From the NCBI GenBank assembly GCA_020848155.1, contig JADLAR010000017.1:6554-70553 (forward strand): a DNA stretch of 64,000 nt, in the 5' to 3' direction. The stretch comes from Candidatus Sumerlaeota bacterium (GTDB taxonomy: Bacteria; Sumerlaeota; Sumerlaeia; SLMS01). Shown here in pieces: positions 1 through 64,000 of this stretch (within the stretch, counting starts at the first letter, position 1; the number at the start of each line of letters is the position of its first letter). The position numbers and the translations under genes are program-made. The notes below the pieces were generated by a model. It had not been told where the DNA came from and did not search any database. It worked only from the letters and a program-made list of their open reading frames with translations.

Positions 1-183
1 AATCAGGTCACGATAGTCCTTTGTTGCCTTCGCGCCATAGGAACGCGCGATCTTCCGCCCCTGATGGCCGTTGTTGTCGCACACATAGACAAGTTCACAA
101 CGGGGGTTCCCGTAATAGTTCCGTGCATGATGCTGGCCCAGGTGGCCGACGCCGATCACACCGACTCTGATTTTTTGTGCCAT
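1..183 (-). CDS. Gfo/Idh/MocA-family NAD(P)-dependent oxidoreductase, N-terminal fragment; the gene continues past the window start
   Basis: Reverse-strand translation from the ATG at 181-183 reads MAQKIRVGVIGVGHLGQHHARNYYGNPRCELVYVCDNNGHQG... This is a Rossmann GxGxxG N-terminus typical of Gfo/Idh/MocA enzymes. It is co-directional with, and 68 bp downstream of, the UbiA-family gene. It is absent from the ORF track because it has no in-window stop. Confidence 0.55.
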   Translation of the reverse strand, partial: MAQKIRVGVIGVGHLGQHHARNYYGNPRCELVYVCDNNGHQGRKIARSYGAKATKDYRDLI

Positions 184-250
184 TGCGGTGACAGCTTTCT
201 TCGATTGGCAAAAGGTCGCCTGCCACAACTGCCGCAGGTAATTTGGGAGC

Positions 251-1195
251 CTACGAACTACGGTAAAGGATGGCAACCACAGTAACCATCCACAGAAAAA
301 CGGTCGCCAGAAGCGGTTTATCCGTCAAAAGGACCGTTTCCGGCGCTCCACCCTCATCTTTCTTGAACACGAGCCACAGATACCGGAAAATCCCATAAAG
401 CACGAACGGCATCGTGAAGGCCAGCGAGTACGCATCCCCTCCTGCGGCGCGAACCACCCCGACTCCCTCCCTCGCCAGCGCGCCCCCCCGCTGGAAGGCC
501 CCGCTGGTCGCCCAGAGCGCATAGCTGAAAATCACCCCGGTCGTGGCAACCGTTAGCAGCACGTCACAAAATTCCGTCGTGTAATCATTCAGCACCTGAC
601 GGTGTGCCCCGGCTCCTTCACCGAGGATCACCAACTCATTCCGGCGCTTGGCGATCGCAAGGAACAGTGCCAGAAACAACGTCGTCAGAATGAAATAGGG
701 GGTCACTGCCACAGGTGGGCCGGGCAGATTGACCTCATGAAGCGCCTCAATCCCCGCCATGGCCCGCACCACGAACCCCATGGCCAGGACCATGATGTCC
801 AGGATCACCATGTGCTTCAGCTTGAATGAGTAGGCCGTCACCAGGAGCACATAGATGACGGAGCACACGAAGAATCCCCATGTGATCCACCACGCGGCTG
901 CCAATGCCCCGGCCAGCAGGATGGCCGCCCCGGCCGCCGCAGCCCCCGGCGAAATCGCGCCGCTGGCGATTGGCCGGAAGCGCTTCTTCGGATGCTCCCG
1001 GTCCTTTTCAACATCCAGGATGTCGTTCGTGATGTAGACCACGCCGCTCAGCGCGCAGAAGACGAAAAACCCGACGACCACATTGATGACAAGTGAGGCG
1101 TCACCCCAGCGGCCTGCAAACAAGATGCCCGCGAACAGCAGCAGATTCTTGATCCACTGCTTCGGTCGCAGGCACTTGAAGAAGGCACCAGCCAT
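251..1195 (-). CDS. UbiA-family polyprenyl-phosphate prenyl/phosphoribosyl-transferase, decaprenyl-phosphate phosphoribosyltransferase-like
   Basis: 314-aa polytopic membrane protein. The N-terminal KCLRPKQWIKNLLLFAGILFA and the NDxxDxxxD-like motif YITNDILDVEKD are characteristic of UbiA-superfamily enzymes of the DPPR-synthase type. Its start codon overlaps the rimM stop (ATGA). Confidence 0.7.
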   Translation of the reverse strand: MAGAFFKCLRPKQWIKNLLLFAGILFAGRWGDASLVINVVVGFFVFCALSGVVYITNDILDVEKDREHPKKRFRPIASGAISPGAAAAGAAILLAGALAAAWWITWGFFVCSVIYVLLVTAYSFKLKHMVILDIMVLAMGFVVRAMAGIEALHEVNLPGPPVAVTPYFILTTLFLALFLAIAKRRNELVILGEGAGAHRQVLNDYTTEFCDVLLTVATTGVIFSYALWATSGAFQRGGALAREGVGVVRAAGGDAYSLAFTMPFVLYGIFRYLWLVFKKDEGGAPETVLLTDKPLLATVFLWMVTVVAILYRSS

Positions 1196-1749
1196 CAGAC
1201 GTCCAGCAGCCCGTCGGGCAACTTCACAATGATCTGGTTCGTTTCAAAATTCACTTCCGGCGTGAATTCGGGAATGAAGGGAAGCAGCACCTCACGCTTT
1301 GGATCATTCGGATGCCTGAAGACCAGGTAGTCGTGCGCCGCTCCATCCTGCACCCGCATCACCCTGCCAAGTTCCCGCCCCGACCCTTCCTCAACAAGCA
1401 TCAGGTCAACGAGGTCATCGGCGTAGTACTGCCCCTCCTCCAACTCCCAGCGCTCCGATTCGGGAATGAGGATCTCCGCCCCCTTCCATGAATCCGCCGC
1501 CGTGCGATCGCTGATTCCCTCAAGGACGATCATTGGAGCATCCTTGTGAATCGAGCGCGAAAGCAGCCTGTGGGGGACCGCCTCCTCCTTCTTGCGCCGA
1601 AGGTATACCGTTTCCAGAGGCGCTTCCATGAACTCCTCCGGCGTGCGGGTGAACGACTTCACCATCAACGCCCCGCGAAGGCCGTGGGCGCGTGCCACGA
1701 TCCCCACGACGATCCACTCCATGTCGTTGCCTTGTTGTGTCATGAACAT
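1195..1749 (-). CDS. rimM: 16S rRNA processing protein RimM
   Basis: 184 aa. It has the RimM N-terminal beta-barrel signature (VVGIVARAHGLRGALMV) and a C-terminal PRC-barrel-like region. It sits in the conserved position downstream of rpsP and the KH gene. Confidence 0.85.
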   Translation of the reverse strand: MFMTQQGNDMEWIVVGIVARAHGLRGALMVKSFTRTPEEFMEAPLETVYLRRKKEEAVPHRLLSRSIHKDAPMIVLEGISDRTAADSWKGAEILIPESERWELEEGQYYADDLVDLMLVEEGSGRELGRVMRVQDGAAHDYLVFRHPNDPKREVLLPFIPEFTPEVNFETNQIIVKLPDGLLDV

Positions 1750-1782
1750 ACCCGCGCCACCCGCCGGGCGGCGCGGAGCCCG

Positions 1783-2037
1783 TTACTCAACAATTTGAAG
1801 CAGCGACTTCTTCTTATGCTTCGTCGCTGCGGCGCTCAGGATCTTGCGCAAGGCCTTGGCCGTCTGGCCTCCCTTGCCAATCACCTTGCCGACGTCTTCC
1901 TGGGAAACGCGCAGTTCCAGGATGACGGAAGTCTCGCTTTCGACGGACGTGATGGACACATTCTTCGGATCATCCACAAGAGCTTCGGCAATGTACTGCA
2001 CCAACTCCTTCAGTCCGTGTTCTTCTGGTTCACTCAT
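1783..2037 (-). CDS. KH-domain RNA-binding protein (YlqC / UPF0109 family)
   Basis: 84 aa with a GxxG KH motif (VIGKGGQTAKALRKIL). It occupies the conserved position between rpsP and rimM. Confidence 0.8.
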   Translation of the reverse strand: MSEPEEHGLKELVQYIAEALVDDPKNVSITSVESETSVILELRVSQEDVGKVIGKGGQTAKALRKILSAAATKHKKKSLLQIVE

Positions 2038-2140
2038 GGAACAGTCTCCTTGTCAGCAACGGCCACGCGAATGGGAACGGGAGCGTGAACGGGAATAGGG
2101 TAGCAACAGGTCGCACCGATAACCTACAGAAAACCAAACC

Positions 2141-2186
2141 ACAGCAAGTAAAAAAAGCGAAGCAAAAAAAGAGAATCACTTCGCCT
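2141..2186 (-). terminator. Candidate intrinsic terminator or attenuator hairpin overlapping the rpsP stop
   Basis: On the minus-strand RNA, GCGAAG (2179-2184) pairs with CUUCGC (2156-2161) around a 17-nt loop. A U7 tract follows (plus-strand A-run 2148-2155). The hairpin overlaps the last rpsP codons and the stop. Confidence 0.3.
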
Positions 2187-2478
2187 TCTTGTTCTTCGCA
2201 TTTGCCCTGCGGTTGGCCAGCTTTTCGTCATCATGCTGCTTCATCAGACCTTCCTTCGAAAACAGCGCACGCACCGTCTCCGTCGGCTGGGCCCCCTGAT
2301 GCAGCCAGTACATCGCCCTGTCCTTTTTGACCTCCACCTGGTTGTCCTTCATCGCCGGCTGGTAGCGACCGATGATTTCGATGTTCTTTCCATCGCGAGC
2401 GCGCCGCTCATCGGCAACCACGATGCGATAGAACGGGGTGTGCGTCTTGCCAATACGTGTGAGGCGAATCTTGACCAT
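2176..2478 (-). CDS. rpsP: 30S ribosomal protein S16
   Basis: 100 aa beginning MVKIRLTRIGKTHTPFYRIVVADERRARDGKNIEIIGRYQP, a canonical S16 sequence, with a basic C-terminal tail. Confidence 0.95.
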   Translation of the reverse strand: MVKIRLTRIGKTHTPFYRIVVADERRARDGKNIEIIGRYQPAMKDNQVEVKKDRAMYWLHQGAQPTETVRALFSKEGLMKQHDDEKLANRRANAKNKKAK

Positions 2479-2561
2479 CTTTTCTCTTATCCTTATTGGG
2501 AGTTTGGTTGAGTTGCTGAGAGGTCCCGGGTGGGGGATTGCCCCCCATGGCCCTTAACCCA

Positions 2562-4103
2562 TCACCGCTTCTTCTTCTTTCGATCCTTCTTCTTCCGTGG
2601 CATCGCCGCCAGCCGTTCCGCCTGCTCGCGTCGCTGCATTTCCTTTTGAATCCTTTGCATCCGCTTCGACATTCCCGCCTGCGGCATTCCACCGCCAAAA
2701 CCACCGCCGGGCGGCATTCCGGGCGGGCGCCCCGCCGGCAGTTGCGGCATCCCACCACCGCCGCCCAACAGCCCGCCAAGGCCACCCATCATCCCCCCGC
2801 CGGACATCATCTGCATCATCCCCTTCATCTGGTCAAACTGACGAACGAGATCATTGATTTCCTTCAACGCATGCCCACTGCCCCTTGCGATGCGTTCGCG
2901 GCGGCGGCCATCACGCGCAACAAGGTCACCGTTGCCGCGCTCCTCCGCCGTCATGGATTGGATGATTGTCTCAACGTGCTTGAGCTGCTTGTCCAGCACG
3001 TCGCTGTCCACGCCCTTCATCATCTGCCCAACGCCCGGCAGCATACCCAGGAGCCCCTTCAACGGACCCATGCGCTTGATCATGCGCATCTGCTTGATGA
3101 AGTCGTCGTAGGAGAATTTCCCCGTGGAGAACTTCTCCTGCATGTCCATCACATCTTTTTCGTCAATGACTTCCTGCGCCTTCTCCACCAGCGACACCAC
3201 GTCGCCCATGCCCAGGATCCGGTTCGCGACGCGATCGGGATGGAACTGCTCCAGGTTCTCGGCCTTCTCGCCCGTGCCAATGAAGACGATTGGCTTGCCC
3301 GTGACGGACTTGATGCTCAGCGCCGCACCGCCGCGCGCATCCCCGTCCATCTTCGTAAGGCACACGCCGTCGATCCCCACCTGCCCATTGAAAGCCGTCG
3401 CGGAATTGACCGCATCCTGGCCCGTCATCGCGTCGGCGACCAGGAACGTGTAGTCCGGCTTGAACTCATCGCGCAGCGCGACCAGTTCATCCATCTTCAC
3501 TTCGTCGATGTGCAGGCGCCCCGCCGTGTCAACGATCAGCACATTGCGTCCGCTGGCATTCGCCTGCGCCACCGCGCCGCGCACGATGTCGTTCACCGGC
3601 GTTTGCGTGTCGCGCGCAAAGACCGGAATGCCCAGCGACTGCCCAACCGTCTTGAGTTGCTCGATCGCCGCAGGCCGGTACACGTCGCATGCCGCCAGGA
3701 TCGGCCGCGCGTTCTTCTTTGTCTCAAGGTAGTGCGCCAGCTTGCCGCAGAAGGTCGTCTTCCCTGCGCCCTGAAGCCCCAGCATCAGGATCACATTCAA
3801 CCTGCCGGGGTGGATTTCAAACGGCCGGTCCGCCACCGTGCCCGTCATCATGTTCACAAGCTCATCGTGAACGACCTTCACAAACATTTGCGCGGGATTA
3901 ACGCCGGAGATCACCTCCTGCCCCATCGCCTTTGCCTGCACGGCGGCGATGAAATCCTTCACCACCTTGAAGTTGACGTCCGCCTCCAGCAGCGCCAGCC
4001 GCACATCGCGCAGCGCCTCCTTGACGTTCGCCTCCGACAGCTTGTCGTGGCCCCGCAGCTTCTTGAAGACGCCTTCGAGTTTGTCGCCTAATGAATCAAA
4101 CAT
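2562..4103 (-). CDS. ffh: Signal recognition particle protein Ffh (SRP54 GTPase) with an extended Gly/Met-rich and Lys-rich C-terminus
   Basis: 513 aa. It carries the N domain, a G domain (GLQGAGKTT, DTAGR, TKMD) and an M domain, followed by GGGMMGGLGG...GMPPGGGFGGGMP repeats and a KKKDRKKKKR tail. Confidence 0.95.
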   Translation of the reverse strand: MFDSLGDKLEGVFKKLRGHDKLSEANVKEALRDVRLALLEADVNFKVVKDFIAAVQAKAMGQEVISGVNPAQMFVKVVHDELVNMMTGTVADRPFEIHPGRLNVILMLGLQGAGKTTFCGKLAHYLETKKNARPILAACDVYRPAAIEQLKTVGQSLGIPVFARDTQTPVNDIVRGAVAQANASGRNVLIVDTAGRLHIDEVKMDELVALRDEFKPDYTFLVADAMTGQDAVNSATAFNGQVGIDGVCLTKMDGDARGGAALSIKSVTGKPIVFIGTGEKAENLEQFHPDRVANRILGMGDVVSLVEKAQEVIDEKDVMDMQEKFSTGKFSYDDFIKQMRMIKRMGPLKGLLGMLPGVGQMMKGVDSDVLDKQLKHVETIIQSMTAEERGNGDLVARDGRRRERIARGSGHALKEINDLVRQFDQMKGMMQMMSGGGMMGGLGGLLGGGGGMPQLPAGRPPGMPPGGGFGGGMPQAGMSKRMQRIQKEMQRREQAERLAAMPRKKKDRKKKKR

Positions 4104-4106
4104 GAG

Positions 4107-4589
4107 TTACTTTTTCGCGGGTGCCTGCAACCTTCGAAGCTTGTCTATCGCATCGCCCAGATCGCGCTGCACTCCATCGACATTGTACAAAACCCCGCCT
4201 GATCGGCGAAGGCGGTCCTGAATTTCCTCCAGCAGCCCAATGCATGGCTCCAACCCATCCACCGCAGCGGGCGCATCTCCGGGTTCTTCCGGCGCAGACG
4301 ACGCGATATCATCGCCACTCGTCCGATGGCGGCGCTTTGGTGACAGCGCCAGCTTCGCCTCATAATGCTCCAACGACGTTTCCGCGTGCTTCACTGCGTC
4401 ATGAACGGCCTGTCGGGAAATGCCAAATTCCTTGCCAATTTCACCAAAGGAAAGATCGTCCTCATAATGCATGCGGATAAAATCACGCTGGCGATCCGTC
4501 AGCAAATTGCCGTACAAATCAAGCAACCGCCCGATGCGAACGACTCGTTCCGGGCCACTTAGGGAGTTTTTTGAGGTGTCTTGGCTCAT
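4107..4589 (-). CDS. YlxM/p13-like putative HTH protein (UPF0122) upstream of ffh
   Basis: 160 aa. The motif LTDRQRDFIRMHYEDDLSFGEIGKEFGISRQAVHDAVK matches the sigma-70 region-4-like HTH of YlxM. It sits in the conserved position immediately upstream of ffh. Confidence 0.7.
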   Translation of the reverse strand: MSQDTSKNSLSGPERVVRIGRLLDLYGNLLTDRQRDFIRMHYEDDLSFGEIGKEFGISRQAVHDAVKHAETSLEHYEAKLALSPKRRHRTSGDDIASSAPEEPGDAPAAVDGLEPCIGLLEEIQDRLRRSGGVLYNVDGVQRDLGDAIDKLRRLQAPAKK

Positions 4590-4993
4590 GGGGGCGTCAG
4601 GGCAATTAACAAGACGGAGTCTGCAAACAGGTCTCCAAGCCCGTCAAGGGGATAAACGATGCGGACCTCAAAAATAGATGCGGAGCCATGGACGAGCCGA
4701 AAGCACGAACGACAACTTCGAAATGAACGACGACTTCCGCCCCGCATGGGCCGCCACGTCAAATATTGCCAAGCTATTTAGCGAGACGCTACTGTCCTGC
4801 GATAATACTTTACGACCACGTCCTGCGTCAGGGCAGTCGCCCCGATGGGGAACCCGCGTCCTCCCGTCATGTTGGCAACCCAAACCCGAAACCTCAATCT
4901 TCCATCTGAATATCCGTGACGCGGTACGGTCCTTGTTATTGAATCCGCGCCCGCCGTACTCCGGCGCGCCGACTCATCCGGGGAGATGACCCT

Positions 4994-6535
4994 ATGCGGA
5001 AGATTCACCATTCCGCCCTCGCCATTCCAGCCATCCTACTGCTTCCCGCGCTTGGGCCGGGCCAATCCGCCAAACGCGCGCTCGATGCCACCACCTATAT
5101 TGAGGTCTCGCACGAGGTTCTGCCCTCCGTCGTGAACATCTCCATCGACCCCGCGAAATCCAAGACCGGGGACGACGATTTCGACGCCATGATGAATTAC
5201 TTCCAGCAGCAGGGCGTCGATCCCATGAGCAGCGAACTCCCCTCCTGGATGCAGGCCGCCATCTCCGCATCGGGTGTCGTGTTCGAAGTGAAGGATGACG
5301 TGGGCTACGTCATAACAAACAACCACGTCGTGGAGAACACGCGCCACGGCAACATGGACGTCAAGCTGACGTTCCACCAGCGCGCCGAAGGCAGCACTGA
5401 TTACAACCTTACCACCGTGATCACGGGTGATGACGTGCGGGTCGCAGGCGCGGATGACTTGATGGACCTTGCGGTCATTGAGTTCAAGATTCCGCCCGAC
5501 TTGAAAGTGAAGCCGATCGAGTTTGCCGACTCAGACAAGGTGGAAATTGGCGAGAATGTCATCGCGATGGGAAATCCCCTCGGATTCAACCACTCCATCA
5601 CGCAGGGGATTATTTCCGGGAAGGCGCGCGACCTCGGCACGAAGATTTCCATCTCCAAGCTTTTCCAGACCAGCGTTGTCATCCAGCCCGGCAACAGCGG
5701 CGGCCCGCTTGTGAACCTGGACGGGAAAATCGTCGGCATCAACAACGCCATCCTGAGCGGCACGGGCTTCTGGCAGGGCACCAGCTTTGCCATCCCCGGC
5801 AACGACGCGAAGACCATCGCCGAACAAATCGTCTCCAGCGGGCGTGCCATGTATGGCTATCTGGGCGTCACCATGGAGCCCCTCGCGCGCATCGCCAACG
5901 GCAGCGAAAGCGACCGCGCAAAGTACAAGCTTTACGGCCTGGAATCACCGAAGGGCGTCTGGATCAGCACCGTCGTTCGCAACAGCCCCGCCGACATTGC
6001 GGGTGTTCACAGTGACGACATCGTGACAGAGATTGATGGAAAGCCCATCGCCAACACGACTGAAATGCTTCGCTACATCGCCGGGAAACCAATCGACAGC
6101 GAAATCGGCCTCGGCATTGTGCGCCTTCGTGATGGCAAACCGGAGAAGCTGACAATGACGGCAAAGCTTGCCGAGCGGCCGGAAGAAGATATCATCACCC
6201 GCATGCATCTTCGCAAAGAAAACAGCAACGAGAACGTCACGCGCCTGCCTGAAAGCGCCGACAAGCCAACGGACCTCTACCTTGGCATGGACATCGAGCC
6301 GGTTTACGACAAGGAAACAAGGACGGGCGGCCTGCGCGTGAAGGCAATTGACGGAGAATCCAAACCTGCGGCGGGGGGAGTTCAGTCCGATGATGTGCTG
6401 CTGGCCCTCAACGGCCGTGCCGTGCGAAGCATCCCAGACTTTCTGGATGCGATGGCGCAGCCGATTGACGGCAAGCACTCCCTGCGGTTCATCCACCAGG
6501 GTCAGGAAAAAACAATCGAGTTCGCGGCGGATTAA
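4994..6535 (+). CDS. htrA: Periplasmic serine endoprotease, HtrA/DegP (Do) family, with PDZ domains
   Basis: 513 aa with an N-terminal signal peptide. It has trypsin-like catalytic motifs (TNNHVV ... GNSGGPLVNLDGKIVGINNAI) and two C-terminal PDZ-like segments. Confidence 0.9.
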   Translation: MRKIHHSALAIPAILLLPALGPGQSAKRALDATTYIEVSHEVLPSVVNISIDPAKSKTGDDDFDAMMNYFQQQGVDPMSSELPSWMQAAISASGVVFEVKDDVGYVITNNHVVENTRHGNMDVKLTFHQRAEGSTDYNLTTVITGDDVRVAGADDLMDLAVIEFKIPPDLKVKPIEFADSDKVEIGENVIAMGNPLGFNHSITQGIISGKARDLGTKISISKLFQTSVVIQPGNSGGPLVNLDGKIVGINNAILSGTGFWQGTSFAIPGNDAKTIAEQIVSSGRAMYGYLGVTMEPLARIANGSESDRAKYKLYGLESPKGVWISTVVRNSPADIAGVHSDDIVTEIDGKPIANTTEMLRYIAGKPIDSEIGLGIVRLRDGKPEKLTMTAKLAERPEEDIITRMHLRKENSNENVTRLPESADKPTDLYLGMDIEPVYDKETRTGGLRVKAIDGESKPAAGGVQSDDVLLALNGRAVRSIPDFLDAMAQPIDGKHSLRFIHQGQEKTIEFAAD

Positions 6536-6568
6536 CCCCGCCCAATCATACCCGGAAGGCATCGATTC

Positions 6569-7603
6569 ATGAGCGTGGATATTCTCTCCCTTGCGGAAGA
6601 GGTGGAACGTCAAAGTGTCACGATGGACCGCGTTTCCAAGGAAATCGCAAAAGTCATCGTTGGCCAGAAATACATGGTGGACCGCCTGTTGATCGGCCTC
6701 CTTGCCAACGGCCATGTGCTGCTGGAAGGCGTTCCCGGCCTCGCCAAGACCCTTACCTGCAAGACGCTTGCAACGACCATTGATGCGAAGTTTTCCCGCA
6801 TCCAGTTCACGCCCGACCTGCTTCCTGCGGACCTGATCGGCACGCTCATCTTCAATCAGAAGGACCAGACCTTCGATCCCAAGCTCGGCCCCATCTTCTC
6901 CAACATCGTCCTGGCGGACGAAATCAACCGTGCCCCCGCAAAGGTGCAGTCCGCCCTCCTTGAGGCGATGCAGGAACGCCAGGTGACCATCGGCGACCGC
7001 ACCTATCCGCTCGACGACCCCTTCATGGTGCTCGCCACGCAGAATCCCATCGAGCAGGAAGGCACCTATCCCCTGCCTGAGGCGCAGGTGGATCGCTTCC
7101 TCTTCAAGCTCCACATCAGCTATCCCACGCGCGACGAGGAACGCGGCATCATGGACACCATGACCTCCGTCGCGAATCCCGGCGGTGCACTCGTGTCGCT
7201 TCCGAAGCCAACACCCGTGATTTCCCCCGCGGAAATTCGTGAAGCCCGCAAGACCGTCGACCGCATCTACGTCGATGACAAGGTGAAGACTTACATCCTC
7301 AACCTTGTTGAATCCACGCGCTATCCGGACAAGTTCAAGCTGACATTCAAGTCCGCCGAAGGACGCCCCCTGGAACAGGTCATCTCCATCGGCGCCAGCC
7401 CCCGCGCCAGCATCGCCCTTGTCATCGCGGCAAAGGCCCACGCCTTCATGCGCCATCGCGGGCACGTCACACCCGACGACGTCAAGGCGATCGGCCCCGA
7501 TGTCCTCCGCCACCGCATCATGATCACCTTCGAGGCCGAAGCGGAGGAACTCACAACCGATCACATTGTCAGGCAGATTTTTGATCAGATCGAGGTGCCC
7601 TGA
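6569..7603 (+). CDS. moxR: MoxR-family AAA+ ATPase
   Basis: 344 aa with Walker A (GVPGLAKT), Walker B (LADEINRA) and sensor motifs typical of MoxR/RavA. It is the first gene of the Bat-type operon. Confidence 0.9.
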   Translation: MSVDILSLAEEVERQSVTMDRVSKEIAKVIVGQKYMVDRLLIGLLANGHVLLEGVPGLAKTLTCKTLATTIDAKFSRIQFTPDLLPADLIGTLIFNQKDQTFDPKLGPIFSNIVLADEINRAPAKVQSALLEAMQERQVTIGDRTYPLDDPFMVLATQNPIEQEGTYPLPEAQVDRFLFKLHISYPTRDEERGIMDTMTSVANPGGALVSLPKPTPVISPAEIREARKTVDRIYVDDKVKTYILNLVESTRYPDKFKLTFKSAEGRPLEQVISIGASPRASIALVIAAKAHAFMRHRGHVTPDDVKAIGPDVLRHRIMITFEAEAEELTTDHIVRQIFDQIEVP

Positions 7604-7930
7604 AACGGTGGCTGGGAACTCAGGAAAATTTTACGGACTGGTGAAACAGATGAGTCGCGCTTCGGTTTCCTCCAACATTGCGGAAGGTCAATCATGCGGA
7701 CACTTGCGTGACTCTCTCCGATTCATCGACAACGTTCGCGGACCAGTCGCGAAGTTGGGGACGCAGACATTCCTTGTCGGCAAGCCTGAGTTCCCCGACC
7801 AATGCAGGTTCGATTCTGTTGCCACCCAAGTTACCTCTGTCGGACGCCCATTGAACCCATTGAAGAACGCACTTCAAAAGCGCGAAAACGCCTACGAAAT
7901 TCATTCCCAGTAGCCTTACTCTCAGCCCCC

Positions 7931-8818
7931 ATGCCTCTCCCAGCCCTCCTCGAAGACTCCGCTGACGTCCGCCGCCTGGAAATCATGACCAGGCGCATCG
8001 TGAACAACGTCATGGCGGGTGAGTACCATTCCGCCTTCAAGGGCCAGGGCATGGATTTTCACGAGGTTCGTGAATACGCCATCGGTGACGACATCCGCCA
8101 CATTGACTGGAACGTGACTGCGCGAACGGGCATTCCGCATGTAAAGCGCTACGTGGAGCAGCGCGAGCTCACCGTCTTCTTTGCGATCGACGTCTCCGCC
8201 TCCTCCCTCTTCGGCTCCGTGAAGCGCCGCAAACGTCCGCTCTCTGCGATCGTCACTGCGGTGCTCGCGTTCTCCGCCATCCGCAACAACGACCGCGTGG
8301 GCTTGATGCTCTTCTCCGACAAGGTGGAGCACTTCGTCCCGCCAAAGAAGGGGCGCAAGCACGGCCTTCGTGTCATTCGCGACCTGCTGCGCGAACCGGA
8401 GGGACGCGGCACCGACATCACAAACGCCCTGAAGACATTCAACAAGCTCCAGCGCCGGAAGTGCATCCTGTTCGTGGTCAGTGACTTCCAACAAGAGGGC
8501 CTTCGCCGCGAGCTTGCCGTTGCAGCGCGGCGCCATGACCTGATCGCCATCTCCGTCAACGATCCCCGCGAGTTTGAAATTCCCAATGTCGGCATGCTGA
8601 CCCTTGAGGATGCGGAAACGGGCCGGATCATGATTGTTGACACGAGCAGTTCGAAAGTGCGTGCCACGCTTGCGCAACGCTTTCGTACACGGCGCGAGCA
8701 ACTTCGCCGCCTTCTCAGTTCCCTGAAGATCGACCACATCGAACTTCGGACGGATCAGGATTTCTCCATCCCGCTCATCAACTTCTTCACGACGCGCATC
8801 AAGCGCGCGGGCGGCTGA
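7931..8818 (+). CDS. DUF58-domain protein, MoxR partner with a vWA-like fold
   Basis: The region FKGQGMDFHEVREYAIGDDIRHIDWNVTARTGIPHVKRY is the DUF58 signature. The start is assigned to the ATG at 7931 (MPLPALLED...); the track ORF extends upstream to 7802. Confidence 0.8.
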   Translation: MPLPALLEDSADVRRLEIMTRRIVNNVMAGEYHSAFKGQGMDFHEVREYAIGDDIRHIDWNVTARTGIPHVKRYVEQRELTVFFAIDVSASSLFGSVKRRKRPLSAIVTAVLAFSAIRNNDRVGLMLFSDKVEHFVPPKKGRKHGLRVIRDLLREPEGRGTDITNALKTFNKLQRRKCILFVVSDFQQEGLRRELAVAARRHDLIAISVNDPREFEIPNVGMLTLEDAETGRIMIVDTSSSKVRATLAQRFRTRREQLRRLLSSLKIDHIELRTDQDFSIPLINFFTTRIKRAGG

Positions 8819-8821
8819 CGC

Positions 8822-9853
8822 ATGCCCATGCGACGAAACAAGCCTTCCGCATCCGCCTTCCTTGCTGCACTCGCAACCGCAGTCCTGCTCCTCTTCGCGC
8901 AGGGCATCCGCGCACAGGACGCCCCTGCGGGATCCGCGCTCCCTTCCCCCACGGTCGCGTTCTCCGGCGTCGCGGAAATCACCAGCAACAAGAAAAGCGC
9001 CGAAGTCGGCGAGCCAATCACGCTCACCATCAAGATTCCGCTCAACGGTGAGTTTGAGGATGTCGACCTCAAGCTGCCCGATGAGCAGAAGACCCAGTTC
9101 TTCATCTCCCGAAAGAAGGTCATCGGCCCCACGGAGTTCTCCGTGGAGGTGGCTCCGCTCCACAGCGGCGACCTCACCCTGGGTCCCGCGACCGTTTCAG
9201 TCCGCGCGAAGGGTGCGAAGGAAACCACCGACATGGTTTCCGGCACACTTCAGTTCAAGATCGCGGAGCCCACCGCCAAGGCAGCTCCCGATGAAAGGAA
9301 GGACTACAGTCCGCCCGAGACACTGCCCTTCAGCTACTTCTACCGGAACCTGATCTTCGTCGCCGCCGGTGTCCTCATCCTCATCATCTGCGTCGCGATC
9401 TTTGCGTATCTGTTCCTGCGCGCACGCAAGCGCGTTGTCATCACGCCCCCGGTGAAGACACTTCCGCCCGTGGACGAGGCACTGCTACAGGTGCGCGACC
9501 TGAAGAAACTCGAAACGTTCACGGCCCTCGGTGCGGAGAAGCATTACACGGCCCTGTCCATGACGCTGCGCCGCTACCTTCAGGAAACCTACCAGGTGAA
9601 CGCCACGGAGCGCACGGAGGACGAGATCGTTCACCTCCTACGCACGACCCTGCAAGCCACACCCCTTGCCAATACGCTTGTCAGCATCATGCAGCGCATG
9701 TCGCTTGCGAAATTTGCAAAGCAGGAGCCAACAGGCCAGGTCGCCTTCGAGGACTGCACCACCGCGGAAAACTTCCTCCTCAGCGAAAAGAATCGCGTTC
9801 GCACGATGGCATCCAGTCCCTCACCCCCACAGCAGGAGGGACAGGCCGCGTGA
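8822..9853 (+). CDS. Hypothetical single-pass membrane protein in the Bat operon, at the DUF4381-like position
   Basis: 343 aa with a signal peptide, a central TM helix (LIFVAAGVLILIICVAIFAYLFL) and a cytoplasmic C-terminal part. It lies between the DUF58 gene and batA, as DUF4381 proteins do in other Bat operons. Confidence 0.55.
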   Translation: MPMRRNKPSASAFLAALATAVLLLFAQGIRAQDAPAGSALPSPTVAFSGVAEITSNKKSAEVGEPITLTIKIPLNGEFEDVDLKLPDEQKTQFFISRKKVIGPTEFSVEVAPLHSGDLTLGPATVSVRAKGAKETTDMVSGTLQFKIAEPTAKAAPDERKDYSPPETLPFSYFYRNLIFVAAGVLILIICVAIFAYLFLRARKRVVITPPVKTLPPVDEALLQVRDLKKLETFTALGAEKHYTALSMTLRRYLQETYQVNATERTEDEIVHLLRTTLQATPLANTLVSIMQRMSLAKFAKQEPTGQVAFEDCTTAENFLLSEKNRVRTMASSPSPPQQEGQAA

Positions 9854-10866
9854 ACACGCAGGACATGATCTATCGCTTCCTGCACCCTTGGTGGCTCGTC
9901 GCGCTGCCGCTGCCGTTCGTGTGGCTCTTGATTCAGCGCCGCATGGAGCGGAAGCGGTCACCCTCGATCCTTTTCAGCGACCTGTCTGTGCTGGAGGGCA
10001 TTCCGATCACGTTCGCGCAGCGCGTTCACTACCTGCTGCCGTGGATCAGGTCCTTCGCGTTGCTGCTCGGCATCCTCGCCATGGCGCGCCCCCAGGCCGG
10101 GAACATCCAGTTCAACACGTCCTCCCTCGGCGTTGACATCGCGATGGTGCTGGACGTGTCGGGGTCGATGCAGGCCCAGGACTTTCGGCCAAACCGCCTC
10201 GAGGCGATGAAGGAGGCCGCGATCCGCTTCATCCGCAATCGCGAGTCTGATCGAATTTCCGTCATTGTCTTCGGCGAGAGCGCGGGGGTCCTTTGCCCGC
10301 CCACGCTGGACATGGGCGCCGCGGAGTTGTTCGTCGCTGCCATCCAGGACGGAATGATCCGCAACCACAGCACCGCCGTGGGCGAGGGACTCGCCCTCGG
10401 CGTGTCCAAGCTCAAGGACTCCTCCGCAAAATCCCGCGTCGCGATTCTCCTCACGGACGGTGAGAACAACTCCGGGAAAATTCCACCGATGCAGGCCGCC
10501 GAAATCGCCAAGTCCCTGAATGTGCGTGTCTATACGATCGGCATGGGCGATGACGGCAGCGGCGGCGCCACCATCATGATCGGTGGCCAGCGCGTCACCA
10601 TCCCCGGCGCTCCAGCGGGCACCCCCCCGGCACAGGACACGCTCAAGGAGATCGCAAGGATCACTGGTGGACAATTCTTCCACGCCAGCAACGAGCGCGG
10701 CCTGAACCAAATCTACGACGAAATCAACAAGCTGGAAAAGACCGAGATTGAAAGCACGCAAACCGCTGACTTCAACGAACGCTTCATGCTGTTCTGGTAT
10801 CCGGCGCTCTTCCTGCTCGCGCTGGAATTCCTCGCGCGGGCCTTCTGGCTGAGGAGGCTTCCCTGA
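9850..10866 (+). CDS. batA: BatA, vWA-domain membrane protein
   Basis: 338 aa with N-terminal TM helices and a vWA MIDAS motif (DVSGSM ... LLTDGENN). A GTG start overlaps the upstream stop (GTGA). Confidence 0.85.
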   Translation: MNTQDMIYRFLHPWWLVALPLPFVWLLIQRRMERKRSPSILFSDLSVLEGIPITFAQRVHYLLPWIRSFALLLGILAMARPQAGNIQFNTSSLGVDIAMVLDVSGSMQAQDFRPNRLEAMKEAAIRFIRNRESDRISVIVFGESAGVLCPPTLDMGAAELFVAAIQDGMIRNHSTAVGEGLALGVSKLKDSSAKSRVAILLTDGENNSGKIPPMQAAEIAKSLNVRVYTIGMGDDGSGGATIMIGGQRVTIPGAPAGTPPAQDTLKEIARITGGQFFHASNERGLNQIYDEINKLEKTEIESTQTADFNERFMLFWYPALFLLALEFLARAFWLRRLP

Positions 10867-11915
10867 TGAGTGGCGGCGGTTTCATCTTCCCCCAGGTGCT
10901 GTGGGGCCTTCTCGCGCTCGTGCCGCTTGTCGCGTTGTGGAGTTGGATCAGTTCGCGTCGCGAGGATGTCGTTGCACGCTTCGTGGTGCGTGAGAACTGG
11001 CCCCTCCTGAATCGCACCGTGTCGAAGAGCGCGCGCTTTCACCGCAGCGTCCTCATCATCATCGCGCTTTCCGCGTCCATCGTCGCCGCCGCCCGTCCTT
11101 GGTGGGGCAGCCGCGAGCGCCATCTCAGTTCGCGCGGAGTCAATGTCGTCTTCGCGATCGACGTCAGCAAGTCGATGGCAGCGGCGGACATCCTCCCCAA
11201 TCGCCTTGAAGCGGCGAAGCGCATCGTGCGCCAGGTGCTGCCCGAAATTCATGGCAATTGCGTCGGCATCATGCCCTTCGCCGGCGAAGCATTCCTTCAA
11301 TGCCCCCTGACCTCCGATTTCAGCATCGCGCAGGATGTCTTGCAGAAGCTCGATTTCGGCGCCGTCAGTTATCAGGGCACGGACATCCCACAGCTTCTCA
11401 ACACTGCCGAATCCATCTTCCTCCGCTCCGGTGCCGGAAGCCGCGCCCTTGTCATCATCACGGACGGAGAGGACCATTCCGATGCCCTCGCCGAGGCTGT
11501 CGAACGGGCCGCGAAGGAGAACATCCGCATCTATGCGCTCGGAATCGGGACCCCCGCCGGCGCTCCCCTTCGTATGCCGGACGGCTCCTACATCGAGGAT
11601 TCCGAAGGGCACAAAATCAATTCCAAGCTCAATACCGAGGTCCTCAAGGAACTCGCCGACAAGACTGGTGGCAGCGCCTACATTGCCGGTGAGACCGGGA
11701 ATCTGGATGTTGGCCCGCTCATCAACGACCTGCAAGGCCTCGCGAAGGGCGATCTGGGCGAGATGAAGCGCGTCGTGCACGAGGAGCGCTACCAGTGGCC
11801 GCTCGCCCTCGCGATCCTGTGCCTGCTGATCGAGCCCTTGATTCGGGAACGACGATCCGACAGCATCCGCAAATCACGTCCCGCACAGGAAAAGAAGGGA
11901 GCCGCATCCGCATGA
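10866..11915 (+). CDS. batB: BatB, vWA-domain membrane protein
   Basis: 349 aa with a vWA MIDAS motif (AIDVSKSM ... IITDGEDH). Its start overlaps the batA stop. Confidence 0.85.
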   Translation: MSGGGFIFPQVLWGLLALVPLVALWSWISSRREDVVARFVVRENWPLLNRTVSKSARFHRSVLIIIALSASIVAAARPWWGSRERHLSSRGVNVVFAIDVSKSMAAADILPNRLEAAKRIVRQVLPEIHGNCVGIMPFAGEAFLQCPLTSDFSIAQDVLQKLDFGAVSYQGTDIPQLLNTAESIFLRSGAGSRALVIITDGEDHSDALAEAVERAAKENIRIYALGIGTPAGAPLRMPDGSYIEDSEGHKINSKLNTEVLKELADKTGGSAYIAGETGNLDVGPLINDLQGLAKGDLGEMKRVVHEERYQWPLALAILCLLIEPLIRERRSDSIRKSRPAQEKKGAASA

Positions 11916-13000
11916 AAGCGATCAGCATCACTGCCAGCGTTGCGGCCCTGCTCCTTGCTGTCGGCCACGCCGGCGCGCAGGACGCCACACCGCCCGCGGC
12001 TTCGTCGGCACCTGCACCCGCCAACAAGGAAAAACCCCAGGAGCAGATCGGTTTCACATGGTGGAACGACATTCCTGAAATGATTCGCCGTGGGAACAAG
12101 GAATACGACGGCAAGTCATACAAGGACGCAGAGGATTTCTACCGCGAGGCGCAGACCAGGAATCCCGATGCCGCAGCCGCCGCATTCAATATTGGTTTGT
12201 CGGAGGCTCGACAGGGAAACCACGACGGCGCCGCCGCTGAATTCAATCGTGCGCTGAATCTTGCAGGCACCGACGCGCATCTTCGCGCAAAGACGTTGTA
12301 CAATCTTGGCTCAACCCACCTCAACGATGCGCTGAAACTGTTGAATCCGCAGCCAGCCCAAGGGCAGCAGGCCGCACCCCAGAACCTTAGCCAGAAGGAC
12401 CGTGAAGCGGCCATCCAGGCCGCGCTCAGTTCCATCGACGCATACAACGGCGCGCTGAAACTGGCTCCGAACGACGAGGCGGCAAAGTTCAACAAGGCAC
12501 AGGCGCAGCACCTGCTTGAATTTGCCGCACAACCGCCTCCCAAGCAGCAGGACGAACAGCAGAACCAACAGAACCAAGATCCCAATCAGCAGGAACAGCA
12601 AAACCAGGATCAAAACAAGGGCGATCAGCCTCAAGAGCCGAAGCCCAAGCCGGAAGATCCACAGGACCAGAAGGACCAGCAGCAGCCCAAGCCTGATCAG
12701 AACGATCAGAATCAAAAACAACAGGATGCCAGCCAGGATCCCAACAAGAAGGACGACAGCCAACAAGGAAACCAGCAGGACGAGCAGAACAAACAAAACC
12801 AGGGCCAGCAGGACAAGAAGGAGCCACAACCGCAGCCCGAAGACCAGCAACCCAACGGGGCAAACAGCCAGGACAAACCGGCGGAGCTGTCAGAGGAGCA
12901 GGCACGCGAGCTGTTGAATCTGCTCGGTGATCAACAGAACATCGTGCTGCGCAAGGGTGGTCATCCCTACAATCGCCCCGACCCAAAGAAGGATTGGTAG
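11912..13000 (+). CDS. batC: BatC, TPR-repeat protein with a long Gln/Asn/Asp/Pro/Lys-rich low-complexity C-terminal insertion
   Basis: Signal peptide followed by TPR-like repeats (AAAFNIGLSEARQGNHDGAAAEFNRALNL ...). About 130 aa of low-complexity sequence (QQDEQQNQQNQDPNQQEQQNQDQNKGDQPQEPKPKP...) then follows. The ATG at 11912 overlaps the batB stop. Confidence 0.75.
   Translation: MKAISITASVAALLLAVGHAGAQDATPPAASSAPAPANKEKPQEQIGFTWWNDIPEMIRRGNKEYDGKSYKDAEDFYREAQTRNPDAAAAAFNIGLSEARQGNHDGAAAEFNRALNLAGTDAHLRAKTLYNLGSTHLNDALKLLNPQPAQGQQAAPQNLSQKDREAAIQAALSSIDAYNGALKLAPNDEAAKFNKAQAQHLLEFAAQPPPKQQDEQQNQQNQDPNQQEQQNQDQNKGDQPQEPKPKPEDPQDQKDQQQPKPDQNDQNQKQQDASQDPNKKDDSQQGNQQDEQNKQNQGQQDKKEPQPQPEDQQPNGANSQDKPAELSEEQARELLNLLGDQQNIVLRKGGHPYNRPDPKKDW
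12540..12900 (+). repeat. Cryptic simple-sequence (CAG/CAA/GAC/AAC-rich) low-complexity tract inside batC
   Basis: The DNA is visibly AT-richer and repetitive. It encodes the Q/N/D/P/K-rich segment of BatC. Confidence 0.5.
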
Positions 13001-13001
13001 C

Positions 13002-14945
13002 ATGACGTTCTTCCGCGCGTTGCAAGGCGCGCTTGTCTTCCTCGTCGCCATTGCCTGCGCACAGTTGCCAGCGCAGACGGCAACCCCGCGTCCCTTGCCA
13101 CCGGGAATTACCGTCACCGCATCGGTTTCCAATGAAACACCCGTGATTGGCGACCAATTTCAATACATCATGGAAGTCACCGGCAACGTGGGCGTGGATT
13201 CCTGGAAGGATCCCGACCTTGCAAAGGTCAGTGGCATGCGCGTGCGCAGCAACGCCGAATTTGCCCAACAGATGGAATACAAGAATGGCCGTTCCATGAT
13301 GACGTCGAGCCGTTCCACCATGCTGGAAGCAACCGATGTCGGCAAGTTCACAATCCCTCCCGGCCAGATCAAGATCAGCGGCATCTGGTATGCGACGAAT
13401 GAAGTCACGGTGATTGTTGGGGAAGTCCCGAAGCTCGCCGGGGACCTCGCTGGCATCATTTCCGCGCGGACTTCCTCCTCTGAAATCAACAGCCAGTTGC
13501 AGGGAAAATACTTCGCGCTTGCGGAAACCCCCACAAAAATCTACCGCGGCCAGGCCGTGCCAGTGGACATCTACATCTATCGCGTGAAGAAACTTCCATC
13601 GCTCAACCAGTGGCAGATTCTGCCGGATCAAAACGACGGTGATGACTTCGTGCGCCCAAACGTTCGCGACCCGCGCATGCAGGCATCACAGCTCAATTGG
13701 GAAACCGTGAAGTTCGGTGGCCAGGACTTCGAACGCGTCCTCCTATACACCCAGTACATCGTGCCGACCAAGACCGGCAAGCTCCGCTTCACTCCCCCCA
13801 CACTGCAAGTCGAACTGCCTGTCACGCAGAAGGGTGGGGGTTCGCGCGACCCCCTGATGGACATGATGATGAATTTCCAACGCACCGTGTCCGCCACGCT
13901 TTCCATGCGCAGCGTCGACCTCGACGTGCTTCCGGTGCCTGACAAGCCCGGTGACGCGCTGTTGCAAGTCGTTGGCCGTGGGCGCGCGGATGTGACCATT
14001 GATCGCCAGGAACTTCCCCAGCGCGAACTGCTGACGTTAAAAATCTCCCTCGTTGGAAATGGCTTCTTCGACCTTATTTCGCAGCCGAAGGCACCGGAAC
14101 TTTCCGGATTCTCGCTCATCGACACGAAATCCAACTCCCGCATGGACATCACGAAGGGACTCCTCTTCTCCGACAAGTCCTTCGAGTATATCTATCAGGC
14201 TGCGGACGCGGGCGAAGTGACGATCCCGTCGTTCTCCTTTGCCTTCTTCAATCCTGCGGATGGAAATGCCGATTCGCAGAACGTCATGCGTTCCGATCCC
14301 CTGAAGGTCGTCGTCACGAAATCAACCGCCGCTGCTGTGCAAATCGGTGGCGTTGCGGCCAGTTCACCTGCCGGTGCCGCAGGCTCCCCGACGCCGAAAG
14401 CAGGGGCCAAGGTCCTCGGCAGTGATGTGTCCTACATCGACGTGAAGCCCCTCACCCTTGCCGGATCAAGCGCCCTCCCCTCTTTCTATCTCCGACCTTG
14501 GTTCTGGTTCGCGCAGTTCATTCCCTTTGTTGGCGCACTTGCCTACGGGTTGACCGCTATGCTTCGCCGCAATCGACGCGGTGAGAGCGATGAGGAGCGC
14601 GCCCGCAAGGGGCGCCGCGCCGCGGAGCAGGCACTGAAAGAGACACGCGCCAAGTTGAACGAGGGATCACGCGACGAATTTTACGCCACGCTCAGCAGGG
14701 GTGTTGTCACCTACATCGCTTCCCTGCTGGGGCGCTCCCCGCTCGGCCTGACGAATGAAGAGGCTGAACTCCAACTCACACAGCGCGGAAACTCCGACGA
14801 TGCGCTCCAGCGCCTGCGCTCCCTGCTGACCATGTGCGACACCATCCGTTACTCCCCCGCTGCGGACACTCCCGACGCCCGCAGGGCCGCCCTTGCTAAT
14901 GCGGAACGCCTCCTCGTGAATCTGACTGGAGGGAGGAAATCGTGA
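13002..14945 (+). CDS. batD: BatD-like protein
   Basis: About 647 aa with a signal peptide and a C-terminal TM helix followed by a basic region, which is BatD architecture. The ATG at 13002 lies 2 bp after the batC stop. Confidence 0.7.
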   Translation: MTFFRALQGALVFLVAIACAQLPAQTATPRPLPPGITVTASVSNETPVIGDQFQYIMEVTGNVGVDSWKDPDLAKVSGMRVRSNAEFAQQMEYKNGRSMMTSSRSTMLEATDVGKFTIPPGQIKISGIWYATNEVTVIVGEVPKLAGDLAGIISARTSSSEINSQLQGKYFALAETPTKIYRGQAVPVDIYIYRVKKLPSLNQWQILPDQNDGDDFVRPNVRDPRMQASQLNWETVKFGGQDFERVLLYTQYIVPTKTGKLRFTPPTLQVELPVTQKGGGSRDPLMDMMMNFQRTVSATLSMRSVDLDVLPVPDKPGDALLQVVGRGRADVTIDRQELPQRELLTLKISLVGNGFFDLISQPKAPELSGFSLIDTKSNSRMDITKGLLFSDKSFEYIYQAADAGEVTIPSFSFAFFNPADGNADSQNVMRSDPLKVVVTKSTAAAVQIGGVAASSPAGAAGSPTPKAGAKVLGSDVSYIDVKPLTLAGSSALPSFYLRPWFWFAQFIPFVGALAYGLTAMLRRNRRGESDEERARKGRRAAEQALKETRAKLNEGSRDEFYATLSRGVVTYIASLLGRSPLGLTNEEAELQLTQRGNSDDALQRLRSLLTMCDTIRYSPAADTPDARRAALANAERLLVNLTGGRKS

Positions 14946-15721
14946 TCTTCCGGCACCTCCTGTTCGTCCTTCTGCTCCTTGCAGGAACCGCAGCAGCGCA
15001 AACGGCCTCCTCCGAGGCGGTCACTGATCTTGCCTCCGCCAACAAGGTCTTCGAGGAAGGCAACCACGCCTTCGAACGTGGCGACGCCCGCGCGGCGCTC
15101 GATGCCTACATCAAGGTTGCCGAAAGCGGTTTCGGCGACGCACAGGTTTGGTCCAATGCCGGGACGGCCGCGTATCGCGCCGGCGACACGGGCCGCGCGG
15201 TCCTCTACTACAGCCGCGCGCTCCGCCTCGATCCCGGCTACGATCGCGCACGCAGCAGCCTCGGCGTTGTTTCACCTGCAACGAACAGCCTCGGCGATGG
15301 GTTCCTTACAGAAGTCATAGACACGCTTTTCCGCCGCACGCCGCCCGGATTCTGGTTCCTCGCGGCAGAGCTTCTCTTCCTCCTTTGCTGTTTTTCCATC
15401 GCCCGATTCCTTGCCGCCACCGACCGGGACAAGCGCGGCCACTGGTTTGCATCATTGTCGTGGTCGCTTGTCCTAACGCTTGCCTGCGTTGGCGTCGGCG
15501 TGGCCGACCATCATTTCCGCGCGGGTGGCAACAGTGCCGTCGTCCTCAGCGACAAGACAGTCACACGCAGCGAACCGCGCGAGGAATCCGTTGCGCAGCT
15601 TGAGCTTCCTGCGGGAACGATCGTGGAAATGACCGAGTCACCACAGCGGGGATTTGTTCGTTTCAAGCTGGCTGATGGACAAAGCGGTTACATTTCCCTG
15701 GATCAGATCGAGCGCATATGA
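14942..15721 (+). CDS. batE: BatE-like TPR/SH3b protein
   Basis: 259 aa with a signal peptide, TPR-like repeats (AYIKVAESGFGDAQVWSNAGTAAYRAGDTGRAVLYYSRALRLDP), a TM helix and a C-terminal SH3b-like segment. A GTG start overlaps the batD stop. Confidence 0.65.
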   Translation: MIFRHLLFVLLLLAGTAAAQTASSEAVTDLASANKVFEEGNHAFERGDARAALDAYIKVAESGFGDAQVWSNAGTAAYRAGDTGRAVLYYSRALRLDPGYDRARSSLGVVSPATNSLGDGFLTEVIDTLFRRTPPGFWFLAAELLFLLCCFSIARFLAATDRDKRGHWFASLSWSLVLTLACVGVGVADHHFRAGGNSAVVLSDKTVTRSEPREESVAQLELPAGTIVEMTESPQRGFVRFKLADGQSGYISLDQIERI

Positions 15722-16347
15722 GTTCCGTCATCATCGGCATTGCAGGCGGCTCCGGCTCCGGCAAGACAACCTTCGCGCAAAACCTCGTGAAGCAATTGGA
15801 CAGCGGGAACGTTGTCATGATCGGGCTGGACAACTACTACCTCGATCATCCCGAGTTGCCGATCGAGGAACGCGCGAAAATCAACTACGATCATCCCGAC
15901 GCCTTCGATTGGGACCTGCTGCTTTCGCATGTGAAGGCCCTGCGCGCCGGGAAGTCCATCGAGTCGCCCATCTACAACTACGCACTGCACGGCCGAATGA
16001 AGGAAACCACGCCGGTCAAGCCCGGCAAAGTCATCATCGTGGAGGGCATTCTTGTCCTTTACGACAAGCGGCTGGTCCAGCAGATGGACATCAAGATTTT
16101 CGTCGATGCGGAACCTGACGTGCGTTTCATTCGCCGCCTTCAGCGCGACATCGAGGAGCGCGGCCGTTCGCTCAATTCCATTGTTGATCAGTACCTGAAT
16201 GTGGTTCGGAAAATGCACCTTGGCTTCGTTGAGCCATCAAAACGTCATGCCGACATCATCATTCCCAAGGGCGGCCACAACGAGATTGCCATCGACATGA
16301 TCCTCACGAAAATCCGGTCCATCCTTGCCGACGGACACAAGTCGTGA
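15718..16347 (+). CDS. udk: Uridine kinase
   Basis: 209 aa with a P-loop (GIAGGSGSGKTT) and high similarity to Udk throughout. Its start overlaps the batE stop (ATGA). Confidence 0.9.
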   Translation: MSSVIIGIAGGSGSGKTTFAQNLVKQLDSGNVVMIGLDNYYLDHPELPIEERAKINYDHPDAFDWDLLLSHVKALRAGKSIESPIYNYALHGRMKETTPVKPGKVIIVEGILVLYDKRLVQQMDIKIFVDAEPDVRFIRRLQRDIEERGRSLNSIVDQYLNVVRKMHLGFVEPSKRHADIIIPKGGHNEIAIDMILTKIRSILADGHKS

Positions 16348-16859
16348 CGCGGGAAAAGCTGTCCTTCTGGAAGCAATCACTCCTCACCTTCATTGTCGGA
16401 TTCGTCGTTGATCACGCGACAAAATTCTGGGCGGAATTCGCGCTGAAGCCTGTCGGCTTCTCCGCCATCCACGCTCCCGCACCCGGCACGAAAATCCCCG
16501 TCATCACAATCATTCCCCATTGCCTGGAACTCCTGTACGCGGAGAACACCGGCGCCGCCTTCTCCATGCTCTCGTCCAGCACCGGCGTCCTGGCCATCAT
16601 CAGCATCGTCGCCTCCATCGCGCTCGTCTGGTATTGGACAACGCTTCCGACGCAGGAAAAGTGGGGGCGCTTCGCAGTGGCACTCATCCTCTCCGGCGCC
16701 GTGGGAAATCTTGTCGATCGCGTTTTCCGCGGCTTCGTCATTGATTTCGTGCACGCCTACTTTCGCCAGTGGTCCTGGCCGGTCTTCAACGTCGCCGATT
16801 CCTGCATCTGCGTCGGCGCGGGAATTTTGGCCGTGCGATTCCTGAAGAACAAAATATGA
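16344..16859 (+). CDS. lspA: Lipoprotein signal peptidase (signal peptidase II)
   Basis: 171 aa with four TM helices and conserved LspA motifs (NTGAAFS, FNVADS). A GTG start overlaps the udk stop. Confidence 0.85.
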   Translation: MTREKLSFWKQSLLTFIVGFVVDHATKFWAEFALKPVGFSAIHAPAPGTKIPVITIIPHCLELLYAENTGAAFSMLSSSTGVLAIISIVASIALVWYWTTLPTQEKWGRFAVALILSGAVGNLVDRVFRGFVIDFVHAYFRQWSWPVFNVADSCICVGAGILAVRFLKNKI

Positions 16860-17074
16860 ACTACGAGAACGCCGGGAAACTTCTCCTCGTTGCAGGCGCC
16901 GTGCTTTTCGCCATCGGCGGAATCGTTTGGGGGCTTGGCAAGGCCGGCTTCAAGGGACTTCCCGGCGACATCAACATCCAAAAGGGGAATTGGAGCTTCT
17001 CATTCCCCGTAGTGACCTGCATCGTCGCCAGCGTCCTGCTCACACTGCTGATGAATTGGATCAATCGAAGGTAG
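16856..17074 (+). CDS. DUF2905-family small membrane protein
   Basis: 72 aa beginning MNYENAGKLLLVAGAVLFAIGGIVWGLGKAGFKGLPGDINIQKGNWSFSFPV, which is characteristic of DUF2905. Its ATG overlaps the lspA stop. Confidence 0.6.
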   Translation: MNYENAGKLLLVAGAVLFAIGGIVWGLGKAGFKGLPGDINIQKGNWSFSFPVVTCIVASVLLTLLMNWINRR

Positions 17075-17097
17075 GAATGCCTGCCGCGCAGACCTGC

Positions 17098-19851
17098 CTA
17101 AAAGATCTTGTACTTGATTTCGATCTCTTCGTCGCTGCGGCCATCCGGTTCGCGTGGCTGTTCTGCCAACGGCTTCGGATTCCCCGTCCCCGAGGGTGGC
17201 GAAAATGCCGGAAAGGGTGCAGGGTCATTCTTCGGGGCGCCACCCGGCAGTGGATTCTGGTCACCGGACAAACTTCCGCGGCTGGATCGCCGCGCTGGCG
17301 GGCCGCCTCCGCCGGAAATTCCCAAGATGGAACCAAGCCTCTCTGTCATACCGCCGGGGAAGGCCGTATCGGGACGACTTCCTGATCCTGTTCCTGATCC
17401 GCGGGAACCCGGCGAAATATCCCCGCGGCTTCCCGGCCGCGGAACATCCGGGCGGGAAACGGACTGGCGGGATGCCGCCGGAGCCAACGGATCCAATTTC
17501 GGCGTCGCTTCCTTTGAGGCTCCCGGATTCGGGATTCCGGGGAGGTTGAAGAATCCGCTCTGCCCGGGGCTTGGCGCTGCGGGCGTTTGCGCCACACCGG
17601 AGGCCCCGGCGGGCTTCAACAAATCCGCGCGACTGGTGCGCAACGGAGTCTTGTCCGTCAGGCCCAATGCGCTCATCAACCCGCCGCCGATTCCACCCAG
17701 CGCCGCTTCCTCGGGAACATCGGCGTCCGCGTAGTACACCGGATCATGCAGCCATTCGTTGTCGGCTTCGTCCTGCGCCGAATCAACGACACGCGTGGAA
17801 GTTTTCAGGAGGCGATGTTGAATCTGGGCGTACTTGAACAAACCACCCGTCATCGCGTTGCTCAGGCTTAGGAACATTCCCTTCGGTTGCCACCAATCCG
17901 TGTGGAACAGAAGCCCCGCTGCCATCCCTTCGCGCCCGTTGTACTGGCCATCCTCCCGCACAACAAGCTGCTGTGCAAACAGGCGCGCATCCTCCGCCCG
18001 TGAACGATAGTAATCGTCGCCGATGAAATTCGCCAGCTTCACCATCTCGCGATAGCTGATCAGCCCCTGGCACCCCGTGGCGGGTGATGCGACGGAAGTG
18101 ATGTCGCCACCGCGGGTCGCAATCTCGTAACGCCCCAGCATCGAATTGCGCGTGAACGCCACGTTGTAGCTGAAACGCCAGGTCAGCGCCAGATCCGCCG
18201 CCTTCTTTGCGAGGGCCAGCCACTTCGTGTCGCGATCGAGTTCGTACAGGTTGATGTAGGCGACCAGCGCCCAATGACAATCATCGCTCGTGGGCACGCA
18301 GTTCAAGTCTTCAACGGTTCCATACAGCAGCCCATTGCGGACAAACTTTGCGTAGTAGTCGCCCGCCTTGATCGCAACTTCGCGGAAATGCGGCTTCTGT
18401 AGCAGCGACGAGCCCGTTGCGAACGCAGCGATCCACGGAAGCCCTCCGCATCCATCGAAACTTGTGGGGCGACCTGTCGTCAGGTCGTAATAACATGGAA
18501 ATGCGCCGTCATCGCGCTGTGCGCCCATGGCATAATTCAGCGACGACAAGGCCGCTTCGTACCATTGATGGTGATTCGTGCTGTTCCTGATCTCCAGTCC
18601 CAGCGATCGCAGGATGAACAGCACCGCCTCCGCCACCGTGCGCGAATGCGCCGTTCCGTCCTCCGGTCCGAAGCTGCACGACCATCCGTTCTCCTCTGTC
18701 CACGCCGGGAAGATCGTCCCCCCCGGTGCGATTGCCCCCGTGAATTTGTTCAGGATGGCGACGCCGGCGTTGATCGACTCCACGTGCTTCGATTCACGCC
18801 CCGCATGGAGCAACGCGTAGGCAGGCAAGGCCCCGCTCAACCAGCCCGCGTGCATGTGCGCGCGTTCCGTGTACGCACCCTTGCGCCCGAAGTGCCGGTC
18901 AAACGATGCGCTTTCGTAAAGCGCCGCCTGGCGGCTGTCGAAGTGCCAGCGCAAAAGCCCTGCGTGCGCCACCTGCTCCTGTTCCTCCAGGGGAGCCGCA
19001 GCCTTCGCTGGCGGATTTTCCTTCTCATCCGCATAGTAGAGATACCGAACAACCCTGCCATGCGCGTGAAGGTCCGGTTGATCGATGCCCGCCAGAAAGG
19101 TCGTCACCATCGGCGTCGCCTTCGGCAGGACCACGAAGGTCTCTTCCGGTTCGATCTTGTCCTCATGGCAGAATGAAAATTTCACCGGCACTTCGCGGTA
19201 GGGAAAATCCACCCCCAGCGTTGGCTGCCCTTCCTCCGACCCGAAGTGCAGCCCCGTCATTCCAACGCCTTCGGGGTTCTCGCGCGTTCGCCCGAAGACC
19301 CCCTGGGTGGAAACGTAACCGAAGCACCCGTACGTCCATGCACACACAAGCGGCGTCGCGGCGCGATCCGAGCGGAGCGCCCAATTATTTGAAACCAGCT
19401 TGCGCAGGTCCCGGTTTATTTCAGAGTAGGTTGGGTAGACACGCGTGCTTCCCGGTGGCCTGTTGTTGCCATAGAACACGCCGGGCACAAGCCAGCGCGG
19501 ATCGGCCTCGCCCGTCAGGATCATCTGCGCAGAGACGCGAATTCGCATCTCATCAACGGCATTCTCCACCCGCATCTCAACCCGCAGCGCATCCAGTCCT
19601 TCCGCTGCTGCCGTGATGCGCCCATACAGGGCAAGCCGCTGCGAGGTGAAGCCGTGGAAATCCGCCGCGTTCGGTCCCGCCGGCACAAGCCGCTGGATCT
19701 GGAAGATCGCGGGCGGCGATCCAGCCTCCGTGATGGTGAACATCAACAGCGGCGTGACAATCACCGGCTGTGCGTCGCCGGTCCGCTGAAGGCGAAGGCC
19801 CCGCGATTCGAAGCTAAGCTGATATTTGCCGACCTGGACGGATGCGGGCAC
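17098..19851 (-). CDS. Large hypothetical protein: a ~690-aa Cys/Trp-rich globular region followed by a ~230-aa Pro/Gly/Ser-rich disordered tail
   Basis: 917-aa ORF with no N-terminal signal peptide. The globular part contains motifs such as DDCHWALVAYINLYELDRD, GCGGLPWIAAF and GWSCSFGPEDGTAHS. These may indicate an (alpha/alpha)-barrel hydrolase- or LanC-like fold, but no family can be assigned by eye. The C-terminal part (plus-strand coordinates ~17100-17800) is low-complexity PGSG-rich and ends EEIEIKYKIF. Confidence 0.6.
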   Translation of the reverse strand: MPASVQVGKYQLSFESRGLRLQRTGDAQPVIVTPLLMFTITEAGSPPAIFQIQRLVPAGPNAADFHGFTSQRLALYGRITAAAEGLDALRVEMRVENAVDEMRIRVSAQMILTGEADPRWLVPGVFYGNNRPPGSTRVYPTYSEINRDLRKLVSNNWALRSDRAATPLVCAWTYGCFGYVSTQGVFGRTRENPEGVGMTGLHFGSEEGQPTLGVDFPYREVPVKFSFCHEDKIEPEETFVVLPKATPMVTTFLAGIDQPDLHAHGRVVRYLYYADEKENPPAKAAAPLEEQEQVAHAGLLRWHFDSRQAALYESASFDRHFGRKGAYTERAHMHAGWLSGALPAYALLHAGRESKHVESINAGVAILNKFTGAIAPGGTIFPAWTEENGWSCSFGPEDGTAHSRTVAEAVLFILRSLGLEIRNSTNHHQWYEAALSSLNYAMGAQRDDGAFPCYYDLTTGRPTSFDGCGGLPWIAAFATGSSLLQKPHFREVAIKAGDYYAKFVRNGLLYGTVEDLNCVPTSDDCHWALVAYINLYELDRDTKWLALAKKAADLALTWRFSYNVAFTRNSMLGRYEIATRGGDITSVASPATGCQGLISYREMVKLANFIGDDYYRSRAEDARLFAQQLVVREDGQYNGREGMAAGLLFHTDWWQPKGMFLSLSNAMTGGLFKYAQIQHRLLKTSTRVVDSAQDEADNEWLHDPVYYADADVPEEAALGGIGGGLMSALGLTDKTPLRTSRADLLKPAGASGVAQTPAAPSPGQSGFFNLPGIPNPGASKEATPKLDPLAPAASRQSVSRPDVPRPGSRGDISPGSRGSGTGSGSRPDTAFPGGMTERLGSILGISGGGGPPARRSSRGSLSGDQNPLPGGAPKNDPAPFPAFSPPSGTGNPKPLAEQPREPDGRSDEEIEIKYKIF

Positions 19852-20026
19852 GCCTACGGTTCACCTACGAGTGGGGTATCGCCCATACAGAAACCGCAAT
19901 CGGGCCGAGTTGGCAAGGGAGATTGGGGGGCGCCAAATCCGCCTGCCCGTTATTTTGCGCCTTGCCCGGCAACCCCCCGGCGCGAAACCTGACTCGAATT
20001 GAGCAGGGGATTCATTTGCCCGACCA

Positions 20027-21130
20027 ATGCGCATCCTTTTTGTTTCCGACCAAGATCAATGCCGGGGCCCCATGGCGCGGGCCATCGCGGAGCGCATGGC
20101 CCGGCAGCAGATGATGGACAGCGCCGTCTTCGATTCCGCCGGCCTGCGAGCACCAGCCGGCGAACCTCCCACGCTCGAAGCCGCATCCTTCATGCACGGC
20201 GAAAAAATTTCCATCATCAACCATCGCAGCAAGCGCCTCACCGTTCCCCTCGTCGACGGTGCCGACGTCATCCTGTGCATGACCAAGGCCCAGATGGACG
20301 AGGCGCGCAAGGCTGCCGGCCCCGACTACGCACCCAAATTCGTCCAGATCAACGAGGCCGTCGACCTGACAACCACCCGCATGGACGTCATGCCACCCGG
20401 TCCCAATACCGCCGGCATGCGCCGACTTTACGCCGCCCTCAGCGCCACCATCGGCCGCCTCATTCGCACCCTTGAAGAACCCGACGCCTCACCCGAATAT
20501 TTCGGTGCGAAGACAATGCCCAAGAAGCTTCGGCCCGGTGCCGGCGGCGCAGGCCCCCGCGTCAGCGAAACCACACTCGATCCCGAAAAGCGCGTCTTCA
20601 TTGCGAACATGATCTTCAGCCTCATCGAACGCGCCTTCGAGCCAATGACCACCGGCGCCCTGCTCGATCAGCTTGCCGCCGCCGGGCACCAACTCCCCAA
20701 AGCCGAACTTGAGGAACTCCTGCGCCAGGACCTCCACGGCCTCGCGCGCATGGACAAGGATGGTGCCTGGAACATCATCCACGGCGCAGCCGAGCGCAAA
20801 CGCGACAAGGCCCGCGCCGAAGCACGCGCCCGCGCCGAGGACCAACGCAAAGCCCGCGAAGCCGAAAAGCCCAAGGATTTGGACAAGAACCTCACAGAGG
20901 ACGTCGCGTTTGAACTGCTCGGCATCAGGAAGGAAACCTCCCGCGCCGATGCCCAGAAAAAATACCGCGCACTCCTCAAGCGCTACCACCCCGATCGCTT
21001 CCACGACGACCCTTCATTCCTCGAAATGGCCGAGGCCAAGACCCGCCGCGTCAACGCGGCCTGGGAATTCTTGAAGGAACGCCTCCCGGAAGGCGAAGCC
21101 CCCCCCGAGGCGGAGGAAGTACAAAGTTAG
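20027..21130 (+). CDS. Fusion protein: N-terminal LMW-PTP/ArsC-like domain with a degenerate P-loop, and a C-terminal DnaJ J-domain
   Basis: The N-terminus MRILFVSDQDQCRGPMARAIAE aligns to the LMW-PTP P-loop (L/V)CxGNxCRSPxAEA. The nucleophile Cys is replaced by Ser while the second Cys and the Arg are kept. The C-terminus FELLGIRKETSRADAQKKYRALLKRYHPDRFHDD...VNAAWEFLKE is a J-domain with the HPD motif. Confidence 0.7.
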   Translation: MRILFVSDQDQCRGPMARAIAERMARQQMMDSAVFDSAGLRAPAGEPPTLEAASFMHGEKISIINHRSKRLTVPLVDGADVILCMTKAQMDEARKAAGPDYAPKFVQINEAVDLTTTRMDVMPPGPNTAGMRRLYAALSATIGRLIRTLEEPDASPEYFGAKTMPKKLRPGAGGAGPRVSETTLDPEKRVFIANMIFSLIERAFEPMTTGALLDQLAAAGHQLPKAELEELLRQDLHGLARMDKDGAWNIIHGAAERKRDKARAEARARAEDQRKAREAEKPKDLDKNLTEDVAFELLGIRKETSRADAQKKYRALLKRYHPDRFHDDPSFLEMAEAKTRRVNAAWEFLKERLPEGEAPPEAEEVQS

Positions 21131-21139
21131 GCGGCTCCC

Positions 21140-22351
21140 TCAGCCACAACGCTCGATCACCATCGCGATGCCCTGACCCACGCCGATGCACATTGTGCAG
21201 AGCGCACGCTGCTTGCCGGTTCGCGTAAGTTGTCGCGTGGCGGTGGTGAGCAAGCGCGCGCCGCTCATGCCGAGCGGATGACCCAGCGCGATGGCACCAC
21301 CGAGTGGGTTGATCCGCGGATCATCGTCGGCGAGCTTCAACGCCCGTGAACACGCGAGCGCCTGCACGGCAAAGGCCTCATTCAGTTCAATGATGTCCAT
21401 GGCATCGAGCGTAAGCCCCAGGCGCTGGAGTAATTTTTGGGTCGCCGGAACAGGGCCCATGCCCATTATCCGGGGCTGGACGCCGGCCGTGGCCGCGCCA
21501 ACGATTCGGGCACGAGGCACAAGGCCATGGCGCGTGGCCGCCGCGGCGGAGGCAATCAGCAGCGCCGCCGCCCCATCGTTGACACCGGATGCATTTCCAG
21601 CCGTGACGGTGCCGTCACTGCGAACGAAAGGTTTCAACTGTGCAAGTTTCTCGATCGATGACGGCCGCGGATGCTCGTCCTTTTCGACAACAACGGGATC
21701 GCCCTTCCTGCGCGGAATCGTGACGGGAATGATTTCCTCTGCAAGCTGCCCACCCTGCTGCGCGGCGGCCGCCTTCGTCTGGCTCCAACAGGCGAAGCGA
21801 TCCTGATCCTCGCGGGAGATGGCAAAGTCGACCGCGAGATTTTCCGCAGTCTCCGGCATTGAGTCGACGCCATGCGCCGACTTGATGCGGGGGTTGATGA
21901 AACGCCACCCGATCGTGGTGTCCTGAAGTTCGGCCTGTCGCGAAAATGGCTCGGCGGCTTTTCCCATGACGAAGGGGGCGCGCGACATGCTTTCCACGCC
22001 GCCAGCAAGGATCACCTCCGCCTCACCTGCGGCAATCGCGCGGGCCGCAGTGGCAACCGCATCCATGCCAGACCCACAAAGGCGATTCACAGTGACTGCG
22101 GAAACGCCCACGGGCAGGCCCGCCAGCAACGACGCCATGCGCGCCACGTTGCGATTGTCTTCACCCGCCTGATTCGCGCATCCCATGATCACGTCATCAA
22201 GCGCGTCCCAATCCATCCTGGCATTGCGATCCATCAATGCGCGAATGGGAATTGCGGCAAGGTCGTCCGTGCGCACCGAGGACAACCCCTCGCCATAACG
22301 GCCAACGGGGGTGCGAATCGCATCGCAGATAAAGACGTCTTTCATGGTCAT
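21140..22351 (-). CDS. Acetyl-CoA C-acyltransferase (thiolase II, 3-oxoadipyl-CoA/acetoacetyl-CoA thiolase-like)
   Basis: 403 aa with thiolase signatures (VNRLCGSGMDAV around the catalytic Cys; C-terminal NEAFAVQALA and GGAIALGHPLGMSGAR; final CIGVGQG). Confidence 0.9.
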   Translation of the reverse strand: MTMKDVFICDAIRTPVGRYGEGLSSVRTDDLAAIPIRALMDRNARMDWDALDDVIMGCANQAGEDNRNVARMASLLAGLPVGVSAVTVNRLCGSGMDAVATAARAIAAGEAEVILAGGVESMSRAPFVMGKAAEPFSRQAELQDTTIGWRFINPRIKSAHGVDSMPETAENLAVDFAISREDQDRFACWSQTKAAAAQQGGQLAEEIIPVTIPRRKGDPVVVEKDEHPRPSSIEKLAQLKPFVRSDGTVTAGNASGVNDGAAALLIASAAAATRHGLVPRARIVGAATAGVQPRIMGMGPVPATQKLLQRLGLTLDAMDIIELNEAFAVQALACSRALKLADDDPRINPLGGAIALGHPLGMSGARLLTTATRQLTRTGKQRALCTMCIGVGQGIAMVIERCG

Positions 22352-23688
22352 GCCCGCGCTGCCACCGTCATTGCCGGAATCTGCTTCGCGATCAGTTGGA
22401 AGCCCCTCTGAAGCTCAACGCAGAGTTGATCGATTTCCACCTCTGTCATCGGCGTCGAAATGGTGCCGGAGCAGGTGTTGATCAGCATGAATCCATGATT
22501 GAACATGTGGTCGAGAAGCGTTCGAACTGCCGTGGCCTCGTTGGGATTCGCATAGGCGGCACGATAATCGGCAGGTGGTTCGGGCTTCATGTGAATGCGG
22601 AACATCGACCCGGCACCGGTCACACAGGCGGAAACTCCCTCGGCATTGATGATTTCTGCAATCTGGCGGCGCGCACGCTCACCAAGGGCATTGAGACGAG
22701 CAACCTCCCCACGGTCAAACAGGCGCATTGCCGCGAGGCCCGCGGACAAGGTCACCGGATTGGCGGAGAATGTGCCCGAATGCGGAAAGAGCACCTTGTC
22801 CGCCAGCGGATTCAACACATCCATCACGTCTGCACGCCCGGTGATGGCGCCGACGGGAAACCCACCGCCAATCGCCTTGCCGAGCGCCGTCAAGTCGGGG
22901 CGTTGCCGGTACCACTCCTGCGCTCCACCATACTCCGACCTGAATGTGATCACTTCATCAAAGATGAGCAACGCGCCATTGCGTCGTGTCCATCCATGAA
23001 GTGCCTCGATGAAGTCCGCAGAGGCGGGAACCATTCCCACGCGGTGGGGAATCGGATCAATCAGCACGGCCGCCAGGTCGGATCGATGTTGATCGAGAAG
23101 CGCTAGGGCGCGCACCGAATCGTTGAAGGGAAGGATGACAACCTCATCCAATGCGGAGGCCGGGGTTCCTGCGGTGACGGGAACGCTGCGCGGATGCGCA
23201 GCCTCCCCCCAGTTTGCGGGGCTGGCCGTCTGGCTGACTTCCGCATAATCGTAAAGCCCGTGATAGGCGCCCTCGACCTTGGCGATCTTCGGACGCGACG
23301 TGAATGCACGCGCCGCCTTGAGGCAGCACATGATCCCCTCGGTCCCTGAATTCACGAAGCGTATCTTTTCAAAGCTCTGGGAGCGCCCCACCATGTGTTC
23401 GGCAAACTCGACCTCCACCTCCGTGGCGAGCGTGTACGCCGTGCCGCGGTGAAGTTGTTCGGTCACGGCGGCGATGATTGCCGGATGCGCGTGGCCGTGA
23501 ATGAGCGAAGCCATGTTGTTTGCAAAGTCGATGCGGCAATTGCCGTCGATGTCGGTCACGCGGCATCCCTCGCCATGCGCCGCGTAGGCGGGATGGGGCT
23601 TGCGAAGAACCGCGTTTCGGCTGACTCCGCCGGGAAGGACCTTCAGTGCACGCTCGTAGAGATGCTCACTGCGTGTTTGACCCTTCAT
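22348..23688 (-). CDS. Class-III PLP aminotransferase/aminomutase, HemL (glutamate-1-semialdehyde 2,1-aminomutase)-like
   Basis: 446 aa. The N-terminus SEHLYERALKVLPGGVSRNA resembles the HemL N-terminus, and the rest has class-III aminotransferase architecture. It overlaps the neighbouring genes by 4 bp on each side. Confidence 0.8.
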   Translation of the reverse strand: MKGQTRSEHLYERALKVLPGGVSRNAVLRKPHPAYAAHGEGCRVTDIDGNCRIDFANNMASLIHGHAHPAIIAAVTEQLHRGTAYTLATEVEVEFAEHMVGRSQSFEKIRFVNSGTEGIMCCLKAARAFTSRPKIAKVEGAYHGLYDYAEVSQTASPANWGEAAHPRSVPVTAGTPASALDEVVILPFNDSVRALALLDQHRSDLAAVLIDPIPHRVGMVPASADFIEALHGWTRRNGALLIFDEVITFRSEYGGAQEWYRQRPDLTALGKAIGGGFPVGAITGRADVMDVLNPLADKVLFPHSGTFSANPVTLSAGLAAMRLFDRGEVARLNALGERARRQIAEIINAEGVSACVTGAGSMFRIHMKPEPPADYRAAYANPNEATAVRTLLDHMFNHGFMLINTCSGTISTPMTEVEIDQLCVELQRGFQLIAKQIPAMTVAARA

Positions 23689-24374
23689 TGTGATTCGCTC
23701 CTGGGGCGTCCATCGATGATTGGCGCGCCGGTCTTTTCCTGAAGTTCCCTGAATGTGATCCCCGGCGCGATTTCCTGCGCCACGAAACCTTCCGGCGTCA
23801 CATCAATGATCGCGAGGTTTGTATAGACACGATCAACCACGCCGCATCCGGTCAGTGGATACGTGCATTCGGCAACAAGCTTTGGTTCCCCGGTTTTCGT
23901 CGTATGCTCCGTCAGGATCACGACGCGCTTAACCCCCGCCACCAGATCCATGGCACCGCCGACAGCGGGAATCGCATCGGCCTCCCCCGTGGACCAGTTC
24001 GCAAGGTCGCCGCGCGACGACACCTGCATTGCACCCAGGACGCTCACGTCAAGGTGTCCGCCCCTGATCATTGCAAAGCTGTCGGCGTGATGGAAGTAGG
24101 CGGCACCGGCAATCGCCGTGACCGGCTTCTTCCCCGCATTGATCAACTCGGGATCCTCACTGCCGGCGGCGGGCGAAGGCCCCACGCCGAGCAACCCGTT
24201 CTCCGTGTGAAAGATGACCTCGTGATCCGGAGGCACATGCTGGGTGACCAGTTCGGGAATACCGATTCCCAGGTTCACATACGCACCATCGTGGATGTCA
24301 CGCGCGGCAAGGCGCGCCATGTCGTGGCGCGACCATCCCGTTGGTTGTTGGCTTGGCTGGCTCATGGGTAGCAC
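23685..24374 (-). CDS. 3-oxoacid CoA-transferase subunit B
   Basis: 229 aa, conserved throughout with CoA-transferase beta subunits (GIGIPELV ... ENGLLGVGP ... SFAMIRGGHLDVSVLGA). Confidence 0.9.
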   Translation of the reverse strand: MLPMSQPSQQPTGWSRHDMARLAARDIHDGAYVNLGIGIPELVTQHVPPDHEVIFHTENGLLGVGPSPAAGSEDPELINAGKKPVTAIAGAAYFHHADSFAMIRGGHLDVSVLGAMQVSSRGDLANWSTGEADAIPAVGGAMDLVAGVKRVVILTEHTTKTGEPKLVAECTYPLTGCGVVDRVYTNLAIIDVTPEGFVAQEIAPGITFRELQEKTGAPIIDGRPRSESQ

Positions 24375-25072
24375 CTGCCTTCCTTCACCAGGTGTGATTC
24401 CTGTTCCGGGCAGGGCACCTCCACCAGGCGCTGGACAAAAATTCCCGGCGTCACGACTGCTTCCGGATCAATGCAACCGGACTCCACGACCTGGCGCACC
24501 TGCACGATGGCGACCTTGGCGGCCATGCACATGATCGGCCCAAAATTCCGCGCCGTCTTTGTATAGACAAGGTTGCCATGGCGGTCCCCCCGGTCGGCGC
24601 GAACCAATGCAAAGTCCGCCCGCAACCCGCGCTCCATCACATAATCGCGACCATCAAAGGTGCGCCGCTCCTTGCCCTCGCCAAGCTGCGTTCCCACCGC
24701 CGTGGCCGTGAAAAACGCCGGGATTCCGGCACCGCCGGCCCGAATCCGCTCCGCCAGGGTTCCCTGCGGCACGAGTTCCAATTCGATCTTCCCCGCACGA
24801 TAAAGCTCGGGAAAAACCATCGAGTTCGTACTTCGTGGATACGAGCAGATCATCCGCGCGACCTGCCCATTCGCGATCAATGCCGCGAGGCCAACCCGCC
24901 CGCTCCCGGTGTTGTTGCTGATCACCGTCAGGTTGCGGGACCCCTTGTCCACCAAGGCGTGGATCAATTCAATGGGGCTTCCCGCTTCACCAAACCCCCC
25001 GATCATTACCGAGGCCCCGTCCCCTATGTCTGCCACCGCATCGGCCGGTGAACTCCACCTTTTCTGGATCAT
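24362..25072 (-). CDS. 3-oxoacid CoA-transferase subunit A
   Basis: 236 aa, conserved with CoA-transferase alpha subunits (GASVMIGGFGEAGSPIELIHAL ... SNNTGSG). Confidence 0.9.
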   Translation of the reverse strand: MIQKRWSSPADAVADIGDGASVMIGGFGEAGSPIELIHALVDKGSRNLTVISNNTGSGRVGLAALIANGQVARMICSYPRSTNSMVFPELYRAGKIELELVPQGTLAERIRAGGAGIPAFFTATAVGTQLGEGKERRTFDGRDYVMERGLRADFALVRADRGDRHGNLVYTKTARNFGPIMCMAAKVAIVQVRQVVESGCIDPEAVVTPGIFVQRLVEVPCPEQESHLVKEGRCYP

Positions 25073-26673
25073 GTAAGTCCTTGTTGAGCCATGCGCTTGC
25101 CGTGAACTTCCTCCAAGGCGTGCTCGATTTCGTCAAGCTCCTCCTCAAAGAAGAACTTGTCCGTATCGAGCGGCAGCAGGCGATCCACGCGGTTTTCATG
25201 TTCATCATAGACCGCAAGGAACACCTTGTCCATCCACGCCATGTTGCGCGCTTCGTTGAACTTCAGCGCCAATGCCTTGCGCCCACCAACGGTTGCCTCG
25301 CCCAGGATTGAAAGCTTGCCTGCGGAGGTGGTCATCGTAATGTAGCGCGAGGGGCGATGCAGCGACGCCAGCGACCGGTAAATGAGGTTGGAAATCTTCT
25401 CGATGTCGGCAAGCGGCGCCGCGAAATAGTGATGCTCGCCCGTTGGACGCGCACAATACATCGAGTGAAACCGGATCAGCAGCGTCGCAAGGATGTTCCC
25501 AAGGTCGATCCAGTTCTGTGCAGACCGCTTGATGTCCGTCTTCCCATCCGCGTCCATGAACAGGCTCACGTGATTCATGATGGGGCTTTGGCTGCGCACC
25601 ACCACGCCGTGTGCCTGCAACCGGCGCACCGCCGCGATGGTCGTCGGGTTTAGCAGTTCACGCGGCGTCGAGAAATGCGCCATCCACGACAACTGCACGC
25701 CATTCTCGTGCATGATGTCGAACAGTTCCAGGATCTTGCCGTAGCGCTCGGTCAGAATCATGTCCGGCTGGTACGTCAACGCCCGCGAGGCGATACGGAC
25801 CGTGCGGATGTGCAGCAGCGCCGGATCCTCGATGATCGGCATCACATACTGGCGCATCCGCTCATAGGGCAGGTACCCCGCATCACCACCCGTGATCAGC
25901 AGGTCCGTCACCTCTGTGTGCTTGCGCAGGTAATCGTGGATCTGCGCGATGTCATCCTGGATGAACATGTCCCGGTCACCACGCACCTGGGCATGGCGGA
26001 AGCAATACGTGCAGAACGCAAAACACGTCTGCGTGGACTTGTCGAAAACCAACTGGGTCTGCGGATACTTGTGCTGGCTGCCCTCAACGATCTCGATGCC
26101 ACCATCCTCGCGCTCAAGCCACGGCTTGTTCAGGAGCTGATGCCCATCGTGCGGATTCGTCTGGTCCATGTACTGCTCAACAACGATCGCGCGCGCCTCC
26201 GGTGTTCCCGCCGCCGCATACTTTGCCACGATCTCGGGCCGCATCATTCCCGGCTGGGGAAAGATCAACTGGTACAGGGAATCGTTCTCGTAGCGGCTCC
26301 AGTTGATCGCGTTCAGAATGTGACTCGTCGCCTTGAATCGATACACCTCCACGAACAATTCGCGCTCGATGACATTGCCAAGGTGTATGCCGTTCTCCCT
26401 CAGGACCCCCAACACACGGCGAAAGCCCTCCAGCCCCTCATACTGGGCCCGTTCCGGAAACAGGACGGCACTCGTTTCCATCAAACCCGACAGGTGGGGA
26501 TACGTCGCGTGCAGGCGCGCCAGCAGCCCCCGTGGCAGTAGACGCTCGCGCTGGATGATGGCGCGAATTTCCTGCGGATAGCCATAGCGCTCCATCATCG
26601 CCTCGATATCGGACTCGGTCATCCTGGCCGAAATCGTGTCCTGCGGCGATGGAAGCGTGGTACTCTTATTCAT
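25069..26673 (-). CDS. KamA-family radical-SAM aminomutase (lysine/glutamate 2,3-aminomutase-like) with a ~130-aa N-terminal extension
   Basis: The Cx3Cx2C cluster CFAFCTYCFRH and downstream KamA-family blocks are present. The start is placed at MNKSTT (26673); the track ORF extends to 26781. It overlaps the CoA-transferase A start by 4 bp. Confidence 0.8.
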   Translation of the reverse strand: MNKSTTLPSPQDTISARMTESDIEAMMERYGYPQEIRAIIQRERLLPRGLLARLHATYPHLSGLMETSAVLFPERAQYEGLEGFRRVLGVLRENGIHLGNVIERELFVEVYRFKATSHILNAINWSRYENDSLYQLIFPQPGMMRPEIVAKYAAAGTPEARAIVVEQYMDQTNPHDGHQLLNKPWLEREDGGIEIVEGSQHKYPQTQLVFDKSTQTCFAFCTYCFRHAQVRGDRDMFIQDDIAQIHDYLRKHTEVTDLLITGGDAGYLPYERMRQYVMPIIEDPALLHIRTVRIASRALTYQPDMILTERYGKILELFDIMHENGVQLSWMAHFSTPRELLNPTTIAAVRRLQAHGVVVRSQSPIMNHVSLFMDADGKTDIKRSAQNWIDLGNILATLLIRFHSMYCARPTGEHHYFAAPLADIEKISNLIYRSLASLHRPSRYITMTTSAGKLSILGEATVGGRKALALKFNEARNMAWMDKVFLAVYDEHENRVDRLLPLDTDKFFFEEELDEIEHALEEVHGKRMAQQGLT

Positions 26674-26804
26674 GATAGAAACTCCGGTGCTCAGCTTAAA
26701 AAACCACGGGCAACGATACGATCGTTCGCTCCAACCCTTGCGGTGCGCAAGGAGAAACGGAATCCCCGCCTCGGAACGCACAACAAGCCCCGGTAGAAAT
26801 CGAC

Positions 26805-26895
26805 AGGCCCGGGCAAGTACCCCACAGGCCGCGAACTACAAGAACCCTCACCCCCCGTGGTACAAAATATGGGGTGAGGATCAGCGTCACATCAT
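26805..26895. repeat. Left copy of an imperfect inverted repeat flanking the DUF4411/ImmA cassette; contains a 9-bp-stem hairpin
   Basis: 26817-26875 (gtaccccacaggccgcgaactacaagaaccctcaccccccgtggtacaaaatatggggtg) matches the reverse complement of 28889-28945 at about 48 of 59 positions. An internal hairpin pairs cctcacccc (26846-26854) with ggggtgagg (26871-26879). Confidence 0.55.
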
Positions 26896-27033
26896 GGTTG
26901 ATAGCGAGGGGTGCACAAATGAGGGCTGGTCACACGCGCTCGCGATCGTAAGACTCGCAGTTGATGGTCAGATAGCCATTCCCGAGGAGGTGCTCCTCTA
27001 TGACGGATTCAAAGGCCAGTTCTGAGGTCCGCT

Positions 27034-27528
27034 TTATATAGCCCGCCCCAGAACGAATCTTGCGCGCTCTCGACGCAGCATCTCATACGGGGTTACGCAG
27101 GTGATCCCCAACCCAATGCAGACATCGGGGATCTTGATCTTCCGGATCGAGGACGAAGGAACTTCATGCGTCACCACGATGTGGCCGCCTGCGTGCGCCT
27201 GCGCGGCAAGGTAGTAGTCCGCCACTTGGAGGAAGTTGGCGATGGCTGCGGGCTCGTAGTGCCGGCCGGTTGTCCATTCGCTCACCGACCGAAATGACGG
27301 CGCGACTGTCCCGTCTGGCGGCACGAAGAACGAAGGTCCTCGCACGTCCGCCCATTCGGACAGTTCGTCCTCAACATCACGCAACTCGTAGCCCACTTTC
27401 TCCACGCTGAAGACCGAGCCTGCGCGGTGACGCTCGACGAGCCACTCCCAGAAGGCCGGACAGAAGTCGAACCCATAGTGGAGATTCTTTGCGCTGATGA
27501 AGACGTTGGCGTCGAGGAGGTATGCCAT
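27034..27528 (-). CDS. DUF4411-family protein, predicted PIN-like nuclease domain
   Basis: 164 aa beginning MAYLLDANVFISAKNLHYGFDFCPAFWEWL..., the typical DUF4411 N-terminus with a PIN-like acidic D in LLDAN. It lies 1 bp downstream of the XRE-ImmA gene. Confidence 0.7.
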   Translation of the reverse strand: MAYLLDANVFISAKNLHYGFDFCPAFWEWLVERHRAGSVFSVEKVGYELRDVEDELSEWADVRGPSFFVPPDGTVAPSFRSVSEWTTGRHYEPAAIANFLQVADYYLAAQAHAGGHIVVTHEVPSSSIRKIKIPDVCIGLGITCVTPYEMLRRERARFVLGRAI

Positions 27529-27529
27529 T

Positions 27530-28678
27530 TCAGAACCTCATTCCAAACCCGGCGCTCAGGCGGCGAAACGTCGACATCTTCCTGAAGCCGAGCATTCGGA
27601 ATGCCTCGGTGAAACTCGAACGCCCCTCCAATGTGCTAACTACCACGGCCCGCGCGAATCGCTTGCCAACCCGGGCGCCGAGCGTGTTGTAAAAGCTCCC
27701 CCCACCCTCCGTCTGAGCGGAGAGCGCTTGAAGCCGAGCGAGTTCCGCCCGAAAGGCGGTCCTGTAATCTTCGCGAGACAGCCCTCCAGCATCGTGGATT
27801 CGACGCAGAATGACAAGCCTGCTGACCTTGAAGACCCGCGCCAGACGATCAAGCTCCCCGGGCAATTCCGCAGCGGGGTTGTAGGTCCTGCGGAACACCA
27901 GCATCGGAACCAGCAGTTCCGCTGCGACCGCGTCGCACCAACGCTCGACATTGTGGCTGGGGGCCGTTGTCAGTTCCACATCAGAAAGCGCAGATTGTCC
28001 GACCCAAATGTGCGCGAGTTCGTGGGCGAGGGTGAACATCTGCGCGGACTTTGTATCCGACCCATTCACGAAGACTAGCGGCGCGTTCGCATCGACCAGA
28101 GCGAACCCCCTAAACTCCTTTGGGTTGAGCTTGCGATGATTGTCGCTTCCGACCACTCCGCTGACCATCACCAGCACTCCCGCAGCGTCCACCAGTTCGA
28201 TGAACCGCCGCAGGGCATCGGTCCAATTCGACATCCGGCTTCGCTCCTCCAAGTCAAAACTGAGTGTCGCCCGCATTTGGGCCGCTGTTTCCACCACATC
28301 ATTGTTCGGGGAGGCGGAGCCGACAAATGGGATTGGCGGTTCCCCCACCGTCCGGGCGAATTCGCGATACCAATCCTGGCGCTGTTGACAGAGATAGATC
28401 GTGTCCAACAGGTCGGGGCTGGGTGCGGTGAAGCGCTCGCCGGGCATCGTTCGGAAATCGGGGACGGGGATTTGTTCCTGCGGAGGTTCCGCGAGGAAAA
28501 GATAACCAACCGGCACATGCACGGCCTTGGCAAAACTTTCCAACTGCTTCATCGTGGGCATGGCCTCGCCACGCTCCCACATCGGCAGCTTGGCGAATCG
28601 CCCGGCGAGCGATTCGAGGTCATGCCCGGTGCGTTCCCGCGCCCAGCGGAGGAGTCCTGGCTGTACTTCTACACGCAT
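27530..28678 (-). CDS. XRE-family HTH domain fused to an ImmA/IrrE-family zinc metallopeptidase
   Basis: An N-terminal HTH-like region is followed by the HEXXH motif HELAHIW and conserved ImmA/IrrE blocks (FTLAHELAH ... ERWCDAVAAELLVP). The start is assigned to MRVEVQ (28678); the track ORF extends to 28705. Confidence 0.8.
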   Translation of the reverse strand: MRVEVQPGLLRWARERTGHDLESLAGRFAKLPMWERGEAMPTMKQLESFAKAVHVPVGYLFLAEPPQEQIPVPDFRTMPGERFTAPSPDLLDTIYLCQQRQDWYREFARTVGEPPIPFVGSASPNNDVVETAAQMRATLSFDLEERSRMSNWTDALRRFIELVDAAGVLVMVSGVVGSDNHRKLNPKEFRGFALVDANAPLVFVNGSDTKSAQMFTLAHELAHIWVGQSALSDVELTTAPSHNVERWCDAVAAELLVPMLVFRRTYNPAAELPGELDRLARVFKVSRLVILRRIHDAGGLSREDYRTAFRAELARLQALSAQTEGGGSFYNTLGARVGKRFARAVVVSTLEGRSSFTEAFRMLGFRKMSTFRRLSAGFGMRF

Positions 28679-28857
28679 CACGCTGGCATTACGCCTTCCT
28701 TGCACCTTATGTCCACCCTACCTTTCCTTATCCACGCGCCACAGAGTTCGCGTCCCAACTCCGCCTGGGATGCCCTTCGGCGAGTTCATGCCGCACCACG
28801 TCGAAAGTAAATCAAGCCAAGAGTTCGGTCGCGGGACTCGTCCTTGGCTCGGTAGAA

Positions 28858-28950
28858 GACCCACATCCTCAGGGTGGGATATGTGATGCCCCCTTTTTCT
28901 GTACCATGGGGAGTGAGGGTTTTCGTGGTTCGCGGCCGGTGGGGCGCGGG
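28858..28950. repeat. Right copy, in inverted orientation, of the repeat flanking the DUF4411/ImmA cassette
   Basis: The reverse complement of 28889-28945 is ~80% identical to 26817-26875. The hairpin is degraded to a 4-5-bp stem in this copy. Confidence 0.55.
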
Positions 28951-29165
28951 GCCGTGGCGGTCTCCCCTGCGTTCATTTTGGGCAAGGTCAGGCTGGCAGC
29001 AAGCGTTGCGGCTGTCAAGTAGCCCAGCCAGGAGTGGGGCGGTGCTTGTTGCATGCCTCGCGCCGGTCGCCGCCGATCACGCCAATGTCCTTCATGCCGG
29101 TGTTTTCCCCTAGCGGCATGGCCCCTTACCCGGTAGGCACCTGCTATTCCTGATCAGGAGACTGG

Positions 29166-31541
29166 GTGAGCTTGAGTTTCATCAGACATTTCTGCCTGGC
29201 AACCGTCCTTCCCGGATTGTTGCTCGCGTCTCCATCCGTTTTCGCCCAGGACGCCGCACGTTCCCCCGCCTCCTCCATCACGGCGCTGGCTCCATCGCGC
29301 GAGGCCCTGCCCCCCAATGGGGCGCAAATCCGGGATATTCGCGTGGAGGGTGCCAACCGCGTTTCCCCGAACGAGATCCTGGCCCGCATGGAACTGCGCG
29401 CCAACGGTGCCTTCGATGCGGACGCGTATCGCCGCGATCTTCAGTCCATTTCCGATTCGGGAAAGATCAATCCGCTCACGCTGAGGATCGATTGGGAGAC
29501 GGCACCCGATGGCGCGGTGAACCTGATCGTGCACGTGCAGGAAAATCCCGTCATCAACACCATCACGATCGTTGGCAATGATCGCTTCAGCCAGAAGACG
29601 CTGATCGCGCAGCTCGACTACAAGATCGGCGATGTGGTGCCGACGGCGGTGCGCTCCTCCACCGTTCGCAATTTTGAAAATTTTTACAAGAATGGTGGAT
29701 ACAAGGCATCGAAGATCACCGTGACCAGCGAGCCGGTTGCGGATGCGCCCGGGGCGGTGGACATCCTCATTGTCATCGACGAAGGCATCCGTGTGAAAGT
29801 CCGCAGCCTTGTCATCAATGGGAACAGGCATTTCAGCGACTTCTATATTTCGACGCAGTTGACCAACGCCCGCGGCATCCTGTTCTTCAACAACTACTTT
29901 GATGAATCGGCGATGGAGGACGACCTGGCCATCGTGCGCGGGATGTATGAAAGCGCAGGGTTCCTTGATGTGAAGGTCTCCCGCAGCGGCCTCGTTTACA
30001 ACGAGGACAAGAAAGCCGTCACGGTGATGATCGACGTTGTGGAAGGGCCGCGCTACACGGTTACCGGCGTCAGGACGGAGGGTGTGACATCGCTGACGCG
30101 TTCCGAAATCGACAAGAGCACGGTTGAGCTTCCGCGTCGCCACTTCAATGGCAAGCGCCTGGCAAAGGCGCTTGATCGCGTTCGCCGAATCTACGGCGAC
30201 CAGGGCTACGTGGACAACGAGGTCAGCTACCGACTCGACAAAAGCCCGGAGAACCAGACGGTTTCGATCGTCATGCAGGTGGCCGAGGCCCCCGTCGTCT
30301 ACGTCGGGCAGGTGCGCATGAAAAAAGAGGAGTATCCCTACAATGTGGACTCCAAGCCCCTGAGCAAGTTCATCGGTTGGTTTGCGCCGCCAACAAAGGA
30401 TGAAACGGTGATGCGGGAGGTTCGGCTGAAGCCGGGCCAAAAATACCGCAGCGCGGATGAAGTGCGCACCATCGAGCGGCTCAAGAACCTTGGCATCTTC
30501 CGGCGGGTGGAGGTGAATCGCGATCCCACAGCGCAACCAAGTGTGCGCGACGCGGTTGTGAACGTGGAGCAGGACCCCAACGCGGCCTTCATTGGCGCGA
30601 TGGCCGGCATCGGCGAATCGTCCGGCCCGGCGCTCACCGTGCAACTGATGCAGCCGAATTTCAACGGGCGCGCCGATCGCTTCAATGCTTCGGCGACCAT
30701 TGGAACACGCAGCCTTGGCTATCGCATTGGCTTCTTCGATCGCTATCTGGGCGATTCGGACACGTCGATGGATACGAACCTGTACTACCTGACGGATCGC
30801 TATCGCGAGTACCGCGAAAGGACGCTCGGCGCATCGACTGAGTTTGGCCGTCCGCTGAGCGAGTATGTGCGTGGGTACCTTAGGTTCCGCGCGGAATACG
30901 TCAGTTATTCGGACTTTGATGAGGACGAGACGGAGGAGGATTTTGGCAGCTATCCGGTGTTGGCGGTGCGCCCCTCGGTGGTGTACGACCGGCGCGACAA
31001 TGCTGCCTGGGCAACGCGCGGATACCTGGTGGGTGGTGGCATCGAGACGGGCATGGCGGATGGCTTCCTGCTGAAGTTCATGCACAGTTACGAATGGTAC
31101 AAGAAGCCGTTCGAGCGGAACGACCTGATCTACGCGTATGAGCACACGGTGGGGCTGATGCCATACGATGCGACAAACATCGGATTGAGCGAGCGCTTCT
31201 TCGTGGGCGGCTCGGGAAGCCTGCGGGGCTTCCAGTATCGCGAAGTCGGCCCGCGCGATCGCAAGAATGAGGACCTGGCCATCGGTGGTGCCACGCGCAT
31301 CACGCAGCGCCACGAGCTGCGCTATCCCTTCAATGACTTCATCAAGGGACGTGTCTTCACGGACTTTGCGATCCTTGAGCGCGGCCCGTTTGCGCTGGGC
31401 ACACCGCGCATGGGCAGCGGCGTCGGCGTGATCCTGGACTTCGGCGCGATCACTGCGGAGGTCGACCTTGCGGTGCCGGTGATCAGGAAGAGCACCGACA
31501 AGGCGCAGTATTTCCACATCCGGGTTGGTAGCGGCTTCTGA
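29166..31541 (+). CDS. bamA: Outer membrane protein assembly factor BamA (Omp85) with POTRA domains
   Basis: 791 aa with a signal peptide, POTRA-repeat regions and a C-terminal beta-barrel that ends HIRVGSGF with a terminal aromatic residue. Confidence 0.9.
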   Translation: MSLSFIRHFCLATVLPGLLLASPSVFAQDAARSPASSITALAPSREALPPNGAQIRDIRVEGANRVSPNEILARMELRANGAFDADAYRRDLQSISDSGKINPLTLRIDWETAPDGAVNLIVHVQENPVINTITIVGNDRFSQKTLIAQLDYKIGDVVPTAVRSSTVRNFENFYKNGGYKASKITVTSEPVADAPGAVDILIVIDEGIRVKVRSLVINGNRHFSDFYISTQLTNARGILFFNNYFDESAMEDDLAIVRGMYESAGFLDVKVSRSGLVYNEDKKAVTVMIDVVEGPRYTVTGVRTEGVTSLTRSEIDKSTVELPRRHFNGKRLAKALDRVRRIYGDQGYVDNEVSYRLDKSPENQTVSIVMQVAEAPVVYVGQVRMKKEEYPYNVDSKPLSKFIGWFAPPTKDETVMREVRLKPGQKYRSADEVRTIERLKNLGIFRRVEVNRDPTAQPSVRDAVVNVEQDPNAAFIGAMAGIGESSGPALTVQLMQPNFNGRADRFNASATIGTRSLGYRIGFFDRYLGDSDTSMDTNLYYLTDRYREYRERTLGASTEFGRPLSEYVRGYLRFRAEYVSYSDFDEDETEEDFGSYPVLAVRPSVVYDRRDNAAWATRGYLVGGGIETGMADGFLLKFMHSYEWYKKPFERNDLIYAYEHTVGLMPYDATNIGLSERFFVGGSGSLRGFQYREVGPRDRKNEDLAIGGATRITQRHELRYPFNDFIKGRVFTDFAILERGPFALGTPRMGSGVGVILDFGAITAEVDLAVPVIRKSTDKAQYFHIRVGSGF

Positions 31542-31615
31542 GCGAGCGCGGCGCCGCCGGGCCTGGGGACGCGAAGCCCGCCGCGCAGGATGAGGCGCAG
31601 GGACGCTCGCAACGC

Positions 31616-33142
31616 GTGATGGGCGCGGCGGGAAAAATGTCCGGCGCGATGGGGATCGGATTTTTTGTCAACCTTGTCGGAAACCTTTTCCTCGCGCGGA
31701 TCCTGCAAACAGCGGAGATGCTGGGTGTCTGGCGTTCGCTGCAACTCCTTCTCCAGTACGCATTCTTCCTGAACCTCGGCGCCTCGCACGGCCTGGATCG
31801 CGTTGGGCCTACGATGGTTTCGCGCGGGCAATTGGTGCGCTATCGCCGCGCCATGGGCGCATCGCTGGGTTTCAGCCTGGTGCTTCCGATCATCGCCAGC
31901 ATCGTGCTGGGGTGCGCTATTCCGTTCCTGCAATCCGTGCCCGTTCAAATGGGCGCCATCGCGCTCGTAATCCTCATGCCGCTCCAGCAATTCTACATCT
32001 TCGGCGACCTGGCGTTGATGTATGAAAAGAAGTATGGCACGCGCGCCAAGGCCACGTTCGGCTACACAATGCTGCGCATCCCGCTCATGCTGTTGCTGGC
32101 GTGGTGGATTGGCTTGGCGGGTGCGCTGATCGCCTACATTGCCAGTGTCATCGCCGTGTCTGTTTACTTCATTTACAAGAGCGAAATGCGTCTTCAGCTC
32201 TCGCTGCACAGGCGCTTTGCAAGGAGCCTGCTGCTGTCGGGCCTGCCAATCACGCTGTTGTCGTTTGGCGACATGGCGATCCAGACGGTCGACAAGTGGA
32301 TGGTGCTTCTGCTGGGCCATGAAACAGCGATGGGGCTTTACACGATGGCGATCTTTCCACTGCCGCTCCTGATGCTGCTGCCGGCGTCGCTGCGTGACGC
32401 AATGAATGTGGAGATCTTCGACCACGCGCGGCAAAAGGGTGGCGCGGAGGGCGTGCGCGCGCTGTACAGCCACACGCTGCAAATCATGGCGCTGGGATCG
32501 CCGGTGGTCATGGGGACGATCTTTTACGGCGTGCCATGGCTGATCAAGGCGATGCTGCCGGCGGACATGCATCCCTCAATTCCCGCGGTGGAACTGCACG
32601 CGGTCGTGGTCTACCCCCTGCTGATCGTTCAAACGGGACTGGCGGTGCTGATCACGTCGCGGCTGGAAATCAAGTCGTTCTTCATCATCAGCGCCCTCGC
32701 GCTGTTTTCCGCCGCTGTCACGTGGGTACTGTTCCGCCATGGCGGCTTCATTCCGCCGGAAGCCCCGGATGATCCGATGCACACGCGCGAGCAGGCGATT
32801 CTGAAACTGGTGCTGGTTGTCCACGCGTGCGTGTGGTCGGCCTATGCGTTGTTCATGCTGACGCTGAACCATGTGAAGTTTGGCGTCGCAATGGGGACGT
32901 CGATGATGCGGGCGGTGGCCTACCTGTGCCCGATGATCGTGTCTGGAATCGCACTCTACGGAATCCAGTGGATGATGAAACAATCGCCGCTGCCGCCGTA
33001 CACGCTTGCAAACGCGGCGATCAGCGGCCTGCTTTACCTGATTGTGTGTGCGCCCGGCGTGATCTACTTGGAGAAGCGCTACGGGTCGGTGAGCGGATTC
33101 CTTGCGGCCGTGAAGCGCCGCATCCCCGGCATCGGTTCCTAG
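31616..33142 (+). CDS. Polysaccharide/oligosaccharide flippase, MOP superfamily (Wzx/MurJ-like)
   Basis: 508 aa, predicted ~12-14 TM helices, with the general sequence character of Wzx-type polysaccharide biosynthesis proteins. Confidence 0.6.
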   Translation: MMGAAGKMSGAMGIGFFVNLVGNLFLARILQTAEMLGVWRSLQLLLQYAFFLNLGASHGLDRVGPTMVSRGQLVRYRRAMGASLGFSLVLPIIASIVLGCAIPFLQSVPVQMGAIALVILMPLQQFYIFGDLALMYEKKYGTRAKATFGYTMLRIPLMLLLAWWIGLAGALIAYIASVIAVSVYFIYKSEMRLQLSLHRRFARSLLLSGLPITLLSFGDMAIQTVDKWMVLLLGHETAMGLYTMAIFPLPLLMLLPASLRDAMNVEIFDHARQKGGAEGVRALYSHTLQIMALGSPVVMGTIFYGVPWLIKAMLPADMHPSIPAVELHAVVVYPLLIVQTGLAVLITSRLEIKSFFIISALALFSAAVTWVLFRHGGFIPPEAPDDPMHTREQAILKLVLVVHACVWSAYALFMLTLNHVKFGVAMGTSMMRAVAYLCPMIVSGIALYGIQWMMKQSPLPPYTLANAAISGLLYLIVCAPGVIYLEKRYGSVSGFLAAVKRRIPGIGS

Positions 33143-33145
33143 GCG

Positions 33146-34891
33146 TCAGGATTTCGCGGGCTGGTTTTCCTCCTCAATCGCGCTGATGTCCCGATCCACG
33201 GGATTGGAATATCCGATTCCCACAACCAGGATCGTGACGATGGAGACGATCATTCCGATGGGAACGTGCCACGTCCAGTTGATCTTGCTGGACTCCCATG
33301 TGCTCATCCAAATGTTCAATGCCAGCATGAAGAAAAATGACACAAGCATGCCCGCAATGATTGGAACTGCTTCGCCGCGCTTCTTGATGAGCCCAATGAC
33401 GAAGGCACCAAGGATGCCGCCGGAGGTAAGCCCCGCGAAGGTGAATGCGAGATCGAAGACCTTCGTGCTGGCCTGGCTGAGATAAGCAACGATCGCCAGC
33501 GCGAAGCCACAAAACAATGTCGCAATGCGCGAGAGTCTCAATTCATTCCGCTCGTCCTCTGCCTGGCGCTGCAACGGCTTGTAGAAATCCATCATCACCA
33601 TGCTGCTCATGGCGCTCAGTGCGCCGGATTCGCTGGACATGGCGGCGGAAAGGATCGCCGCGATCATGAAGCCCTTCAGCAATTCGGGCATTTGCGTCAT
33701 GATGAAGCTGGGGAACACATAGTCGGACTTTGGTTTTCCAATGCCCGTTGCCGCATCGACAGTGTTTGGATCCCAAGGCTCGAATCCGAAGAACTGGAAG
33801 CCGTTGCTCTTGTAGAACGCGAACAGGCAAATGCCAATGAGAAGGAACATGAGGAACTGGGGCGCGATGAGGAAGGCGCTCATGATCATGGACTTCCGCC
33901 CGTCCTCGGTGCTCCGGCAGCAGAGGACGCGCTGGATGCTGAGTTGGTTGAAGCCGATGGCGAGGACGATACCGGGCGGAACGGCAATCAAGCCCATGAT
34001 GAGGTTGAAATCACCGCAAAAGATGTTCTGAAGCTGCGCCCAAAGAGCCTGGGCGAACGTATGATCGGCGCCCAGCTTTGCCTGTAGTTCGCCGGCGCTC
34101 ATGAGTCCAGACTTCAGCCAGACCATGTTTTCGCCCGCGATTTCCTTCACCGCGGCCCAGTTGGTCGCGCCCGATGGCGCAGCCAGGTCGCCATGCAGCA
34201 GCGTCGGAATATAGTAGAGGGCGAAGAGACCACCGCCGACGAAGATGAAGTATTGGAGGATTTCCGTCCAGACCACGGCCTTGATGCCACCAAGGGAAGT
34301 ATAGACCATCGCGATCACCATGATGAGCGCGATGGAATGATTGATCCCCCATCCCTCATAGTAACCGCGCATGGCGAACATGATGGGAATGGCGCTGGCG
34401 TAGACACGAACACCCGCACCCAAGGCCGTGGTGATGAGCGAGAGGCCGGAGGCAACATAGCGCGCCTTGGGACCGAATGCGCGGGACAAAAGCTGGTACG
34501 GTGTATAAACGTCACCCTTGAAGTAATAGGGCACGACCCACACGGCGATGATGATGCGCCCAATGATGTGGCCGAGCACGACGCACATGAAAAGCATGGA
34601 ACCCTTCGATGCGCTGATGAGCCCCTCCTTCACGGCCAAGGCACCAATGGCCATGCCGGGCACCCCGATGACCGTGAGGGCACTCGTTTCCGTGGCAACG
34701 ATGGAAAACCCCACGGCCCACCAAGGGATGTTCCTGCCACCCAAAAAGTAGTCGCGCTTGCTTTGTTGCCCGCGGGAAAGCCAAAGCCCGACGGCAGCAA
34801 CCGCAATGACGTACAGAACGACGACCGCCCAATCGAGCGTGGTGAAAGTGCCTGTGGTGGCAGGGTTTGCTGCTGCCAGAAATGGTGACAT
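33146..34891 (-). CDS. Sodium:solute symporter family (SSF) transporter
   Basis: About 580 aa and polytopic. SSF motifs are present (DYFLGGRNIPWWAVGFSIVATETSALTVIGVPG). The start is assigned to MSPFLAAAN; the track ORF extends to 35038. Confidence 0.8.
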   Translation of the reverse strand: MSPFLAAANPATTGTFTTLDWAVVVLYVIAVAAVGLWLSRGQQSKRDYFLGGRNIPWWAVGFSIVATETSALTVIGVPGMAIGALAVKEGLISASKGSMLFMCVVLGHIIGRIIIAVWVVPYYFKGDVYTPYQLLSRAFGPKARYVASGLSLITTALGAGVRVYASAIPIMFAMRGYYEGWGINHSIALIMVIAMVYTSLGGIKAVVWTEILQYFIFVGGGLFALYYIPTLLHGDLAAPSGATNWAAVKEIAGENMVWLKSGLMSAGELQAKLGADHTFAQALWAQLQNIFCGDFNLIMGLIAVPPGIVLAIGFNQLSIQRVLCCRSTEDGRKSMIMSAFLIAPQFLMFLLIGICLFAFYKSNGFQFFGFEPWDPNTVDAATGIGKPKSDYVFPSFIMTQMPELLKGFMIAAILSAAMSSESGALSAMSSMVMMDFYKPLQRQAEDERNELRLSRIATLFCGFALAIVAYLSQASTKVFDLAFTFAGLTSGGILGAFVIGLIKKRGEAVPIIAGMLVSFFFMLALNIWMSTWESSKINWTWHVPIGMIVSIVTILVVGIGYSNPVDRDISAIEEENQPAKS

Positions 34892-35056
34892 CCGGAAAAA
34901 CCTGATCGGTGGAATGCTGGCGGAAAGGCTCACCCCGCCACATTGGGAGGTCAACCGCGCCGGTGCCTTGCGGTCCAAAAATGTGCCGTTGACTGATGAA
35001 TCCCAGGAAGCCAGAGTTTGGCAACCCTTGCATCCCATGCTTGAAAGAGGTTCGCA

Positions 35057-38000
35057 GTGAACTCCCCAGCGATTCGTTTTTCAGTATTTCTTGGCTTTTG
35101 TGCCGCCTTGACGATGATTGGCGGCAGTGCCCCAGCGCAGGCAACGGTGCACCAGCAACAACTTGAGGACATCGCCACGCAGCCCGTGCCGGAAGACGAC
35201 ATCCTGCAAATCGAGCAGGATCGGCTGAACTTCAAGGACACGAATGCCGGCGCGACTGCAGAGAACCAGGCGCGGGGAACCACGACGACCATTGGCGACG
35301 ACTTCATCGTCTTTGGCTACATGCAATCGTCCGCTCAACTTCCGCATACGCGGTGGGAGTCCCTGACACATGTGGCATCCGGGTTCGTTGAATTCGACAG
35401 TGCGGGGAACCTGATACCTGCGTCCCTTTCGGCAAACTGGACGAATCGCGATGCGACGCTTCAAGCAACCGGCGCCGCGCAGAACGCCGGGTGCAAGGTT
35501 ATCATGACGGTGTTGAACGACGGCTTCGATGTGTCCGTGATCAACGCCGTGATGACGAACGCGACGGCACGTGCGCAGTTGGTCTCGGACATCTCCACGG
35601 CCGTGACAGGTGATGCCTATTGCGCGGGCGTGACATTCGACTTCGAGCCGTTCAGTTGGTCATCGGCTGCGACTGCGGGAATGACGACTTTCTTCCAAGA
35701 CCTTCGCGCGGCGCTTCCACCGCCGTACGAACTCAGCGTGTATGCGGACCCGACGCCGTCTGCTTCGCGCTGGGACCTGCCCAACCTTACCCCCAGTCTG
35801 GATTACTACCTCTACAGTTGCTACGATTATGCAACGGGGCAAACGCCACACGCCATTTCGGACTACGATGGGTATATCACCCAAATCAATAATTTCTACC
35901 TGGATGGAGGCGTGCCGGCGAGCAAGATGGTGGCGGTGCTGTCATCCTATTCGGGGCGCTGGGAGAACACCTCTCAATACAACGTTTCCGGCGGACTGGA
36001 TCGTGTGGCCGGTGGGTTCACCGACGGGTTGTACGAAACCACGTTGTGGACACAGTACGGTGGGCCGCAGGTGGAGAACTACGACACCGGCGACGAGGTA
36101 AGCTGGCACACGTGGAATGACGGATCATCGGACTTTGTTCGGACGTGGGATTCACCGCAATCCCTGGAATTCAAGATCCGGACGGTTATCAGTAATGTGG
36201 ACACCACGGCGAGTCCGAACAACAAGGGGAAGCGGTTGCGCGGTGTGGGGTTCTGGTCGCTGATGTGGCTGGCGGAAACCTCATCAATCAATCTCATCTC
36301 ACAGGAAGGCACTGTCGGCGGTGTCGTAAGCCGCACACGAACGTACCCACAGGTCTATCAGCTCTGCCAGGAGGCCCTGAAGAATCCCGGCCAGACAAAA
36401 TTCCTGATCACGGGCTTTGAGGGAAACGACCCGCGATGGCGTGACCCGAACGCGAACCCCGATGCCGCGAACCTTGGCACAACGACAGACAGCGAGGGAA
36501 CAGTGACCGCACCGGCGGGAGCCGGCCGCCCGGCGAATACGAACAAGTGTGCGCAGGTGGCTTTCACGTTCACGGCAGGGGCATCGCAACAACTTGCGTT
36601 CGAGCATGAGTTGCTGGCGGACTCCCGGGTTTCCACCCTGCCGGACACAAACGCCGCCGCCGCGGTCTTCACGCAGAACACCAAGCTCAACGCATACGTC
36701 CATGTTCCCTCGGCCTATGCGGGGCGCACGGTGCGCATGTTGGTCTTTGATTCCAATCGCCAGTTGGAAATGTCTCCTGCGTTGAGCCTTGGCGTGGCTG
36801 GCTGGCAGCAACTTTCCTGGGACCTGACGGATGCGGCGCAGACGACGGGCTTCAACACGAACGATCCGCGCTTCTTCGACGGAAATGGCGTGATCAATTC
36901 AGCAGGGACCGGCGCAAAGGACATTGGCTTCTTTGGGTTCCTCGTACAAGGTGGCGGGGCCGGCAGTGGAACAATCAGCTTCGACGAAATCACCTATGAG
37001 CACGTGAATCCTGCAAACCTGAATTTCAAGATCAATGAGTTCCGCTATGCGACCGTGGGCGGGGAGTTCATCGAGATTCATGGACCTGCGGGGCAAAGCA
37101 CGCCGGCGGGCCTGCAACTGCGGCTCTTCAGCGGAACCACGCTGACGGGCGCGCCGTACTCGACGCTTGCGATCGGAGGCATCGTCATTCCCGCCAACGG
37201 CCTGCTTGTCGTCGGCGATCCCTCTGTTGTGAATGTGGACGTGACACCGGGAATGGGGGACTCGGTGGATGACATGCTGGATACCAGCCCCTGTGGCATC
37301 CAGATCTACGACACGGGAACAGGCAACGTTTACGACTCGGTTGTGTACGAAGCGCGCGCCGGGCTGACCGGGCTTGTGCGACTGGGAACGCTCGGCGTGA
37401 CGGACGAGGGATATCCGTGGCTGGGCGAGGCGACCGGAAACTACGCCTTCGGTCGCTATCCCGATGGCACGGATACCAATGTGAACTTCGACGATTTTTC
37501 AAACCTGATTGCAAGTCCGGGACTGAGCAACGGAAACACCGTGTCACCACCAGCCACGTTCAACTTTTCGAGCGTCCCCACGGGCATGTTCCAAAGCTAC
37601 CAGACGCTGGCGGGGAACATCGTTCCGTCAGGTGTGGGCGCTTCGCCGAGCGGCGGAAACGTTTATCGCTGTGTCGACACGACAGGTGGCGGAAACAACG
37701 GCTTCATCGGTGACGCGGCCCTGGGCTACTCCGGCGGAGGCTACACCGTGACGGGGGAAATCTTCATCCCCAACAGCGCGGCACCGGCGCAGGCCATCGG
37801 CGTGGGAATCTGTGGAAGCCAGGGATCCACGTTCTTTTCAACCTCCTCGGACAGCAGCGGCTATGATACCGGGTACTGGATCGTCTTCGAGAACCAAAGC
37901 GGCATCGGGCTTGCCGATGGACGTGCGGATCACGCCGACACTTTCGAATTCATTTTTCCACAGCAGGAAGGCAACCCGGCGATTCTGCTGGGCAGCATTT

Positions 38001-38410
38001 CGCGCACGGCAACCGGCGCGTCACCTGGCGCATGGACGACGTTTAGCATGTCGATCGATCCGGGGACGAATTCATTGATCGCAAAGATCAACAACGTGGA
38101 TGTTTACAACGGAACAATTCCCGCAAACGGGCCGACACACGGCTCGGTGCAAGTCGGTTTCCGCGAAAATCACTCCGGGAACCCGGCTGCGGTTGAGGGA
38201 ACGTGGGTGGACAATATTCAAATCAACTCACTGGTTGCAACCCCCACACCCAGCCCGTCGCCAAGCCCATCGCCAAGTGCCAGCCCGTCTCCGAGCGCCA
38301 CGCCAAGCTCGACGCCGAGTCCGACGCCGAGCGCCACACCCAGCCCGTCACCCAGCGCCACGATCAGCCCGACGCCAACAAGCGGATTGGATGGGTTGAT
38401 GTTCTACTAG
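35057..38410 (+). CDS. Large secreted multidomain protein: GH18-like (degenerate DxE) TIM-barrel domain, lamin-tail domain (LTD) and a C-terminal Pro/Ser/Thr linker
   Basis: 1117 aa with a signal peptide. The motif CAGVTFDFEPF resembles the GH18 DxxDxDxE block with only D-x-E retained. The LTD signature is NEFRYATVGGEFIEIHGPAG...IPANGLLVVGD. The C-terminus is PTPSPSPSPSPSASPSPSATPSSTPSPTPSATPSPSPSATISPTPTSGLDGLMFY. Confidence 0.7.
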   Translation: MNSPAIRFSVFLGFCAALTMIGGSAPAQATVHQQQLEDIATQPVPEDDILQIEQDRLNFKDTNAGATAENQARGTTTTIGDDFIVFGYMQSSAQLPHTRWESLTHVASGFVEFDSAGNLIPASLSANWTNRDATLQATGAAQNAGCKVIMTVLNDGFDVSVINAVMTNATARAQLVSDISTAVTGDAYCAGVTFDFEPFSWSSAATAGMTTFFQDLRAALPPPYELSVYADPTPSASRWDLPNLTPSLDYYLYSCYDYATGQTPHAISDYDGYITQINNFYLDGGVPASKMVAVLSSYSGRWENTSQYNVSGGLDRVAGGFTDGLYETTLWTQYGGPQVENYDTGDEVSWHTWNDGSSDFVRTWDSPQSLEFKIRTVISNVDTTASPNNKGKRLRGVGFWSLMWLAETSSINLISQEGTVGGVVSRTRTYPQVYQLCQEALKNPGQTKFLITGFEGNDPRWRDPNANPDAANLGTTTDSEGTVTAPAGAGRPANTNKCAQVAFTFTAGASQQLAFEHELLADSRVSTLPDTNAAAAVFTQNTKLNAYVHVPSAYAGRTVRMLVFDSNRQLEMSPALSLGVAGWQQLSWDLTDAAQTTGFNTNDPRFFDGNGVINSAGTGAKDIGFFGFLVQGGGAGSGTISFDEITYEHVNPANLNFKINEFRYATVGGEFIEIHGPAGQSTPAGLQLRLFSGTTLTGAPYSTLAIGGIVIPANGLLVVGDPSVVNVDVTPGMGDSVDDMLDTSPCGIQIYDTGTGNVYDSVVYEARAGLTGLVRLGTLGVTDEGYPWLGEATGNYAFGRYPDGTDTNVNFDDFSNLIASPGLSNGNTVSPPATFNFSSVPTGMFQSYQTLAGNIVPSGVGASPSGGNVYRCVDTTGGGNNGFIGDAALGYSGGGYTVTGEIFIPNSAAPAQAIGVGICGSQGSTFFSTSSDSSGYDTGYWIVFENQSGIGLADGRADHADTFEFIFPQQEGNPAILLGSISRTATGASPGAWTTFSMSIDPGTNSLIAKINNVDVYNGTIPANGPTHGSVQVGFRENHSGNPAAVEGTWVDNIQINSLVATPTPSPSPSPSPSASPSPSATPSSTPSPTPSATPSPSPSATISPTPTSGLDGLMFY
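38230..38390 (+). repeat. Tandem Pro-Ser/Pro-Thr codon repeats (linker) at the 3' end of the large secreted protein gene
   Basis: ccc/agc/ccg/tcg/acg repeat units encode (PS/PT)n. Confidence 0.5.
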
Positions 38411-38454
38411 CGAGCCGTCATGGCACGCGCCGGAAAAAGCCGGCGGTCATGATT

Positions 38455-38484
38455 CCCGGCGGCATTCCAAGCAATGCCGCCGGG
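38455..38484. terminator. Strong GC-rich hairpin between convergent genes; possible bidirectional terminator
   Basis: cccggcggcatt (38455-38466) pairs with aatgccgccggg (38473-38484) across the loop ccaagc, giving a 12-bp stem. There is no U tract, which is common in high-GC genomes. Confidence 0.3.
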
Positions 38485-38504
38485 GTGGCATGCTTGATAA
38501 TCGG

Positions 38505-39269
38505 TCACTTCCCTGCGGATGCGCTTGGGGTCGCGCGCGAGTAGTGGGTATGGGCCGCGTCCACCTCACCGGGTTTGTTGCCAATTTTTTCCACGCGTTC
38601 ATGGATTCCCTTGGTGGATTGCTGAGTGGACCAGTAGCGGAGGCCGGTTGTGTTTCCGTGACGGTCCTTTTCCCAGGCGAGGAAGATGACGCTGTGGCCT
38701 GAAGGATTCTTTTCCTTCTTCCTTTTGTGGCGCCAGACCTGCACGAAGTCGCCGGGCAGGGCCTCCGCAGCGGAGATTTTCCTTCCAATACCAAGCGATT
38801 CCAACGCATCGCCGGGACCATCGCCCTGCAAATCACGAACAAACCATCGCGACTGGAACTCGGCCCAGTTCCCTGCGGTCAGCGGTGATTCGTACTTGGG
38901 ATTTTGCCGCAGATACTCGTCGTAAACCTTCGTGAAGACCTCAAGCGTAAGCCCACAGCAGTAAGTACGCGCCTGCGATTCACCCTCCATGACCTTCGTC
39001 CCGCCGAGAAAAACATCGGTGGAACATCCGTCGTAGGCGGGACCGTCTCCCTTCCTCGGCCACCAGTAGGTGTGCGTGCCGTCCGTGGGATAGGCGGCGG
39101 CCTCCGCCAGTATCAACTGGTTGAAGGGGGGAACGGAATCATCGTGTGCGAAGGAAGCTGGGGTCACTTTGGCAACGGGGGATTTTGCGCAGGAAGTGAC
39201 CATCGTGGCCAACAGGATCGCCGCGATGAAGGCTTCAATTCCCCGTCGCACGAGTCGCATTCTTCTCAT
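38505..39269 (-). CDS. Hypothetical lipoprotein; possible Cys/His hydrolase
   Basis: The signal peptide with lipobox (MRRMRLVRRGIEAFIAAILLATMVTSC) is reached from the start at M33/M36 of the track ORF. Cys (TYCCGLTLEVF) and His (SGHSVIFLAWEKD) motifs suggest a papain-like/NlpC-P60-like fold, but this is uncertain. The gene overlaps the upstream serine-hydrolase stop. Confidence 0.5.
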   Translation of the reverse strand: MRRMRLVRRGIEAFIAAILLATMVTSCAKSPVAKVTPASFAHDDSVPPFNQLILAEAAAYPTDGTHTYWWPRKGDGPAYDGCSTDVFLGGTKVMEGESQARTYCCGLTLEVFTKVYDEYLRQNPKYESPLTAGNWAEFQSRWFVRDLQGDGPGDALESLGIGRKISAAEALPGDFVQVWRHKRKKEKNPSGHSVIFLAWEKDRHGNTTGLRYWSTQQSTKGIHERVEKIGNKPGEVDAAHTHYSRATPSASAGK

Positions 39270-40515
39270 CCTGTTCACGGAACCATTGCGCGTAGACAGG
39301 TTGGCTGCGCCAAACCGTGTCGGCAACGGCGCGACGAACCGTGGTGATGGTGGGCTTCCCTTCACCCTTTGACTTGTCGTCGGGGAAAACGCGATTCGTC
39401 AACAGAACCAGATACGTCCTTGTGTTCTTGTCGATCATCATGAGCGTCCCGGTGTAACCTGTGTGGCCAATGATGAGCGTTTCAGGCGTCTTGTTGAGTC
39501 CCGTGACCCATGGCGGTGTTTCGTAAACGTCCCACCCAAGGCCGCGCTCGTCATCAACCGATTCCGGAGTCTGGGTGGTGGTTGCCTGATCAAGGATCTT
39601 GGTGCTGAAGATTCTCTTTCCTCCCAGCGAGCCGCCATTGGCGACCATCTCACAGAAGCGGGCAACGTCGCGTCCGGACGAGAACAGCCCTGCATTCCCG
39701 GGACAATGGCCGTCCTCAATGCCGTGATAATTTGCGAGGGGGTCATGGATCTTTGCCACAAGCGTCACATTGCCGTCTGCGTCACCCAGTGTGGGGACGG
39801 CACGTTGCACCTGGTCGGGGGAGAGTGTATATACGGTGTCCCTCATGTTGAGGGGACCGAACACATGTTCCTTCAGGAACTGTTCCATAGGCTCGTGCAT
39901 GATATTCTCGGTCACGCGCGCCGTGGTCTGGAAATTAAGGCAGCTATAGATCACCTTCGATCGCGGCGGATAGCTGGCGGGAAGGGCGGCATAATGTTCG
40001 ATGAGGAGGTCGGGCTTTGATTCACCGGCGGGACGGGTCTTTTCCAACTCCGCCCACTTGCTCTCATAGGCCTTGAGGCCTGAGACATGCGTCATCAAAT
40101 CGCGGATGGTGTCGCCTTCCTTGCCGTTGGAATCGAAACCGGGGATGAATTTGGAAACGGAATCATCCGGCGAAAGCCTCCCCTCGTCCATCAGCACAAG
40201 CGCAGCGCTGGTGGTCCCCATCACCTTCGAGATGGATGCCATGTCGAACATGGAATCGAGCGTCATCGGCGGCGCGTCCGGCTTGTAGGTCGTGTGGCCG
40301 TAGGCCTTCGCCCAGAGGAGCTTGTTTGGCTGCCCGACGACAACGACGGCACCTGGAAAGACCTTGTTTTCAATGCCGTTGGCGATGATGTCGTCAATCT
40401 TCCGAAGTGACGATGTTTCCATGGGTTCGATGGCTGTCATTTTTGCACAGCCAGCGAACATCATGGTGCATGACAGGATCATCGGGACGGCGATGTGGCG
40501 AAAAAACATTTTCAA
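39235..40515 (-). CDS. Serine hydrolase of the beta-lactamase (class C / PBP4-like) family; lipoprotein
   Basis: 426 aa with a lipoprotein signal (MMFAGC), the SxxK motif (ASISKVMG) and other beta-lactamase-family blocks. Confidence 0.8.
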   Translation of the reverse strand: MKMFFRHIAVPMILSCTMMFAGCAKMTAIEPMETSSLRKIDDIIANGIENKVFPGAVVVVGQPNKLLWAKAYGHTTYKPDAPPMTLDSMFDMASISKVMGTTSAALVLMDEGRLSPDDSVSKFIPGFDSNGKEGDTIRDLMTHVSGLKAYESKWAELEKTRPAGESKPDLLIEHYAALPASYPPRSKVIYSCLNFQTTARVTENIMHEPMEQFLKEHVFGPLNMRDTVYTLSPDQVQRAVPTLGDADGNVTLVAKIHDPLANYHGIEDGHCPGNAGLFSSGRDVARFCEMVANGGSLGGKRIFSTKILDQATTTQTPESVDDERGLGWDVYETPPWVTGLNKTPETLIIGHTGYTGTLMMIDKNTRTYLVLLTNRVFPDDKSKGEGKPTITTVRRAVADTVWRSQPVYAQWFREQDEKNATRATGN

Positions 40516-40577
40516 GGGTCCTTCCTGCGTCGTGATTCAAACGGGTTCATGCATGAGACGGCGCATGAGTGCAAAGG

Positions 40578-42083
40578 TCAAGGAGCTGTTTTTTGCATCA
40601 GGTCGGGGCGCGCCTTCTGAATTTCTGCGAGAATCATGTCCGCGACGATCTTCTTGCCGGCCTGACTGAGGTGAAGGCCGTCTGCGGAGTTCTCCGGCTT
40701 GAGCAATCCATCTCCACCGATGAGCGCCCCATGTCCATCAACGAGCGGGACGCCAAGCTCCTTCGCGATGGCGCGCTGGCGTTCCGCAAAAACTTCAATG
40801 AAGGGGGCAAGGTGCGCGTATTTGTCGCGAACGGGAAAGGCGTCGCCGAGAATGATGAGCGTGCCCGGATGCCGGTCGCGAATGCGGTTGATGATCGACT
40901 TGGTGGCCTCTGCCAACTCGTCATCGGTGGGATGTGGAGTCCCGCTGGACTTTCGGGCCGCGAGGTCATTGCGGGCGCATTTCAGGAAGACCACGTCCGG
41001 CTTCATGTCCATGGCGGATTCTTCAAGGCGCTGCGAAATGCCGCGCGTGCCAAGGCCGAGGCGATCCGCGGAAATTCCCCGGTTGAAGACGCGAAAACCG
41101 GGAAACAAATCAGACGGCATTCCCTGCATGCTGGAGGATCCCAGCAGGCAGAGCGTCGGCGAAGTTTGCCCACCCTCGATGGCAAGCTGCGCATTTTCGT
41201 CAAGGAACTTGCCGATGCGATCATAGTAAAGGGTGAACCACTTGTCCTCGCCTGGCTTTGAGGCGAGCACCTTCGCCTGATGGAAGTTCAGATGATCCTG
41301 CAGGTGGCTGGACCAATACTCCCACGAATGGGTTCCCGGCAATTCACGATAGATGTGCGGAATTTTCAACTCGGTCATGCGTGCGTGGAGGTCGCGTGCA
41401 TCGACAATGGCGCCGGTCTTCGTGTCATCAACGCCGCAGTCGAACAGGACGGAAACATTGCCTGTCCTGAAATTTCCGCAAAGCTCATAGACGGAATTCG
41501 CCTTCCAATCGGCCTCATGCGTGGCCATGTCCCCCAGGCGATCGGGAATCGACCAGTGGCTTGGATGATTCGTCAGTTTCAGGATTCCCGACAGCGAAGA
41601 GGCTGATGCATAAAGGTTGGGGTGTTTTGCCGCGAGGCTGAGTGCACCGTGTCCCCCCATGCTGAGGCCCATGATTCCGCGGGCATTGCGGTCATCAATG
41701 GTTGGATAGTGCGTGTCGACATACCTTCGCAGTTCGTCGCTGACAAAGGTCTCATAGTTCGAATACTTCTCCATCTTGCTGTCGACATACCAACCGAACT
41801 GCGATCCATCGGGAAAAACGAGGATCATCCGATAGCGCGTTGCCAATTCGGCGACATTTGTTCGCGTGGGCCAGTCGGCATTGGAGCCATAGGCCCCGTG
41901 GAGGATGTAAAGGGACGGGAAGCGTTCGTCCTCCTTCTTCTTCTTCGGGACGTAAATGGAATAGGTGGCGACACGATGAAGCGATTCGCTGTAGAAAGAA
42001 TGCGTCTCGATCTGCGCGGCGGACGGCGCGGCGAACGCGACGAGGGCGGCGATGAGGACAAGCAGTTGAAGAACTCTTTTCAT
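40578..42083 (-). CDS. Secreted esterase (esterase D/putative esterase family) fused to a C-terminal SGNH/GDSL hydrolase domain
   Basis: 501 aa with a signal peptide. The N-terminal domain has GLSMGGHGA (GxSxG). The C-terminal domain has the SGNH blocks GSSSMQG, NRGISAD and DGLHLS. Confidence 0.75.
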   Translation of the reverse strand: MKRVLQLLVLIAALVAFAAPSAAQIETHSFYSESLHRVATYSIYVPKKKKEDERFPSLYILHGAYGSNADWPTRTNVAELATRYRMILVFPDGSQFGWYVDSKMEKYSNYETFVSDELRRYVDTHYPTIDDRNARGIMGLSMGGHGALSLAAKHPNLYASASSLSGILKLTNHPSHWSIPDRLGDMATHEADWKANSVYELCGNFRTGNVSVLFDCGVDDTKTGAIVDARDLHARMTELKIPHIYRELPGTHSWEYWSSHLQDHLNFHQAKVLASKPGEDKWFTLYYDRIGKFLDENAQLAIEGGQTSPTLCLLGSSSMQGMPSDLFPGFRVFNRGISADRLGLGTRGISQRLEESAMDMKPDVVFLKCARNDLAARKSSGTPHPTDDELAEATKSIINRIRDRHPGTLIILGDAFPVRDKYAHLAPFIEVFAERQRAIAKELGVPLVDGHGALIGGDGLLKPENSADGLHLSQAGKKIVADMILAEIQKARPDLMQKTAP

Positions 42084-43207
42084 GATGGGAGGGTCGTTGG
42101 CCTTTCCTGTGACTGCTGCGGCGCGCGCAGGGCATCATGCGCGGCGCAGATCATCCGCGCGGTGGTGTCATCGCGCCTGCGCAGTTCCTCAAGATTCAAC
42201 TCACGAAGTACGCGGGCAATGTTGAAGGTGCGAATGGCGCTGGCTGAGCGCGTGTGGAGTTCCTGATCCCCGATGATCCGTGCTGATTCGGCCAGGAACC
42301 AATCGACCAGCAGGCGCGGCATGGAGCCGAGGACCTCCCCGGAGTGCAGCATGCGCAGTGCCTTGATGGCGCTGACATGGTCGTTGGCGGCCATGGCCTC
42401 CGTGGCGACGAGCAGCGAGAGCGAGGAGCGGCGGGGATGAAGCGGAGGGAGCAACATCAATGCCTTCGCCTGAAGCGCCACTTCATCAACGTCACGGGCG
42501 ATGGTGGCGGCGTCAGCGCGCAGCACTGCACGCAGGCGTTCCTTCACTTGCGGGCCACCGGCTTCGACAACGGGATGCGAGCCCACAAGGTCGATCAATC
42601 GAGGGACGACCGTGCCGGACTTTTCACGCATGGCGGCGCTGGAAATCGCGAGAACCGTGGTCTCCAACGATCGGGGATTGAAGCCCTTCTCTGCTTCAAG
42701 CGCTTGCATCGCGGCATTCGGGGTGGCGGTGAGGAGGGCACGCATGATGGGGAAGGGAACCTGCGACGATCGCCACTGCCGCACTCCGCCAAGGCGGAAG
42801 ACCGCTTCCGACACAAGGAACAGCAGCAGCGCCGTGAGCGCAATCACCCCATTGTCGCGTGCAAGGAATGCGGCAAGAAGGCATAACGCGGGTGCCACGC
42901 TACCGGCAAGAATGCGGGATGCGATGTCGCCATGCAGCGGAGCCATCTCGAATCCAGCGAGGCGATTGATCACGGCAGTGGAAAGCTCGGATGCCTCGCG
43001 CGCGCGTGTGCTGATCCAGACAAGTCCGATGATTGCCGTGAGCGAAAGCAACGCAGTGAGCTTCGCACCGTTCATGACCACCGTGGCAAGGCACACGAAC
43101 CAGAATGCATTCGTGAAGGACAGGACTGCGGCCGCCAGAAACCGCGCACGGCGAATGTATGGATCGCGCCGTGGGTGTGAAAAGGGCGGATGAAATCGCT
43201 CGTTCAT
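42080..43207 (-). CDS. Hypothetical polytopic membrane protein
   Basis: About 375 aa from MNERFHPP, with several TM helices in the N-terminal half and an Ala/Leu/Arg-rich helical C-terminal half. Its start overlaps the upstream stop (ATGA). Confidence 0.45.
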   Translation of the reverse strand: MNERFHPPFSHPRRDPYIRRARFLAAAVLSFTNAFWFVCLATVVMNGAKLTALLSLTAIIGLVWISTRAREASELSTAVINRLAGFEMAPLHGDIASRILAGSVAPALCLLAAFLARDNGVIALTALLLFLVSEAVFRLGGVRQWRSSQVPFPIMRALLTATPNAAMQALEAEKGFNPRSLETTVLAISSAAMREKSGTVVPRLIDLVGSHPVVEAGGPQVKERLRAVLRADAATIARDVDEVALQAKALMLLPPLHPRRSSLSLLVATEAMAANDHVSAIKALRMLHSGEVLGSMPRLLVDWFLAESARIIGDQELHTRSASAIRTFNIARVLRELNLEELRRRDDTTARMICAAHDALRAPQQSQERPTTLPS

Positions 43208-44991
43208 CAGGACACATGTGGCTCGAAGGGAGCTTCGGGAAACTCCGCGTCGTTCCAAGCCTTCCATCCAATCGGCGAGTTTTGACGAACGGCACGTTGC
43301 AGCGAACGAAGGGCGTCATGCGTGCGTAGAAAGCATTCAGGGGTGTTGGCGGCGCCTTCCGCTGCATTGGTCGTGTACAGGAGACCTGCCGCCGTGCCGG
43401 CCGCGGACCCACTGGCCCATTCTATGGGGTGCAGCCGGTAGGCGCTGTTCGTGATGAACGTTTGTGCCATGTTCTTTCCGCAGGCCATCAGGTTGGCGAC
43501 GTTCCCCGACAGCAAGGCGCGATAGGGAATGTAGAATGGCGCTGGCCTCTCAAAGCCGGGCTTCAGGCCGCGCTGGTTGCGGATGGGATGCACGTCCGCC
43601 GCATAGGAGCCGATGCCAACAGCATCATAGTATCGATGGGAAGGCATGTTGTCGTAGTCGGGCGATTCGGAATTTTTCCAGTGACGTTCGAGGATGCGGA
43701 AGTTGCCCGGCCCCACGATGCGACGCGCACAGCGCACGTACGGAAACCTGGCGAGGCCATGACGCGTACCCATCATGTTCAGCGGATGGCTTCCACAGGG
43801 GAACGTGGTATCCCAGGATGTGGGCCGATTCTTCTTCATCCAGAAATACCAGGCAACAGCGTGCAATTCGCAACCTGCCAGCGTGTCGTGATCCACAGCG
43901 CCGAGCCAGTCCCCGTGCGCCTGCGCCGCTGTGCTTGCCGTGTCGAGGAGCAATGAGGAGTACGGGTAGTCATTTCCCGGCTCCCAATTCTGCATGGAAA
44001 CATCACCGCGATGAACGGCGTCAAAGTCGTGGAGCTTTCCCTCCGTCCTCAGGCGGCGATAAGTCCACACCTTCTCCCAGGTGAAATGACGGAGGGAGAA
44101 GTAGGATGCTTCCTGTTCCGCGCAATAGGAGTCAAACTGGGGCCAATGCGTTTTCAGGTCCTCTTCGGCGTGCGGAACCTCCGAGTCCGTCATGCAGAAG
44201 ACGAAGACCGTGGCTTGGCTGGCCCGATCGTCCATGGCGGGAAGTTGCCCACTGGAGTCGAGTTCCTCGGTCATCAACTCCGCACCCTGCGTGTAGGCCG
44301 CGCCAGACAACACAATCGCATCACCGAGTTCCGAGGCGTCGATCACCGTGAAGCCGCGCACCGGATCGACTGCCTCCACGCGATGAACCACCTTCGCGAA
44401 ACGATGCGAGTCGGCGGTGGAGTACCAATCCGCCATCTCATCGGAAAGAAAATCGTCGAAGGGCTTGTAGGGGGCGATGGGTGTGCGCTCAATCAGCGTG
44501 AGCGCGACGATCCTGCCATGACGAACTTCCGCGCGCTTGAGCGTGGTGAGCTTCATGAGTGTGATGTTGGGCTGCTCCGCGATCATCCGATCCAGAACCC
44601 ATGCAGCGCTGCGGGGGTCGAACACCTCCCGCGAAACCCATGAGGTCCCGTTGGGCGAAAGCCCCGTCCCTGGCACGCCCGGTTCATTCATGCGGCGGAG
44701 CCATTCCAGATAGTCCTTCGCGTAGTGCGAGTCGGGATCCCCTGCCATGGCTGTGCGACCCGGATCAAACCATGCATTGTCGATGGCGCTGACGCCCTGC
44801 GATGTCGCCTGGCCGCCCAGCCAGTCGGTTGGCTCCACAAGAAGGACGCGCGCACCGGGGGCGTTTCGTGCAGCCGCCAGGGCGGCGGCGGGGGCGCTGA
44901 GGGAACCACCCCAAATGACGATGTCAAACCGGAGTGAAGGAACGGCCATTTCTGCCACGTGAAAACCCTGCATCAAGGAATGGGCAAACAT
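43207..44991 (-). CDS. FAD-dependent oxidoreductase (PF12831-like)
   Basis: N-terminal dinucleotide-binding motif DIVIWGGSLSAPAAALAAA...VLLVEPTDWLGGQ. The protein is large (about 580-594 aa), like FAD_oxidored-family proteins. Confidence 0.65.
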   Translation of the reverse strand: MFAHSLMQGFHVAEMAVPSLRFDIVIWGGSLSAPAAALAAARNAPGARVLLVEPTDWLGGQATSQGVSAIDNAWFDPGRTAMAGDPDSHYAKDYLEWLRRMNEPGVPGTGLSPNGTSWVSREVFDPRSAAWVLDRMIAEQPNITLMKLTTLKRAEVRHGRIVALTLIERTPIAPYKPFDDFLSDEMADWYSTADSHRFAKVVHRVEAVDPVRGFTVIDASELGDAIVLSGAAYTQGAELMTEELDSSGQLPAMDDRASQATVFVFCMTDSEVPHAEEDLKTHWPQFDSYCAEQEASYFSLRHFTWEKVWTYRRLRTEGKLHDFDAVHRGDVSMQNWEPGNDYPYSSLLLDTASTAAQAHGDWLGAVDHDTLAGCELHAVAWYFWMKKNRPTSWDTTFPCGSHPLNMMGTRHGLARFPYVRCARRIVGPGNFRILERHWKNSESPDYDNMPSHRYYDAVGIGSYAADVHPIRNQRGLKPGFERPAPFYIPYRALLSGNVANLMACGKNMAQTFITNSAYRLHPIEWASGSAAGTAAGLLYTTNAAEGAANTPECFLRTHDALRSLQRAVRQNSPIGWKAWNDAEFPEAPFEPHVS

Positions 44992-45081
44992 TGGACGTGG
45001 GCGGCGCGGACCGCAATCGAATCACACAGGCCCGCAAATGGACTCTTGCGACGACAGCAGCCTGCGCCGACAATCCCCGCA

Positions 45082-45642
45082 ATGACCAACCTGCACGAAA
45101 TCTATCAGGCAAGCGACACCGACGATGATCTCCTTCCCGTCGTGGATGAACACGACGTCCCGGTGGGGCGTGGGCGAAGGAAGGATGTCCACGCGCAAAA
45201 ATTACGTCACCGGGCGGTGCATGTCGTCGTGAGGAATCGCGCCGGGCAGGTGCTGTTGCAGCTTCGCAGCCACAGAAAGGACAGCCATCCCGGCTGGTGG
45301 GACATCAGCGTTGGTGGGCATGTGGATGTGGACGAGGATTATGATGCCGCTGCGGTTCGCGAATTGCGCGAGGAACTTGGAATCGTTGCCCCGATGACGT
45401 GCGTTGCAAGGCGCGGGGCCGGGCCGGAAAGCGGTTGGGAATTCGTTCGCATCTACGAATGCACTCATGATGGTGAAGTCCCGTTTCACCGTGGCGAAAT
45501 TGACGCGGTGCGATGGGTGGACGCGAAGGACTTGATCTCCTTTGGCCATTCCAACGCGCAAGGCGACGAGTGGAGGGTGACAGGTTCAGGATTGCTGAGC
45601 TTTCACGAATGGGCACACGCGACCGGAGCCGTGAAGTCGTGA
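45082..45642 (+). CDS. NUDIX hydrolase (isopentenyl-diphosphate isomerase type-1-like)
   Basis: Nudix box GHVDVDEDYDAAAVRELREELGI. The start is assigned to MTNLHEIY within the track ORF. Confidence 0.75.
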   Translation: MTNLHEIYQASDTDDDLLPVVDEHDVPVGRGRRKDVHAQKLRHRAVHVVVRNRAGQVLLQLRSHRKDSHPGWWDISVGGHVDVDEDYDAAAVRELREELGIVAPMTCVARRGAGPESGWEFVRIYECTHDGEVPFHRGEIDAVRWVDAKDLISFGHSNAQGDEWRVTGSGLLSFHEWAHATGAVKS

Positions 45643-46529
45643 AGAAGGACGTGCTTACCATTGGCGATGCCGTGCTGAAAAGTGCGGAATACCTGAAGGG
45701 CAAGGGAATCGATTCCCCGCGCCTGGATGCGGAATTGCTGCTCGGAAAGATCATGAACACGGACCGCCTGCACCTGTACATGGACTGGCAGAAGCCGCTG
45801 ACACAGCTTGAGATTTCCGCATATCGGGAATTCATCCGCCGACGCGGGCACGATCGCGAGCCTGTGGCGCGCATCATCGCAAGGAAGAATTTCTTCAAGC
45901 GTGATTTCGAAGTAGGCGTGGACACCTTTGTTCCACGACCCGAAACAGAAGGTGTGGTTGAACACGCGTTGATGCTCCTGGATTCGGAGCCGGCGCTGAA
46001 GGGGGACCGGCAAACGGTGTTCGAGGTGGGGACGGGGACGGGCTGCATCATCGTCTCGCTGGCTGCGGAACGTGGGCAGCATCACCACATCGCAACGGAT
46101 ATTTCCGCAGGCGCCCTGGCGACGGCGAAGCGGAACGCAAGGACGCACCAGGTGGAGGGGCGCATCGACTTTCGCCATGGGAGCGTCTTCGCGGGCTACG
46201 AGGGCACGCTGGGGCTGATCGTGAGCAATCCTCCGTATATACAGCGCAGCGAGATTGAATCCCTGCCGCCAGAGGTGCGCGTGTTCGACCCGATGACGGC
46301 ACTGGAAGGCGGCGAGGACGGACTGGATGTGGTGCGCGCAATCGCGGAGGGAGGTGCCAGGCTACTGATCGCAGGTGGCTGGACAGTGCTGGAAATCGGT
46401 GAAGGCCAAGCCCAGCCAACGGTTCAGATTTTTCGCGCAACAGGCGCGTTTGGCAATGCGCGCGTTGAACGCGACCTTGCCGGCGTTGAGCGGTATGTGC
46501 TGGTGCAAAGGAACGGCGGGGAGGCGTGA
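45609..46529 (+). CDS. prmC: Release factor glutamine N5-methyltransferase PrmC (HemK)
   Basis: NPPY motif (IVSNPPYIQ), a SAM-binding motif (VFEVGTGTGCI) and the N-terminal HemK helical domain. The start is uncertain by ~30 bp (ATG at 45609). Confidence 0.8.
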   Translation: MGTRDRSREVVKKDVLTIGDAVLKSAEYLKGKGIDSPRLDAELLLGKIMNTDRLHLYMDWQKPLTQLEISAYREFIRRRGHDREPVARIIARKNFFKRDFEVGVDTFVPRPETEGVVEHALMLLDSEPALKGDRQTVFEVGTGTGCIIVSLAAERGQHHHIATDISAGALATAKRNARTHQVEGRIDFRHGSVFAGYEGTLGLIVSNPPYIQRSEIESLPPEVRVFDPMTALEGGEDGLDVVRAIAEGGARLLIAGGWTVLEIGEGQAQPTVQIFRATGAFGNARVERDLAGVERYVLVQRNGGEA

Positions 46530-46536
46530 CTGGAAG

Positions 46537-47331
46537 ATGACCTGGATTGTCGCAGCGGTCAATGTGAGTCCCGAATCCTTCTACGCAGGCTCTGTGCTGC
46601 GGACACCGCAGATCGCGGATGCTGTGAAACAGGCGGAGGACGACGGCGCTGCGATGATCGACATCGGTGCGATGTCCACCGCACCGTACAAGGAAACGCG
46701 GATTACAGAAGCGGAAGAGGCAGCGCGAATGGCGGTGGCGATTCGTGCCGCACGGGGTGCGACACGGCTGCGATTGAGCGCGGATACGCAACGGGCGGAA
46801 GTTGCACGCGTGGCCCTGGACGAAGGGGCGGACATCATCAATGACGTGAGCGCCCTCCGCGCAGACAACGGAATGGCGGCCTTGATTGCCGCAAGGGGAG
46901 CTGGCGTGATCCTCATGGCGAACGACGACACGACCATCGAGGAGGGCGGCAGAAGCCCGATCAATGTTGTGAGGGACCTCCTGATGGAGGCGATGGATCG
47001 CGCGATGGCAGCAGGTATCGCGAAGGAACGCATCATCATTGATCCCGGCATTGGTTTCTTTCGGGAGCGCTCGCTGCCATGGGATGAATGGGACTGGGAG
47101 GTTTTGCGCCGTGTCGGCGAATTGCGCGCCCTGGGCGTGCCGGTGATGGTCGGCGCTTCGCGTAAATCCTTCCTTGGAAAAATTTCACGGGGTGCGGTGG
47201 CAGAGGATCGACTGGCGGGATCACTGGCGGTCGCCGCGTGGTGCGCGCAGGAGGGAGTGGACTGGCTGCGCGTACATGATGTCAGGGAATCAAGCGACGT
47301 GCTGCGGGTGCTGTCCCGATTGCGGAGTTGA
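46537..47331 (+). CDS. folP: Dihydropteroate synthase
   Basis: Pterin-binding domain blocks (VNVSPESFYAG ... DIGAMSTAP ... IINDVSA ... MVGASRKSF). Confidence 0.85.
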   Translation: MTWIVAAVNVSPESFYAGSVLRTPQIADAVKQAEDDGAAMIDIGAMSTAPYKETRITEAEEAARMAVAIRAARGATRLRLSADTQRAEVARVALDEGADIINDVSALRADNGMAALIAARGAGVILMANDDTTIEEGGRSPINVVRDLLMEAMDRAMAAGIAKERIIIDPGIGFFRERSLPWDEWDWEVLRRVGELRALGVPVMVGASRKSFLGKISRGAVAEDRLAGSLAVAAWCAQEGVDWLRVHDVRESSDVLRVLSRLRS

Positions 47332-47333
47332 GC

Positions 47334-49163
47334 CTACTTCAAACGGCGGGCACGTTCGATCCGGACCCATGTGTTTTGAATCGGTGAAATTGAGTTCTGT
47401 TCGCCGTTGCTGACGCGCAGCAGGACAAGCTCCTTCACGCGGTGTTCGGCCTCGATCTTGTACTTCGAAAGGTCGGCGGGAGGCCGGGAGGCATCGTATA
47501 GCAGGATATACGAGTCCGGATGCTTCGCGGGAGCACCGGGGACACGATCCTTGTTCATGTGGAAGGCCCAGTCGAGGCCCTGCTCCAATGACGCCACATC
47601 GTGGTGCTGTGAATTGAAGAGGTAGTAGTTTCCGCCGGGCCCGCTTCGAAGCGTGAAGGTGCGTGTGCGGAATTGCTCCTCGGAAACGCCCCACTCGCGA
47701 ATGAGGAAGCTGGCAGCCTCGCTGATGGTTGTCCAATCGTAGGATTCGTAGAGGGAGTACTTCAAGCTGCGGCCCTTCGACTTTGCGACCGTGAGGTGCG
47801 CGGCAACGACAGCTGCCTGCAGGAAACAGATCGCCACGATTGGAACGGCGACGAGCACGCGACGAAATTTCAATTTTGCCCCGATGACAACCGCAACCCA
47901 ACGTGCGCACAACGCCCAGAGCAGGAATGGAAGCGGAAACATCACGAAGAAATAGCGGATCGCACCAACACCGATGGATTTTCCGTCCTTCGGTGCCGCC
48001 ATGGTGGTCGTGACGAGCATGGGAGCCGTCGCGAGCAGGACGCTGACCAGGAGAAAGAGCGCGCGCCTGTGTGCGTCTCCGGTGGAGCCGTCCTCGTTGC
48101 CAAACACGCGGGAGGCATGACGCTTCCCGACTGTGGCGTACCATAGGCACAGGGCAAGACTCCCAAGAAACGCGGCGACATAGAGCCAGCGGATCTGGTG
48201 AGCTGTATAGACAAGGCGCCAGACTGGCGGCTTCAACTGGTATGGGCCAAACTCCGCGAGCAGATTGAGGTAGCTGAAGGAACCTGTTTCATAGCGACGA
48301 TCATAGAACACGGGCGATAGCGCAACCTGCAGGGCCTTCATCGCGCCAACGTTGTAGTGCAGGCGGCGACGGCCTTCCCCCTGAATGGGAATGTTGGCGT
48401 CGTTGGCAGTCTCCAACCTTGCGGGAGGTATGAAGATCGCCTTTGTGTTGGAAAATCCGTGCATCGCATCCCCCATGATGTAGGGCGCAAAGAGGAAGAG
48501 CACTGTGCCGGCGGTGATGATGGCGAACCGGCGCGGAAGGCCCGGACGGAAAATGAAGAGTCCCACGACAAACGCAAACAACATGACGAGGGCGGAAAGG
48601 TGAACCTGGAAAAGCAGGCACCATGCACCCGCCGCGAGCGGCAGCCGGTGCCACTGCGCGCGGAAGAAGAACCCGAAGATCGCCCAGTAAAAAAGGGTGG
48701 AGAGCGGGAAGATGAAGCTGGGATTCCACACATAGCGCAACGCCAGCACGGCGAGCGGGAATGTGGCGAAGAGGGCAGATGCGGCGATCCCCGTTGCGCG
48801 GGAGAAATTTTCCGCCCCCATGCGGTAGGTGAGCCAGAGAGCGCCCGCATGCAGGAGTGCGAGCCAGACGAGCATCGCGCGCGGATCGAGCGAGAAGACG
48901 AGGGCGGGCGCCTGAAGCCAATAGAGCGCAGGCCCCATGGTCCGGCCACCCTGCGTGAGTTCCGATCCGGTGTACGGAAAATCATCACCCTGGATGAGTT
49001 GCAGCGTGCGCCAGAAATCGCGCTCCGCGTGGATGTTGAAGTAGATTTGCCCGGGGTTCCAGACGCGCAGCGCAAAACCAACGACGATGATCGCGGCGGC
49101 AATCCAGCAGCTAATGCGTGATAGGGATCCGCTGCGGGAGGATTGCGGCGGGGACGAAATCAA
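47334..49163 (-). CDS. Polytopic membrane protein resembling GT-C-fold glycosyltransferases (ArnT/PMT-like)
   Basis: 609 aa with more than 10 TM helices and a GT-C-like N-terminal loop that includes a DD/DE segment (IQGDDFPY). It overlaps the plsX stop by 4 bp, indicating an rpmF-plsX-GT-C operon. Confidence 0.55.
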   Translation of the reverse strand: MISSPPQSSRSGSLSRISCWIAAAIIVVGFALRVWNPGQIYFNIHAERDFWRTLQLIQGDDFPYTGSELTQGGRTMGPALYWLQAPALVFSLDPRAMLVWLALLHAGALWLTYRMGAENFSRATGIAASALFATFPLAVLALRYVWNPSFIFPLSTLFYWAIFGFFFRAQWHRLPLAAGAWCLLFQVHLSALVMLFAFVVGLFIFRPGLPRRFAIITAGTVLFLFAPYIMGDAMHGFSNTKAIFIPPARLETANDANIPIQGEGRRRLHYNVGAMKALQVALSPVFYDRRYETGSFSYLNLLAEFGPYQLKPPVWRLVYTAHQIRWLYVAAFLGSLALCLWYATVGKRHASRVFGNEDGSTGDAHRRALFLLVSVLLATAPMLVTTTMAAPKDGKSIGVGAIRYFFVMFPLPFLLWALCARWVAVVIGAKLKFRRVLVAVPIVAICFLQAAVVAAHLTVAKSKGRSLKYSLYESYDWTTISEAASFLIREWGVSEEQFRTRTFTLRSGPGGNYYLFNSQHHDVASLEQGLDWAFHMNKDRVPGAPAKHPDSYILLYDASRPPADLSKYKIEAEHRVKELVLLRVSNGEQNSISPIQNTWVRIERARRLK

Positions 49164-50227
49164 CCTTCGCCAACAGCGTGGGGGTTGTCGTCATCGTCGT
49201 GTGATTCAAAATGCTTCACGCCCGCCCTGGCAAGGATCTCGTGGTGCTTCACAAGGTCCGCGCCAAGATGCTTCACAAGGCCGCAGCTTGCGCTGTCGGC
49301 GGCCATGCGAAGCGCGTTCATGATGGCCTTCTCGTTGGAGGATCCGTGCGTGATGATGGCGATGCCGTTCACGCCGAGGAGCGGTGCGCCGCCTGACTCA
49401 TCATAGTCTGTCTTCTTCTTCAGCGCAGCGATGGCAGGATAGGCGAGGATGCCGCCCGCCATGGTGGTTATTGCCTTCTTCGCTTCCTTCTTCAGGATGT
49501 CGACAATCGCAACGGCGAGGCCCTCGGATGTTTTCAGCACAACGTTGCCCACGAATCCGTCACACACAATGACGTCGTAATCGCCGGTGAAAATGTCGCG
49601 CCCTTCCGCGTTGCCGAGAAAGTTCAGGCCCGCCTTGCGGAGAAGTTGATGGGTTTCAAGGACGACCTCGTTCCCCTTCGTTTCCTCCTCGCCGTTGGAC
49701 AGCAGGCCAACACGGGGATTGGGGCGGCCCATGACTTCGCGCGCGTAGGTGGAACCCATGATGGCGAAGTCGATCAGGTTGTGCGGCTTGCAGTCCACGA
49801 CGGCGCCGGAATCGACGATGGCAACGCGCTCGTGTCGCGTGGGAAGCGTCGTCGCAATGGCGGGCTTCTTGATGCCGGGAAGGTTGCGCCAAGCCATGAT
49901 AGCGTGGGCCATGAACGCGCCGGTGTTGGCGGGCGAGACCACTGCGGCCCCCTCCCCCTTCTTGACCAGGTTCACGGCAATGGCAAGCGAGCTGTTCTTC
50001 TTGCGCAGCGATTCGCGTGGCTTGTCCTGCATGGTGACCACGTCTTCCGCGTTCATGACGTGGATACGACGATCGTTCATCTTCTTCGCGGAAAGGAGGC
50101 GCTTGATGTGGCGTTCCTTGCCGACGACGATGACTTCCATGTTGAATTTTTGCGCGGCGGCAACGGCGCCCTCCACACAGGGACGCGGGCCCAAGTCACC
50201 GCCCATGGCATCAAGAACAATTCTCAT
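49160..50227 (-). CDS. plsX: Phosphate acyltransferase PlsX
   Basis: 355 aa beginning MRIVLDAMGGDLGP and conserved throughout with PlsX. Confidence 0.9.
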   Translation of the reverse strand: MRIVLDAMGGDLGPRPCVEGAVAAAQKFNMEVIVVGKERHIKRLLSAKKMNDRRIHVMNAEDVVTMQDKPRESLRKKNSSLAIAVNLVKKGEGAAVVSPANTGAFMAHAIMAWRNLPGIKKPAIATTLPTRHERVAIVDSGAVVDCKPHNLIDFAIMGSTYAREVMGRPNPRVGLLSNGEEETKGNEVVLETHQLLRKAGLNFLGNAEGRDIFTGDYDVIVCDGFVGNVVLKTSEGLAVAIVDILKKEAKKAITTMAGGILAYPAIAALKKKTDYDESGGAPLLGVNGIAIITHGSSNEKAIMNALRMAADSASCGLVKHLGADLVKHHEILARAGVKHFESHDDDDNPHAVGEG

Positions 50228-50342
50228 CGCGAGGAAGAAGACCGCCGAAGGATAAAACTATCAAGCCGCGAAGGCCTGTGGCTCAGGCAACTTCGCGGCT
50301 CAGTTTGGAACAAGTGGAAAGAGAGAAACGACAGTCGTACGG

Positions 50343-50528
50343 TTACGACTTTGTTTCAACCTTCTTCACCTTGGTCTTCTTGTACTCGCCACAGTTCTGG
50401 CAGACGCGGTGGGCAAGCTTCTGCTGCCCACACGTTTCGCAGGGAACGGTGTTGACTGCCTTGATCTGTTTTTGTGAACGGTCCTTCCCTTGGCGGGATC
50501 GGCCGTGGCGTCGTCTTGGTACTGGCAT
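50343..50528 (-). CDS. rpmF: 50S ribosomal protein L32
   Basis: 61 aa with the Zn-ribbon motif CETCGQQKLAHRVCQNCG and the typical N-terminal MPVPRRR. Confidence 0.9.
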   Translation of the reverse strand: MPVPRRRHGRSRQGKDRSQKQIKAVNTVPCETCGQQKLAHRVCQNCGEYKKTKVKKVETKS

Positions 50529-50719
50529 GAATGTCTCTTTGAAACCTCCGTGAAAGGGCTGGGAAGGGTCTGCAAGGAGGCCTCACACGTCAAGGGTGAA
50601 ATTGATCGTCCCCTTTGTGTTTTCTTCGCTACGAGCCAAAGACGCTGAGGGGCGTTGACTTGCCTTGTGAATTATCATTCGATGTGAGGCTACGGGCGCG
50701 AAAATTGCCCAAATTGCGC

Positions 50720-51748
50720 ATGATGACTGTTTCCGCACCCAATACACCAGTGATAAGCGCCTCGCCTGCGACGGTGGAGGATCGCTACGGACGACGGCTG
50801 CGCTATTTGCGCCTTTCCGTGACGGACCTCTGCAACCTGTCCTGCCAGTATTGCAACCCCGTGAAGGGATGCGCGCAAAGCCACCACTACAAGCTAAGCT
50901 GGGACGACTTGGGCTTTGTGGCGGACGTGGCGGTACGGGATTTGGGCGTGGAGGCAATTCGCATCACCGGCGGGGAGCCTACGGTCCGTCCCGGGTTGAC
51001 GGACTGGATCGCGTCGATCCGCGAACTGCCGGGTTTGCGCGACATCGCCATGACGACGAACGGAATGCTCCTGGGGAAAATGTCCGCTGCCTTGCGCGAT
51101 GCGGGGCTGCGTCGCGTGAATGTTTCTCTCGATTCATTCAATGCGGAAGTTTTTCGCGAGGTAACACGCGGCGGTTCGTTGGAACGCTGCCTCGATGGGA
51201 TCAGTCGGGCTGCGGAACTGCTTGAGCGCGTGAAAGTCAACTGCGTGCTGTTGCAGGGAGTGAACGACCATGAACTGGAGAAGTTCATCCTGTTCTCCCA
51301 CGACAAGAACATTGAAGTCCGCTTCATCGAATTGATGCCGATCTTCGACCAGAAGGAATACTTCCACAGGCATTTCATCTCCGTGGAGGAAATGAAGACG
51401 CGGATCGCGGCGTTGGGGCTGAAGCTGGAGGCGGACACATCGCGCGGATACGGACCTGCAACCACGTTCCACGTGGCCGGCACGGGTGCGCGTCTTGGCT
51501 TCATCAGCCAGATGTCCGACACGAAGTGCCTGACGTGCAACAAGCTCCGCATCACGGCGGACGGCGCGCTGAAGGCATGCCTCTTGTCGCCGCAGGAGGT
51601 TGATTTGGTGCCGCTCATTGCAGCGCGTGATCGCGAGGCGTTTGCCGGTGCGCTCTGCGGCAGCTTCCTGCAACGCGCGGAGCGGTATGACTTGAAGCAG
51701 ATCATCAGCGAACCCGTTTCCCGCACGATGCAGGCCATCGGCGGATGA
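50720..51748 (+). CDS. moaA: GTP 3',8-cyclase MoaA (radical SAM)
   Basis: The motif CNLSCQYC, together with GGEPTVRP and the C-terminal MoaA blocks, identifies MoaA. The start is assigned to MMTVS (50720). Confidence 0.9.
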   Translation: MMTVSAPNTPVISASPATVEDRYGRRLRYLRLSVTDLCNLSCQYCNPVKGCAQSHHYKLSWDDLGFVADVAVRDLGVEAIRITGGEPTVRPGLTDWIASIRELPGLRDIAMTTNGMLLGKMSAALRDAGLRRVNVSLDSFNAEVFREVTRGGSLERCLDGISRAAELLERVKVNCVLLQGVNDHELEKFILFSHDKNIEVRFIELMPIFDQKEYFHRHFISVEEMKTRIAALGLKLEADTSRGYGPATTFHVAGTGARLGFISQMSDTKCLTCNKLRITADGALKACLLSPQEVDLVPLIAARDREAFAGALCGSFLQRAERYDLKQIISEPVSRTMQAIGG

Positions 51749-51755
51749 GAAGGGC

Positions 51756-53453
51756 TTGCGCATGACTGAGCAACAGGCGCCCGTACGCCCGGGCATCGCC
51801 GCGTTGGCCAAGGTTGACGCACGCGCGATGTGCACGCTGCTCGGCGCGGCATCGGACGTTGGGCTCGTGGGCTTCGCAGCGGATGGAAAAATCCTCCTGT
51901 TCAACAAGGGTGCGGAGCGCCTGTTCGGCTATCGCGCGGACACCGTGATAGGGGCGGCAACGTACGAAGTGCTGCACAAGAAGGATGATTTCTCCTTCTT
52001 CTTCGAGGAGAATGCCTTCGCGGAAAACCCCGTGCGGGAGATGGAAACCCATGTGATCACGCGCACGGGCGATTTGCTTCCGGCGCGATTGACAATCCAC
52101 AAGTCTGCCCCCGCGGCGGAGGACGGGATCGTCTACTATGCGTTCTATCGCAACATCTCGGAACTTGCGGGGGCGTTGCGGCAGGCGGTGGACCTGAGGA
52201 ACCAGATCAACGAGACGGCGAGCCAGACGCAGAAGGAAGCACAGTTCCTGCGCCAGCTTCTACGCCACACCGTGGAAGCGATCCAGATCGGAATCGCAGT
52301 GCAGAATTTTGATGATGGCGTGCTGGCCTATGTGAATGAGGGGTTCGAGCAGATCACGGGCCTTGGGAATCCCGATGTCATGGGCAGGACGATCGCCGAG
52401 GTCTTCAGCCAGTTCCCCGAAACGTGCAACCGCATCAATGATTTCACCGAGCGCATCCGCAAGAGCGCGACGGGCGAGGGAACGACGCCCTCCAACGCCC
52501 TGTGGGAGCTGGATTTCCCAGCGGGAAAACGGAGCGTGGAGATGTATGGACGTTCCACCATCGTGGAAGGCCATCCGTCACAGTATGTGCTTCTGCTTCT
52601 GGAGGACGTGACGGAACGGCAGCGGTTGCAAATGCAGCTTGTGCAGTCGGAAAAGCTGGCGGCGATCGGCCAGCTTGCCGCAGGCATCGCGCACGAGATG
52701 CGCAACCCGCTGAACACGATCTACAATGCGCTCTTTGACCTTACGGAGATCCTGAAGAACCCCGCGCCGGACGTGGCGGAGGACATCAATATTTCCATGG
52801 AGGAAATCAAGCGTGTGCATGAAATCATCAACAACATGCTTGATTTCGCGCGCGAGTCGGGGCGCACAACGGGACGCGCGAACCTGAACGAGGTGATCAC
52901 GAGGACGATTCGCCTGGTGCAGCACGACCTCTCAAACAAACACATCGCGATCACGGCGGACCTGAAGGATATCCCGCCGGTGGCCATCAGCAACAATGCC
53001 ATGAAGCAGATCCTGATCAACATGACCACGAACGCCGCCGACGCCATGCCGAAAGGCGGATCCCTGTCGATCAGCACGATGCTGCGGCGGGGCAAGGTGC
53101 CACTGCACAATCCACCGTCATGCGCGCCACAGGAGACACTGAAGGCGAGCAGCATCCGGCTGGCGGAAATTTCCGGCCACCCGACGCGGGATTTTTCCGA
53201 AGGGGTCTACGCGGAACACGCCCTGATCAAGTTCAGCGACACGGGACATGGCATCCCCTCCGCTCTCCTGCCAAACGTATTCAACCCGTTCTTCACGACA
53301 AAGCCGCCGGGCAGCGGCACGGGCCTTGGGCTTTCGATTGTCCATTCACTGGTGCAGGATGCCGGCGGTGCGATTTCCGTCAAGTCACAGGAAGGTGTCG
53401 GCACGACGTTCGTGATTGAGCTTCCGGTGCTGGCGGACGACGTGGAGGGTTGA
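51756..53453 (+). CDS. PAS-domain sensor histidine kinase (orphan; no adjacent response regulator)
   Basis: PAS regions are followed by a HisKA H-box (HEMRNPLNTI) and HATPase_c N/G boxes (NAADAM ... GTGLGLSIV). Confidence 0.85.
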   Translation: MRMTEQQAPVRPGIAALAKVDARAMCTLLGAASDVGLVGFAADGKILLFNKGAERLFGYRADTVIGAATYEVLHKKDDFSFFFEENAFAENPVREMETHVITRTGDLLPARLTIHKSAPAAEDGIVYYAFYRNISELAGALRQAVDLRNQINETASQTQKEAQFLRQLLRHTVEAIQIGIAVQNFDDGVLAYVNEGFEQITGLGNPDVMGRTIAEVFSQFPETCNRINDFTERIRKSATGEGTTPSNALWELDFPAGKRSVEMYGRSTIVEGHPSQYVLLLLEDVTERQRLQMQLVQSEKLAAIGQLAAGIAHEMRNPLNTIYNALFDLTEILKNPAPDVAEDINISMEEIKRVHEIINNMLDFARESGRTTGRANLNEVITRTIRLVQHDLSNKHIAITADLKDIPPVAISNNAMKQILINMTTNAADAMPKGGSLSISTMLRRGKVPLHNPPSCAPQETLKASSIRLAEISGHPTRDFSEGVYAEHALIKFSDTGHGIPSALLPNVFNPFFTTKPPGSGTGLGLSIVHSLVQDAGGAISVKSQEGVGTTFVIELPVLADDVEG

Positions 53454-53530
53454 TGGGCGCGATTTCGCCCTTGCCGTGACTGCTGGGTTGCCCCATACCG
53501 GCGCACCCGCAAACGGAGAGCCTTCGCTCG

Positions 53531-55357
53531 ATGGATTTACTCGGTTTCCTTGCCGTCTCCTTCGCCATTCTTTGCATTGCCTATGTGTTCATGGGCCGGT
53601 TCCTGGCGCGGCTGTTCAAGCTCGCCAACACGAAGGACACGCCAGCCTTCACACAGCGCGACGGAATTGATTTCGAACCGGCGCGGACAAGCTACCTGCT
53701 GCCGCAGCACTTTTCAGCGATCGCGGCGGCAGGTCCCATCGTGGGGCCGATCATGGCGGGAATGTATTTCGGCTGGGGGCCAACCTGGCTGTGGCTGATC
53801 ATCGGCGCCATCTTCATCGGCGGGATTCATGACTTCACGGCGCTGATCGCAAGCATACGACATCGCGCACGATCCATTGCGGAGATCATTCGCGAGCACA
53901 TGAATCCGCGCGCGTACCTGCTTTTCCTCATCTTTGTTTGGTTTGCGCTGATCTATGTGATCATCGCCTTCACGGACGTGACGGCCGCGACGTTCGTCGC
54001 AAAGGCGAGCACCGCAAATGCAGACGCCCCAGGGCCCGGCGTCGCCACATCCTCGATCCTCTATCTTGGGACCGCGCTGGCGATGGGGCTGTGCCTCCGG
54101 AAGCTGAACCTGAAGCCCGGCATGGCGAAGCTCATCTTCCTCCCGCTGATGTTGATTGCAATCCTTGCCGGCCCGTACATCCCGATCAACCTTGAGGGCA
54201 TCGTTCCCGCCATTCGCGGATGGCTTCCCGACGGCTACAACGCGCTCCTGACAACGGACACGGGCGTTGCGCAGCGCCTTTGGGGCTACCTGCTGCTGGG
54301 TTATTGCTTCGCTGCGGCAATCGCGCCGCTGTGGTTGCTGCTTCAACCGCGCGGCGAACTGGGCGGATACTTCCTGTACCTGATCATGGTGATCGCCCTG
54401 CTCGGCATCGTGATCGGCGCATTCACGGGAACACTGCACGTCAGCCAGCCCGCGTTCAAGGGATGGACCTCGTCGTCCGGCCTTCCCCTTTTTCCCATCT
54501 TGTTCATCACCGTGGCGTGCGGCGCATGTTCCGGCTTTCACAGCATCATTGCGAGCGGAACAACAAGCAAGCAGATCGAGCGCGAGGTCGATGTGACGCC
54601 GGTGGCGTACGGTTCGATGCTGCTGGAAGCGTTCTTCTCCTGCATCAGCCTTGCAACGCTGATGGTGGTGGTGAGCCTTCCAAAGGGCGCGACACCGAAT
54701 GGAATCTACGCCGATGGAATCGCCACGTTCGCACGCGCGATCTTCGCACCGTTCAATCCCGTGAGCGGGGAAATGCACGCGGACAAGCTGTATGGAGTCT
54801 TCTACCAGTTCGCGCTGCTTTGCTTTGCAACGTTCGTGTTCGACACCCTGGATGCGTGCACGCGGCTGGCGCGCTATGTGTTGATGGAGGCGTTCGGCTG
54901 GAAGTCGGGCCGGCAGGCGGTCATTGCAACTGTCCTGTCACTCATCCTGCCCGCGTTCTTTGTTGCGATGCCACCCATCAAGGTTGGGGCAAACGTGCTC
55001 CCCTTGTGGCAGGTGTTCTGGGGAATCTTTGGCAGCAGCAACCAACTACTGGCGGCACTGACGCTGCTGGGCGTCACGGTGTGGCTGGCCCGCAGGAAGA
55101 TGGCCTGGTGGCTGACCTTCTTCCCCACCGTGTTCATGATGGTGATGACGCTGTGGAGCCTCGTGCTGAACATTCCGCCTTACCTCTCTGAAATGCGCAC
55201 AAACACGGCCACGCTCTTCTCCCACCTCAAATTCGGCATCAGCGTGATGCTGATCCTGATGTCGTGCTGGCTGATTGTGGAGGCACTGATCACCTGGCGC
55301 GGAATGCTGCAACCACCGGCAAGCCCCGCACTGGATGCGGAACCGGAACCGGCGTAG
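53531..55357 (+). CDS. cstA: Carbon starvation protein A (CstA peptide/pyruvate transporter family)
   Basis: 608 aa and polytopic; the N-terminus MDLLGFLAVSFAILCIAYVFMGRFLARLF and the internal blocks are typical of CstA. Confidence 0.9.
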   Translation: MDLLGFLAVSFAILCIAYVFMGRFLARLFKLANTKDTPAFTQRDGIDFEPARTSYLLPQHFSAIAAAGPIVGPIMAGMYFGWGPTWLWLIIGAIFIGGIHDFTALIASIRHRARSIAEIIREHMNPRAYLLFLIFVWFALIYVIIAFTDVTAATFVAKASTANADAPGPGVATSSILYLGTALAMGLCLRKLNLKPGMAKLIFLPLMLIAILAGPYIPINLEGIVPAIRGWLPDGYNALLTTDTGVAQRLWGYLLLGYCFAAAIAPLWLLLQPRGELGGYFLYLIMVIALLGIVIGAFTGTLHVSQPAFKGWTSSSGLPLFPILFITVACGACSGFHSIIASGTTSKQIEREVDVTPVAYGSMLLEAFFSCISLATLMVVVSLPKGATPNGIYADGIATFARAIFAPFNPVSGEMHADKLYGVFYQFALLCFATFVFDTLDACTRLARYVLMEAFGWKSGRQAVIATVLSLILPAFFVAMPPIKVGANVLPLWQVFWGIFGSSNQLLAALTLLGVTVWLARRKMAWWLTFFPTVFMMVMTLWSLVLNIPPYLSEMRTNTATLFSHLKFGISVMLILMSCWLIVEALITWRGMLQPPASPALDAEPEPA

Positions 55358-55428
55358 CTGACAGCATCACCCTTGCATTGAACGGCCTTTTGGGCACCAT
55401 GGGGACAATCGAACAGGAATGCACCCGC

Positions 55429-56586
55429 ATGGCAATCACGCGACGCAAGACACGACAGGTTATGCTGAAGAATACCCCCATCGGAGGGGGCGCGCCCATC
55501 AGCGTGCAGACAATGACGAAAACAGACACGCGCAACGTGGACGCGACGCTGGCGCAGTTGCATGAGTTGAAGGAAGCGGGTGTGGACATCGCGCGGCTTG
55601 CCTGCCCGGACATGAAGGCGGCGGAGGCGTTCGACCAGATCATGAAGTCGGCGCCGGTGCCGATCATCGCGGACATTCATTTCGATTACCGGCTCGCGCT
55701 GCGGGTGCTGGACGCGGGAGTGGATGGGATCCGGCTGAATCCGGGAAACCTTGCACGGAAGGATTTCCTGCCGGAGATCGTGGCGCGATGCCGCGAGCGC
55801 CGGGTGCCGATTCGCATCGGCGTGAACAACGGCTCGCTGCGGCAGGACCTGCGCCGCCGCGTGTTCGCGGGAACGATGCCCGTCGAGGAAGCGATGATCG
55901 AATCCGGGCTGGATGATATTCGCGCGATCGAGGATCTGGGATACGACCAGATCAAGCTGTCGCTCAAGGCATCCGATGTGGAGACGACGGTGCGCGTGTA
56001 TCGCCTGATGGCAAACCGCACGGATGTTCCATTTCACGTTGGCCTGACGGAAGCTGGGACGGTGCGCAGCGGCACGATCAAGAGCGCGATGGCAATCGGT
56101 GCGCTCCTGCTGGATGGGCTGTGCGACACGATCCGCGTGTCACTGACGGGCGATTCGAAGGAGGAAGTCTTCGTCGGCCAGCGGTTGCTGGCAAATGTCG
56201 GCGAGCGGAACGCGGGACCGAACCTGGTATCGTGCCCAAGCTGTGGGCGCGTGGAGATCGGGCTGGAGCGCGCGGCCCACGCCGTGGAGGAACGGCTGCG
56301 CGATTACTCGAAGGAGAACATTTCCGTCAGCGTGATGGGCTGCGCGGTGAACGGCCCCGGCGAAGGGCAGATTTCCGATTTCGGCATCGCAGGCGGGCGC
56401 GGCAAGGGGGCGATTTATCGCCTTGGGAAGGTTGTACGCGGGTGCAGGGAGGAGGAGATGGTCGATGTGCTCTTTGAGGAAATCGACAAGTGGATCGCGG
56501 CGGGAAGGCCCAAGGAGGAAATCGATCCGAGCGTGATGGAAGCGGTGCTCAACGCAAAGCCCATGAATGAAACGGCGGACGTTTAG
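55429..56586 (+). CDS. ispG: 4-hydroxy-3-methylbut-2-en-1-yl diphosphate synthase IspG (GcpE)
   Basis: Conserved GcpE blocks (PISVQTMTKTDT ... IADIHFDYRLAL ... RINPGN) and the C-terminal Cys cluster (CPSCGR ... GCAVNG). Confidence 0.9.
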   Translation: MAITRRKTRQVMLKNTPIGGGAPISVQTMTKTDTRNVDATLAQLHELKEAGVDIARLACPDMKAAEAFDQIMKSAPVPIIADIHFDYRLALRVLDAGVDGIRLNPGNLARKDFLPEIVARCRERRVPIRIGVNNGSLRQDLRRRVFAGTMPVEEAMIESGLDDIRAIEDLGYDQIKLSLKASDVETTVRVYRLMANRTDVPFHVGLTEAGTVRSGTIKSAMAIGALLLDGLCDTIRVSLTGDSKEEVFVGQRLLANVGERNAGPNLVSCPSCGRVEIGLERAAHAVEERLRDYSKENISVSVMGCAVNGPGEGQISDFGIAGGRGKGAIYRLGKVVRGCREEEMVDVLFEEIDKWIAAGRPKEEIDPSVMEAVLNAKPMNETADV

Positions 56587-56619
56587 AGCCTTTCGCCGAA
56601 TCAGGGTTCGGAATCGAAA

Positions 56620-57828
56620 TCAGTTACGTCTTCCAACCGTGTCGAAGCACACGGGGCATGGCTTGAAGCCATCCTTGTCAGCCTCGTAAATGTGGATTTT
56701 CTTCACTTGGCCGCGAAGGCGCGTGCAGCCGGGGGCGTGATAGAGTTCGTCCTTGGCATTCTCCACGATGTAGACCTGCCGGATTTCGCCCGGCTTGGGT
56801 TTTCTGGCGCTTGCCTGTGGCTGGTTGTATGCCGTCTCCGTGCGGATCTCCTGCACCGGAGTGGGAATCGCGACAAGGTCGAAGGCGAAATTTTCCTTCT
56901 CTGTCAGATCCTTGCTATTGATCCAACCCTTGCGCTGCGCGGCGGGAACCTTCATGTCCGCAGTGACGCTGTACCAGGGGACTCCGTCGACCTGCTGCAC
57001 GGCGTGCACGAAGATCATGGTTTCCGGCGGCACCTGAAGCGGTGGTGGAAGGGGCGTCGCATCAGGATTCGTTGATGGAGGCGCGGCGCGAAGAGGTGTG
57101 ACGCCACCGATCTTGTAGTAGTGATTCACCATGAACTTGTCGCGATCAGTGGGCCGCGCCTTTGTGGCTTCCTCGCGCAGGGCCTTTTCCTCCGCCGCCT
57201 TTGCCGCAGCCTGCTGCTGGGCATCAGCCATTTCGCGAAGTGCCTGGTCCGCACTGACCACCCGTGTATAGACAAATGCATACATCGGGTTGGCTGTCGT
57301 GCTTTCGCCGGCCTCCAGCAGCACCAATGTACCGTCCTTCTTCGCGACAACGTTGCCGCTGAACCCGACACGATCACCCACCTTCGCGCCTTGCAGAAGG
57401 GCAAAATCGTCGCCAGTGCCGGTGATGAGGTTCTTCTCCCCGGGTTTGGCGGGAAGGTCGGTGGCGAACAGGACGGTATTCTTCCCATCCGCACTTGTGG
57501 CGACGACGAGGTGGAATCCGTCGGAGCTGTGGGAGACCTCCTGAATGGTTCCGATCCAATTCCTGGCGGACTTGCCGACGCCCACAAATTCCTTCGCGCG
57601 GGAATTCCACTGGCGGGAGACCGCGTCGTGGTCATTGCCGAAAAGCGCCTGGAGCGCGAGCGCCTTGTGCGCGGCAAGGAAGGCCGTCTGGTCCGCAGGC
57701 ATGGCTGGGGGTGCCGCAGCGGTGGGCGCCGTTGGCGCGATCATCGCAGAGACGGGTTGTTGCGCGAAGGCGCCGGGGGCCGCCGCGAGGAGGAACAGGA
57801 TGGAAGCGAGTACGAGTGTCTTTTTCAT
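56620..57828 (-). CDS. Hypothetical secreted protein with a C-terminal Cys-pair motif
   Basis: 402 aa with a signal peptide (MKKTLVLASILFLLAAAPGAFA) and Pro/Ala-rich segments. The C-terminus carries HAPGCTR...CPVCFD, a possible Zn ribbon. Confidence 0.5.
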   Translation of the reverse strand: MKKTLVLASILFLLAAAPGAFAQQPVSAMIAPTAPTAAAPPAMPADQTAFLAAHKALALQALFGNDHDAVSRQWNSRAKEFVGVGKSARNWIGTIQEVSHSSDGFHLVVATSADGKNTVLFATDLPAKPGEKNLITGTGDDFALLQGAKVGDRVGFSGNVVAKKDGTLVLLEAGESTTANPMYAFVYTRVVSADQALREMADAQQQAAAKAAEEKALREEATKARPTDRDKFMVNHYYKIGGVTPLRAAPPSTNPDATPLPPPLQVPPETMIFVHAVQQVDGVPWYSVTADMKVPAAQRKGWINSKDLTEKENFAFDLVAIPTPVQEIRTETAYNQPQASARKPKPGEIRQVYIVENAKDELYHAPGCTRLRGQVKKIHIYEADKDGFKPCPVCFDTVGRRN

Positions 57829-58733
57829 TAGATGTTCACGGGGGCGCGCCTGCCGGCGGGACGCTGCTGCGTCCCACGCGTGCCGCGCGTGCTTATGGGA
57901 GTTCCAGTGTCATCATAGGTGGTGGCGCCGGGGCCGATGCGCATGGGGCGAATCATCGCTTCCATGTACCACTTCACACTGAAGTACTTTGCCTCGCGCA
58001 CGTCGGCAAAGTGCCAACTTTTGTTCGTCTTGCTGTAGGAAAATGCGACGATGTAAAACCTGCCGGGACCACGTTGCCCGACAACGGGAACCTCTCCGGA
58101 TTTGAAAATGGCAAGCTCCTCATCGCGATATGGCGGCAGCGGAATCCGAATCGGATAGGTGTTTTCGAAGTGCAGGCTCAATTCGCGGGAGGCTTCCATC
58201 CGCCCTTCACGCTGGAGCCGCTCGTACTCCATGGCGATGTTGCTGCGGGAGGCGGTCTCGCTGGTCTTGCTGAGGAATCGCGGTGACAGAAGCCTCACGA
58301 CCGCTTGCATGTCGTTGCGTTTCCATGCGCTGCGCCAGGTGCCGAAGGCCTTGACGGGCGTGCTCATGTCAAGGACGACGGTCCCCTTCTCCACCAGTGC
58401 CTGCACGTCCAGGATCGACCGGCGCAAGGCAGCTTCGCGCTGCTTGTTGATGACGTGGCTGATTCCGAGGTAGGCTCCCGCGATCAGGAAGATTCCGCCG
58501 ATCATGAGGACGGACTGCCGCAGGGTGCTCCTGAAGCGCCTCTTGTCGGCGGCGGCGGCCTCATCCTTCAGGCGCTGGCGGCGGGCAAAGAACCCCTCCT
58601 TGCCGCTGGCCTCCCGTTCCCTCTTCTCACGCTCCCGCTTCTCCTCGCGTTCCTTTTCGCGAATCTCCTCCGGCTTCAGCGACTCCCAGTTCCGTCGGCG
58701 GCCTTCAACAATTTTGTCGTAGTCTATGGGCAT
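57828..58733 (-). CDS. Hypothetical single-pass membrane protein with a charged REKE-repeat N-terminus
   Basis: 301 aa. The N-terminus EEIREKEREEKREREKRERE is followed by a TM helix (VLMIGGIFLIAGAYLGI) and a C-terminal extracytoplasmic domain. Confidence 0.45.
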   Translation of the reverse strand: MPIDYDKIVEGRRRNWESLKPEEIREKEREEKREREKREREASGKEGFFARRQRLKDEAAAADKRRFRSTLRQSVLMIGGIFLIAGAYLGISHVINKQREAALRRSILDVQALVEKGTVVLDMSTPVKAFGTWRSAWKRNDMQAVVRLLSPRFLSKTSETASRSNIAMEYERLQREGRMEASRELSLHFENTYPIRIPLPPYRDEELAIFKSGEVPVVGQRGPGRFYIVAFSYSKTNKSWHFADVREAKYFSVKWYMEAMIRPMRIGPGATTYDDTGTPISTRGTRGTQQRPAGRRAPVNI

Positions 58734-58787
58734 GGGAACTTTGACAGGGCAACCTTATGGGCGCAGGGATAGATCGACGACGCCCCA

Positions 58788-60458
58788 ATGGCTATGGTTT
58801 ATTGGACTCGACGCGCAGAATCAATGCTTCGATTCCTTGTAGGGCAGGAAAAACAGGCCGCCACGATGCAAAAACTTCCGTTCCCCCAGGATGATCCGCA
58901 GACGGCCGAGGCCGCATGGCAGCGGTTGCACCGTGATTTCGCCCTGGCAATGCGGGAAGTGGGGCGGGTTCGCGATGGAGGCGCGGGATCCCCGTGCCAT
59001 TCGAGGGTGGATGAGCGGATCCTGCAGGCCGTGTGGTGCGACCAGATGCTCAGGCCGGAGGCGATGCAGACGGCAAGCGGCAAGGCACTGGAAGTGATCG
59101 AGCCCGGTCGTTGGAACACGGGCCCGGGACCGGATTTTCTGGACGCCCGGATCCGCATCGCAGGGGAATTGCGCGAGGGGGACGTGGAAATTCACACGCA
59201 GTCTGGCGATTGGCAGCGCCACGGCCATCACAAGGACTTCGAGTACAATCGCGTGATCCTTCATGTGGTCCTGCAACCACAGGACGATCGGCCCTACGAA
59301 CAGAAACAAAATGGGGACCGCGCGGAGCGATGCGTGATCGCGCAGGCACTTGAGCCGGACTTGGAAACGATCCGCCGGACAGTGAACCTGTCGGAGTATC
59401 CCTACGGACGCCCGGCGGACTTGGGACTGTGCCATGATCAGTTCACCCGGCTCCCGGAGGAACAACTGACGGAGTTCCTGATGGTGGCGGGGCGTTCCCG
59501 CATGGAGGCGAAGATCAAGCGCTTCGAGGCGCAACGCGCCACAGCGTCGTTCCTGCAGGTCGCCTATCAGGCCCTGCTGACCGCCCAGGGATACAAGTCA
59601 TCCAAGACGCTGTACTTTCTCCTGGCAAAGCGTGCTCCGCTTCAGGAACTGGCAGAACATGCACGCGATTGTCCGGAATCAGAGCGTGTGGAATTCTTTC
59701 TCTCGGCGCTGCTCCACGTTGCGCAATTGGCACCGTCACAGCTTCAATTGCCTCCAGCGATTGACGAGGAAACGCGCTTGCTATCCGAACGACTGGCGAC
59801 GCTCTGGAATCCCCTGCGTCCCTACTTTGTGGATCGCCTGATCCCTCCGACAAAACGCTGGTTCCGGGGAGTGCGTCCCGCGGGTTTTCCGACGCGGCGG
59901 ATGGCGGCGGTGGCGGAACTGGCCGCAAGGCTGACGGCCCCGGGGGGCGGATTGCTGACGCAGATCGCCACGATGTTGCAGGCGACGGAATTGGACAGGC
60001 TGAACGCGAAGGAACTGCGTGCCTTCTGGAAATCGCTCCGTGGCTTGATCGTGGTTGAAGGTGGCGGAAACTACTTTTCGACACACTTCGCATTCGGTGG
60101 CAAGAAACAGGCACCACAGGCCCTGTTGGGTCAGCCCGCGGCGGAATCGCTCCTGTTCAACGTGTTCCTCCCGCTGGTCATTCTACGGGCACGCGAGCAG
60201 AAGCACACGGGACTGGAAGCACGGGCATGGCTGGCAATCCATTCGTTTCCCGCGCTGGAAAAAAACTCCATTGTGAAGTTCATGGAACGCCGGCTCTTTG
60301 GCGAGGCAATGCCGGTGACAGGGCTGCTCAAGAGGGAACTCTTTCAGCAGAGCCTGATCAAGATCTTCTCCGACTGCTGCGCGCAGAACGAACGCACCTG
60401 CGATGATTGTACGTTCCTGTCGCTTGCCGATCGCATTGCAAAAACGGGAACCACCTGA
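58788..60458 (+). CDS. DUF2851-family protein
   Basis: The block ILQAVWCDQMLRPEAMQTASGKALEVIEPGRWNTGPGPDFLDARIRIAGELREGDVEIHTQSGDWQRHGHHKD is characteristic of DUF2851. The exact start is uncertain (M1, M13 or M27). Confidence 0.65.
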   Translation: MAMVYWTRRAESMLRFLVGQEKQAATMQKLPFPQDDPQTAEAAWQRLHRDFALAMREVGRVRDGGAGSPCHSRVDERILQAVWCDQMLRPEAMQTASGKALEVIEPGRWNTGPGPDFLDARIRIAGELREGDVEIHTQSGDWQRHGHHKDFEYNRVILHVVLQPQDDRPYEQKQNGDRAERCVIAQALEPDLETIRRTVNLSEYPYGRPADLGLCHDQFTRLPEEQLTEFLMVAGRSRMEAKIKRFEAQRATASFLQVAYQALLTAQGYKSSKTLYFLLAKRAPLQELAEHARDCPESERVEFFLSALLHVAQLAPSQLQLPPAIDEETRLLSERLATLWNPLRPYFVDRLIPPTKRWFRGVRPAGFPTRRMAAVAELAARLTAPGGGLLTQIATMLQATELDRLNAKELRAFWKSLRGLIVVEGGGNYFSTHFAFGGKKQAPQALLGQPAAESLLFNVFLPLVILRAREQKHTGLEARAWLAIHSFPALEKNSIVKFMERRLFGEAMPVTGLLKRELFQQSLIKIFSDCCAQNERTCDDCTFLSLADRIAKTGTT

Positions 60459-60464
60459 TCCACG

Positions 60465-63443
60465 ATGGGAAAAGCAAGGAGACGAGAAGCAAAAGCCGCG
60501 CGATCTGCCGCTGATACGAAGCGGGTTGCAGCGTATTCGCTGTGGACCCAGGAGCCGATGGCACTGAAAGGGCTGTGGCAGGAACTACGCGCGGACAAAT
60601 GGTGGCTTCTGGGCATAACGGTTGCAGCGGCATTCATGCGATTCTTCAATTTGACACAAGCCGCGCTGTGGATGGATGAGATCGTCATCCTGGATGAGGC
60701 ATTCACGGGAAAGTTCAAGACGGTTTCATATGCGGCACATTCGGCGCACCTGATTCCGCAGGGATGGTTCCTGCATCTTTTCGGACAGAACGAATTGGGT
60801 GTCAGGTTCTGGTCCGCGCTGCTGGGAACCATGGCCATTCCTCTGATCTTCGCCTGGATGACGTGGACTGCGGGCAGGATTGCAGGACGAATTACCGCAA
60901 TTCTTGCATGCGTGAATTGCTTCCTGATTTATTACTCGCAGGACGGGAATTATTACGGGGGAATGACATTCTACACTGCGGCGATGCTCTGCGGGTTTGC
61001 CATCTTCTTCCGCGGCGCACCCTATGCAGGGTTGCTGGCCGCTGTTGTCGCGGGATTCATCAATTACAAGAATCATCCCATGGCGGCCGTGCCGGTGGCG
61101 GTCACATTGGGTGTGATGACAATTGCAAGTGTGGTTTCTCCAAGGCTGCGTAAGTCGATCTATTCAATCCACATGAACGAGTGGCGGGGACGGCCGGCGA
61201 TTCCACTCCTGCTGGCTACCGGCATTGCCGGAGCGTTCCTTGTGGCGGGCGCATGGGCGGGACTCGCGAAGTCGTTCTCGCTCTTGTCCGAACCGGGCGA
61301 AGGAACACTGAAGAACGTGGAGTGGGGGTGGGGACTGTTTTACAATCATCTGGATGCCTTTGGCAGCAACTTCTACCGTCCCGCTGAACCGTACGACGAA
61401 GCCCTCAGCCAGACCCTCAGACATGGTGAGTATGCCCTCGCCATGGCCATGTTTGTCGTCTTCATTGTCGGTTTGTTTCGGCTGGCTTGTTCCTTGAAGA
61501 AATATGATGACATTCACATCTGGCATGCGTTGCTGATTGTTCTTGTCGTCGCGGCATCCTATTATCTGCTCTTTAGCATTCAGTTGAAAAGGAACTTCTA
61601 TACGAGATATTTCACCTATCTTGTGCCGCTTTATCTCTCGGGCGTCAGCTACGCACTTGCGAGCTTTCAAAAGTGGGAAAATGGAAAGCTGCACCGATCG
61701 TTCATTGCCGCCTGTGTAACGTTCCTCTTTGCCTTTGCCTGCCTCCATTACTCCTCGATTTATCTTCTCGCCAACAAACGAAATGAGAAGGATGGCATTG
61801 TCGTTCTCAAGAAGGAATACAACAAGGGTGACAGGTTCCTGCTTCTGATCAAACAGGACAGGATCGCGGCAAATTACTATTTCGGAAAGGCAGGGCTCCC
61901 CACCCAATCACCCGTATATACAATTCTTCAGCAGCCGGACCAACCCGGCGCAATGGGCTACGCGTTTCCCTATGTCATCAATGGAATGACCAGGACATGG
62001 ATTGTGAGTGGTTGGCGATTTCCTGGGGAATGGAGCCTCTACGCATTCGTGCGGGCAGCGCTCGACGGGCGCTATTCTGGTGTTTCCAAACTTGGCGAGG
62101 ATGCTGACTTGTGGCTCAGCTATGTCTCCGGCGACGAGCGGATTGTGTATCCTGGCTTGGCCGCAATGTTTTCACTTTCAGAGGGCCGGGTCATTTCCAA
62201 AAGCATTCTTGGAAATCGCAACTGGCGCATTACGACCAGAAACTCACCCGACGGCTTTGATTTTTCCGTGCCAATGTACATCGATAACCCGCCTCCAACC
62301 ACAATGAAGGCACCCGTTGACAGGGTCATGAAATGGATACCCCACCTCAGAGACTCCACACACCTCTCTCCTGTCAATTGGCCGGAAAATTCCACTGTCA
62401 GCGAATACGGCGGTGCGCTGCGCAATCAGCGTGATGGTTCCTTTGATTTTCTTGTTTATCAGCCGGAGAACGAAACACGAAGACTCGTCATTGAAGCACC
62501 GCACCGTGACGAGAACGATCCCGTTCTAGGCAGGAACGACGAGGGACTTCCAACGATTCCTTCCGGGCTACTTATTGGCGTGTCAGCGGATGGCGTTCAC
62601 AGGGGCTTCTATGAGGTTCCTCCCGGCAATCCAAGTGACCATGTAACCATCATTCCCAAGTTGAAGCTTACACCCGGAAATCATCGTATCAGTATCAACG
62701 GACTGCAACCACGCACGGCTTACACACCCTACTTTCCTTGGGGATTGGGGGATGTACAATGGGTTAAGGAAACTTCAGTGCCTTTGAATGCAGGCCCATC
62801 CGCACCGTTTACAAAGTCCATGGAGGAAGCAGGAAGGATCAAGATCTGTCCCGGCTGGCCGACACTTCTCGCGACCGGCACGCCCGGCGAGAGGCCCACG
62901 CGGGAGTGGACCGTTGGTGAAGGGTACGAAACGATCGTCGATCCGGAATTGAAATGCGTGGCCGGCGATTCTCCAATACGGATTTCCTTCCCGCCAAAGT
63001 CACAGAAGGTCTTCACATTGCTGACGCCTGTGATGCCCGTGGAACAGGAAACGCTCGCCGTCTATACAATGTATCTGAAACTGGAAGGATTAGATGACAA
63101 CGAAGTGACGCCGGTGCACTTGTTCATCGACAAGGACGGCAGACAGATCCCCGGGGTCCTTCACGCCAATGGATCAAACCTGCGTGGGACGACGCTTGGC
63201 GTGAAGGGATGGGTGCGGCGGCAAATCACCGTCCCGGTTCCGAAGGGTGCGAAGTACATGATGGGTGGAGTGCGCGTGTACCCCGTGCCACATGGAAACA
63301 CCACGGGTGGAAAGCTGTGGATCGGCAGCGTCTTCTCCCCCGGCGCGGGGGATTTGAAGCTGAAGGACCCAATCCTGCCCGACAATTATTTCGGCGTGAG
63401 CGAAAGCACACCGCTTCCGGTGGTGGATGCAGAATCGCGATAG
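60465..63443 (+). CDS. Large polytopic membrane protein with a GT-C-like (ArnT/PMT-like) N-terminal transmembrane domain and a ~600-aa extracytoplasmic C-terminal extension
   Basis: 992 aa. There are more than 10 TM helices in the first ~400 aa, with an acidic loop motif (ALWMDEIVILDEAF). The C-terminal ~590 aa are soluble and beta-rich. Confidence 0.55.
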   Translation: MGKARRREAKAARSAADTKRVAAYSLWTQEPMALKGLWQELRADKWWLLGITVAAAFMRFFNLTQAALWMDEIVILDEAFTGKFKTVSYAAHSAHLIPQGWFLHLFGQNELGVRFWSALLGTMAIPLIFAWMTWTAGRIAGRITAILACVNCFLIYYSQDGNYYGGMTFYTAAMLCGFAIFFRGAPYAGLLAAVVAGFINYKNHPMAAVPVAVTLGVMTIASVVSPRLRKSIYSIHMNEWRGRPAIPLLLATGIAGAFLVAGAWAGLAKSFSLLSEPGEGTLKNVEWGWGLFYNHLDAFGSNFYRPAEPYDEALSQTLRHGEYALAMAMFVVFIVGLFRLACSLKKYDDIHIWHALLIVLVVAASYYLLFSIQLKRNFYTRYFTYLVPLYLSGVSYALASFQKWENGKLHRSFIAACVTFLFAFACLHYSSIYLLANKRNEKDGIVVLKKEYNKGDRFLLLIKQDRIAANYYFGKAGLPTQSPVYTILQQPDQPGAMGYAFPYVINGMTRTWIVSGWRFPGEWSLYAFVRAALDGRYSGVSKLGEDADLWLSYVSGDERIVYPGLAAMFSLSEGRVISKSILGNRNWRITTRNSPDGFDFSVPMYIDNPPPTTMKAPVDRVMKWIPHLRDSTHLSPVNWPENSTVSEYGGALRNQRDGSFDFLVYQPENETRRLVIEAPHRDENDPVLGRNDEGLPTIPSGLLIGVSADGVHRGFYEVPPGNPSDHVTIIPKLKLTPGNHRISINGLQPRTAYTPYFPWGLGDVQWVKETSVPLNAGPSAPFTKSMEEAGRIKICPGWPTLLATGTPGERPTREWTVGEGYETIVDPELKCVAGDSPIRISFPPKSQKVFTLLTPVMPVEQETLAVYTMYLKLEGLDDNEVTPVHLFIDKDGRQIPGVLHANGSNLRGTTLGVKGWVRRQITVPVPKGAKYMMGGVRVYPVPHGNTTGGKLWIGSVFSPGAGDLKLKDPILPDNYFGVSESTPLPVVDAESR

Positions 63444-64000
63444 GCTTTGCTTGTGCGCCGGCGCGGCCCTCCTCGGAGTGATCACCGCGGGAAGATTGTG
63501 GGTCATCTGGTTCGGCGCCCCGACGTCGTTCCTGGCGTCACTGCCTGACGATGCGTGGTATTACTTCAGCATTGCATGCCACATCGCGAGCGGCGCGGGA
63601 TCAACATTCGACGGCGTCCATCCGACGAACGGCTATCACCCGCTGTGGATGATGGTACTTTCCACCCTGCGATTGCTGGCGGGCGACATGGAGATGATGC
63701 GTTTCGCGCGCCTGGCAACGACGATGCAACTTTGCATGGGAGTGGGCGCAGCAGTCCTTCACTCCGCGCTTTGTCACCGGGTTCTCAAGTCGGGGGCACT
63801 TGCGGGCGTGATGCTGGCGATGCACGCGACGCCGTTCGTGGTGTATGGAATGACGGATGGGATGGAGAGTGGCCTCGTGCAACTCATGATCGCGCTGCTG
63901 TTCTGGACGGCGCATGGCTTTCGCGCGTTCACGGAGGCGGCATCCACGCGCACGCTGGCATTCGGTTCGGTCGTTTCAATGGCAGTGCTGGCGCGGCTGG
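63427..64000 (+). CDS. Polytopic membrane protein, N-terminal fragment (possible GT-C/PMT_2-like); continues past the window end
   Basis: The ATG at 63427 overlaps the upstream gene end by 17 bp. Translation reads MQNRDRLCLCAGAALLGVITAGRLWVIWFGAPTSFLASLPDDAWYYFSIACHIASGAGSTFDGVHPTNGYHPLWMM... Codon usage is consistent with coding and there is no stop within the window. Confidence 0.4.
   Translation, partial: MQNRDRLCLCAGAALLGVITAGRLWVIWFGAPTSFLASLPDDAWYYFSIACHIASGAGSTFDGVHPTNGYHPLWMMVLSTLRLLAGDMEMMRFARLATTMQLCMGVGAAVLHSALCHRVLKSGALAGVMLAMHATPFVVYGMTDGMESGLVQLMIALLFWTAHGFRAFTEAASTRTLAFGSVVSMAVLARL

Follow-up and report, generated by a model that had tools for sequence, protein, structure and literature searches.

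A catalytically degenerate LMW-PTP-fold domain joined to a C-terminal J-domain in Candidatus Sumerlaeota

What does a phosphatase-like domain contribute to a J-domain protein if its catalytic nucleophile has been replaced? This question is raised by a gene in the window analysed here, a stretch of 64,000 nucleotides from a Candidatus Sumerlaeota bacterium, whose product had been read in a preliminary description as a degenerate LMW-PTP/ArsC-like domain fused to a C-terminal J-domain. The 367-aa protein consists, in this order, of a dead LMW-PTP domain, a linker, a winged helix, a charged helix and a J-domain, and the identical architecture was found in 23 close and approximately 15 divergent homologs. 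Its AF2 model has a mean pLDDT of 83. The gene and its domains are located as follows.

20027..21130, + strand: whole gene of the class C J-domain protein (367 aa, ATG start)
20027..20476, + strand: LMW-PTP-fold domain, YwlE-like and catalytically degenerate, residues 1-150 (Pfam, PDB phmmer, Foldseek)
20477..20581, + strand: flexible linker with a conserved PEYFGAK motif and a Gly/Pro/basic stretch, residues 151-185 (AF2)
20582..20782, + strand: acidic winged-helix domain with no identifiable family, residues 186-252 (AF2, Foldseek)
20783..20896, + strand: long charged helix, a spacer or coiled coil, residues 253-290 (AF2 model)
20897..21082, + strand: J-domain, residues 291-352 (Pfam, NCBIfam, PDB, AF2)

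The deposited annotation of this gene (P0001) comprises 352 aa and begins at Met16 (nt 20072), leaving out the P-loop. The 15 codons upstream of Met16 show conservation at the protein level together with synonymous variation in 19 of the 19 genomes examined, and the start at 20027 is therefore considered the real one. Residues 1-22 of the translated ORF are MRILFVSDQDQCRGPMARAIAE, exactly as given in the preliminary description. The fusion family also exposes a systematic start-codon error, by which the P-loop motif is hidden in deposited annotations. Upstream of the gene, neither a conserved motif nor a CIRCE-like repeat was found (the best candidates for the latter had at least 7/18 mismatches), and no convincing candidate for a sigma-70 promoter or a terminator was detected at the gene. 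A replication origin at the GC-skew flip was considered and rejected, as DnaA boxes are not enriched there.

The placement of the N-terminal domain among the LMW-PTPs, originally based on a P-loop-like motif, was confirmed by profile and predicted structure. The Pfam profile LMWPc (PF01451) matches residues 3-122 (E=1.5e-14, 54.8 bits, gathering cutoff 23.2) and is present in 23/23 close homologs, and a PDB phmmer search with the fusion protein returned 4egs (7.9e-10) and YwlE (8e-8). The AF2 model, with a pLDDT of 84-96 across residues 1-150, displays the four-stranded parallel beta-sheet/alpha-helix fold, in which the P-loop connects beta1 to alpha1. Its best Foldseek matches are the YwlE C7S variant (4kk4) and wild-type YwlE (4kk3), with a TM(target) of 0.92 and an rmsd of 1.6-1.8 A, and more than 40 solved LMW-PTPs align with a TM(target) of 0.82-0.93. 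The nearest relatives of the domain are YwlE-type protein arginine phosphatases, not ArsC. The nearest canonical sequences read C-T-G-N-T-C-R-S and carry Thr at P-loop position 5, which is a determinant of pArg specificity (PMC7772506). Among the 40 non-redundant family members on which all counts of catalytic positions rest, this position is occupied by Leu (14), Arg (11), Gln (7, including this protein), Val (3), Glu (3), Ile (1) or Ser (1); since it is not Thr, the sequence gives no means of inferring pArg specificity.

Two segments of the domain bear on catalysis.

20045..20071, + strand: remodelled P-loop S7-D-Q-D10-Q-C12-R13-G14-P15, canonical C-x-G-N-x-C-R-S-P (40-sequence family table)
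20378..20401, + strand: former general-acid loop RMDVMPPG (alignment to YwlE GDVLDPFG)

Here, the catalytic loss is broader than the preliminary description had recognised and extends to the whole family: Cys7, Ser/Thr14 and the general-acid Asp are all replaced. Alignment to YwlE and canonical LMW-PTPs reproduced the exchanges already reported, namely of the nucleophile Cys7 to Ser, of Gly9 to Gln and of Asn10 to Asp. Across the 40 members, position 7 is Ser in 38, Thr in one and Cys in a single protein (P0031). Position 14, a thiolate-stabilising Ser/Thr in canonical enzymes, is Gly in 37 and Ala in three, a change that had been overlooked. The claim that the second Cys and the Arg are kept holds for this protein, but family-wide only for the Arg: Arg13 is present in 40/40 members, as in active enzymes, and is encoded by five different codons, whereas Cys12 is found in 30/40, with Val, Ile, Phe or His in the other 10. 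For this reason Cys12 cannot be a substitute nucleophile and was rejected as such; the first 160 residues hold just two Cys (12 and 84). The D-P-[YF] general-acid motif, which the preliminary description had flagged, lacks its Asp (YwlE Asp118) in all 40 members, with Pro123 at this place in our protein and mainly Pro (19), Ala (5) or Arg (4) across the family. In the alignment, the family-specific Asp120 precedes the catalytic Asp by three residues, at the position of YwlE Asp115; it is Asp in 39/40 members and Asn in one. This residue might represent a relocated general acid, leaving room for residual chemistry. No canonical LMW-PTP gene was found nearby, either in the window or at the family loci.

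The remainder of the former active site is well preserved. Pro15 occurs in 40/40 members, Asp10 and Ser37 in 39/40 each, and Arg13 and Pro15 together with the scaffold residues D10, S37, G39 and H66 belong to its best-conserved positions; in a family with a median pairwise identity of 38%, few positions reach a conservation of at least 85-95%, and those of the pocket are included. Strong purifying selection thus maintains both the phosphate cradle, formed by Arg13 and Pro15, and the network of Asp10, Ser37 and His66 that stabilises the loop. Position 8 is Asp or Glu in 30/40 members, and P-loop positions 8-9 are mostly acidic. Ser7 is encoded by AGY in 14 and by TCN in five of 19 genomes, with both codon families found in both clades. 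Thr and Cys are obligatory mutational intermediates between the two serine codon families. The use of both AGY and TCN codons, with Thr and Cys as the only exceptions, argues that the Ser7 side chain has been selected over the long term and is not drifting. Altogether, the joint loss of three catalytic elements with retention of the Arg13/Pro15 cradle supports the earlier suggestion of a pseudophosphatase or a phospho-binding domain of altered chemistry. In line with this, YwlE C7S was reported to lack phosphatase activity both in vitro and in vivo (bioRxiv 10.1101/2022.09.15.508104).

The region between the two terminal domains is less readily classified. Within the linker, residues 171-182 have a pLDDT below 50, and G160 is conserved to at least 95%. 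The winged-helix domain, modelled alone with AF2, reaches a pLDDT of 93 with an H-H-H-E-E topology, carries a net charge of -3 and has the third helix KAELEELLRQDLH; it is duplicated in P0037/P0039. A comparison with Pfam gave no match for this domain. Foldseek against the PDB returned IclR/BlcR, BlaI-like Rv1846c, ScpB, Fur/Zur, the Z-alpha domain of ZBP1 and the cullin WHB, with TMq of 0.62-0.76 and E-values of at least 0.009, which identifies a generic winged helix only. Two other identities were discarded: an EF-hand, for which the PDB profile search gave marginal helix fragments (E of at least 0.01) judged to be spurious, and a HARE-HTH domain, as RpoE ranked just 50th in Foldseek. The charged helix spans residues 254-287 in the model and is the least conserved segment of the protein, with a mean conservation of 0.38 and variable length.

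The C-terminal J-domain is matched by Pfam DnaJ (PF00226) over residues 295-351 (E=1.3e-9, 38.4 bits, gathering cutoff 27.8); like the LMWPc match, this lies well outside what chance would produce. Its signature motif is located as follows.

20987..20995, + strand: HPD motif H321-P322-D323 (translation check)

The intact HPD within KRYHPDRFHDD, on which the initial assignment was founded, was verified in the translation, and the model places it between flanking helices (helices at 291-298, 306-319 and 329-349). The family signature around it reads Y-H-P-D-[KR]-F-H-D-D, with Y320, H321, P322, D323, F325, D327 and D328 conserved to at least 95% in 35 members. The best NCBIfam match of the J-domain is the C-terminus of DjlA (1.8e-9), and J-domains in the PDB match at 1e-4 to 1e-5. 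The DjlA match is limited to the J-domain region 267-351 and scores 37.6 bits against an equivalog cutoff of 162. As the J-domain is C-terminal, neither DnaJ_C nor CXXCXGXG is matched, and the NCBIfam DnaJ models score 29 bits against cutoffs of 338-377, the protein falls outside classes A and B of Hsp40 (DnaJ, CbpA) and belongs to class C. Members of classes A and B start with the J-domain, followed by a G/F region and by C-terminal beta-sandwich domains for client binding, with or without a zinc finger. A canonical DnaJ is encoded in one Sumerlaeota contig (L002), and a DnaK system is therefore expected in this phylum.

As to its distribution, for which the preliminary description had suggested a survey, the fusion family accounts for about 19 of 1.84 billion cluster representatives, and all members with an assignable organism come from Sumerlaeota. 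The comparison of genomic neighbourhoods covered 22 loci and revealed no family-wide operon partner (kinase, chaperone or protease). In one divergent clade the neighbours are a CxxCxxCC protein, NusA, TPR and GATase, and further loci carry CarAB or ResB/CcsA/ETF beside the fusion gene. In the window, the gene is indeed transcribed divergently from a large ORF, across an intergenic gap of 175 bp.

17098..19851, - strand: 917-aa neighbour with a ~700-aa globular core and a ~200-aa P/G/S-rich disordered tail (homologs at 7 loci)

Homologs of this protein (49-83% identity) adjoin the fusion gene in L001 (on the same strand), L002/L003, L006, L007, L009 and L010, and the gene is not adjacent in L004, L008 and L013-L021; the adjacency is confined to the closer clade. 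The core family also occurs in Gaiellaceae, Deinococcus, Scopulibacillus and Limnocylindrales. Searches of Pfam, NCBIfam and PDB sequences gave no match for the 917-aa protein, and a profile search of the PDB yielded just a LanC-like match that was non-significant (E=0.08). It is possible that the 917-aa protein is a partner or client of the fusion protein.

With regard to function, we hold with moderate confidence that the protein is a Sumerlaeota class C co-chaperone whose non-hydrolysing phosphate pocket would act as a natural 'substrate trap', steering DnaK to a phosphorylated target. The N-terminal pocket would still hold a phosphoryl group without hydrolysing it, behaving like the engineered Cys-to-Ser or Asp-to-Ala 'substrate-trapping' phosphatase mutants. 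The ligand is likely protein-borne, plausibly phospho-arginine given the ancestry of the domain, or else phospho-tyrosine. The acidic winged helix would supply a second contact, the partner being a protein and probably not DNA; the J-domain, positioned at the tip of the flexible linker and the charged helix, would dock on DnaK-ATP and trigger ATP hydrolysis, and DnaK would then clamp the bound client or act at that site. The net effect would be a phospho-mark reader directing Hsp70. The acidic residues at P-loop positions 8-9 might disfavour an anionic ligand, which would count against such a reader, as does the absence of a neighbour gene shared by the whole family. A more specific version, in which a natural pArg (or pTyr) reader derived from a YwlE-type phosphatase delivers phospho-marked proteins to DnaK to be unfolded or refolded, is tentative, and we consider it unlikely in this precise form.

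One alternative explanation, to which we assign a low probability, is a phosphate-independent scaffold, with the LMW-PTP fold recruited for protein-protein interaction or oligomerisation, for example with the 917-aa protein as client, and the residues of the former active site kept for fold stability or for binding a non-phosphorylated ligand. The filling of P-loop positions 8-10 with acidic residues would fit this explanation, as would the family-specific conserved residues outside the pocket (G143, R144 and R147 in the last helix, F35 and M85) and the persistence of the tailed 917-aa protein at the seven closer-clade loci despite an inversion. However, Arg13 is invariant in spite of its five codons, the Asp10-Ser37-His66 network that shapes the cradle is retained, and position 7 is limited to Ser, Thr and Cys; in a mere scaffold, Ala, Gly or Lys would be acceptable at such positions. 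Moreover, loci of the divergent clade lack the 917-aa gene beside the fusion, and phyla without the fusion also possess the core family of the 917-aa protein.

The restriction at position 7 also bears on a second alternative, which seems rather improbable to us: Ser7 could take over a phosphoryl group, in one turnover, from a high-energy phosphoramidate donor such as a pArg protein or small phosphodonor, and the resulting phospho-serine, long-lived without a general acid/base, could switch co-chaperone activity or the choice of partner. The top structural match, 4kk4, is titled 'YwlE arginine phosphatase - C7S mutant with phosphorylated active site serine', and a Ser at position 7 of the LMW-PTP fold can thus accept a phosphoryl group. 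Such a phospho-acceptor would further be consistent with selection for Ser, Thr or Cys, never Ala or Gly, and with the missing general acid, which would activate water for dephosphorylation. On the other hand, the exchange of Ser14 to Gly takes away a residue that aids the nucleophile, and selection for a hydroxyl may merely reflect hydrogen bonding to a bound phosphate.

That the protein is an active phosphatase of non-canonical chemistry, with Ser7 (or Cys12) as nucleophile and Asp120 as relocated general acid, the J-domain tethering it to DnaK or to clients held by DnaK for their dephosphorylation, is very unlikely in our view. The near-invariance of Asp120 within the loop that normally bears the general acid and the single member with Cys at position 7 speak for it, and Drosophila LMW-PTPs once called pseudophosphatases proved to be active (PMC7772506), which calls for caution with sequence-only verdicts. 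However, the Drosophila proteins retain the Cys that the fusion family has lost, the C7S exchange inactivates YwlE, the variable Cys12 is not the family nucleophile, the nucleophile-activating Ser14 is Gly or Ala in 40/40, and Asp120 is offset from the catalytic Asp. Finally, an ArsC-type arsenate reductase module, implied by the 'ArsC-like' half of the original label, is effectively refuted: although the thioredoxin-coupled class has the LMW-PTP fold and NCBIfam gave a weak match (PRK13530, E=0.045, 14 bits, cutoff 215), the redox triad Cys10/Cys82/Cys89 of what we take to be the pI258 reference sequence, its numbering being consistent with literature positions, aligns to Ser/Thr/Val-Ile, the only two Cys of the first 160 residues include the replaceable Cys12, and ars genes are absent nearby.

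Class C J-domain proteins determine where Hsp70 acts, and, to our knowledge, almost no bacterial representative beyond DjlA and HscB has a known target. For the fusion protein, the targeting module can be recognised, and first principles allow a guess at the likely ligand class (phosphoryl), so the question is experimentally tractable. Already as a pseudoenzyme whose former active site is still strongly selected, the family provides a clean evolutionary case. If the pocket reads pArg or pTyr, a bacterial LMW-PTP pseudophosphatase would for the first time have a defined role, and a naturally optimised non-hydrolysing binder of phospho-residues would be available as a reagent for enrichment, comparable to the engineered YwlE trap. 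A reader of pArg or pTyr would tie phospho-marks to DnaK, beyond ClpC/ClpP, as a chaperone-directed counterpart of the Firmicute pathway leading from pArg to degradation by ClpC/ClpP, and arginine or tyrosine phosphorylation would tag proteins for proteostasis in a candidate phylum of Gram-negative type that is distant from the Firmicutes. Our literature searches found no paper on an LMW-PTP and J-domain fusion or on Sumerlaeota and McsB.

Compared with known systems, the N-terminal domain resembles the arginine phosphatases YwlE/PtpB/DARP in fold (TM 0.92, rmsd 1.6 A, ~27% identity), length and order of secondary structures, and shares with YwlE an M-x-I-L-F-V start, the P-loop register including Arg13 and Pro15, and the motifs DSAG and H-R-S-K. 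These phosphatases also give its strongest sequence matches in the PDB. It differs by the exchanges of Cys7 to Ser, Gly9/Asn10 to x/Asp and Ser14 to Gly, the variable position of Thr11 and the absence of Asp118; furthermore, YwlE is a stand-alone enzyme of 150 aa, whereas the fusion domain is joined to a winged helix and a J-domain. It therefore corresponds to the engineered inactive C7S variant and not to the YwlE enzyme. With bacterial class C J-domain proteins (DjlA, HscB, CbpA-like) the protein has in common an HPD-bearing J-domain and a non-DnaJ targeting module, and with DjlA also the C-terminal position of the J-domain; unlike DjlA, which carries an N-terminal transmembrane segment and a TerB-like domain, it has no transmembrane segment, and it stays far below the family cutoff. 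The main text of a survey of ~280,000 J-domain proteins makes no mention of dead LMW-PTP and winged-helix modules (PMC10410713).

Similar losses are found in the eukaryotic pseudophosphatases STYX, MK-STYX and receptor-PTP D2, which lack the catalytic Cys but retain the fold and the phosphate cradle; these belong to the classical/DSP branch and are not fused to chaperone-recruiting domains. We know of no described bacterial LMW-PTP pseudophosphatase, and literature searches found none. These eukaryotic pseudophosphatases of the PTP superfamily have been proposed or shown to be phospho-binding or scaffolding modules (PMC4257672, PMC7772506). The closest parallel in design is auxilin (DNAJC6)/GAK, whose PTEN-like domain, itself catalytically dead, recognises phosphoinositides and whose J-domain at the C-terminus brings in Hsc70 (bioRxiv 10.1101/718726). 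Both systems combine an inactive domain of the Cys-phosphatase superfamily, a middle region (client-binding in auxilin/GAK) and a C-terminal J-domain recruiting Hsp70, but auxilin/GAK are eukaryotic, have a PTEN/dual-specificity fold with C2 instead of the LMW-PTP fold, and their ligand (phosphoinositides) and client (clathrin) are known. Since no sequence relationship exists beyond the J-domain, the likeness is convergent. In our best reading, the fusion protein may be regarded as a prokaryotic functional analogue of auxilin/GAK, and if its pocket reads pArg or pTyr, bacteria would have independently evolved the same logic of a dead phosphatase coupled to a J-domain.

The gene is an ORF of 367 aa with an ATG start at 20027..21130 on the + strand, as the preliminary description had it, and an in-frame extension upstream of the 20027 ATG is impossible. 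Its product combines an N-terminal LMW-PTP-type domain (Pfam LMWPc, PF01451, residues 3-122, E=1.5e-14, 54.8 bits at a cutoff of 23.2) with an intact C-terminal J-domain (Pfam DnaJ, PF00226, residues 295-351, E=1.3e-9, 38.4 bits at a cutoff of 27.8), and a check of the DNA confirmed both the HPD motif and the P-loop string. The closest PDB sequences are the T. tengcongensis LMW-PTP (4egs, 7.9e-10) and B. subtilis YwlE (8e-8), with J-domains next in rank. The fusion is a class C J-domain protein with a targeting module not described before. Class A or B Hsp40 proteins as well as DjlA and HscB were ruled out as identities: matches are limited to the J-domain, with scores far under the NCBIfam family cutoffs.

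The deposited NCBI protein (P0001, 352 aa) begins at the internal Met16 ('MARAIAE'; Met1 to Met16 span 20027-20072), and about nine other gene calls of the family share this type of start (P0009, P0012, P0016, P0019-P0023, P0024). Such a start deletes beta-strand 1 and the entire P-loop. In 19 genomes, the 15 codons 5' of Met16 show synonymous changes with the protein sequence kept; this conservation as protein marks the Met16 starts as systematic start-codon errors, by which the key motif is concealed.

When 5.8 billion proteins were searched by word index, 23 homologs came up (47-100% identity), every one with LMWPc and DnaJ and with only Candidatus Sumerlaeota among the organism names. Among 1.84 billion cluster representatives, searched exhaustively by profile, just 19 proteins reached E<=1e-30; after these there is an abrupt drop in score from 1e-42 to 1e-21, the weaker matches being single-domain LMW-PTPs or J-proteins. 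Scanning 185,579 species-representative genomes yielded 16 full-length loci, 14 from Sumerlaeota/Sumerlaeia and two labelled only 'bacterium', and the matches in other phyla comprised the J-domain alone in every case. The most divergent named branch, that of P0038 with P0037 and P0039, likewise belongs to Sumerlaeia. With a median pairwise identity of 38% (minimum 30%), these counts describe a small, old family, confined to Sumerlaeota so far as named records show.

To compare the active site, YwlE and canonical LMW-PTPs were aligned to 40 non-redundant family members (YwlE numbering). The replacement of the nucleophile Cys at position 7, proposed from the window gene, holds across the family (38 Ser, one Thr, one Cys). 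Of the two residues described as kept, Arg13 is present in 40/40 members; the position-12 Cys occurs in only 30/40, with other residues in 10/40. Position 10, Asn in YwlE, is Asp in 39 members and Cys in one, and position 14, Ser/Thr in canonical enzymes, is Gly in 37 and Ala in three. Position 11, which is Thr in pArg phosphatases and Ile in pTyr phosphatases (PMC7772506), varies widely (L14, R11, Q7, V3, E3, I1, S1). The general-acid Asp at position 118 is found in 0/40 (19 Pro, five Ala, four Arg, others), and Asp at position 115 (D120 of the window protein) is a family-specific conserved residue in 39/40. Pro15 (40/40) and Ser36 (39/40) are retained; the phosphate-cradle Arg and the loop-shaping residues are among the few positions at least 85-95% conserved protein-wide. 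Judged by this alignment, the degeneracy exceeds the original account, with nucleophile, activating Ser/Thr and general acid lost in every lineage, and the N-terminus appears to be a bacterial LMW-PTP pseudophosphatase.

The closest LMWPc proteins outside the family, P0044 and P0046 (matches of the cluster-representative search), have Asp where the nucleophile Cys would stand (VLF[IV]-D-T-G-D-N-C-R-[AC]-P), retain the D-P general-acid motif and have long, Lys/Ala/Pro-rich C-terminal tails. This Asp is a second, distinct natural substitution of the LMW-PTP nucleophile.

Among 19 genomic loci, 14 use AGC/AGT for Ser7 and 5 use TCC/TCT/TCA, with either codon family present in either clade. Switching between serine codon families takes two substitutions, via Thr (ACY) or Cys (TGY), and the sole non-Ser members, P0030 (Thr) and P0031 (Cys), match these two intermediates. 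The use of both codon families together with these exceptions shows that Ser7 was re-fixed repeatedly. Ser7 is functionally required, and the single Cys is most simply a secondary state rather than an ancestral relic; a purely structural position would be expected to tolerate Ala or Gly. Arg13 is maintained through five different codons, and the remaining pocket is under selection.

AlphaFold2, run on an alignment of 24 family sequences, gave a confident model (mean pLDDT 83) that resolves five segments:

Residues 1-150: LMW-PTP domain, alpha/beta (pLDDT 84-96)
Residues about 160-185: disordered Gly/Pro/basic linker
Residues 186-250: three-helix, two-strand unit
Residues 254-287: long charged helix
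Residues 291-349: J-domain

The pTM of 0.49 is consistent with flexible joins between domains. The first Foldseek match in the PDB is YwlE C7S carrying a phosphoserine in its active site (4kk4, TM 0.92, rmsd 1.6 A), followed by wild-type YwlE and then 4egs, G. stearothermophilus YwlE, YfkJ, Wzb and Drosophila DARP. The fold of the domain and its YwlE-like ancestry are shown. Modelled separately (pLDDT 93), the middle unit, which has no match in Pfam, is predicted to be a generic winged helix, resembling IclR/BlcR, BlaI-like, ScpB, Fur/Zur, ZBP1 Z-alpha and cullin WHB domains (TMq 0.62-0.76, with weak Foldseek E-values of at least 0.009). It is acidic (net charge -3; third helix KAELEELLRQDLH), which makes DNA binding unlikely. 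In P0037 and P0039 (loci L060, L061), two tandem winged helices separate the dead phosphatase domain from the J-domain; hhalign matches the additional copy at E=4e-5, and this second copy suggests a modular binding unit of changeable copy number.

In the window, two minus-strand units flank the fusion gene, which is the sole + strand gene between them:

Upstream, minus strand: BatA/VWA, TPR, BatD, TPR/SH3, uridine kinase, LspA, DUF2905, 917-aa gene
Downstream, 21140-26781, minus strand: five genes, namely thiolase, class-III aminotransferase, CoA-transferase B and A, KamA-family radical-SAM

The described divergence from the 917-aa ORF (17098..19851, minus strand) is correct, with a spacing of 175 bp; the downstream unit is convergent at a gap of 9 bp. 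Homologs of the 917-aa protein (49-83% identical) lie directly upstream of and divergent from the fusion gene at loci L002/L003, L006, L007, L009 and L010, whereas at L001 the pair shares one strand, so the adjacency outlasted an inversion. None adjoins it at L004/L005, L008 or the entire divergent clade L013-L021, which makes the linkage a clade-level lead rather than a family property. Four to six divergent-clade loci instead have a CxxCxxCC protein, NusA, a TPR protein and GATase as neighbours, and three further loci of the most divergent branch have CarAB, ResB/CcsA/ETF and other unrelated genes. The conserved, globular core of the 917-aa protein (~700 aa) is widespread (Gaiellaceae, Deinococcus peraridilitoris, Scopulibacillus, Limnocylindrales) and has no match in Pfam, NCBIfam or PDB, the best hint being a non-significant LanC-like alpha/alpha-repeat (E=0.08). 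Only Sumerlaeota versions have a disordered P/G/S-rich tail of ~200 aa, ending in a conserved ~60-aa stretch (...EEIEIKYKIF). Among the family loci compared, genes for kinases, DnaK, GrpE or Clp show no consistent presence near the fusion gene. L002 has a canonical DnaJ and ClpX within 7 kb, and the phylum thus possesses the standard co-chaperone of the DnaK system.

Several other features of the window were recorded. The downstream cluster resembles a pathway for amino-acid fermentation (lysine-type) or for beta-amino acids, and its KamA-family aminomutase-like protein (570 aa) has an unusually long N-terminal extension of ~220 aa. Between this operon and BamA, a DUF4411 gene (164 aa, E=4.8e-50) adjoins an IrrE/Peptidase_M78 gene (391 aa) at 27034-28705 on the minus strand, a pair resembling a toxin-antitoxin or stress-response module. 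GC skew, negative over 1-29.5 kb and then positive, flips at ~28700-29600 (cumulative minimum near 29-30 kb), where the genes also switch strand and the IrrE-like gene and BamA diverge from a 460-bp intergenic region. The window holds 6 DnaA-box matches (one at 28728) where 5.35 are expected, which is no enrichment, so a replication origin at this flip is not established. The 1117-aa protein encoded at 35057-38410 (+) has a GH18 (chitinase-type) domain, and its gene adjoins that of a sodium:solute symporter, in agreement with the proposal that Sumerlaeota live by degrading polysaccharides or chitin. The ORFs at 31616-33142 (508 aa) and 10713-11780 (355 aa) have no match in Pfam or NCBIfam.

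With roughly even confidence, we propose that the fusion is a natural substrate-trap-like reader: the pocket, probably assisted by the winged helix, would pick a phosphorylated client or site, at which the J-domain would next load DnaK. To judge from its title, Trentini et al. 2014 (a reference in PMC9604228 and PMC8370763) enriched pArg proteins with a YwlE-derived 'phosphatase trap', and pArg is present in M. smegmatis, for which a McsB homolog is not known (PMC9604228). That the LMW-PTP-fold domain is a phosphate-independent scaffold seems unlikely to us; the phosphate-cradle Arg is invariant. Somewhat less probable still is Ser7 as a phospho-acceptor switch; YwlE C7S is able to carry phospho-serine according to the PDB title of 4kk4. 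Residual non-canonical phosphatase activity is improbable: Cys12 as the family's substitute nucleophile was ruled out by its replacement in a quarter of members, and YwlE C7S lacks phosphatase activity in vitro and in vivo (bioRxiv 10.1101/2022.09.15.508104). The 'ArsC-like' label can be dropped as next to impossible, with the Cys10/Cys82/Cys89 triad aligning to S/T/V and an NCBIfam ArsC match of only E=0.045.

Some members are auto-annotated as 'protein-tyrosine-phosphatase/DnaJ-domain-containing protein', and the domain pair is thus already visible in databases. Our literature search found no study of the LMW-PTP and J-domain pair, and the main text of a survey of ~280,000 J-domain proteins (PMC10410713) does not mention a phosphatase partner. 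The fusion is surprising and offers testable predictions to the chaperone and pseudoenzyme fields, with a reach narrowed by its confinement to an uncultivated phylum. For the substrate-trap-like reader, auxilin and GAK provide a known counterpart, in which an inactive PTEN-like phospho-lipid sensor is joined to a C-terminal J-domain recruiting Hsc70 (bioRxiv 10.1101/718726). Earlier LMW-PTPs have been wrongly termed pseudophosphatases (PMC7772506); those proteins, however, retain the catalytic Cys, which the Sumerlaeota fusion family has given up.

Follow-up and report, generated by a model that had tools for sequence, protein, structure and literature searches.

A conserved five-gene operon joining a divergent KamA-like radical-SAM enzyme to PcaIJF-type enzymes: a candidate module for 2-aminoadipate catabolism

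Layout and conservation of the operon

The window, i.e., the whole stretch of 64,000 nucleotides analysed here from a contig of Candidatus Sumerlaeota bacterium, contains five minus-strand open reading frames at 21140-26673 surrounded by unrelated housekeeping genes. They are listed here in gene order, preceded by the region upstream of the first gene:

26674..27033, no strand: upstream intergenic region, 360 bp; presumed promoter and leader
25069..26673, minus strand: divergent KamA-like radical-SAM/PLP enzyme, 534 aa; proposed 2-aminoadipate 2,3-aminomutase
24362..25072, minus strand: CoA-transferase subunit A, 3-oxoacid (PcaI-type), TIGR02429
23685..24374, minus strand: CoA-transferase subunit B, 3-oxoacid (PcaJ-type), TIGR02428; alternative ATG start at 24365
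22348..23688, minus strand: class-III aminotransferase, GSAM-like subgroup; proposed 3-aminoadipate transaminase
21140..22351, minus strand: 3-oxoadipyl-CoA thiolase (PcaF), TIGR02430 equivalog

A preliminary description of this DNA reported five co-directional genes overlapping by 4-13 bp, and the checked coordinates agree with it. Three junctions are 4-bp ATGA overlaps; the junction between the CoA-transferase subunits is a 13-bp overlap with a GTG start, or a 4-bp ATGA with the ATG at 24365. The domain calls for all five products, including the CoA-transferase A and B, class-III PLP enzyme, and thiolase named earlier, were upheld by Pfam and NCBIfam. The longest open reading frame of the radical-SAM gene starts at GTG 26781, the homologues have ~535 aa, and a GGAG lies 8 nt 5' of the ATG of the gene as listed. 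Neither an Rfam match (E≤1) nor a sigma-70 consensus site was found within 26674-27033. Two promoter-like matches in the scanned region both fall inside coding sequence, and their number is close to that in shuffled sequence.

Homology searches gave 411 species-level hits covering more than 12 phyla, and we examined the loci of the best 80. The radical-SAM orthologues in these 80 loci share 59-80% identity and come from Sumerlaeota, Planctomycetota, Verrucomicrobiota, Bacteroidota, Cloacimonadota, Desulfuromonadales, SAR324, Gamma- and Betaproteobacteria, and others. Sixty-six loci had enough downstream sequence to be informative, and 61 of them have all five genes in identical order. The arrangement is thus far beyond chance, and the neighbours of the radical-SAM gene are strictly co-conserved with it. 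The only locus noted with the radical-SAM and aminotransferase pair but lacking PcaIJF is L071.

The CoA-transferase, thiolase, and aminotransferase

The thiolase scores 685.6 bits on the TIGR02430 pcaF equivalog (cut-off 597) and 703 bits on NF006551 (cut-off 605), and its best PDB match is the beta-ketoadipyl-CoA thiolase of P. putida (6PCA, 570 bits). Subunits A and B of the transferase score 345.7 bits on TIGR02429 (cut-off 128.5) and 300.9 bits on TIGR02428 (cut-off 243.55), values that do not tell 3-oxoadipate from acetoacetate specificity; subunit A also resembles the ScoA acetoacetate transferases (228 bits to 3CDK). Since the thiolase and the transferase are of the PcaF and PcaIJ types, 3-oxoadipate is the most likely 3-oxo acid, with succinyl-CoA and acetyl-CoA as the most likely products. 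The 4-aminobutyryl-CoA or malonyl-CoA proposed earlier would therefore be unlikely products.

The canonical IclR-pcaIJF operon of Rhizobium etli pRetNXC12d has transferase A, transferase B, and thiolase genes in the same relative order, with products 64.5%, 56%, and 67% identical to those of the window. The window operon differs by the aminotransferase gene inserted between pcaJ and pcaF, by the radical-SAM gene in first position, and by the lack of aromatic-ring upstream genes and of the IclR regulator. Given these two additional genes and the missing aromatic genes, 3-oxoadipate would derive from an amino acid and not from an aromatic precursor. We regard it as very unlikely that this is an ordinary pcaIJF operon for aromatic catabolism, in which the radical-SAM protein is no aminomutase and, like the aminotransferase, serves some unrelated function. 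Such pcaIJF-like genes are well known, and the radical-SAM protein falls under the cut-offs of all KamA models and below the threshold of Pfam Radical_SAM. However, the five genes are colinear in nearly all informative loci of a family spanning many phyla and overlap through ATGA in the window, the upstream pca genes (pcaBCDGH) are not recurrent in the flanks of the loci examined, and the radical-SAM protein keeps the fold and key residues of an aminomutase (see below).

The aminotransferase scores 330 bits on the HemL equivalog, for a cut-off of 527, and ~220 bits against HemLs. Its best solved relative is StoTA of Sphaerobacter thermophilus (6K8H, 403 bits, 48% identity over 414 aa), whose substrates are beta- and gamma-amino acids (PMC10589169). 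On both grounds, i.e., the score below cut-off and the nearest solved relative, we rejected its identification as HemL; the 'HemL-like N-terminus' of the preliminary description is explained by a subgroup shared with HemL. The same GSAM-like subgroup includes two other beta-amino-acid omega-transaminases, MesAT of Mesorhizobium (2YKU) and the Variovorax beta-Phe aminotransferase (4AO9). The window enzyme has in common with StoTA the carboxylate-binding Arg (R24), the Asn (N58), and the catalytic Lys. StoTA, MesAT, and the beta-Phe aminotransferase were studied on aromatic and aliphatic beta-amino acids, whereas the substrate proposed here is dicarboxylic. We know of no operon partners of this type for any of the three.

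A divergent relative of lysine 2,3-aminomutase

The radical-SAM enzyme carries the motif CFAFCTYCFRH at residues 217-227, with C217/C221/C224 as the CxxxCxxC triad. It shares this triad and the fold with lysine 2,3-aminomutase (LAM; KamA, 2A5H) and its relatives EpmB and glutamate/arginine 2,3-aminomutase. The earlier assignment to the KamA family is valid only in a loose sense, because every NCBIfam KamA-type model scores 43-66 bits for cut-offs of 199-650. The equivalogs of LAM (58 bits, cut-off 525), EpmB (43 bits, cut-off 369), and glutamate 2,3-aminomutase (51 bits, cut-off 650) are all missed by large margins, and the enzyme does not group with EpmB. The sole solved sequence relative is LAM 2A5H, at 17-18% identity, and the nearest full-length relatives (33-39% identity) are uncharacterised. 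The AF2 model (pLDDT 81.6, pTM 0.86) has 2A5H as its best and only close Foldseek match (E 5e-12, TMt 0.61, 430 aligned columns), the next one being at 7e-4. Compared with LAM, the enzyme lacks the Zn-site Cys268, has a different C-terminal beta-domain, and has an additional helical N-terminal region of ~105 aa that is specific to the family. Counted from the Cys motif (217 versus 125 in LAM), the N-terminal extension is ~92 aa, shorter than the ~130 aa first described.

In LAM, D293 and D330 reportedly bind the epsilon-amine, R134 the carboxylate, and K337 the PLP. A bridged alignment matches R134 to R226 and K337 to K453, the latter equivalence coming from an alignment at 17-18% identity and being placed elsewhere by a greedier profile alignment. 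The SAM/PLP-site residues R293, H333, Q362, and Y406 are also kept in this alignment. Because fold, Cys triad, carboxylate Arg, PLP Lys, and SAM/PLP-site residues are all retained, the enzyme probably catalyses the same chemistry as LAM, a SAM- and PLP-dependent 1,2-amino shift. The side-chain pocket is different: the two epsilon-ammonium-binding positions are D/D in LAM and D/E in EpmB, whereas here D293 is replaced by an invariant Arg (R409) and D330 by a non-acidic residue. This check of substrate-specifying residues thus disfavours lysine, and the invariant Arg in place of Asp argues for an acidic substrate.

Genomic neighbours and the proposed pathway

In most loci, the window included, the operon has unrelated housekeeping genes around it and stands by itself. 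In 7 of the 80 loci, from five lineages, it is flanked by genes leading from lysine to 2-aminoadipate or its semialdehyde: LAT, LKR plus SDH, or P6C dehydrogenase. One locus has L-lysine epsilon-aminotransferase (401 bits to 2CIN) and P6C dehydrogenase (L007); in two (L075, L076), a single strand carries LKR and SDH together with the operon and an amino-acid permease. Another (L024) encodes an FAD oxidoreductase and an ABC transporter for amino acids besides a P6C dehydrogenase equivalog (818 bits, cut-off 730). P6C dehydrogenase is immediately 3' of the aminotransferase gene in L038 and L068, and accompanied by a saccharopine-DH-like gene in L051. LysR regulators, chemoreceptors, and various transporters also recur and fit a catabolic role. 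Other neighbours are at odds with aminoadipate as substrate: Motiliproteus and Halopseudomonas have BCCT transporters, and L071 has a GBBH/TauD-like gene.

In lysine catabolism L-2-aminoadipate is the shared intermediate, and these flanking genes in several phyla point to it as the substrate. We propose, with a probability of roughly 0.6, that the operon forms a catabolic module complete in itself and independent of oxygen, which degrades an acidic alpha-amino acid, most probably L-2-aminoadipate. The computed basis is gene content, order, and conservation, the families to which the lower-pathway enzymes belong, and the conservation of active-site residues. The radical-SAM/PLP enzyme would form 3-aminoadipate by transferring the C2 amino group to C3, and the class-III aminotransferase would convert this product to 3-oxoadipate. 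As strong homology suggests, the PcaIJ-type transferase would then pass CoA from succinyl-CoA to give 3-oxoadipyl-CoA, and the PcaF thiolase would cleave it to succinyl-CoA and acetyl-CoA. In sum, 2-aminoadipate, a 2-oxo acid, and CoA would yield an amino acid, succinate, and acetyl-CoA, with no redox step, decarboxylation, or O2 requirement. The logic of the preliminary description (2,3-aminomutase, class-III transamination to a 3-oxo acid, CoA transfer, thiolysis) is consistent with every line of evidence gathered; its substrates, lysine or glutamate, are the less likely ones.

A lysine 2,3-aminomutase forming beta-lysine, followed by C3 transamination and cleavage to acetyl-CoA and 4-aminobutyryl-CoA, is extremely improbable. 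Sources automatically annotate the family as 'L-lysine 2,3-aminomutase', and lysine-catabolic genes adjoin the operon in some genomes, but these (LAT, LKR/SDH, P6C dehydrogenase) already use up the epsilon-amine and deliver 2-aminoadipate. The loss of both acidic residues, the LAM and EpmB scores, and the PcaF-type thiolase also speak against it. Glutamate would be converted via beta-glutamate and 3-oxoglutarate to 3-oxoglutaryl-CoA and then malonyl-CoA and acetyl-CoA, or 3-oxoglutarate decarboxylated to acetoacetate, which would be activated and cleaved. An Arg at the D293 position suits any acidic side chain, a mostly solitary operon would suit a ubiquitous substrate, and the ScoA likeness of subunit A would accommodate acetoacetate. 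Yet we find this quite unlikely: besides the low glutamate 2,3-aminomutase score and a thiolase so similar to a genuine PcaF, the informative flanks hold lysine or aminoadipate genes rather than glutamate or malonate genes, and malonyl-CoA- or malonate-handling genes are not recurrent in the flanks of the loci examined.

A different amino acid whose tail is neutral or anionic is unlikely, the candidates being meso-diaminopimelate (from peptidoglycan, yielding gamma-glutamyl-CoA and acetyl-CoA), 2-aminopimelate, and a quaternary-amine amino acid such as trimethyllysine, even if substrate specificity cannot be given by sequence alone. The hints are peptidoglycan-related flanking genes (MurQ-like in L007, GH25 in L081), BCCT transporters (L053, L059, L064, L074; L060 has a distant homologue), and the oxygenase resembling GBBH/TauD in L071. 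But the lysine-to-aminoadipate context is commoner and from more lineages, the PcaF and PcaIJ identities favour 3-oxoadipate, and a cationic tail is unlikely beside R409. Operating in the biosynthetic direction, the pathway would build 2-aminoadipate, or a beta-amino acid, from succinyl-CoA and acetyl-CoA by way of 3-oxoadipate and 3-aminoadipate, and so serve the synthesis of lysine or of natural products. In principle, each of the four reaction types can be reversed, and the pair in L071 has a biosynthetic look, next to SDR, AIG2-like, B12-binding, and P5C-reductase-like proteins. This direction is nevertheless highly improbable, because regulators, chemoreceptors, permeases, and lysine-degrading enzymes recur as neighbours, and LysW/LysX-type or NRPS genes do not in the flanks examined.

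The known fates of 2-aminoadipate begin with transamination to 2-oxoadipate, which is converted to glutaryl-CoA by oxoadipate dehydrogenase or to D-2-hydroxyglutarate by the DUF1338 enzyme HglS. The proposed 2-aminoadipate route shares with them the entry metabolite and the upstream enzymes found beside the operon (LAT, or LKR/SDH, and P6C dehydrogenase), but replaces oxidative decarboxylation or the use of O2 by isomerisation of the amine. The closest plasmid-borne CoA-transferase pair, on Tistrella pTM2, adjoins P6C-dehydrogenase-like and DUF1338 genes and has no radical-SAM gene. Clostridial lysine fermentation (kamA, kamDE, kdd, kce, kal/kat) likewise starts with a KamA-type enzyme and cleaves a beta-keto acid to products at the acetyl-CoA level; it uses a BKACE-type enzyme where the window has a CoA-transferase and a thiolase. 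As described before, kamDE, kdd, kce, and kal are missing from the window, and they are not recurrent in the flanks of the loci examined. Our literature searches found no description of the 2-aminoadipate to 3-oxoadipate route, in agreement with the earlier view that the arrangement is no described pathway. If the proposal is true, a new radical-SAM aminomutase would feed the classical beta-ketoadipate enzymes and allow the breakdown of 2-aminoadipate without oxygen.

Organisation and conservation of the operon

Inspection of the open reading frames of the window bears out the proposal that five genes lie head to tail on the minus strand at 21140-26673:

25069-26673, minus strand: radical-SAM protein, 534 aa (ATG, with GGAG before the start)
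24362-25072, minus strand: CoA-transferase subunit A, 236 aa
23685-24374, minus strand: CoA-transferase subunit B, 229 aa
22348-23688, minus strand: class-III aminotransferase, 446 aa
21140-22351, minus strand: thiolase, 403 aa

Three junctions are ATGA overlaps, and that between the two transferase subunits is either a 13-bp overlap with a GTG start or an ATGA with the alternative ATG at 24365. The 360-bp intergenic region upstream of the operon contains no sigma-70 consensus site, and the promoter and terminator scan of the operon region gave nothing better than shuffled sequence. We looked for a lysine riboswitch because such an element would have identified the substrate. This candidate was dropped, since Rfam had no match at E≤1 in window 20800-27300, which includes the upstream region, and the leader-RNA search of six diverse operon loci elsewhere returned tRNA alone.

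The flanking genes in the window are unrelated housekeeping or defence-like genes: udk, lspA, and a phosphatase/DnaJ gene on one side, a DUF4411/M78-peptidase pair and BamA on the other, and, farther away, a Bat/MoxR operon, ffh, and htrA. The phosphatase/DnaJ gene (20027-21130, plus strand) runs towards the thiolase gene and ends 9 bp from it; its 367-aa product has a low-molecular-weight phosphotyrosine phosphatase domain at the N-terminus and a DnaJ (J) domain at the C-terminus. Immediately before the operon on its upstream side (27034-28705, minus strand), an IrrE/ImmA-type M78 peptidase (391 aa, 27530-28705) is followed by the DUF4411 protein (164 aa, 27034-27528); the pair looks like a toxin-antitoxin or phage-defence-type module and is not kept beside the operon at other loci. 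The Bat/MoxR-type 'aerotolerance' operon (6569-15721, plus strand) is complete, with a MoxR AAA ATPase, a DUF58/VWA protein, a 343-aa ORF of no assigned family, two BatA/VWA proteins, a TPR protein, BatD (672 aa), and another TPR protein. Two long ORFs stand out: one of 917 aa (17098-19851, minus strand) with no Pfam hit at E≤1e-3 and no NCBIfam hit, and one of 992 aa (60465-63443, plus strand) with no Pfam hit at E≤1e-5, located where the GC content of the window is lowest (about 0.54 vs about 0.60 elsewhere). The ORF of 787 aa at 29154-31517 (minus strand) mirrors one of 791 aa at 29166-31541 (plus strand). Since only the plus-strand ORF has family hits (BamA, 336 bits), its antisense counterpart is a shadow ORF due to high GC. 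At ~28000-32000 the GC skew switches from negative on the left to positive on the right, and its cumulative curve reaches a minimum near 29-30 kb, at BamA. A replication origin at this switch, near 29-31 kb, is unsupported: there is no DnaA-box cluster, and DnaA-box-like sites near the switch (one at 28728) are no commoner than in shuffled sequence.

A scan of one genome per species revealed a relative in 411 species, and we examined the loci of the best 80 of these hits. They come from Sumerlaeota, Planctomycetota, Verrucomicrobiota, Eisenbacteria, Krumholzibacteriia, Edwardsbacteria, SAR324, Bacteroidota, Ignavibacteriota-like bacteria, Fibrobacterota, Gemmatimonadota, and Cloacimonadota, and also from Desulfuromonadales, Betaproteobacteria, and cultured Gammaproteobacteria (Shewanella, Photobacterium, Motiliproteus). 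The five genes have the same order and strand in 61 of the 66 loci with enough downstream sequence, with median identities to the window proteins of 64-73%. No broadly co-conserved sixth gene was found among the flank families of the 80 loci. In several large contigs, as in the window, the operon stands alone amid unrelated genes. A Deltaproteobacteria MAG (L071, 6325-15737) has orthologues of the aminotransferase and radical-SAM protein only (62% identical each), without CoA-transferase or thiolase, next to a GBBH/TauD-like dioxygenase, an SDR, an AIG2/gamma-glutamylcyclotransferase-like protein, a 608-aa B12-binding-domain protein, and a P5C-reductase-like gene. In that genome the two enzymes may serve another purpose, perhaps a biosynthetic one.

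Enzymes of the operon

The lower two steps, CoA transfer and thiolysis, are predicted from strong homology. The thiolase scores 685.6 on the PcaF equivalog TIGR02430 (cut-off 597), and its best solved relative is the beta-ketoadipyl-CoA thiolase PcaF of Pseudomonas putida (6PCA, 570 bits). Subunits A and B likewise exceed the cut-offs of TIGR02429 (345.7 vs 128.5) and TIGR02428 (300.9 vs 243.55), two models that cannot tell 3-oxoadipate from acetoacetate specificity. Compared with the canonical IclR-pcaI-pcaJ-pcaF cluster of a Rhizobium etli plasmid, identities are 64.5% for A, 56% for B, and 67% for the thiolase, and those of the transferase are higher than the match of A to Bacillus subtilis ScoA (228 bits) suggests. 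The transferase and thiolase are thus members of the pcaIJF families, and 3-oxoadipate:succinyl-CoA transferase activity is predicted. One could then regard the locus as an ordinary pcaIJF cluster with passenger genes. This is contradicted by the strict colinearity of all five genes and by the missing upstream pca genes. Unlike the aromatic beta-ketoadipate cluster, with its upstream pca/cat genes and PcaR/IclR regulator, the operon has no pcaB/C/D/G/H, catABC, or PcaR/IclR regulator among the annotated ORFs of the window, and none recurs in the flank families of the 80 loci.

Among plasmid-borne CoA-transferase pairs, the most similar one (72% and 68% identity) is on pTM2 of Tistrella mobilis (L085, 336828-351532) and lacks a radical-SAM, aminotransferase, or thiolase partner. 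Its neighbours encode a P6C-dehydrogenase-like ALDH (57% identical to the enzyme of the SAR324 locus L024), a DUF1338 protein (HglS family), an aminotransferase, and a GcvA/LysR regulator, and they belong to the route for 2-aminoadipate that depends on oxygen.

The aminotransferase belongs to a HemL-like subgroup. It scores 330.3 on TIGR00713 (HemL), below the cut-off of 527.3, and solved HemLs match it at about 200-221 bits. Its closest solved relative is the omega-transaminase 6K8H of Sphaerobacter thermophilus (403 bits, 48% identity over 414 residues), which was characterised on beta- and gamma-amino acids and whose R36 is reported to bind the substrate carboxylate (PMC10589169). R36 and N70 of 6K8H correspond to R24 and N58 here, and the catalytic lysine is kept too. 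The possibility of a genuine HemL in a haem-biosynthesis neighbourhood is ruled out by the HemL score and by the adjacency of hemA in only two related loci. Both are from Verrucomicrobiales (L009 and L015) and carry hemA, for glutamyl-tRNA reductase, 0.7-1.2 kb upstream of the five genes. Nothing else in our results recalls the HemL alternative, and the arrangement probably reflects lineage-specific synteny.

The radical-SAM protein is 100% identical to 'hypothetical protein IT570_07980' of a Candidatus Sumerlaeota MAG. It presumably works much as the LAM-type aminomutases do and falls by score outside every curated KamA family. On TIGR00238 (KamA family) it scores 63.7 bits (cut-off 199.2), with a match restricted to residues 194-370. 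All KamA-type models (KamA family, AblA, EpmB, and glutamate and arginine 2,3-aminomutases) give 43-66 bits against cut-offs of 199-650, in the core only: 58.1 vs 525.4 and 43.1 vs 369.3 for TIGR03820 and TIGR03821 (LAM/EpmB), 51 vs 650 for TIGR04368 (glutamate), and 53.4 vs 600 for TIGR04468 (arginine). The sole solved relative detectable by sequence is lysine 2,3-aminomutase (LAM, 2A5H). The AlphaFold model (pLDDT 81.6, pTM 0.86) also matches 2A5H best (E 5e-12, target TM 0.61, 430 aligned columns), eight orders of magnitude ahead of the next fold (7e-4). Within this LAM-type fold, the CxxxCxxC motif for the [4Fe-4S] cluster and SAM is present, with C217/C221/C224 at the positions of LAM C125/C129/C132. 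LAM has a Zn-site cysteine that this family lacks.

We aligned the protein to LAM and EpmB with MAFFT, using relatives of 33-39% identity as bridges. Of the early profile alignments to LAM, the first ended short of the PLP lysine and the greedy one gave an implausible, non-conserved lysine; the bridges resolved the position. In the bridged alignment, the invariant K453 and R226 match LAM K337 and R134, which we take to bind PLP and the alpha-carboxylate, respectively; in a greedy hhalign run, K337 fell instead on K466, which is not invariant. R293, H333, Q362, and Y406 correspond to LAM R198, H230, Q258, and Y290. The two positions of LAM D293 and D330, which hold the epsilon-ammonium of lysine, are D/D and D/E in LAM and EpmB. 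Here the first is replaced by an invariant arginine (R409) and the second by a non-acidic residue (P441 or T446). The role of the two positions reportedly comes from the LAM structure of Lepore et al. in 2005, and Ruzicka and Frey are said to have described in 2007 a basic residue at the first one in glutamate 2,3-aminomutases. An arginine at the position of LAM D293 is also present in many members of sister clades. We read the protein as a putative PLP/SAM 2,3-aminomutase whose substrate would have an anionic side chain, and hence not be lysine. Lysine, one of the substrates suggested in the preliminary description, is thus disfavoured by the loss of the acidic residues that bind its side chain. 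Glutamate, the other, is compatible with the invariant arginine and at odds with the PcaF/PcaIJ identities and with the neighbours described below.

The orthologues form a tight group, which makes up a single cluster at 50% identity among 1.84 billion representative sequences. Beyond it, the closest full-length relatives are uncharacterised KamA-like proteins, 33-39% identical, that align from about residue 105. The N-terminal extension noticed initially is indeed present, helical, and family-specific, and measures about 105 aa rather than ~130 aa. One KamA-like relative (P0144, 882 aa, 34% identical) has, fused at its N-terminus, a flavin N-monooxygenase domain resembling histamine N-monooxygenase (259 bits), which suggests a natural-product role for a sister clade of the family.

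Variable neighbours of the operon

The recurrent neighbours in the 80 loci are LysR regulators, chemoreceptors, universal stress proteins, a PaaI-like thioesterase, and assorted transporters, a set that points to the breakdown of an amino acid that the cell either imports or makes itself. The operon might instead run in the biosynthetic direction, an option disfavoured by the regulators, permeases, and degradative neighbours.

Some neighbours are more specific. In a Verrucomicrobiae MAG (L007), a divergent pair encodes a lysine epsilon-aminotransferase (LAT; 401 bits to that of Mycobacterium tuberculosis, next family 158 bits) and a P6C/aminoadipate-semialdehyde dehydrogenase. In two Cloacimonadota loci (L075 and L076), a co-directional array starts with saccharopine dehydrogenase (SDH; 317 bits to yeast 2AXQ) and lysine-ketoglutarate reductase (LKR; 275 bits to human AASS, LKR domain) and continues through the five genes to an amino-acid permease and a further saccharopine-dehydrogenase-like gene; in L075, a 680-aa ORF between the LKR and radical-SAM genes has no match in the plasmid database. 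In L024, a P6C dehydrogenase equivalog (818 vs 730 bits) is encoded upstream of the operon together with an FAD amino-acid oxidoreductase, a class-III enzyme, an ABC transporter for polar amino acids, and regulators of the GntR and LysR families. This class-III enzyme (L024, 17-1297) matches just the C-terminal half of PRK06148 (718 bits), and the contig end may truncate the gene. We take PRK06148 to represent fused kinase/phospho-lyase proteins related to 5-phosphohydroxylysine phospho-lyase, an enzyme that likewise yields aminoadipate semialdehyde. P6C dehydrogenase is immediately 3' of the aminotransferase gene in two Betaproteobacteria (L038 and L068), and in Desulfuromonadales (L051) it is upstream, with a saccharopine-dehydrogenase-family gene downstream.

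Altogether, in 7 of the 80 loci, from five lineages, the operon adjoins three non-homologous routes from lysine to aminoadipate semialdehyde and the dehydrogenase that makes 2-aminoadipate. The five independent adjacencies of P6C dehydrogenase far exceed chance expectation because there is at most one copy among thousands of genes. The informative cases all point in the same direction, from lysine to 2-aminoadipate.

Other neighbours hint at diaminopimelate, aminopimelate, or a quaternary-amine amino acid as substrate, and do no more than hint: a MurQ-like gene, GH25, BCCT transporters, and the GBBH-like gene of the atypical L071 are scattered among the loci. In Motiliproteus and Halopseudomonas (L053, L059, L064, and L074), a BCCT-family transporter and a PaaI-like 4HBT thioesterase are just upstream of the operon. 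BCCT carriers normally transport quaternary amines, and their presence is not explained by the 2-aminoadipate model. Just downstream, three of these loci (L053, L059, and L074) encode a protein of about 445-465 aa that has a class I/II aminotransferase domain and may be a regulator of the MocR type.

A candidate route from 2-aminoadipate

The general logic of a beta-amino-acid ketolytic pathway, proposed in the preliminary description, very probably applies to the operon. The substrates proposed with it fare less well: the lost acidic residues, the PcaF/PcaIJ identities, and the neighbours indicate a different one, and we favour 2-aminoadipate with some confidence. The radical-SAM/PLP enzyme would isomerise L-2-aminoadipate to 3-aminoadipate, and transamination would then give 3-oxoadipate. 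The latter would be activated by CoA transfer from succinyl-CoA, and thiolysis of 3-oxoadipyl-CoA would release succinyl-CoA and acetyl-CoA. The assignment of the upper two steps draws on family resemblance, active-site residues, and operon logic. As the succinyl-CoA produced could be reused as the CoA donor, the module would be self-contained and redox-neutral, which is consistent with its stand-alone occurrence and its enrichment in anaerobic and facultative lineages. We give slightly better than even odds (about 0.55) to the full reading: that a 2-aminoadipate 2,3-aminomutase and a dedicated 3-aminoadipate transaminase form an undescribed O2-independent branch of lysine catabolism that leads via 3-aminoadipate to the lower part of the beta-ketoadipate pathway and occurs in hundreds of species, most of them anaerobic or facultative, from more than 12 phyla.

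This route differs from clostridial lysine fermentation, whose genes had been noted as missing; no kamDE, kdd, kce, or kal/kat domains were found in the window or in recurrent flank families. It also differs from both known routes for 2-aminoadipate, through oxoadipate dehydrogenase and glutaryl-CoA or through HglS and 2-hydroxyglutarate. Literature searches agree with the initial impression of novelty: they turned up no description of the arrangement and no link of 3-aminoadipate or related terms to any pathway. The parts of the operon belong to known superfamilies; their combination and the two putative upper activities are not described in the searchable literature.

The hypothesis is directly testable because there are cultured carriers (Shewanella, Photobacterium, Motiliproteus). 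If it is true, the radical-SAM 2,3-aminomutases, which act on lysine, glutamate, or arginine, would gain a fourth class of substrate, and the essentially unknown 3-aminoadipate would be a new metabolite. It would also mend a widespread mis-annotation of these genes ('L-lysine 2,3-aminomutase' or 'hypothetical protein', 'HemL-like', 'pcaIJF'), and the enzyme pair could interest biocatalysis for beta-amino dicarboxylic acids or adipate-pathway intermediates. The beta-ketoadipate lower pathway would have been reused for amino-acid catabolism, providing bacteria with a third way to dispose of 2-aminoadipate, without O2 or oxidative decarboxylation and directly to succinyl-CoA and acetyl-CoA. This would explain how lysine breakdown ends in many anaerobic and sediment lineages with saccharopine- or LAT-type lysine genes, such as Cloacimonadota, Bacteroidales, Planctomycetota, Verrucomicrobiota, Sumerlaeota, and Desulfuromonadales.

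Follow-up and report, generated by a model that had tools for sequence, protein, structure and literature searches.

Between a kamA-like gene and bamA, within a 64-kb stretch of Sumerlaeota DNA (the whole of which is called the window below), lie two adjacent minus-strand genes, the 5' remnant of a third, and two copies of a short repeat in opposite orientation. The features are listed here with coordinates counted from the first nucleotide of the window.

25069..26673, minus strand: kamA-like radical-SAM gene that opens a five-gene operon (21140-26673); flanking host DNA, outside the module
26779..26883, plus strand: left copy of the repeat, interpreted as a decayed IS3-family right end; core at 26820-26874, outer limit uncertain (26779-26802)
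26906..27037, minus strand: stub of an hsdR pseudogene (5' part, about 44 codons), from tblastn matches to the HsdR N-terminus
27034..27528, minus strand: DUF4411 (PIN-like) gene, 164 aa, PF14367; predicted toxin/nuclease effector
27530..28705, minus strand: gene for an HTH (XRE-like) and ImmA/IrrE M78 metallopeptidase protein, PF06114; predicted antitoxin/repressor
28706..28883, minus strand: non-coding DNA ahead of the antitoxin gene; presumed promoter/operator, without a recognisable hsdS remnant
28884..29085, minus strand: right repeat copy (core 28890-28944) and adjoining sequence, read as a 3'-terminal IS3-family remnant of about 200 nt
29166..31541, plus strand: bamA, flanking host DNA; from about 29090 onward, the sequence leading up to the gene is common to a related Sumerlaeota contig (L083)

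Two start codons deserve comment. The kamA-like gene probably begins at 26595 in the NCBI record, and the antitoxin gene likely begins at the ATG at 28678, which would yield a protein of 382 aa; this start is preferred because homologues suggest it. No sigma-70 consensus site was found in 28706..28883.

The gene pair and its relatives

Pfam, PADLOC and PDB matches agree with the original prediction that the two genes, tightly linked on the minus strand inside the repeat, encode a DUF4411 PIN-like protein and an XRE-HTH/ImmA peptidase; they are separated by 1 nt. The 164-aa product matches PF14367 over the full length of the family (residues 3-158 on profile positions 1-159, E=4.8e-50) with 169.9 bits against a curated cut-off of 23.5 bits, and none of five acidic residues (D6, E43, D104, E122 and D135) varies among 40 homologues. 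Four negatively charged residues have been described for the PIN-like active site (PMC5499597). The protein also matches PDB chain 9vzy_D, deposited as 'DUF4411 family protein' (E=1.6e-8); its AlphaFold model (pLDDT 51) was too poor for a fold search. The product of the antitoxin gene matches Peptidase_M78 (PF06114, E=3.7e-12) and carries a HELAH motif, the HExxH signature being at least 95% conserved across 59 homologues. It further matches the PADLOC model for RmrA (PDLC03949, E=3.1e-17) and PDB chain 9vzy_A (E=7.5e-25). PDB 9VZY is a homologous complex of an HTH protein with a DUF4411 protein; we found no paper describing this entry.

All 80 homologous loci, drawn from more than 15 phyla and with amino-acid identities of 62-72% and 51-68%, kept the order of the two genes, and the pair is clearly widespread and moves horizontally across phyla. 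In being adjacent, co-oriented and constant in their partnership, the two genes conform to a type II toxin-antitoxin module. Proteins combining HTH and DUF955 (ImmA/IrrE) domains have been predicted to form three-component toxin-antitoxin systems with DUF4411.1 (Matelska et al. 2017, PMC5499597), and Ernits et al. (2023, PMC10440598) note pairing of the ImmA hub antitoxin with toxins of the PIN-like kind. A two-gene toxin-antitoxin/defence module with a DUF4411 PIN-like protein is thus of an already known kind, and the window copy is a further member; the earlier reading of the pair as such a module accords with both publications and with the defence-island context of the homologous loci. The window shares with the systems of Matelska et al. 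and with 9VZY the same protein families, the peptidase-HTH gene upstream and the DUF4411 gene downstream, the tight junction between them, and the HEXXH and acidic residues. The genes are essentially the same as in those systems, but the window copy is an orphan outside a defence island, accompanied by an hsdR stub and probable IS-end scars. Its antitoxin also has the architecture of RmrA from RosmerTA (RmrT/RmrA; Millman et al. 2022, 10.1101/2022.05.11.491447), whereas none of the PADLOC RmrT models matches the DUF4411 protein. Validated RmrT toxins have other folds, including membrane-depolarising ones. The defence role of the window pair is a prediction. Going by homologues and the literature, the antitoxin would bind and silence the nuclease while repressing the operon through its HTH domain. 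A stress or phage signal acting via the peptidase domain might then free the DUF4411 nuclease, which would cut RNA and bring growth to a stop.

Traces of a type I restriction-modification operon

In at least 45 of the 80 homologous loci the pair is housed in a type I restriction-modification (R-M) operon with the order hsdM-hsdS-pair-hsdR, and in 31 of the 45 hsd-carrying loci the hsdR start codon is no further than about 60 nt from the end of the DUF4411 gene. A trace of this arrangement is present in the window. The original prediction had counted exactly two genes in the bracketed segment; to these we add an hsdR 5' pseudogene stub on the minus strand (27037-26906), IKRTSELAFESVIEEHLLGNGYLTINCESYDRERV followed by an in-frame stop, whose start codon has been mutated to ATA and which overlaps the DUF4411 stop codon. 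By tblastn the stub is 59% identical to the HsdR N-terminus of locus L002 (E=2e-9), and it also matches L060, L041, L054, L005 and L032. The sequence ahead of the antitoxin gene was likewise searched for remains of hsdS, with chance-level matches only. Because about 44 hsdR codons remain as a stub, we conclude that the window pair came from a type I R-M operon; it would have been cut out from between hsdS and hsdR, leaving those codons as a dead stub. Such orphans, keeping of hsdR only a stub of 34-110 codons, recur: besides the Sumerlaeota copy, they were seen in at least four further lineages (L004, L007, L012 and L063). Direct repeats in L013, L037 and L044 were considered as possible integron cassettes and this reading was rejected, the repeats in L013 being a duplication of the 3' end of hsdS together with the 5' end of ImmA, and not attC. 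An integron gene cassette was likewise rejected for the window pair, where the repeats are inverted, number only two and form no direct-orientation attC array.

Comparison with the related Sumerlaeota contig (BamA 87% identical) bears on how the pair reached its present position. The corresponding interval is 223 nt there and 7983 nt in the window, and the approximately 8 kb lacking from the relative includes both the kamA operon and the pair. This upholds the accessory role proposed earlier for the pair. It does not show an insertion between the aminomutase operon and bamA, given that the site in the relative has neither the operon nor the pair. In RI_26 (L001) the conserved kamA operon lies among other neighbours.

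The inverted repeat and its origin

The arms of the inverted repeat (26802-26874 and 28890-28962) are 73 nt long, 77% complementary and spaced by 2015 nt, making this by far the longest inverted repeat of the window (the runner-up is 35 nt). Local alignment of one flank against the other scored 32.5, against a null from mismatched flank pairs with a mean of 9.7, a standard deviation of 1.3 and a maximum of 15.5. The repeat claimed in the original prediction is therefore real, and its count of 48/59 identical positions is reproduced once four positions are added to the ungapped core (26820-26874 / 28944-28890, 47/55 identical). Also borne out were the 9-bp hairpin of the left copy (26846-26854 / 26871-26879), mostly missing from a degenerate right copy, and two spurious ORFs over the repeats with similar peptides. 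Coding potential of these two overlapping small ORFs was rejected, as the substitutions show no bias to synonymous sites, and an RNA structure common to both copies was rejected because the folds differ. Scans for tRNA, tmRNA and Rfam families in the repeat and its surroundings returned nothing, as did a scan for sigma-70 promoters and terminators at the repeat. The resemblance of the two arms breaks off sharply on the side of the pair and fades on the outer side; its extension toward kamA and bamA is not significant. No third copy was found within the window and no further copy in about 1 Mb of related loci. The pattern GGCCGCGAACNACNANAACCCTCAC had 0 matches in genome, metagenome and viral collections, and a second repeat pattern had 0 in viral contigs.

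The sole relative of the repeat found outside the window, in contig L088, sits immediately 3' of a transposase gene of the IS3 family (NCBIfam equivalog, E=4e-62), its terminus lying 141 nt past transposase residue 222. A 20-base pattern could match a collection of such size by chance, and for this reason the homology to L088 rests on the extra matching positions: 17 of the 26 outside the search pattern also agree. DNA similarity to L088 beyond the core is not significant (p=0.06). All three copies, the two in the window and that in L088, have termini of the form TGA.../...TCA, and these termini resemble those of ISMdi16-like relatives at 9 of 12 positions; the IS3 consensus is 5'-TG...CA-3' (PMC3299598). 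The right flank also holds a putative transposase C-terminal motif, PHSWLGYLTAATLAAS, at 29039-28992, which aligns to OrfB residues 212-248 (BLASTP, E=5e-4); it is only 16-39 aa long and was undetected by Pfam and NCBIfam. It lies 125 nt from the terminus, compared with 124 nt in L089 and the 141 nt of L088. A phmmer search of 1.8 billion proteins with the putative transposase remnant returned unrelated repetitive proteins only, and the window has no intact IS3 copy. The right remnant ends at the point where homology to the relative's bamA region resumes. Judged from these sequence features, the repeat most likely represents decayed right-end fragments of one or more IS3-family insertion sequences, one on each side of the pair. 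The polarity of the fragments is informative. The left copy ends in ...GGATCA-3' at 26881-26883 and the right copy begins with 5'-TGATGCCCCC at 28884, each toward the pair. Because the termini face inward, they have the wrong polarity for the terminal repeats of an element carrying the pair; they would be inside ends or deletion scars, not outward-facing terminal inverted repeats.

This polarity bears directly on the earlier proposal that the pair is cargo of a small mobile or invertible element, with the arms as terminal inverted repeats of a non-autonomous (MIC/MITE-like) element or as the ends of an invertible segment. A significant inverted repeat does bracket exactly the accessory genes, and the pair is plainly mobile across phyla. 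However, the sharp boundary and the TGA termini point inward, no target-site duplication is present at either candidate boundary, with no direct repeat abutting, a gene scan covering about 12.9 to 45 kb found no transposase or recombinase, and the bracketed segment includes the hsdR stub. Inversion would call for a nearby recombinase and well-matched repeats, and the arms, 77-85% identical, share at most 10 consecutive identical bases. Nor does the repeat characterise the cassette family: a flanking inverted repeat above the null was seen in 0 of 77 testable homologous loci, and the repeat sequence is absent from all of them. We regard a mobile or invertible cassette as improbable on these grounds.

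Somewhat less improbable, and still unlikely, is that the repeat is a host-encoded dispersed hairpin, either REP-like or a terminator/insulator, present by chance on both sides of the pair, its position in L088 reflecting coincidence or IS targeting of hairpins. The left copy and the L088 copy do fold into a GC-rich hairpin, only short fragments without an IS body are seen, and, read outward from the pair, each window copy has a hairpin followed by a U-rich tract that could stop transcription into kamA or bamA. However, neither the window nor the 1 Mb of related loci has another copy; the hairpin is not conserved on the right, and the terminator scan made no call at either site. The termini, the ISMdi16-type likeness and the transposase motif at the right distance favour an IS end instead. 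Least probable of all, in our estimation, is a local origin involving no IS, by inverted duplication during illegitimate integration or fold-back repair of a foreign fragment. The repeat is unique to the window among all loci examined and sits at foreign-DNA junctions, as such an event would have it, but a local duplication does not predict homologous sequence in the unrelated contig L088 and accounts neither for arms that differ by 15% nor for the TGA termini.

The explanation we favour, and consider rather probable, is that of an orphan toxin-antitoxin/defence pair derived from a type I R-M operon, flanked by decayed IS3-family right ends and now an immobile fossil. The IS fragments may be inside ends left by a composite transposon that once delivered the pair, or alternatively the scars of IS-mediated deletions that removed the remaining R-M operon. 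By either route the IS bodies would subsequently have been lost, and the 2.0-kb segment at present would be neither mobile nor invertible. Two independent deletions each sparing an inside end are not parsimonious, which counts against this explanation.

Precedents and implications

Decay of a composite transposon has a precedent in ISApl1-mcr-1-ISApl1 (Tn6330, PMC5821093), where, as would be the case in the window, a short carved-out cargo has lost its flanking IS and become immobilised with remnants of the ends. Compared with Tn6330, the window keeps only about 100 and about 200 nt of IS3-family ends, in inverted orientation. Because the outer ends and the target-site duplications are gone, past transposition is not demonstrable for this segment. 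The locus provides a worked example of a defence/addiction module stripped from an R-M operon and stranded amid housekeeping genes, with probable IS scars at the cuts. It also carries a caution that an inverted repeat around accessory genes does not always represent transposon arms; here the polarity of the ends decides.

A nuclease gene embedded in a type I R-M operon has a known counterpart in prrC of the EcoprrI locus, which encodes an anticodon nuclease restrained by the R-M proteins themselves. Similarly, the pair sits between hsdS and hsdR in 31-45 of the 80 homologous loci and is probably co-transcribed with them. In contrast to PrrC, the DUF4411 protein is an unrelated nuclease, the pair has a dedicated antitoxin, and in the window the R-M genes are gone. 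It is conceivable, although we would put this forward only tentatively, that the pair is a self-preserving unit that outlives its host operon: how far deletions extend may be dictated by the addictiveness of the antitoxin, or the pair may ordinarily provide type I restriction with a PrrC-like back-up nuclease, sharing a transcript with hsdR, and survive as a stand-alone toxin-antitoxin system once restriction is lost. More than half of 80 diverse copies are placed between hsdS and hsdR, in many cases with an overlap onto the start of hsdR, so that a functional link of type I restriction with this uncharacterised PIN-like toxin becomes testable.

A DUF4411 and ImmA/IrrE gene pair

The predicted identities of the two genes, and the single base between them, were borne out by their Pfam matches and coordinates:

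27034-27528, minus strand: DUF4411 gene, full-length PF14367 match (E=4.8e-50)
27530-28705, minus strand: HTH-peptidase gene, Peptidase_M78 (ImmA/IrrE) domain (E=3.7e-12) with HELAH

Because homologues begin at about residue 10, the true start of the HTH-peptidase gene is probably the ATG at 28678. The proposal that the 164-aa DUF4411 product is PIN-like with acidic catalytic residues agrees with its full-length PF14367 match and with conserved acidic residues D6, E43, E48, D104, E122 and D135, all invariant in 40 homologues. Thousands of relatives, about 70% identical to the protein, occur in very distant phyla. A single scan of species-representative genomes yielded 80 homologous loci, spanning more than 15 phyla, and an HTH-peptidase homologue was found directly upstream of the DUF4411 gene and co-oriented with it in every one of them. 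Across 59 aligned antitoxin homologues, conservation of the HExxH motif and of the E..WC..vAAElLvP block 3' of it is at least 95%.

The predicted antitoxin matches RmrA, the PADLOC model for RosmerTA antitoxins (E=3.1e-17), and the DUF4411 protein has no match among the PADLOC models. For homologues of the two proteins, a direct complex has been deposited by others as PDB 9VZY ('HTH cro/C1-type domain-containing protein', 393 aa, with 'DUF4411 family protein'), for which no publication was found; the window proteins match its chains with E=7.5e-25 (HTH-peptidase) and E=1.6e-8 (DUF4411). ImmA-type antitoxins occur in validated RosmerTA defense systems, and their pairing with PIN-like toxins has been noted (Millman et al., 10.1101/2022.05.11.491447; Ernits et al., PMC10440598). 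The original prediction of a toxin-antitoxin or defense-type pair is supported by the defense-island context of its homologues and by Matelska et al. 2017 (PMC5499597), who predicted three-component toxin-antitoxin systems from DUF4411.1 genes lying 3' of DUF955-HTH fusions. With that work the pairing had already been described. Given that precedent, the window pair is, judged by sequence, a further member of a known, very widespread module and an ordinary representative of an already described family.

The type I restriction-modification setting

When the ORFs of the 80 loci were clustered and the largest neighbor clusters annotated, these proved to be HsdS (directly upstream of the pair), HsdR (directly downstream) and HsdM. 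By tblastn, hsdR lies downstream of the pair in 40 of the 80 loci, starting no more than about 60 nt from the DUF4411 stop in 31 of these, and 45 of the 80 have one or more hsd genes; in at least 45 the pair sits within a type I R-M operon (hsdM-hsdS-pair-hsdR). Such an operon is where the pair is usually found. Matelska et al. also speak broadly of PIN-like genes coupled with type I R-M (PMC5499597). AbiE, Abi_C and Fic genes are the other frequent neighbors, and a conjugative coupling protein gene lies near the pair in some sphingomonads.

On the DUF4411 strand, immediately 3' of that gene's stop, the window DNA encodes IKRTSELAFESVIEEHLLGNGYLTINCESYDRERV followed by a stop. This peptide is 59% identical (E=2e-9) to the first 34 residues of HsdR from L002, the locus at which the related MAG RI_26 carries its own pair, and it also matches the HsdR N-termini of five further loci. 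Its start codon is ATA, and beyond the stop weak similarity runs on to about 26906. What remains of hsdR is a dead stub, roughly 44 codons long, and the window pair came from a type I R-M operon. No hsdS remnant was found upstream of the window antitoxin gene.

Four other loci carry the pair followed by only a 5' stub of hsdR, 34-110 codons long: L004:6480-6581 (Phycisphaera), L007:6492-6815 (Vicinamibacterales), L012:2455-2642 (Phycisphaerales) and L063:6423-6560 (an alphaproteobacterium). As in the window, no further hsdR was found within 6 kb of these stubs. In three more loci, the pair lies between direct repeats 94-182 nt in length (89-98% identical), suggesting that the junctions underwent tandem duplication or recombination:

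L013, 4768-4893 and 6524-6649: hsdS 3' end plus first ImmA codons
L044, 4294-4475 and 6185-6365: apparently hsdR 5' sequence
L037, 2833-2926 and 4747-4840: direct repeat

Origin of the inverted repeat

The inverted repeat reported around the pair is real. An inverted-repeat search returned two arms:

26802-26874: left arm, kamA side
28890-28962: right arm, bamA side

The arms are 73 nt long, 77% complementary and 2015 nt apart, and the second-longest inverted repeat in the whole 64-kb window measures 35 nt. Stringent local alignment narrowed this to a gap-free core (26820-26874 against 28944-28890), identical at 47 of 55 positions, beyond which similarity fell to the level of shuffled controls. 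When the upstream flank was aligned to the reverse complement of the downstream flank, the window scored 32.5 against a null of mismatched flank pairs from the homologous loci (mean 9.7, sd 1.3, maximum 15.5). A hairpin is present in the left copy and mostly missing from the right one, as had been described. Pattern search allowing 3 mismatches, blastn-short and nhmmer profiles found no third copy in the window.

A first repeat pattern had no match in collections of genomes, metagenomes and viral contigs that do not include the source genome. A second, AACCCTCACNCCCCNTGGTACA, matched one metagenome contig, L088; given the size of the collection, a 20-base pattern could match by chance. Of 26 further positions common to both window copies, 17 also match L088, and a three-sequence profile scores all three elements alike (55-59 bits). 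The L088 element lies directly 3' of an IS3-family transposase gene (Pfam HTH_21, rve and rve_3), whose product matches the NCBIfam IS3 equivalog with E=3.9e-62 up to the last model position. That IS (L088:103-909 and 969-1568), with a right end like the window repeat, is inserted upstream of an ECF sigma-factor gene, at a distance of about 60 nt. Starting at their sharply bounded end, the three copies read TGATCCTCACCCC, TGATGCCCCC and TGACCCTCCCCC; their 5'-TG...CA-3' terminus is the consensus of the IS3 family (PMC3299598). The nearest annotated plasmid relatives of the L088 transposase belong to the ISMdi16 family (about 52% identical), and the termini of these relatives, TGGCCTGCCCCC, are identical to L088 at 9 of 12 positions.

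The window strand leading into the right copy encodes PHSWLGYLTAATLAAS, which resembles residues 212-248 of L088 OrfB (PHSALNWVTPATFAAS...) with E=5e-4 in a single comparison. In the window this transposase motif lies 125 nt from the terminus; the corresponding distances are 124 nt (L089) and 141 nt (L088). The putative remnant is too short for detection by Pfam or NCBIfam, a library-wide phmmer search with it returned unrelated repeat proteins only, DNA similarity between L088 and the window outside the core is not significant, and the window holds no intact IS. Similarity between the arms ends abruptly on the pair side and fades gradually on the outer side, the pattern that an IS terminus at the pair-side boundary should leave. 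On this evidence, the best reading of the repeat, and a reasonably probable one, is a pair of IS3 scars.

The original prediction had instead made the pair the cargo of a small mobile or invertible element with the repeat as its arms. Both repeat termini, however, face the pair, with the putative IS bodies on the kamA and bamA sides; no target-site duplication was found at either candidate boundary, and no recombinase or transposase among the genes scanned, from about 12.9 to 45 kb of the window. Around the pair, no inverted repeat exceeds the null in any of the 77 homologous loci with sufficient flank (maximum score 14.0), and the window repeat has no match in those loci or in relatives L001 and L082-L087. 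Returning to IS3 scars, arm similarity extends more than 60 nt from the terminus, so both arms are probably the same (right) end, and would therefore come from two IS copies in inverted orientation. Ends arranged this way are those on the inner side of a composite transposon, or those of two IS copies that each removed the neighboring DNA as far as the pair; terminal repeats of an element with the pair as its cargo would be arranged otherwise. As only inside-end fragments remain, an IS3 transposase cannot move the segment. A documented precedent is the decay of ISApl1-mcr-1-ISApl1, in which cargo was left stranded after loss of the flanking IS copies (PMC5821093).

Accessory status and proposed function

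A search for an empty site was successful. In L083, a contig from a related Candidatus Sumerlaeota genome (BamA 87% identical), gene order is kept on both sides, and the gap from the LMWPc-DnaJ gene to bamA is 223 nt (9657-9879) versus 7983 nt in the window (21118-29100). The DNA missing from L083 comprises the five-gene kamA-like operon and the pair, and the block of about 200 nt containing the right copy extends to the point where L083 homology resumes. A more distant relative, L087, has a CHASE3-PAS hybrid histidine kinase in this gap (7512-9911). In RI_26, the kamA operon lies elsewhere, beside an acetyl-CoA synthetase gene, and that genome's own copy of the pair is on a separate contig (L002) in a type I R-M setting. 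These comparisons make the pair accessory here, and they give no evidence of an ancestral kamA-bamA junction that its insertion would have split.

The gap itself is a variable spot in the lineage. The window operon (21140-26673) encodes a KamA-like radical-SAM protein (534-570 aa), a class III aminotransferase, both subunits of a CoA-transferase, and a thiolase whose stop is only 9 nt from that of the DnaJ-like gene. The KamA-like protein has more than 1400 close relatives and scores far under the cut-offs of all NCBIfam aminomutase equivalogs; the operon may be a beta-amino-acid degradation pathway. Elsewhere in the window, a 917-aa ORF lacking Pfam domains (17098-19851, minus strand) is kept in position in relatives (897 aa in L083, 915 aa in L087), and a 12-nt periodic direct repeat (38238-38376, seven overlapping 37-nt copies) lies near the 3' end of a 1117-aa GH18-domain gene (35057-38410).

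As to function, the HTH-peptidase protein would repress the operon and neutralize the nuclease, a trigger acting via the peptidase would free the nuclease, and the nuclease would cleave RNA. The left hairpin and its U-rich tract may terminate the pair transcript ahead of kamA. The interest of the locus lies in the history it records and in the strong, quantifiable link between the pair and type I R-M, of which the recurrent orphan copies of the pair with hsdR stubs are part.
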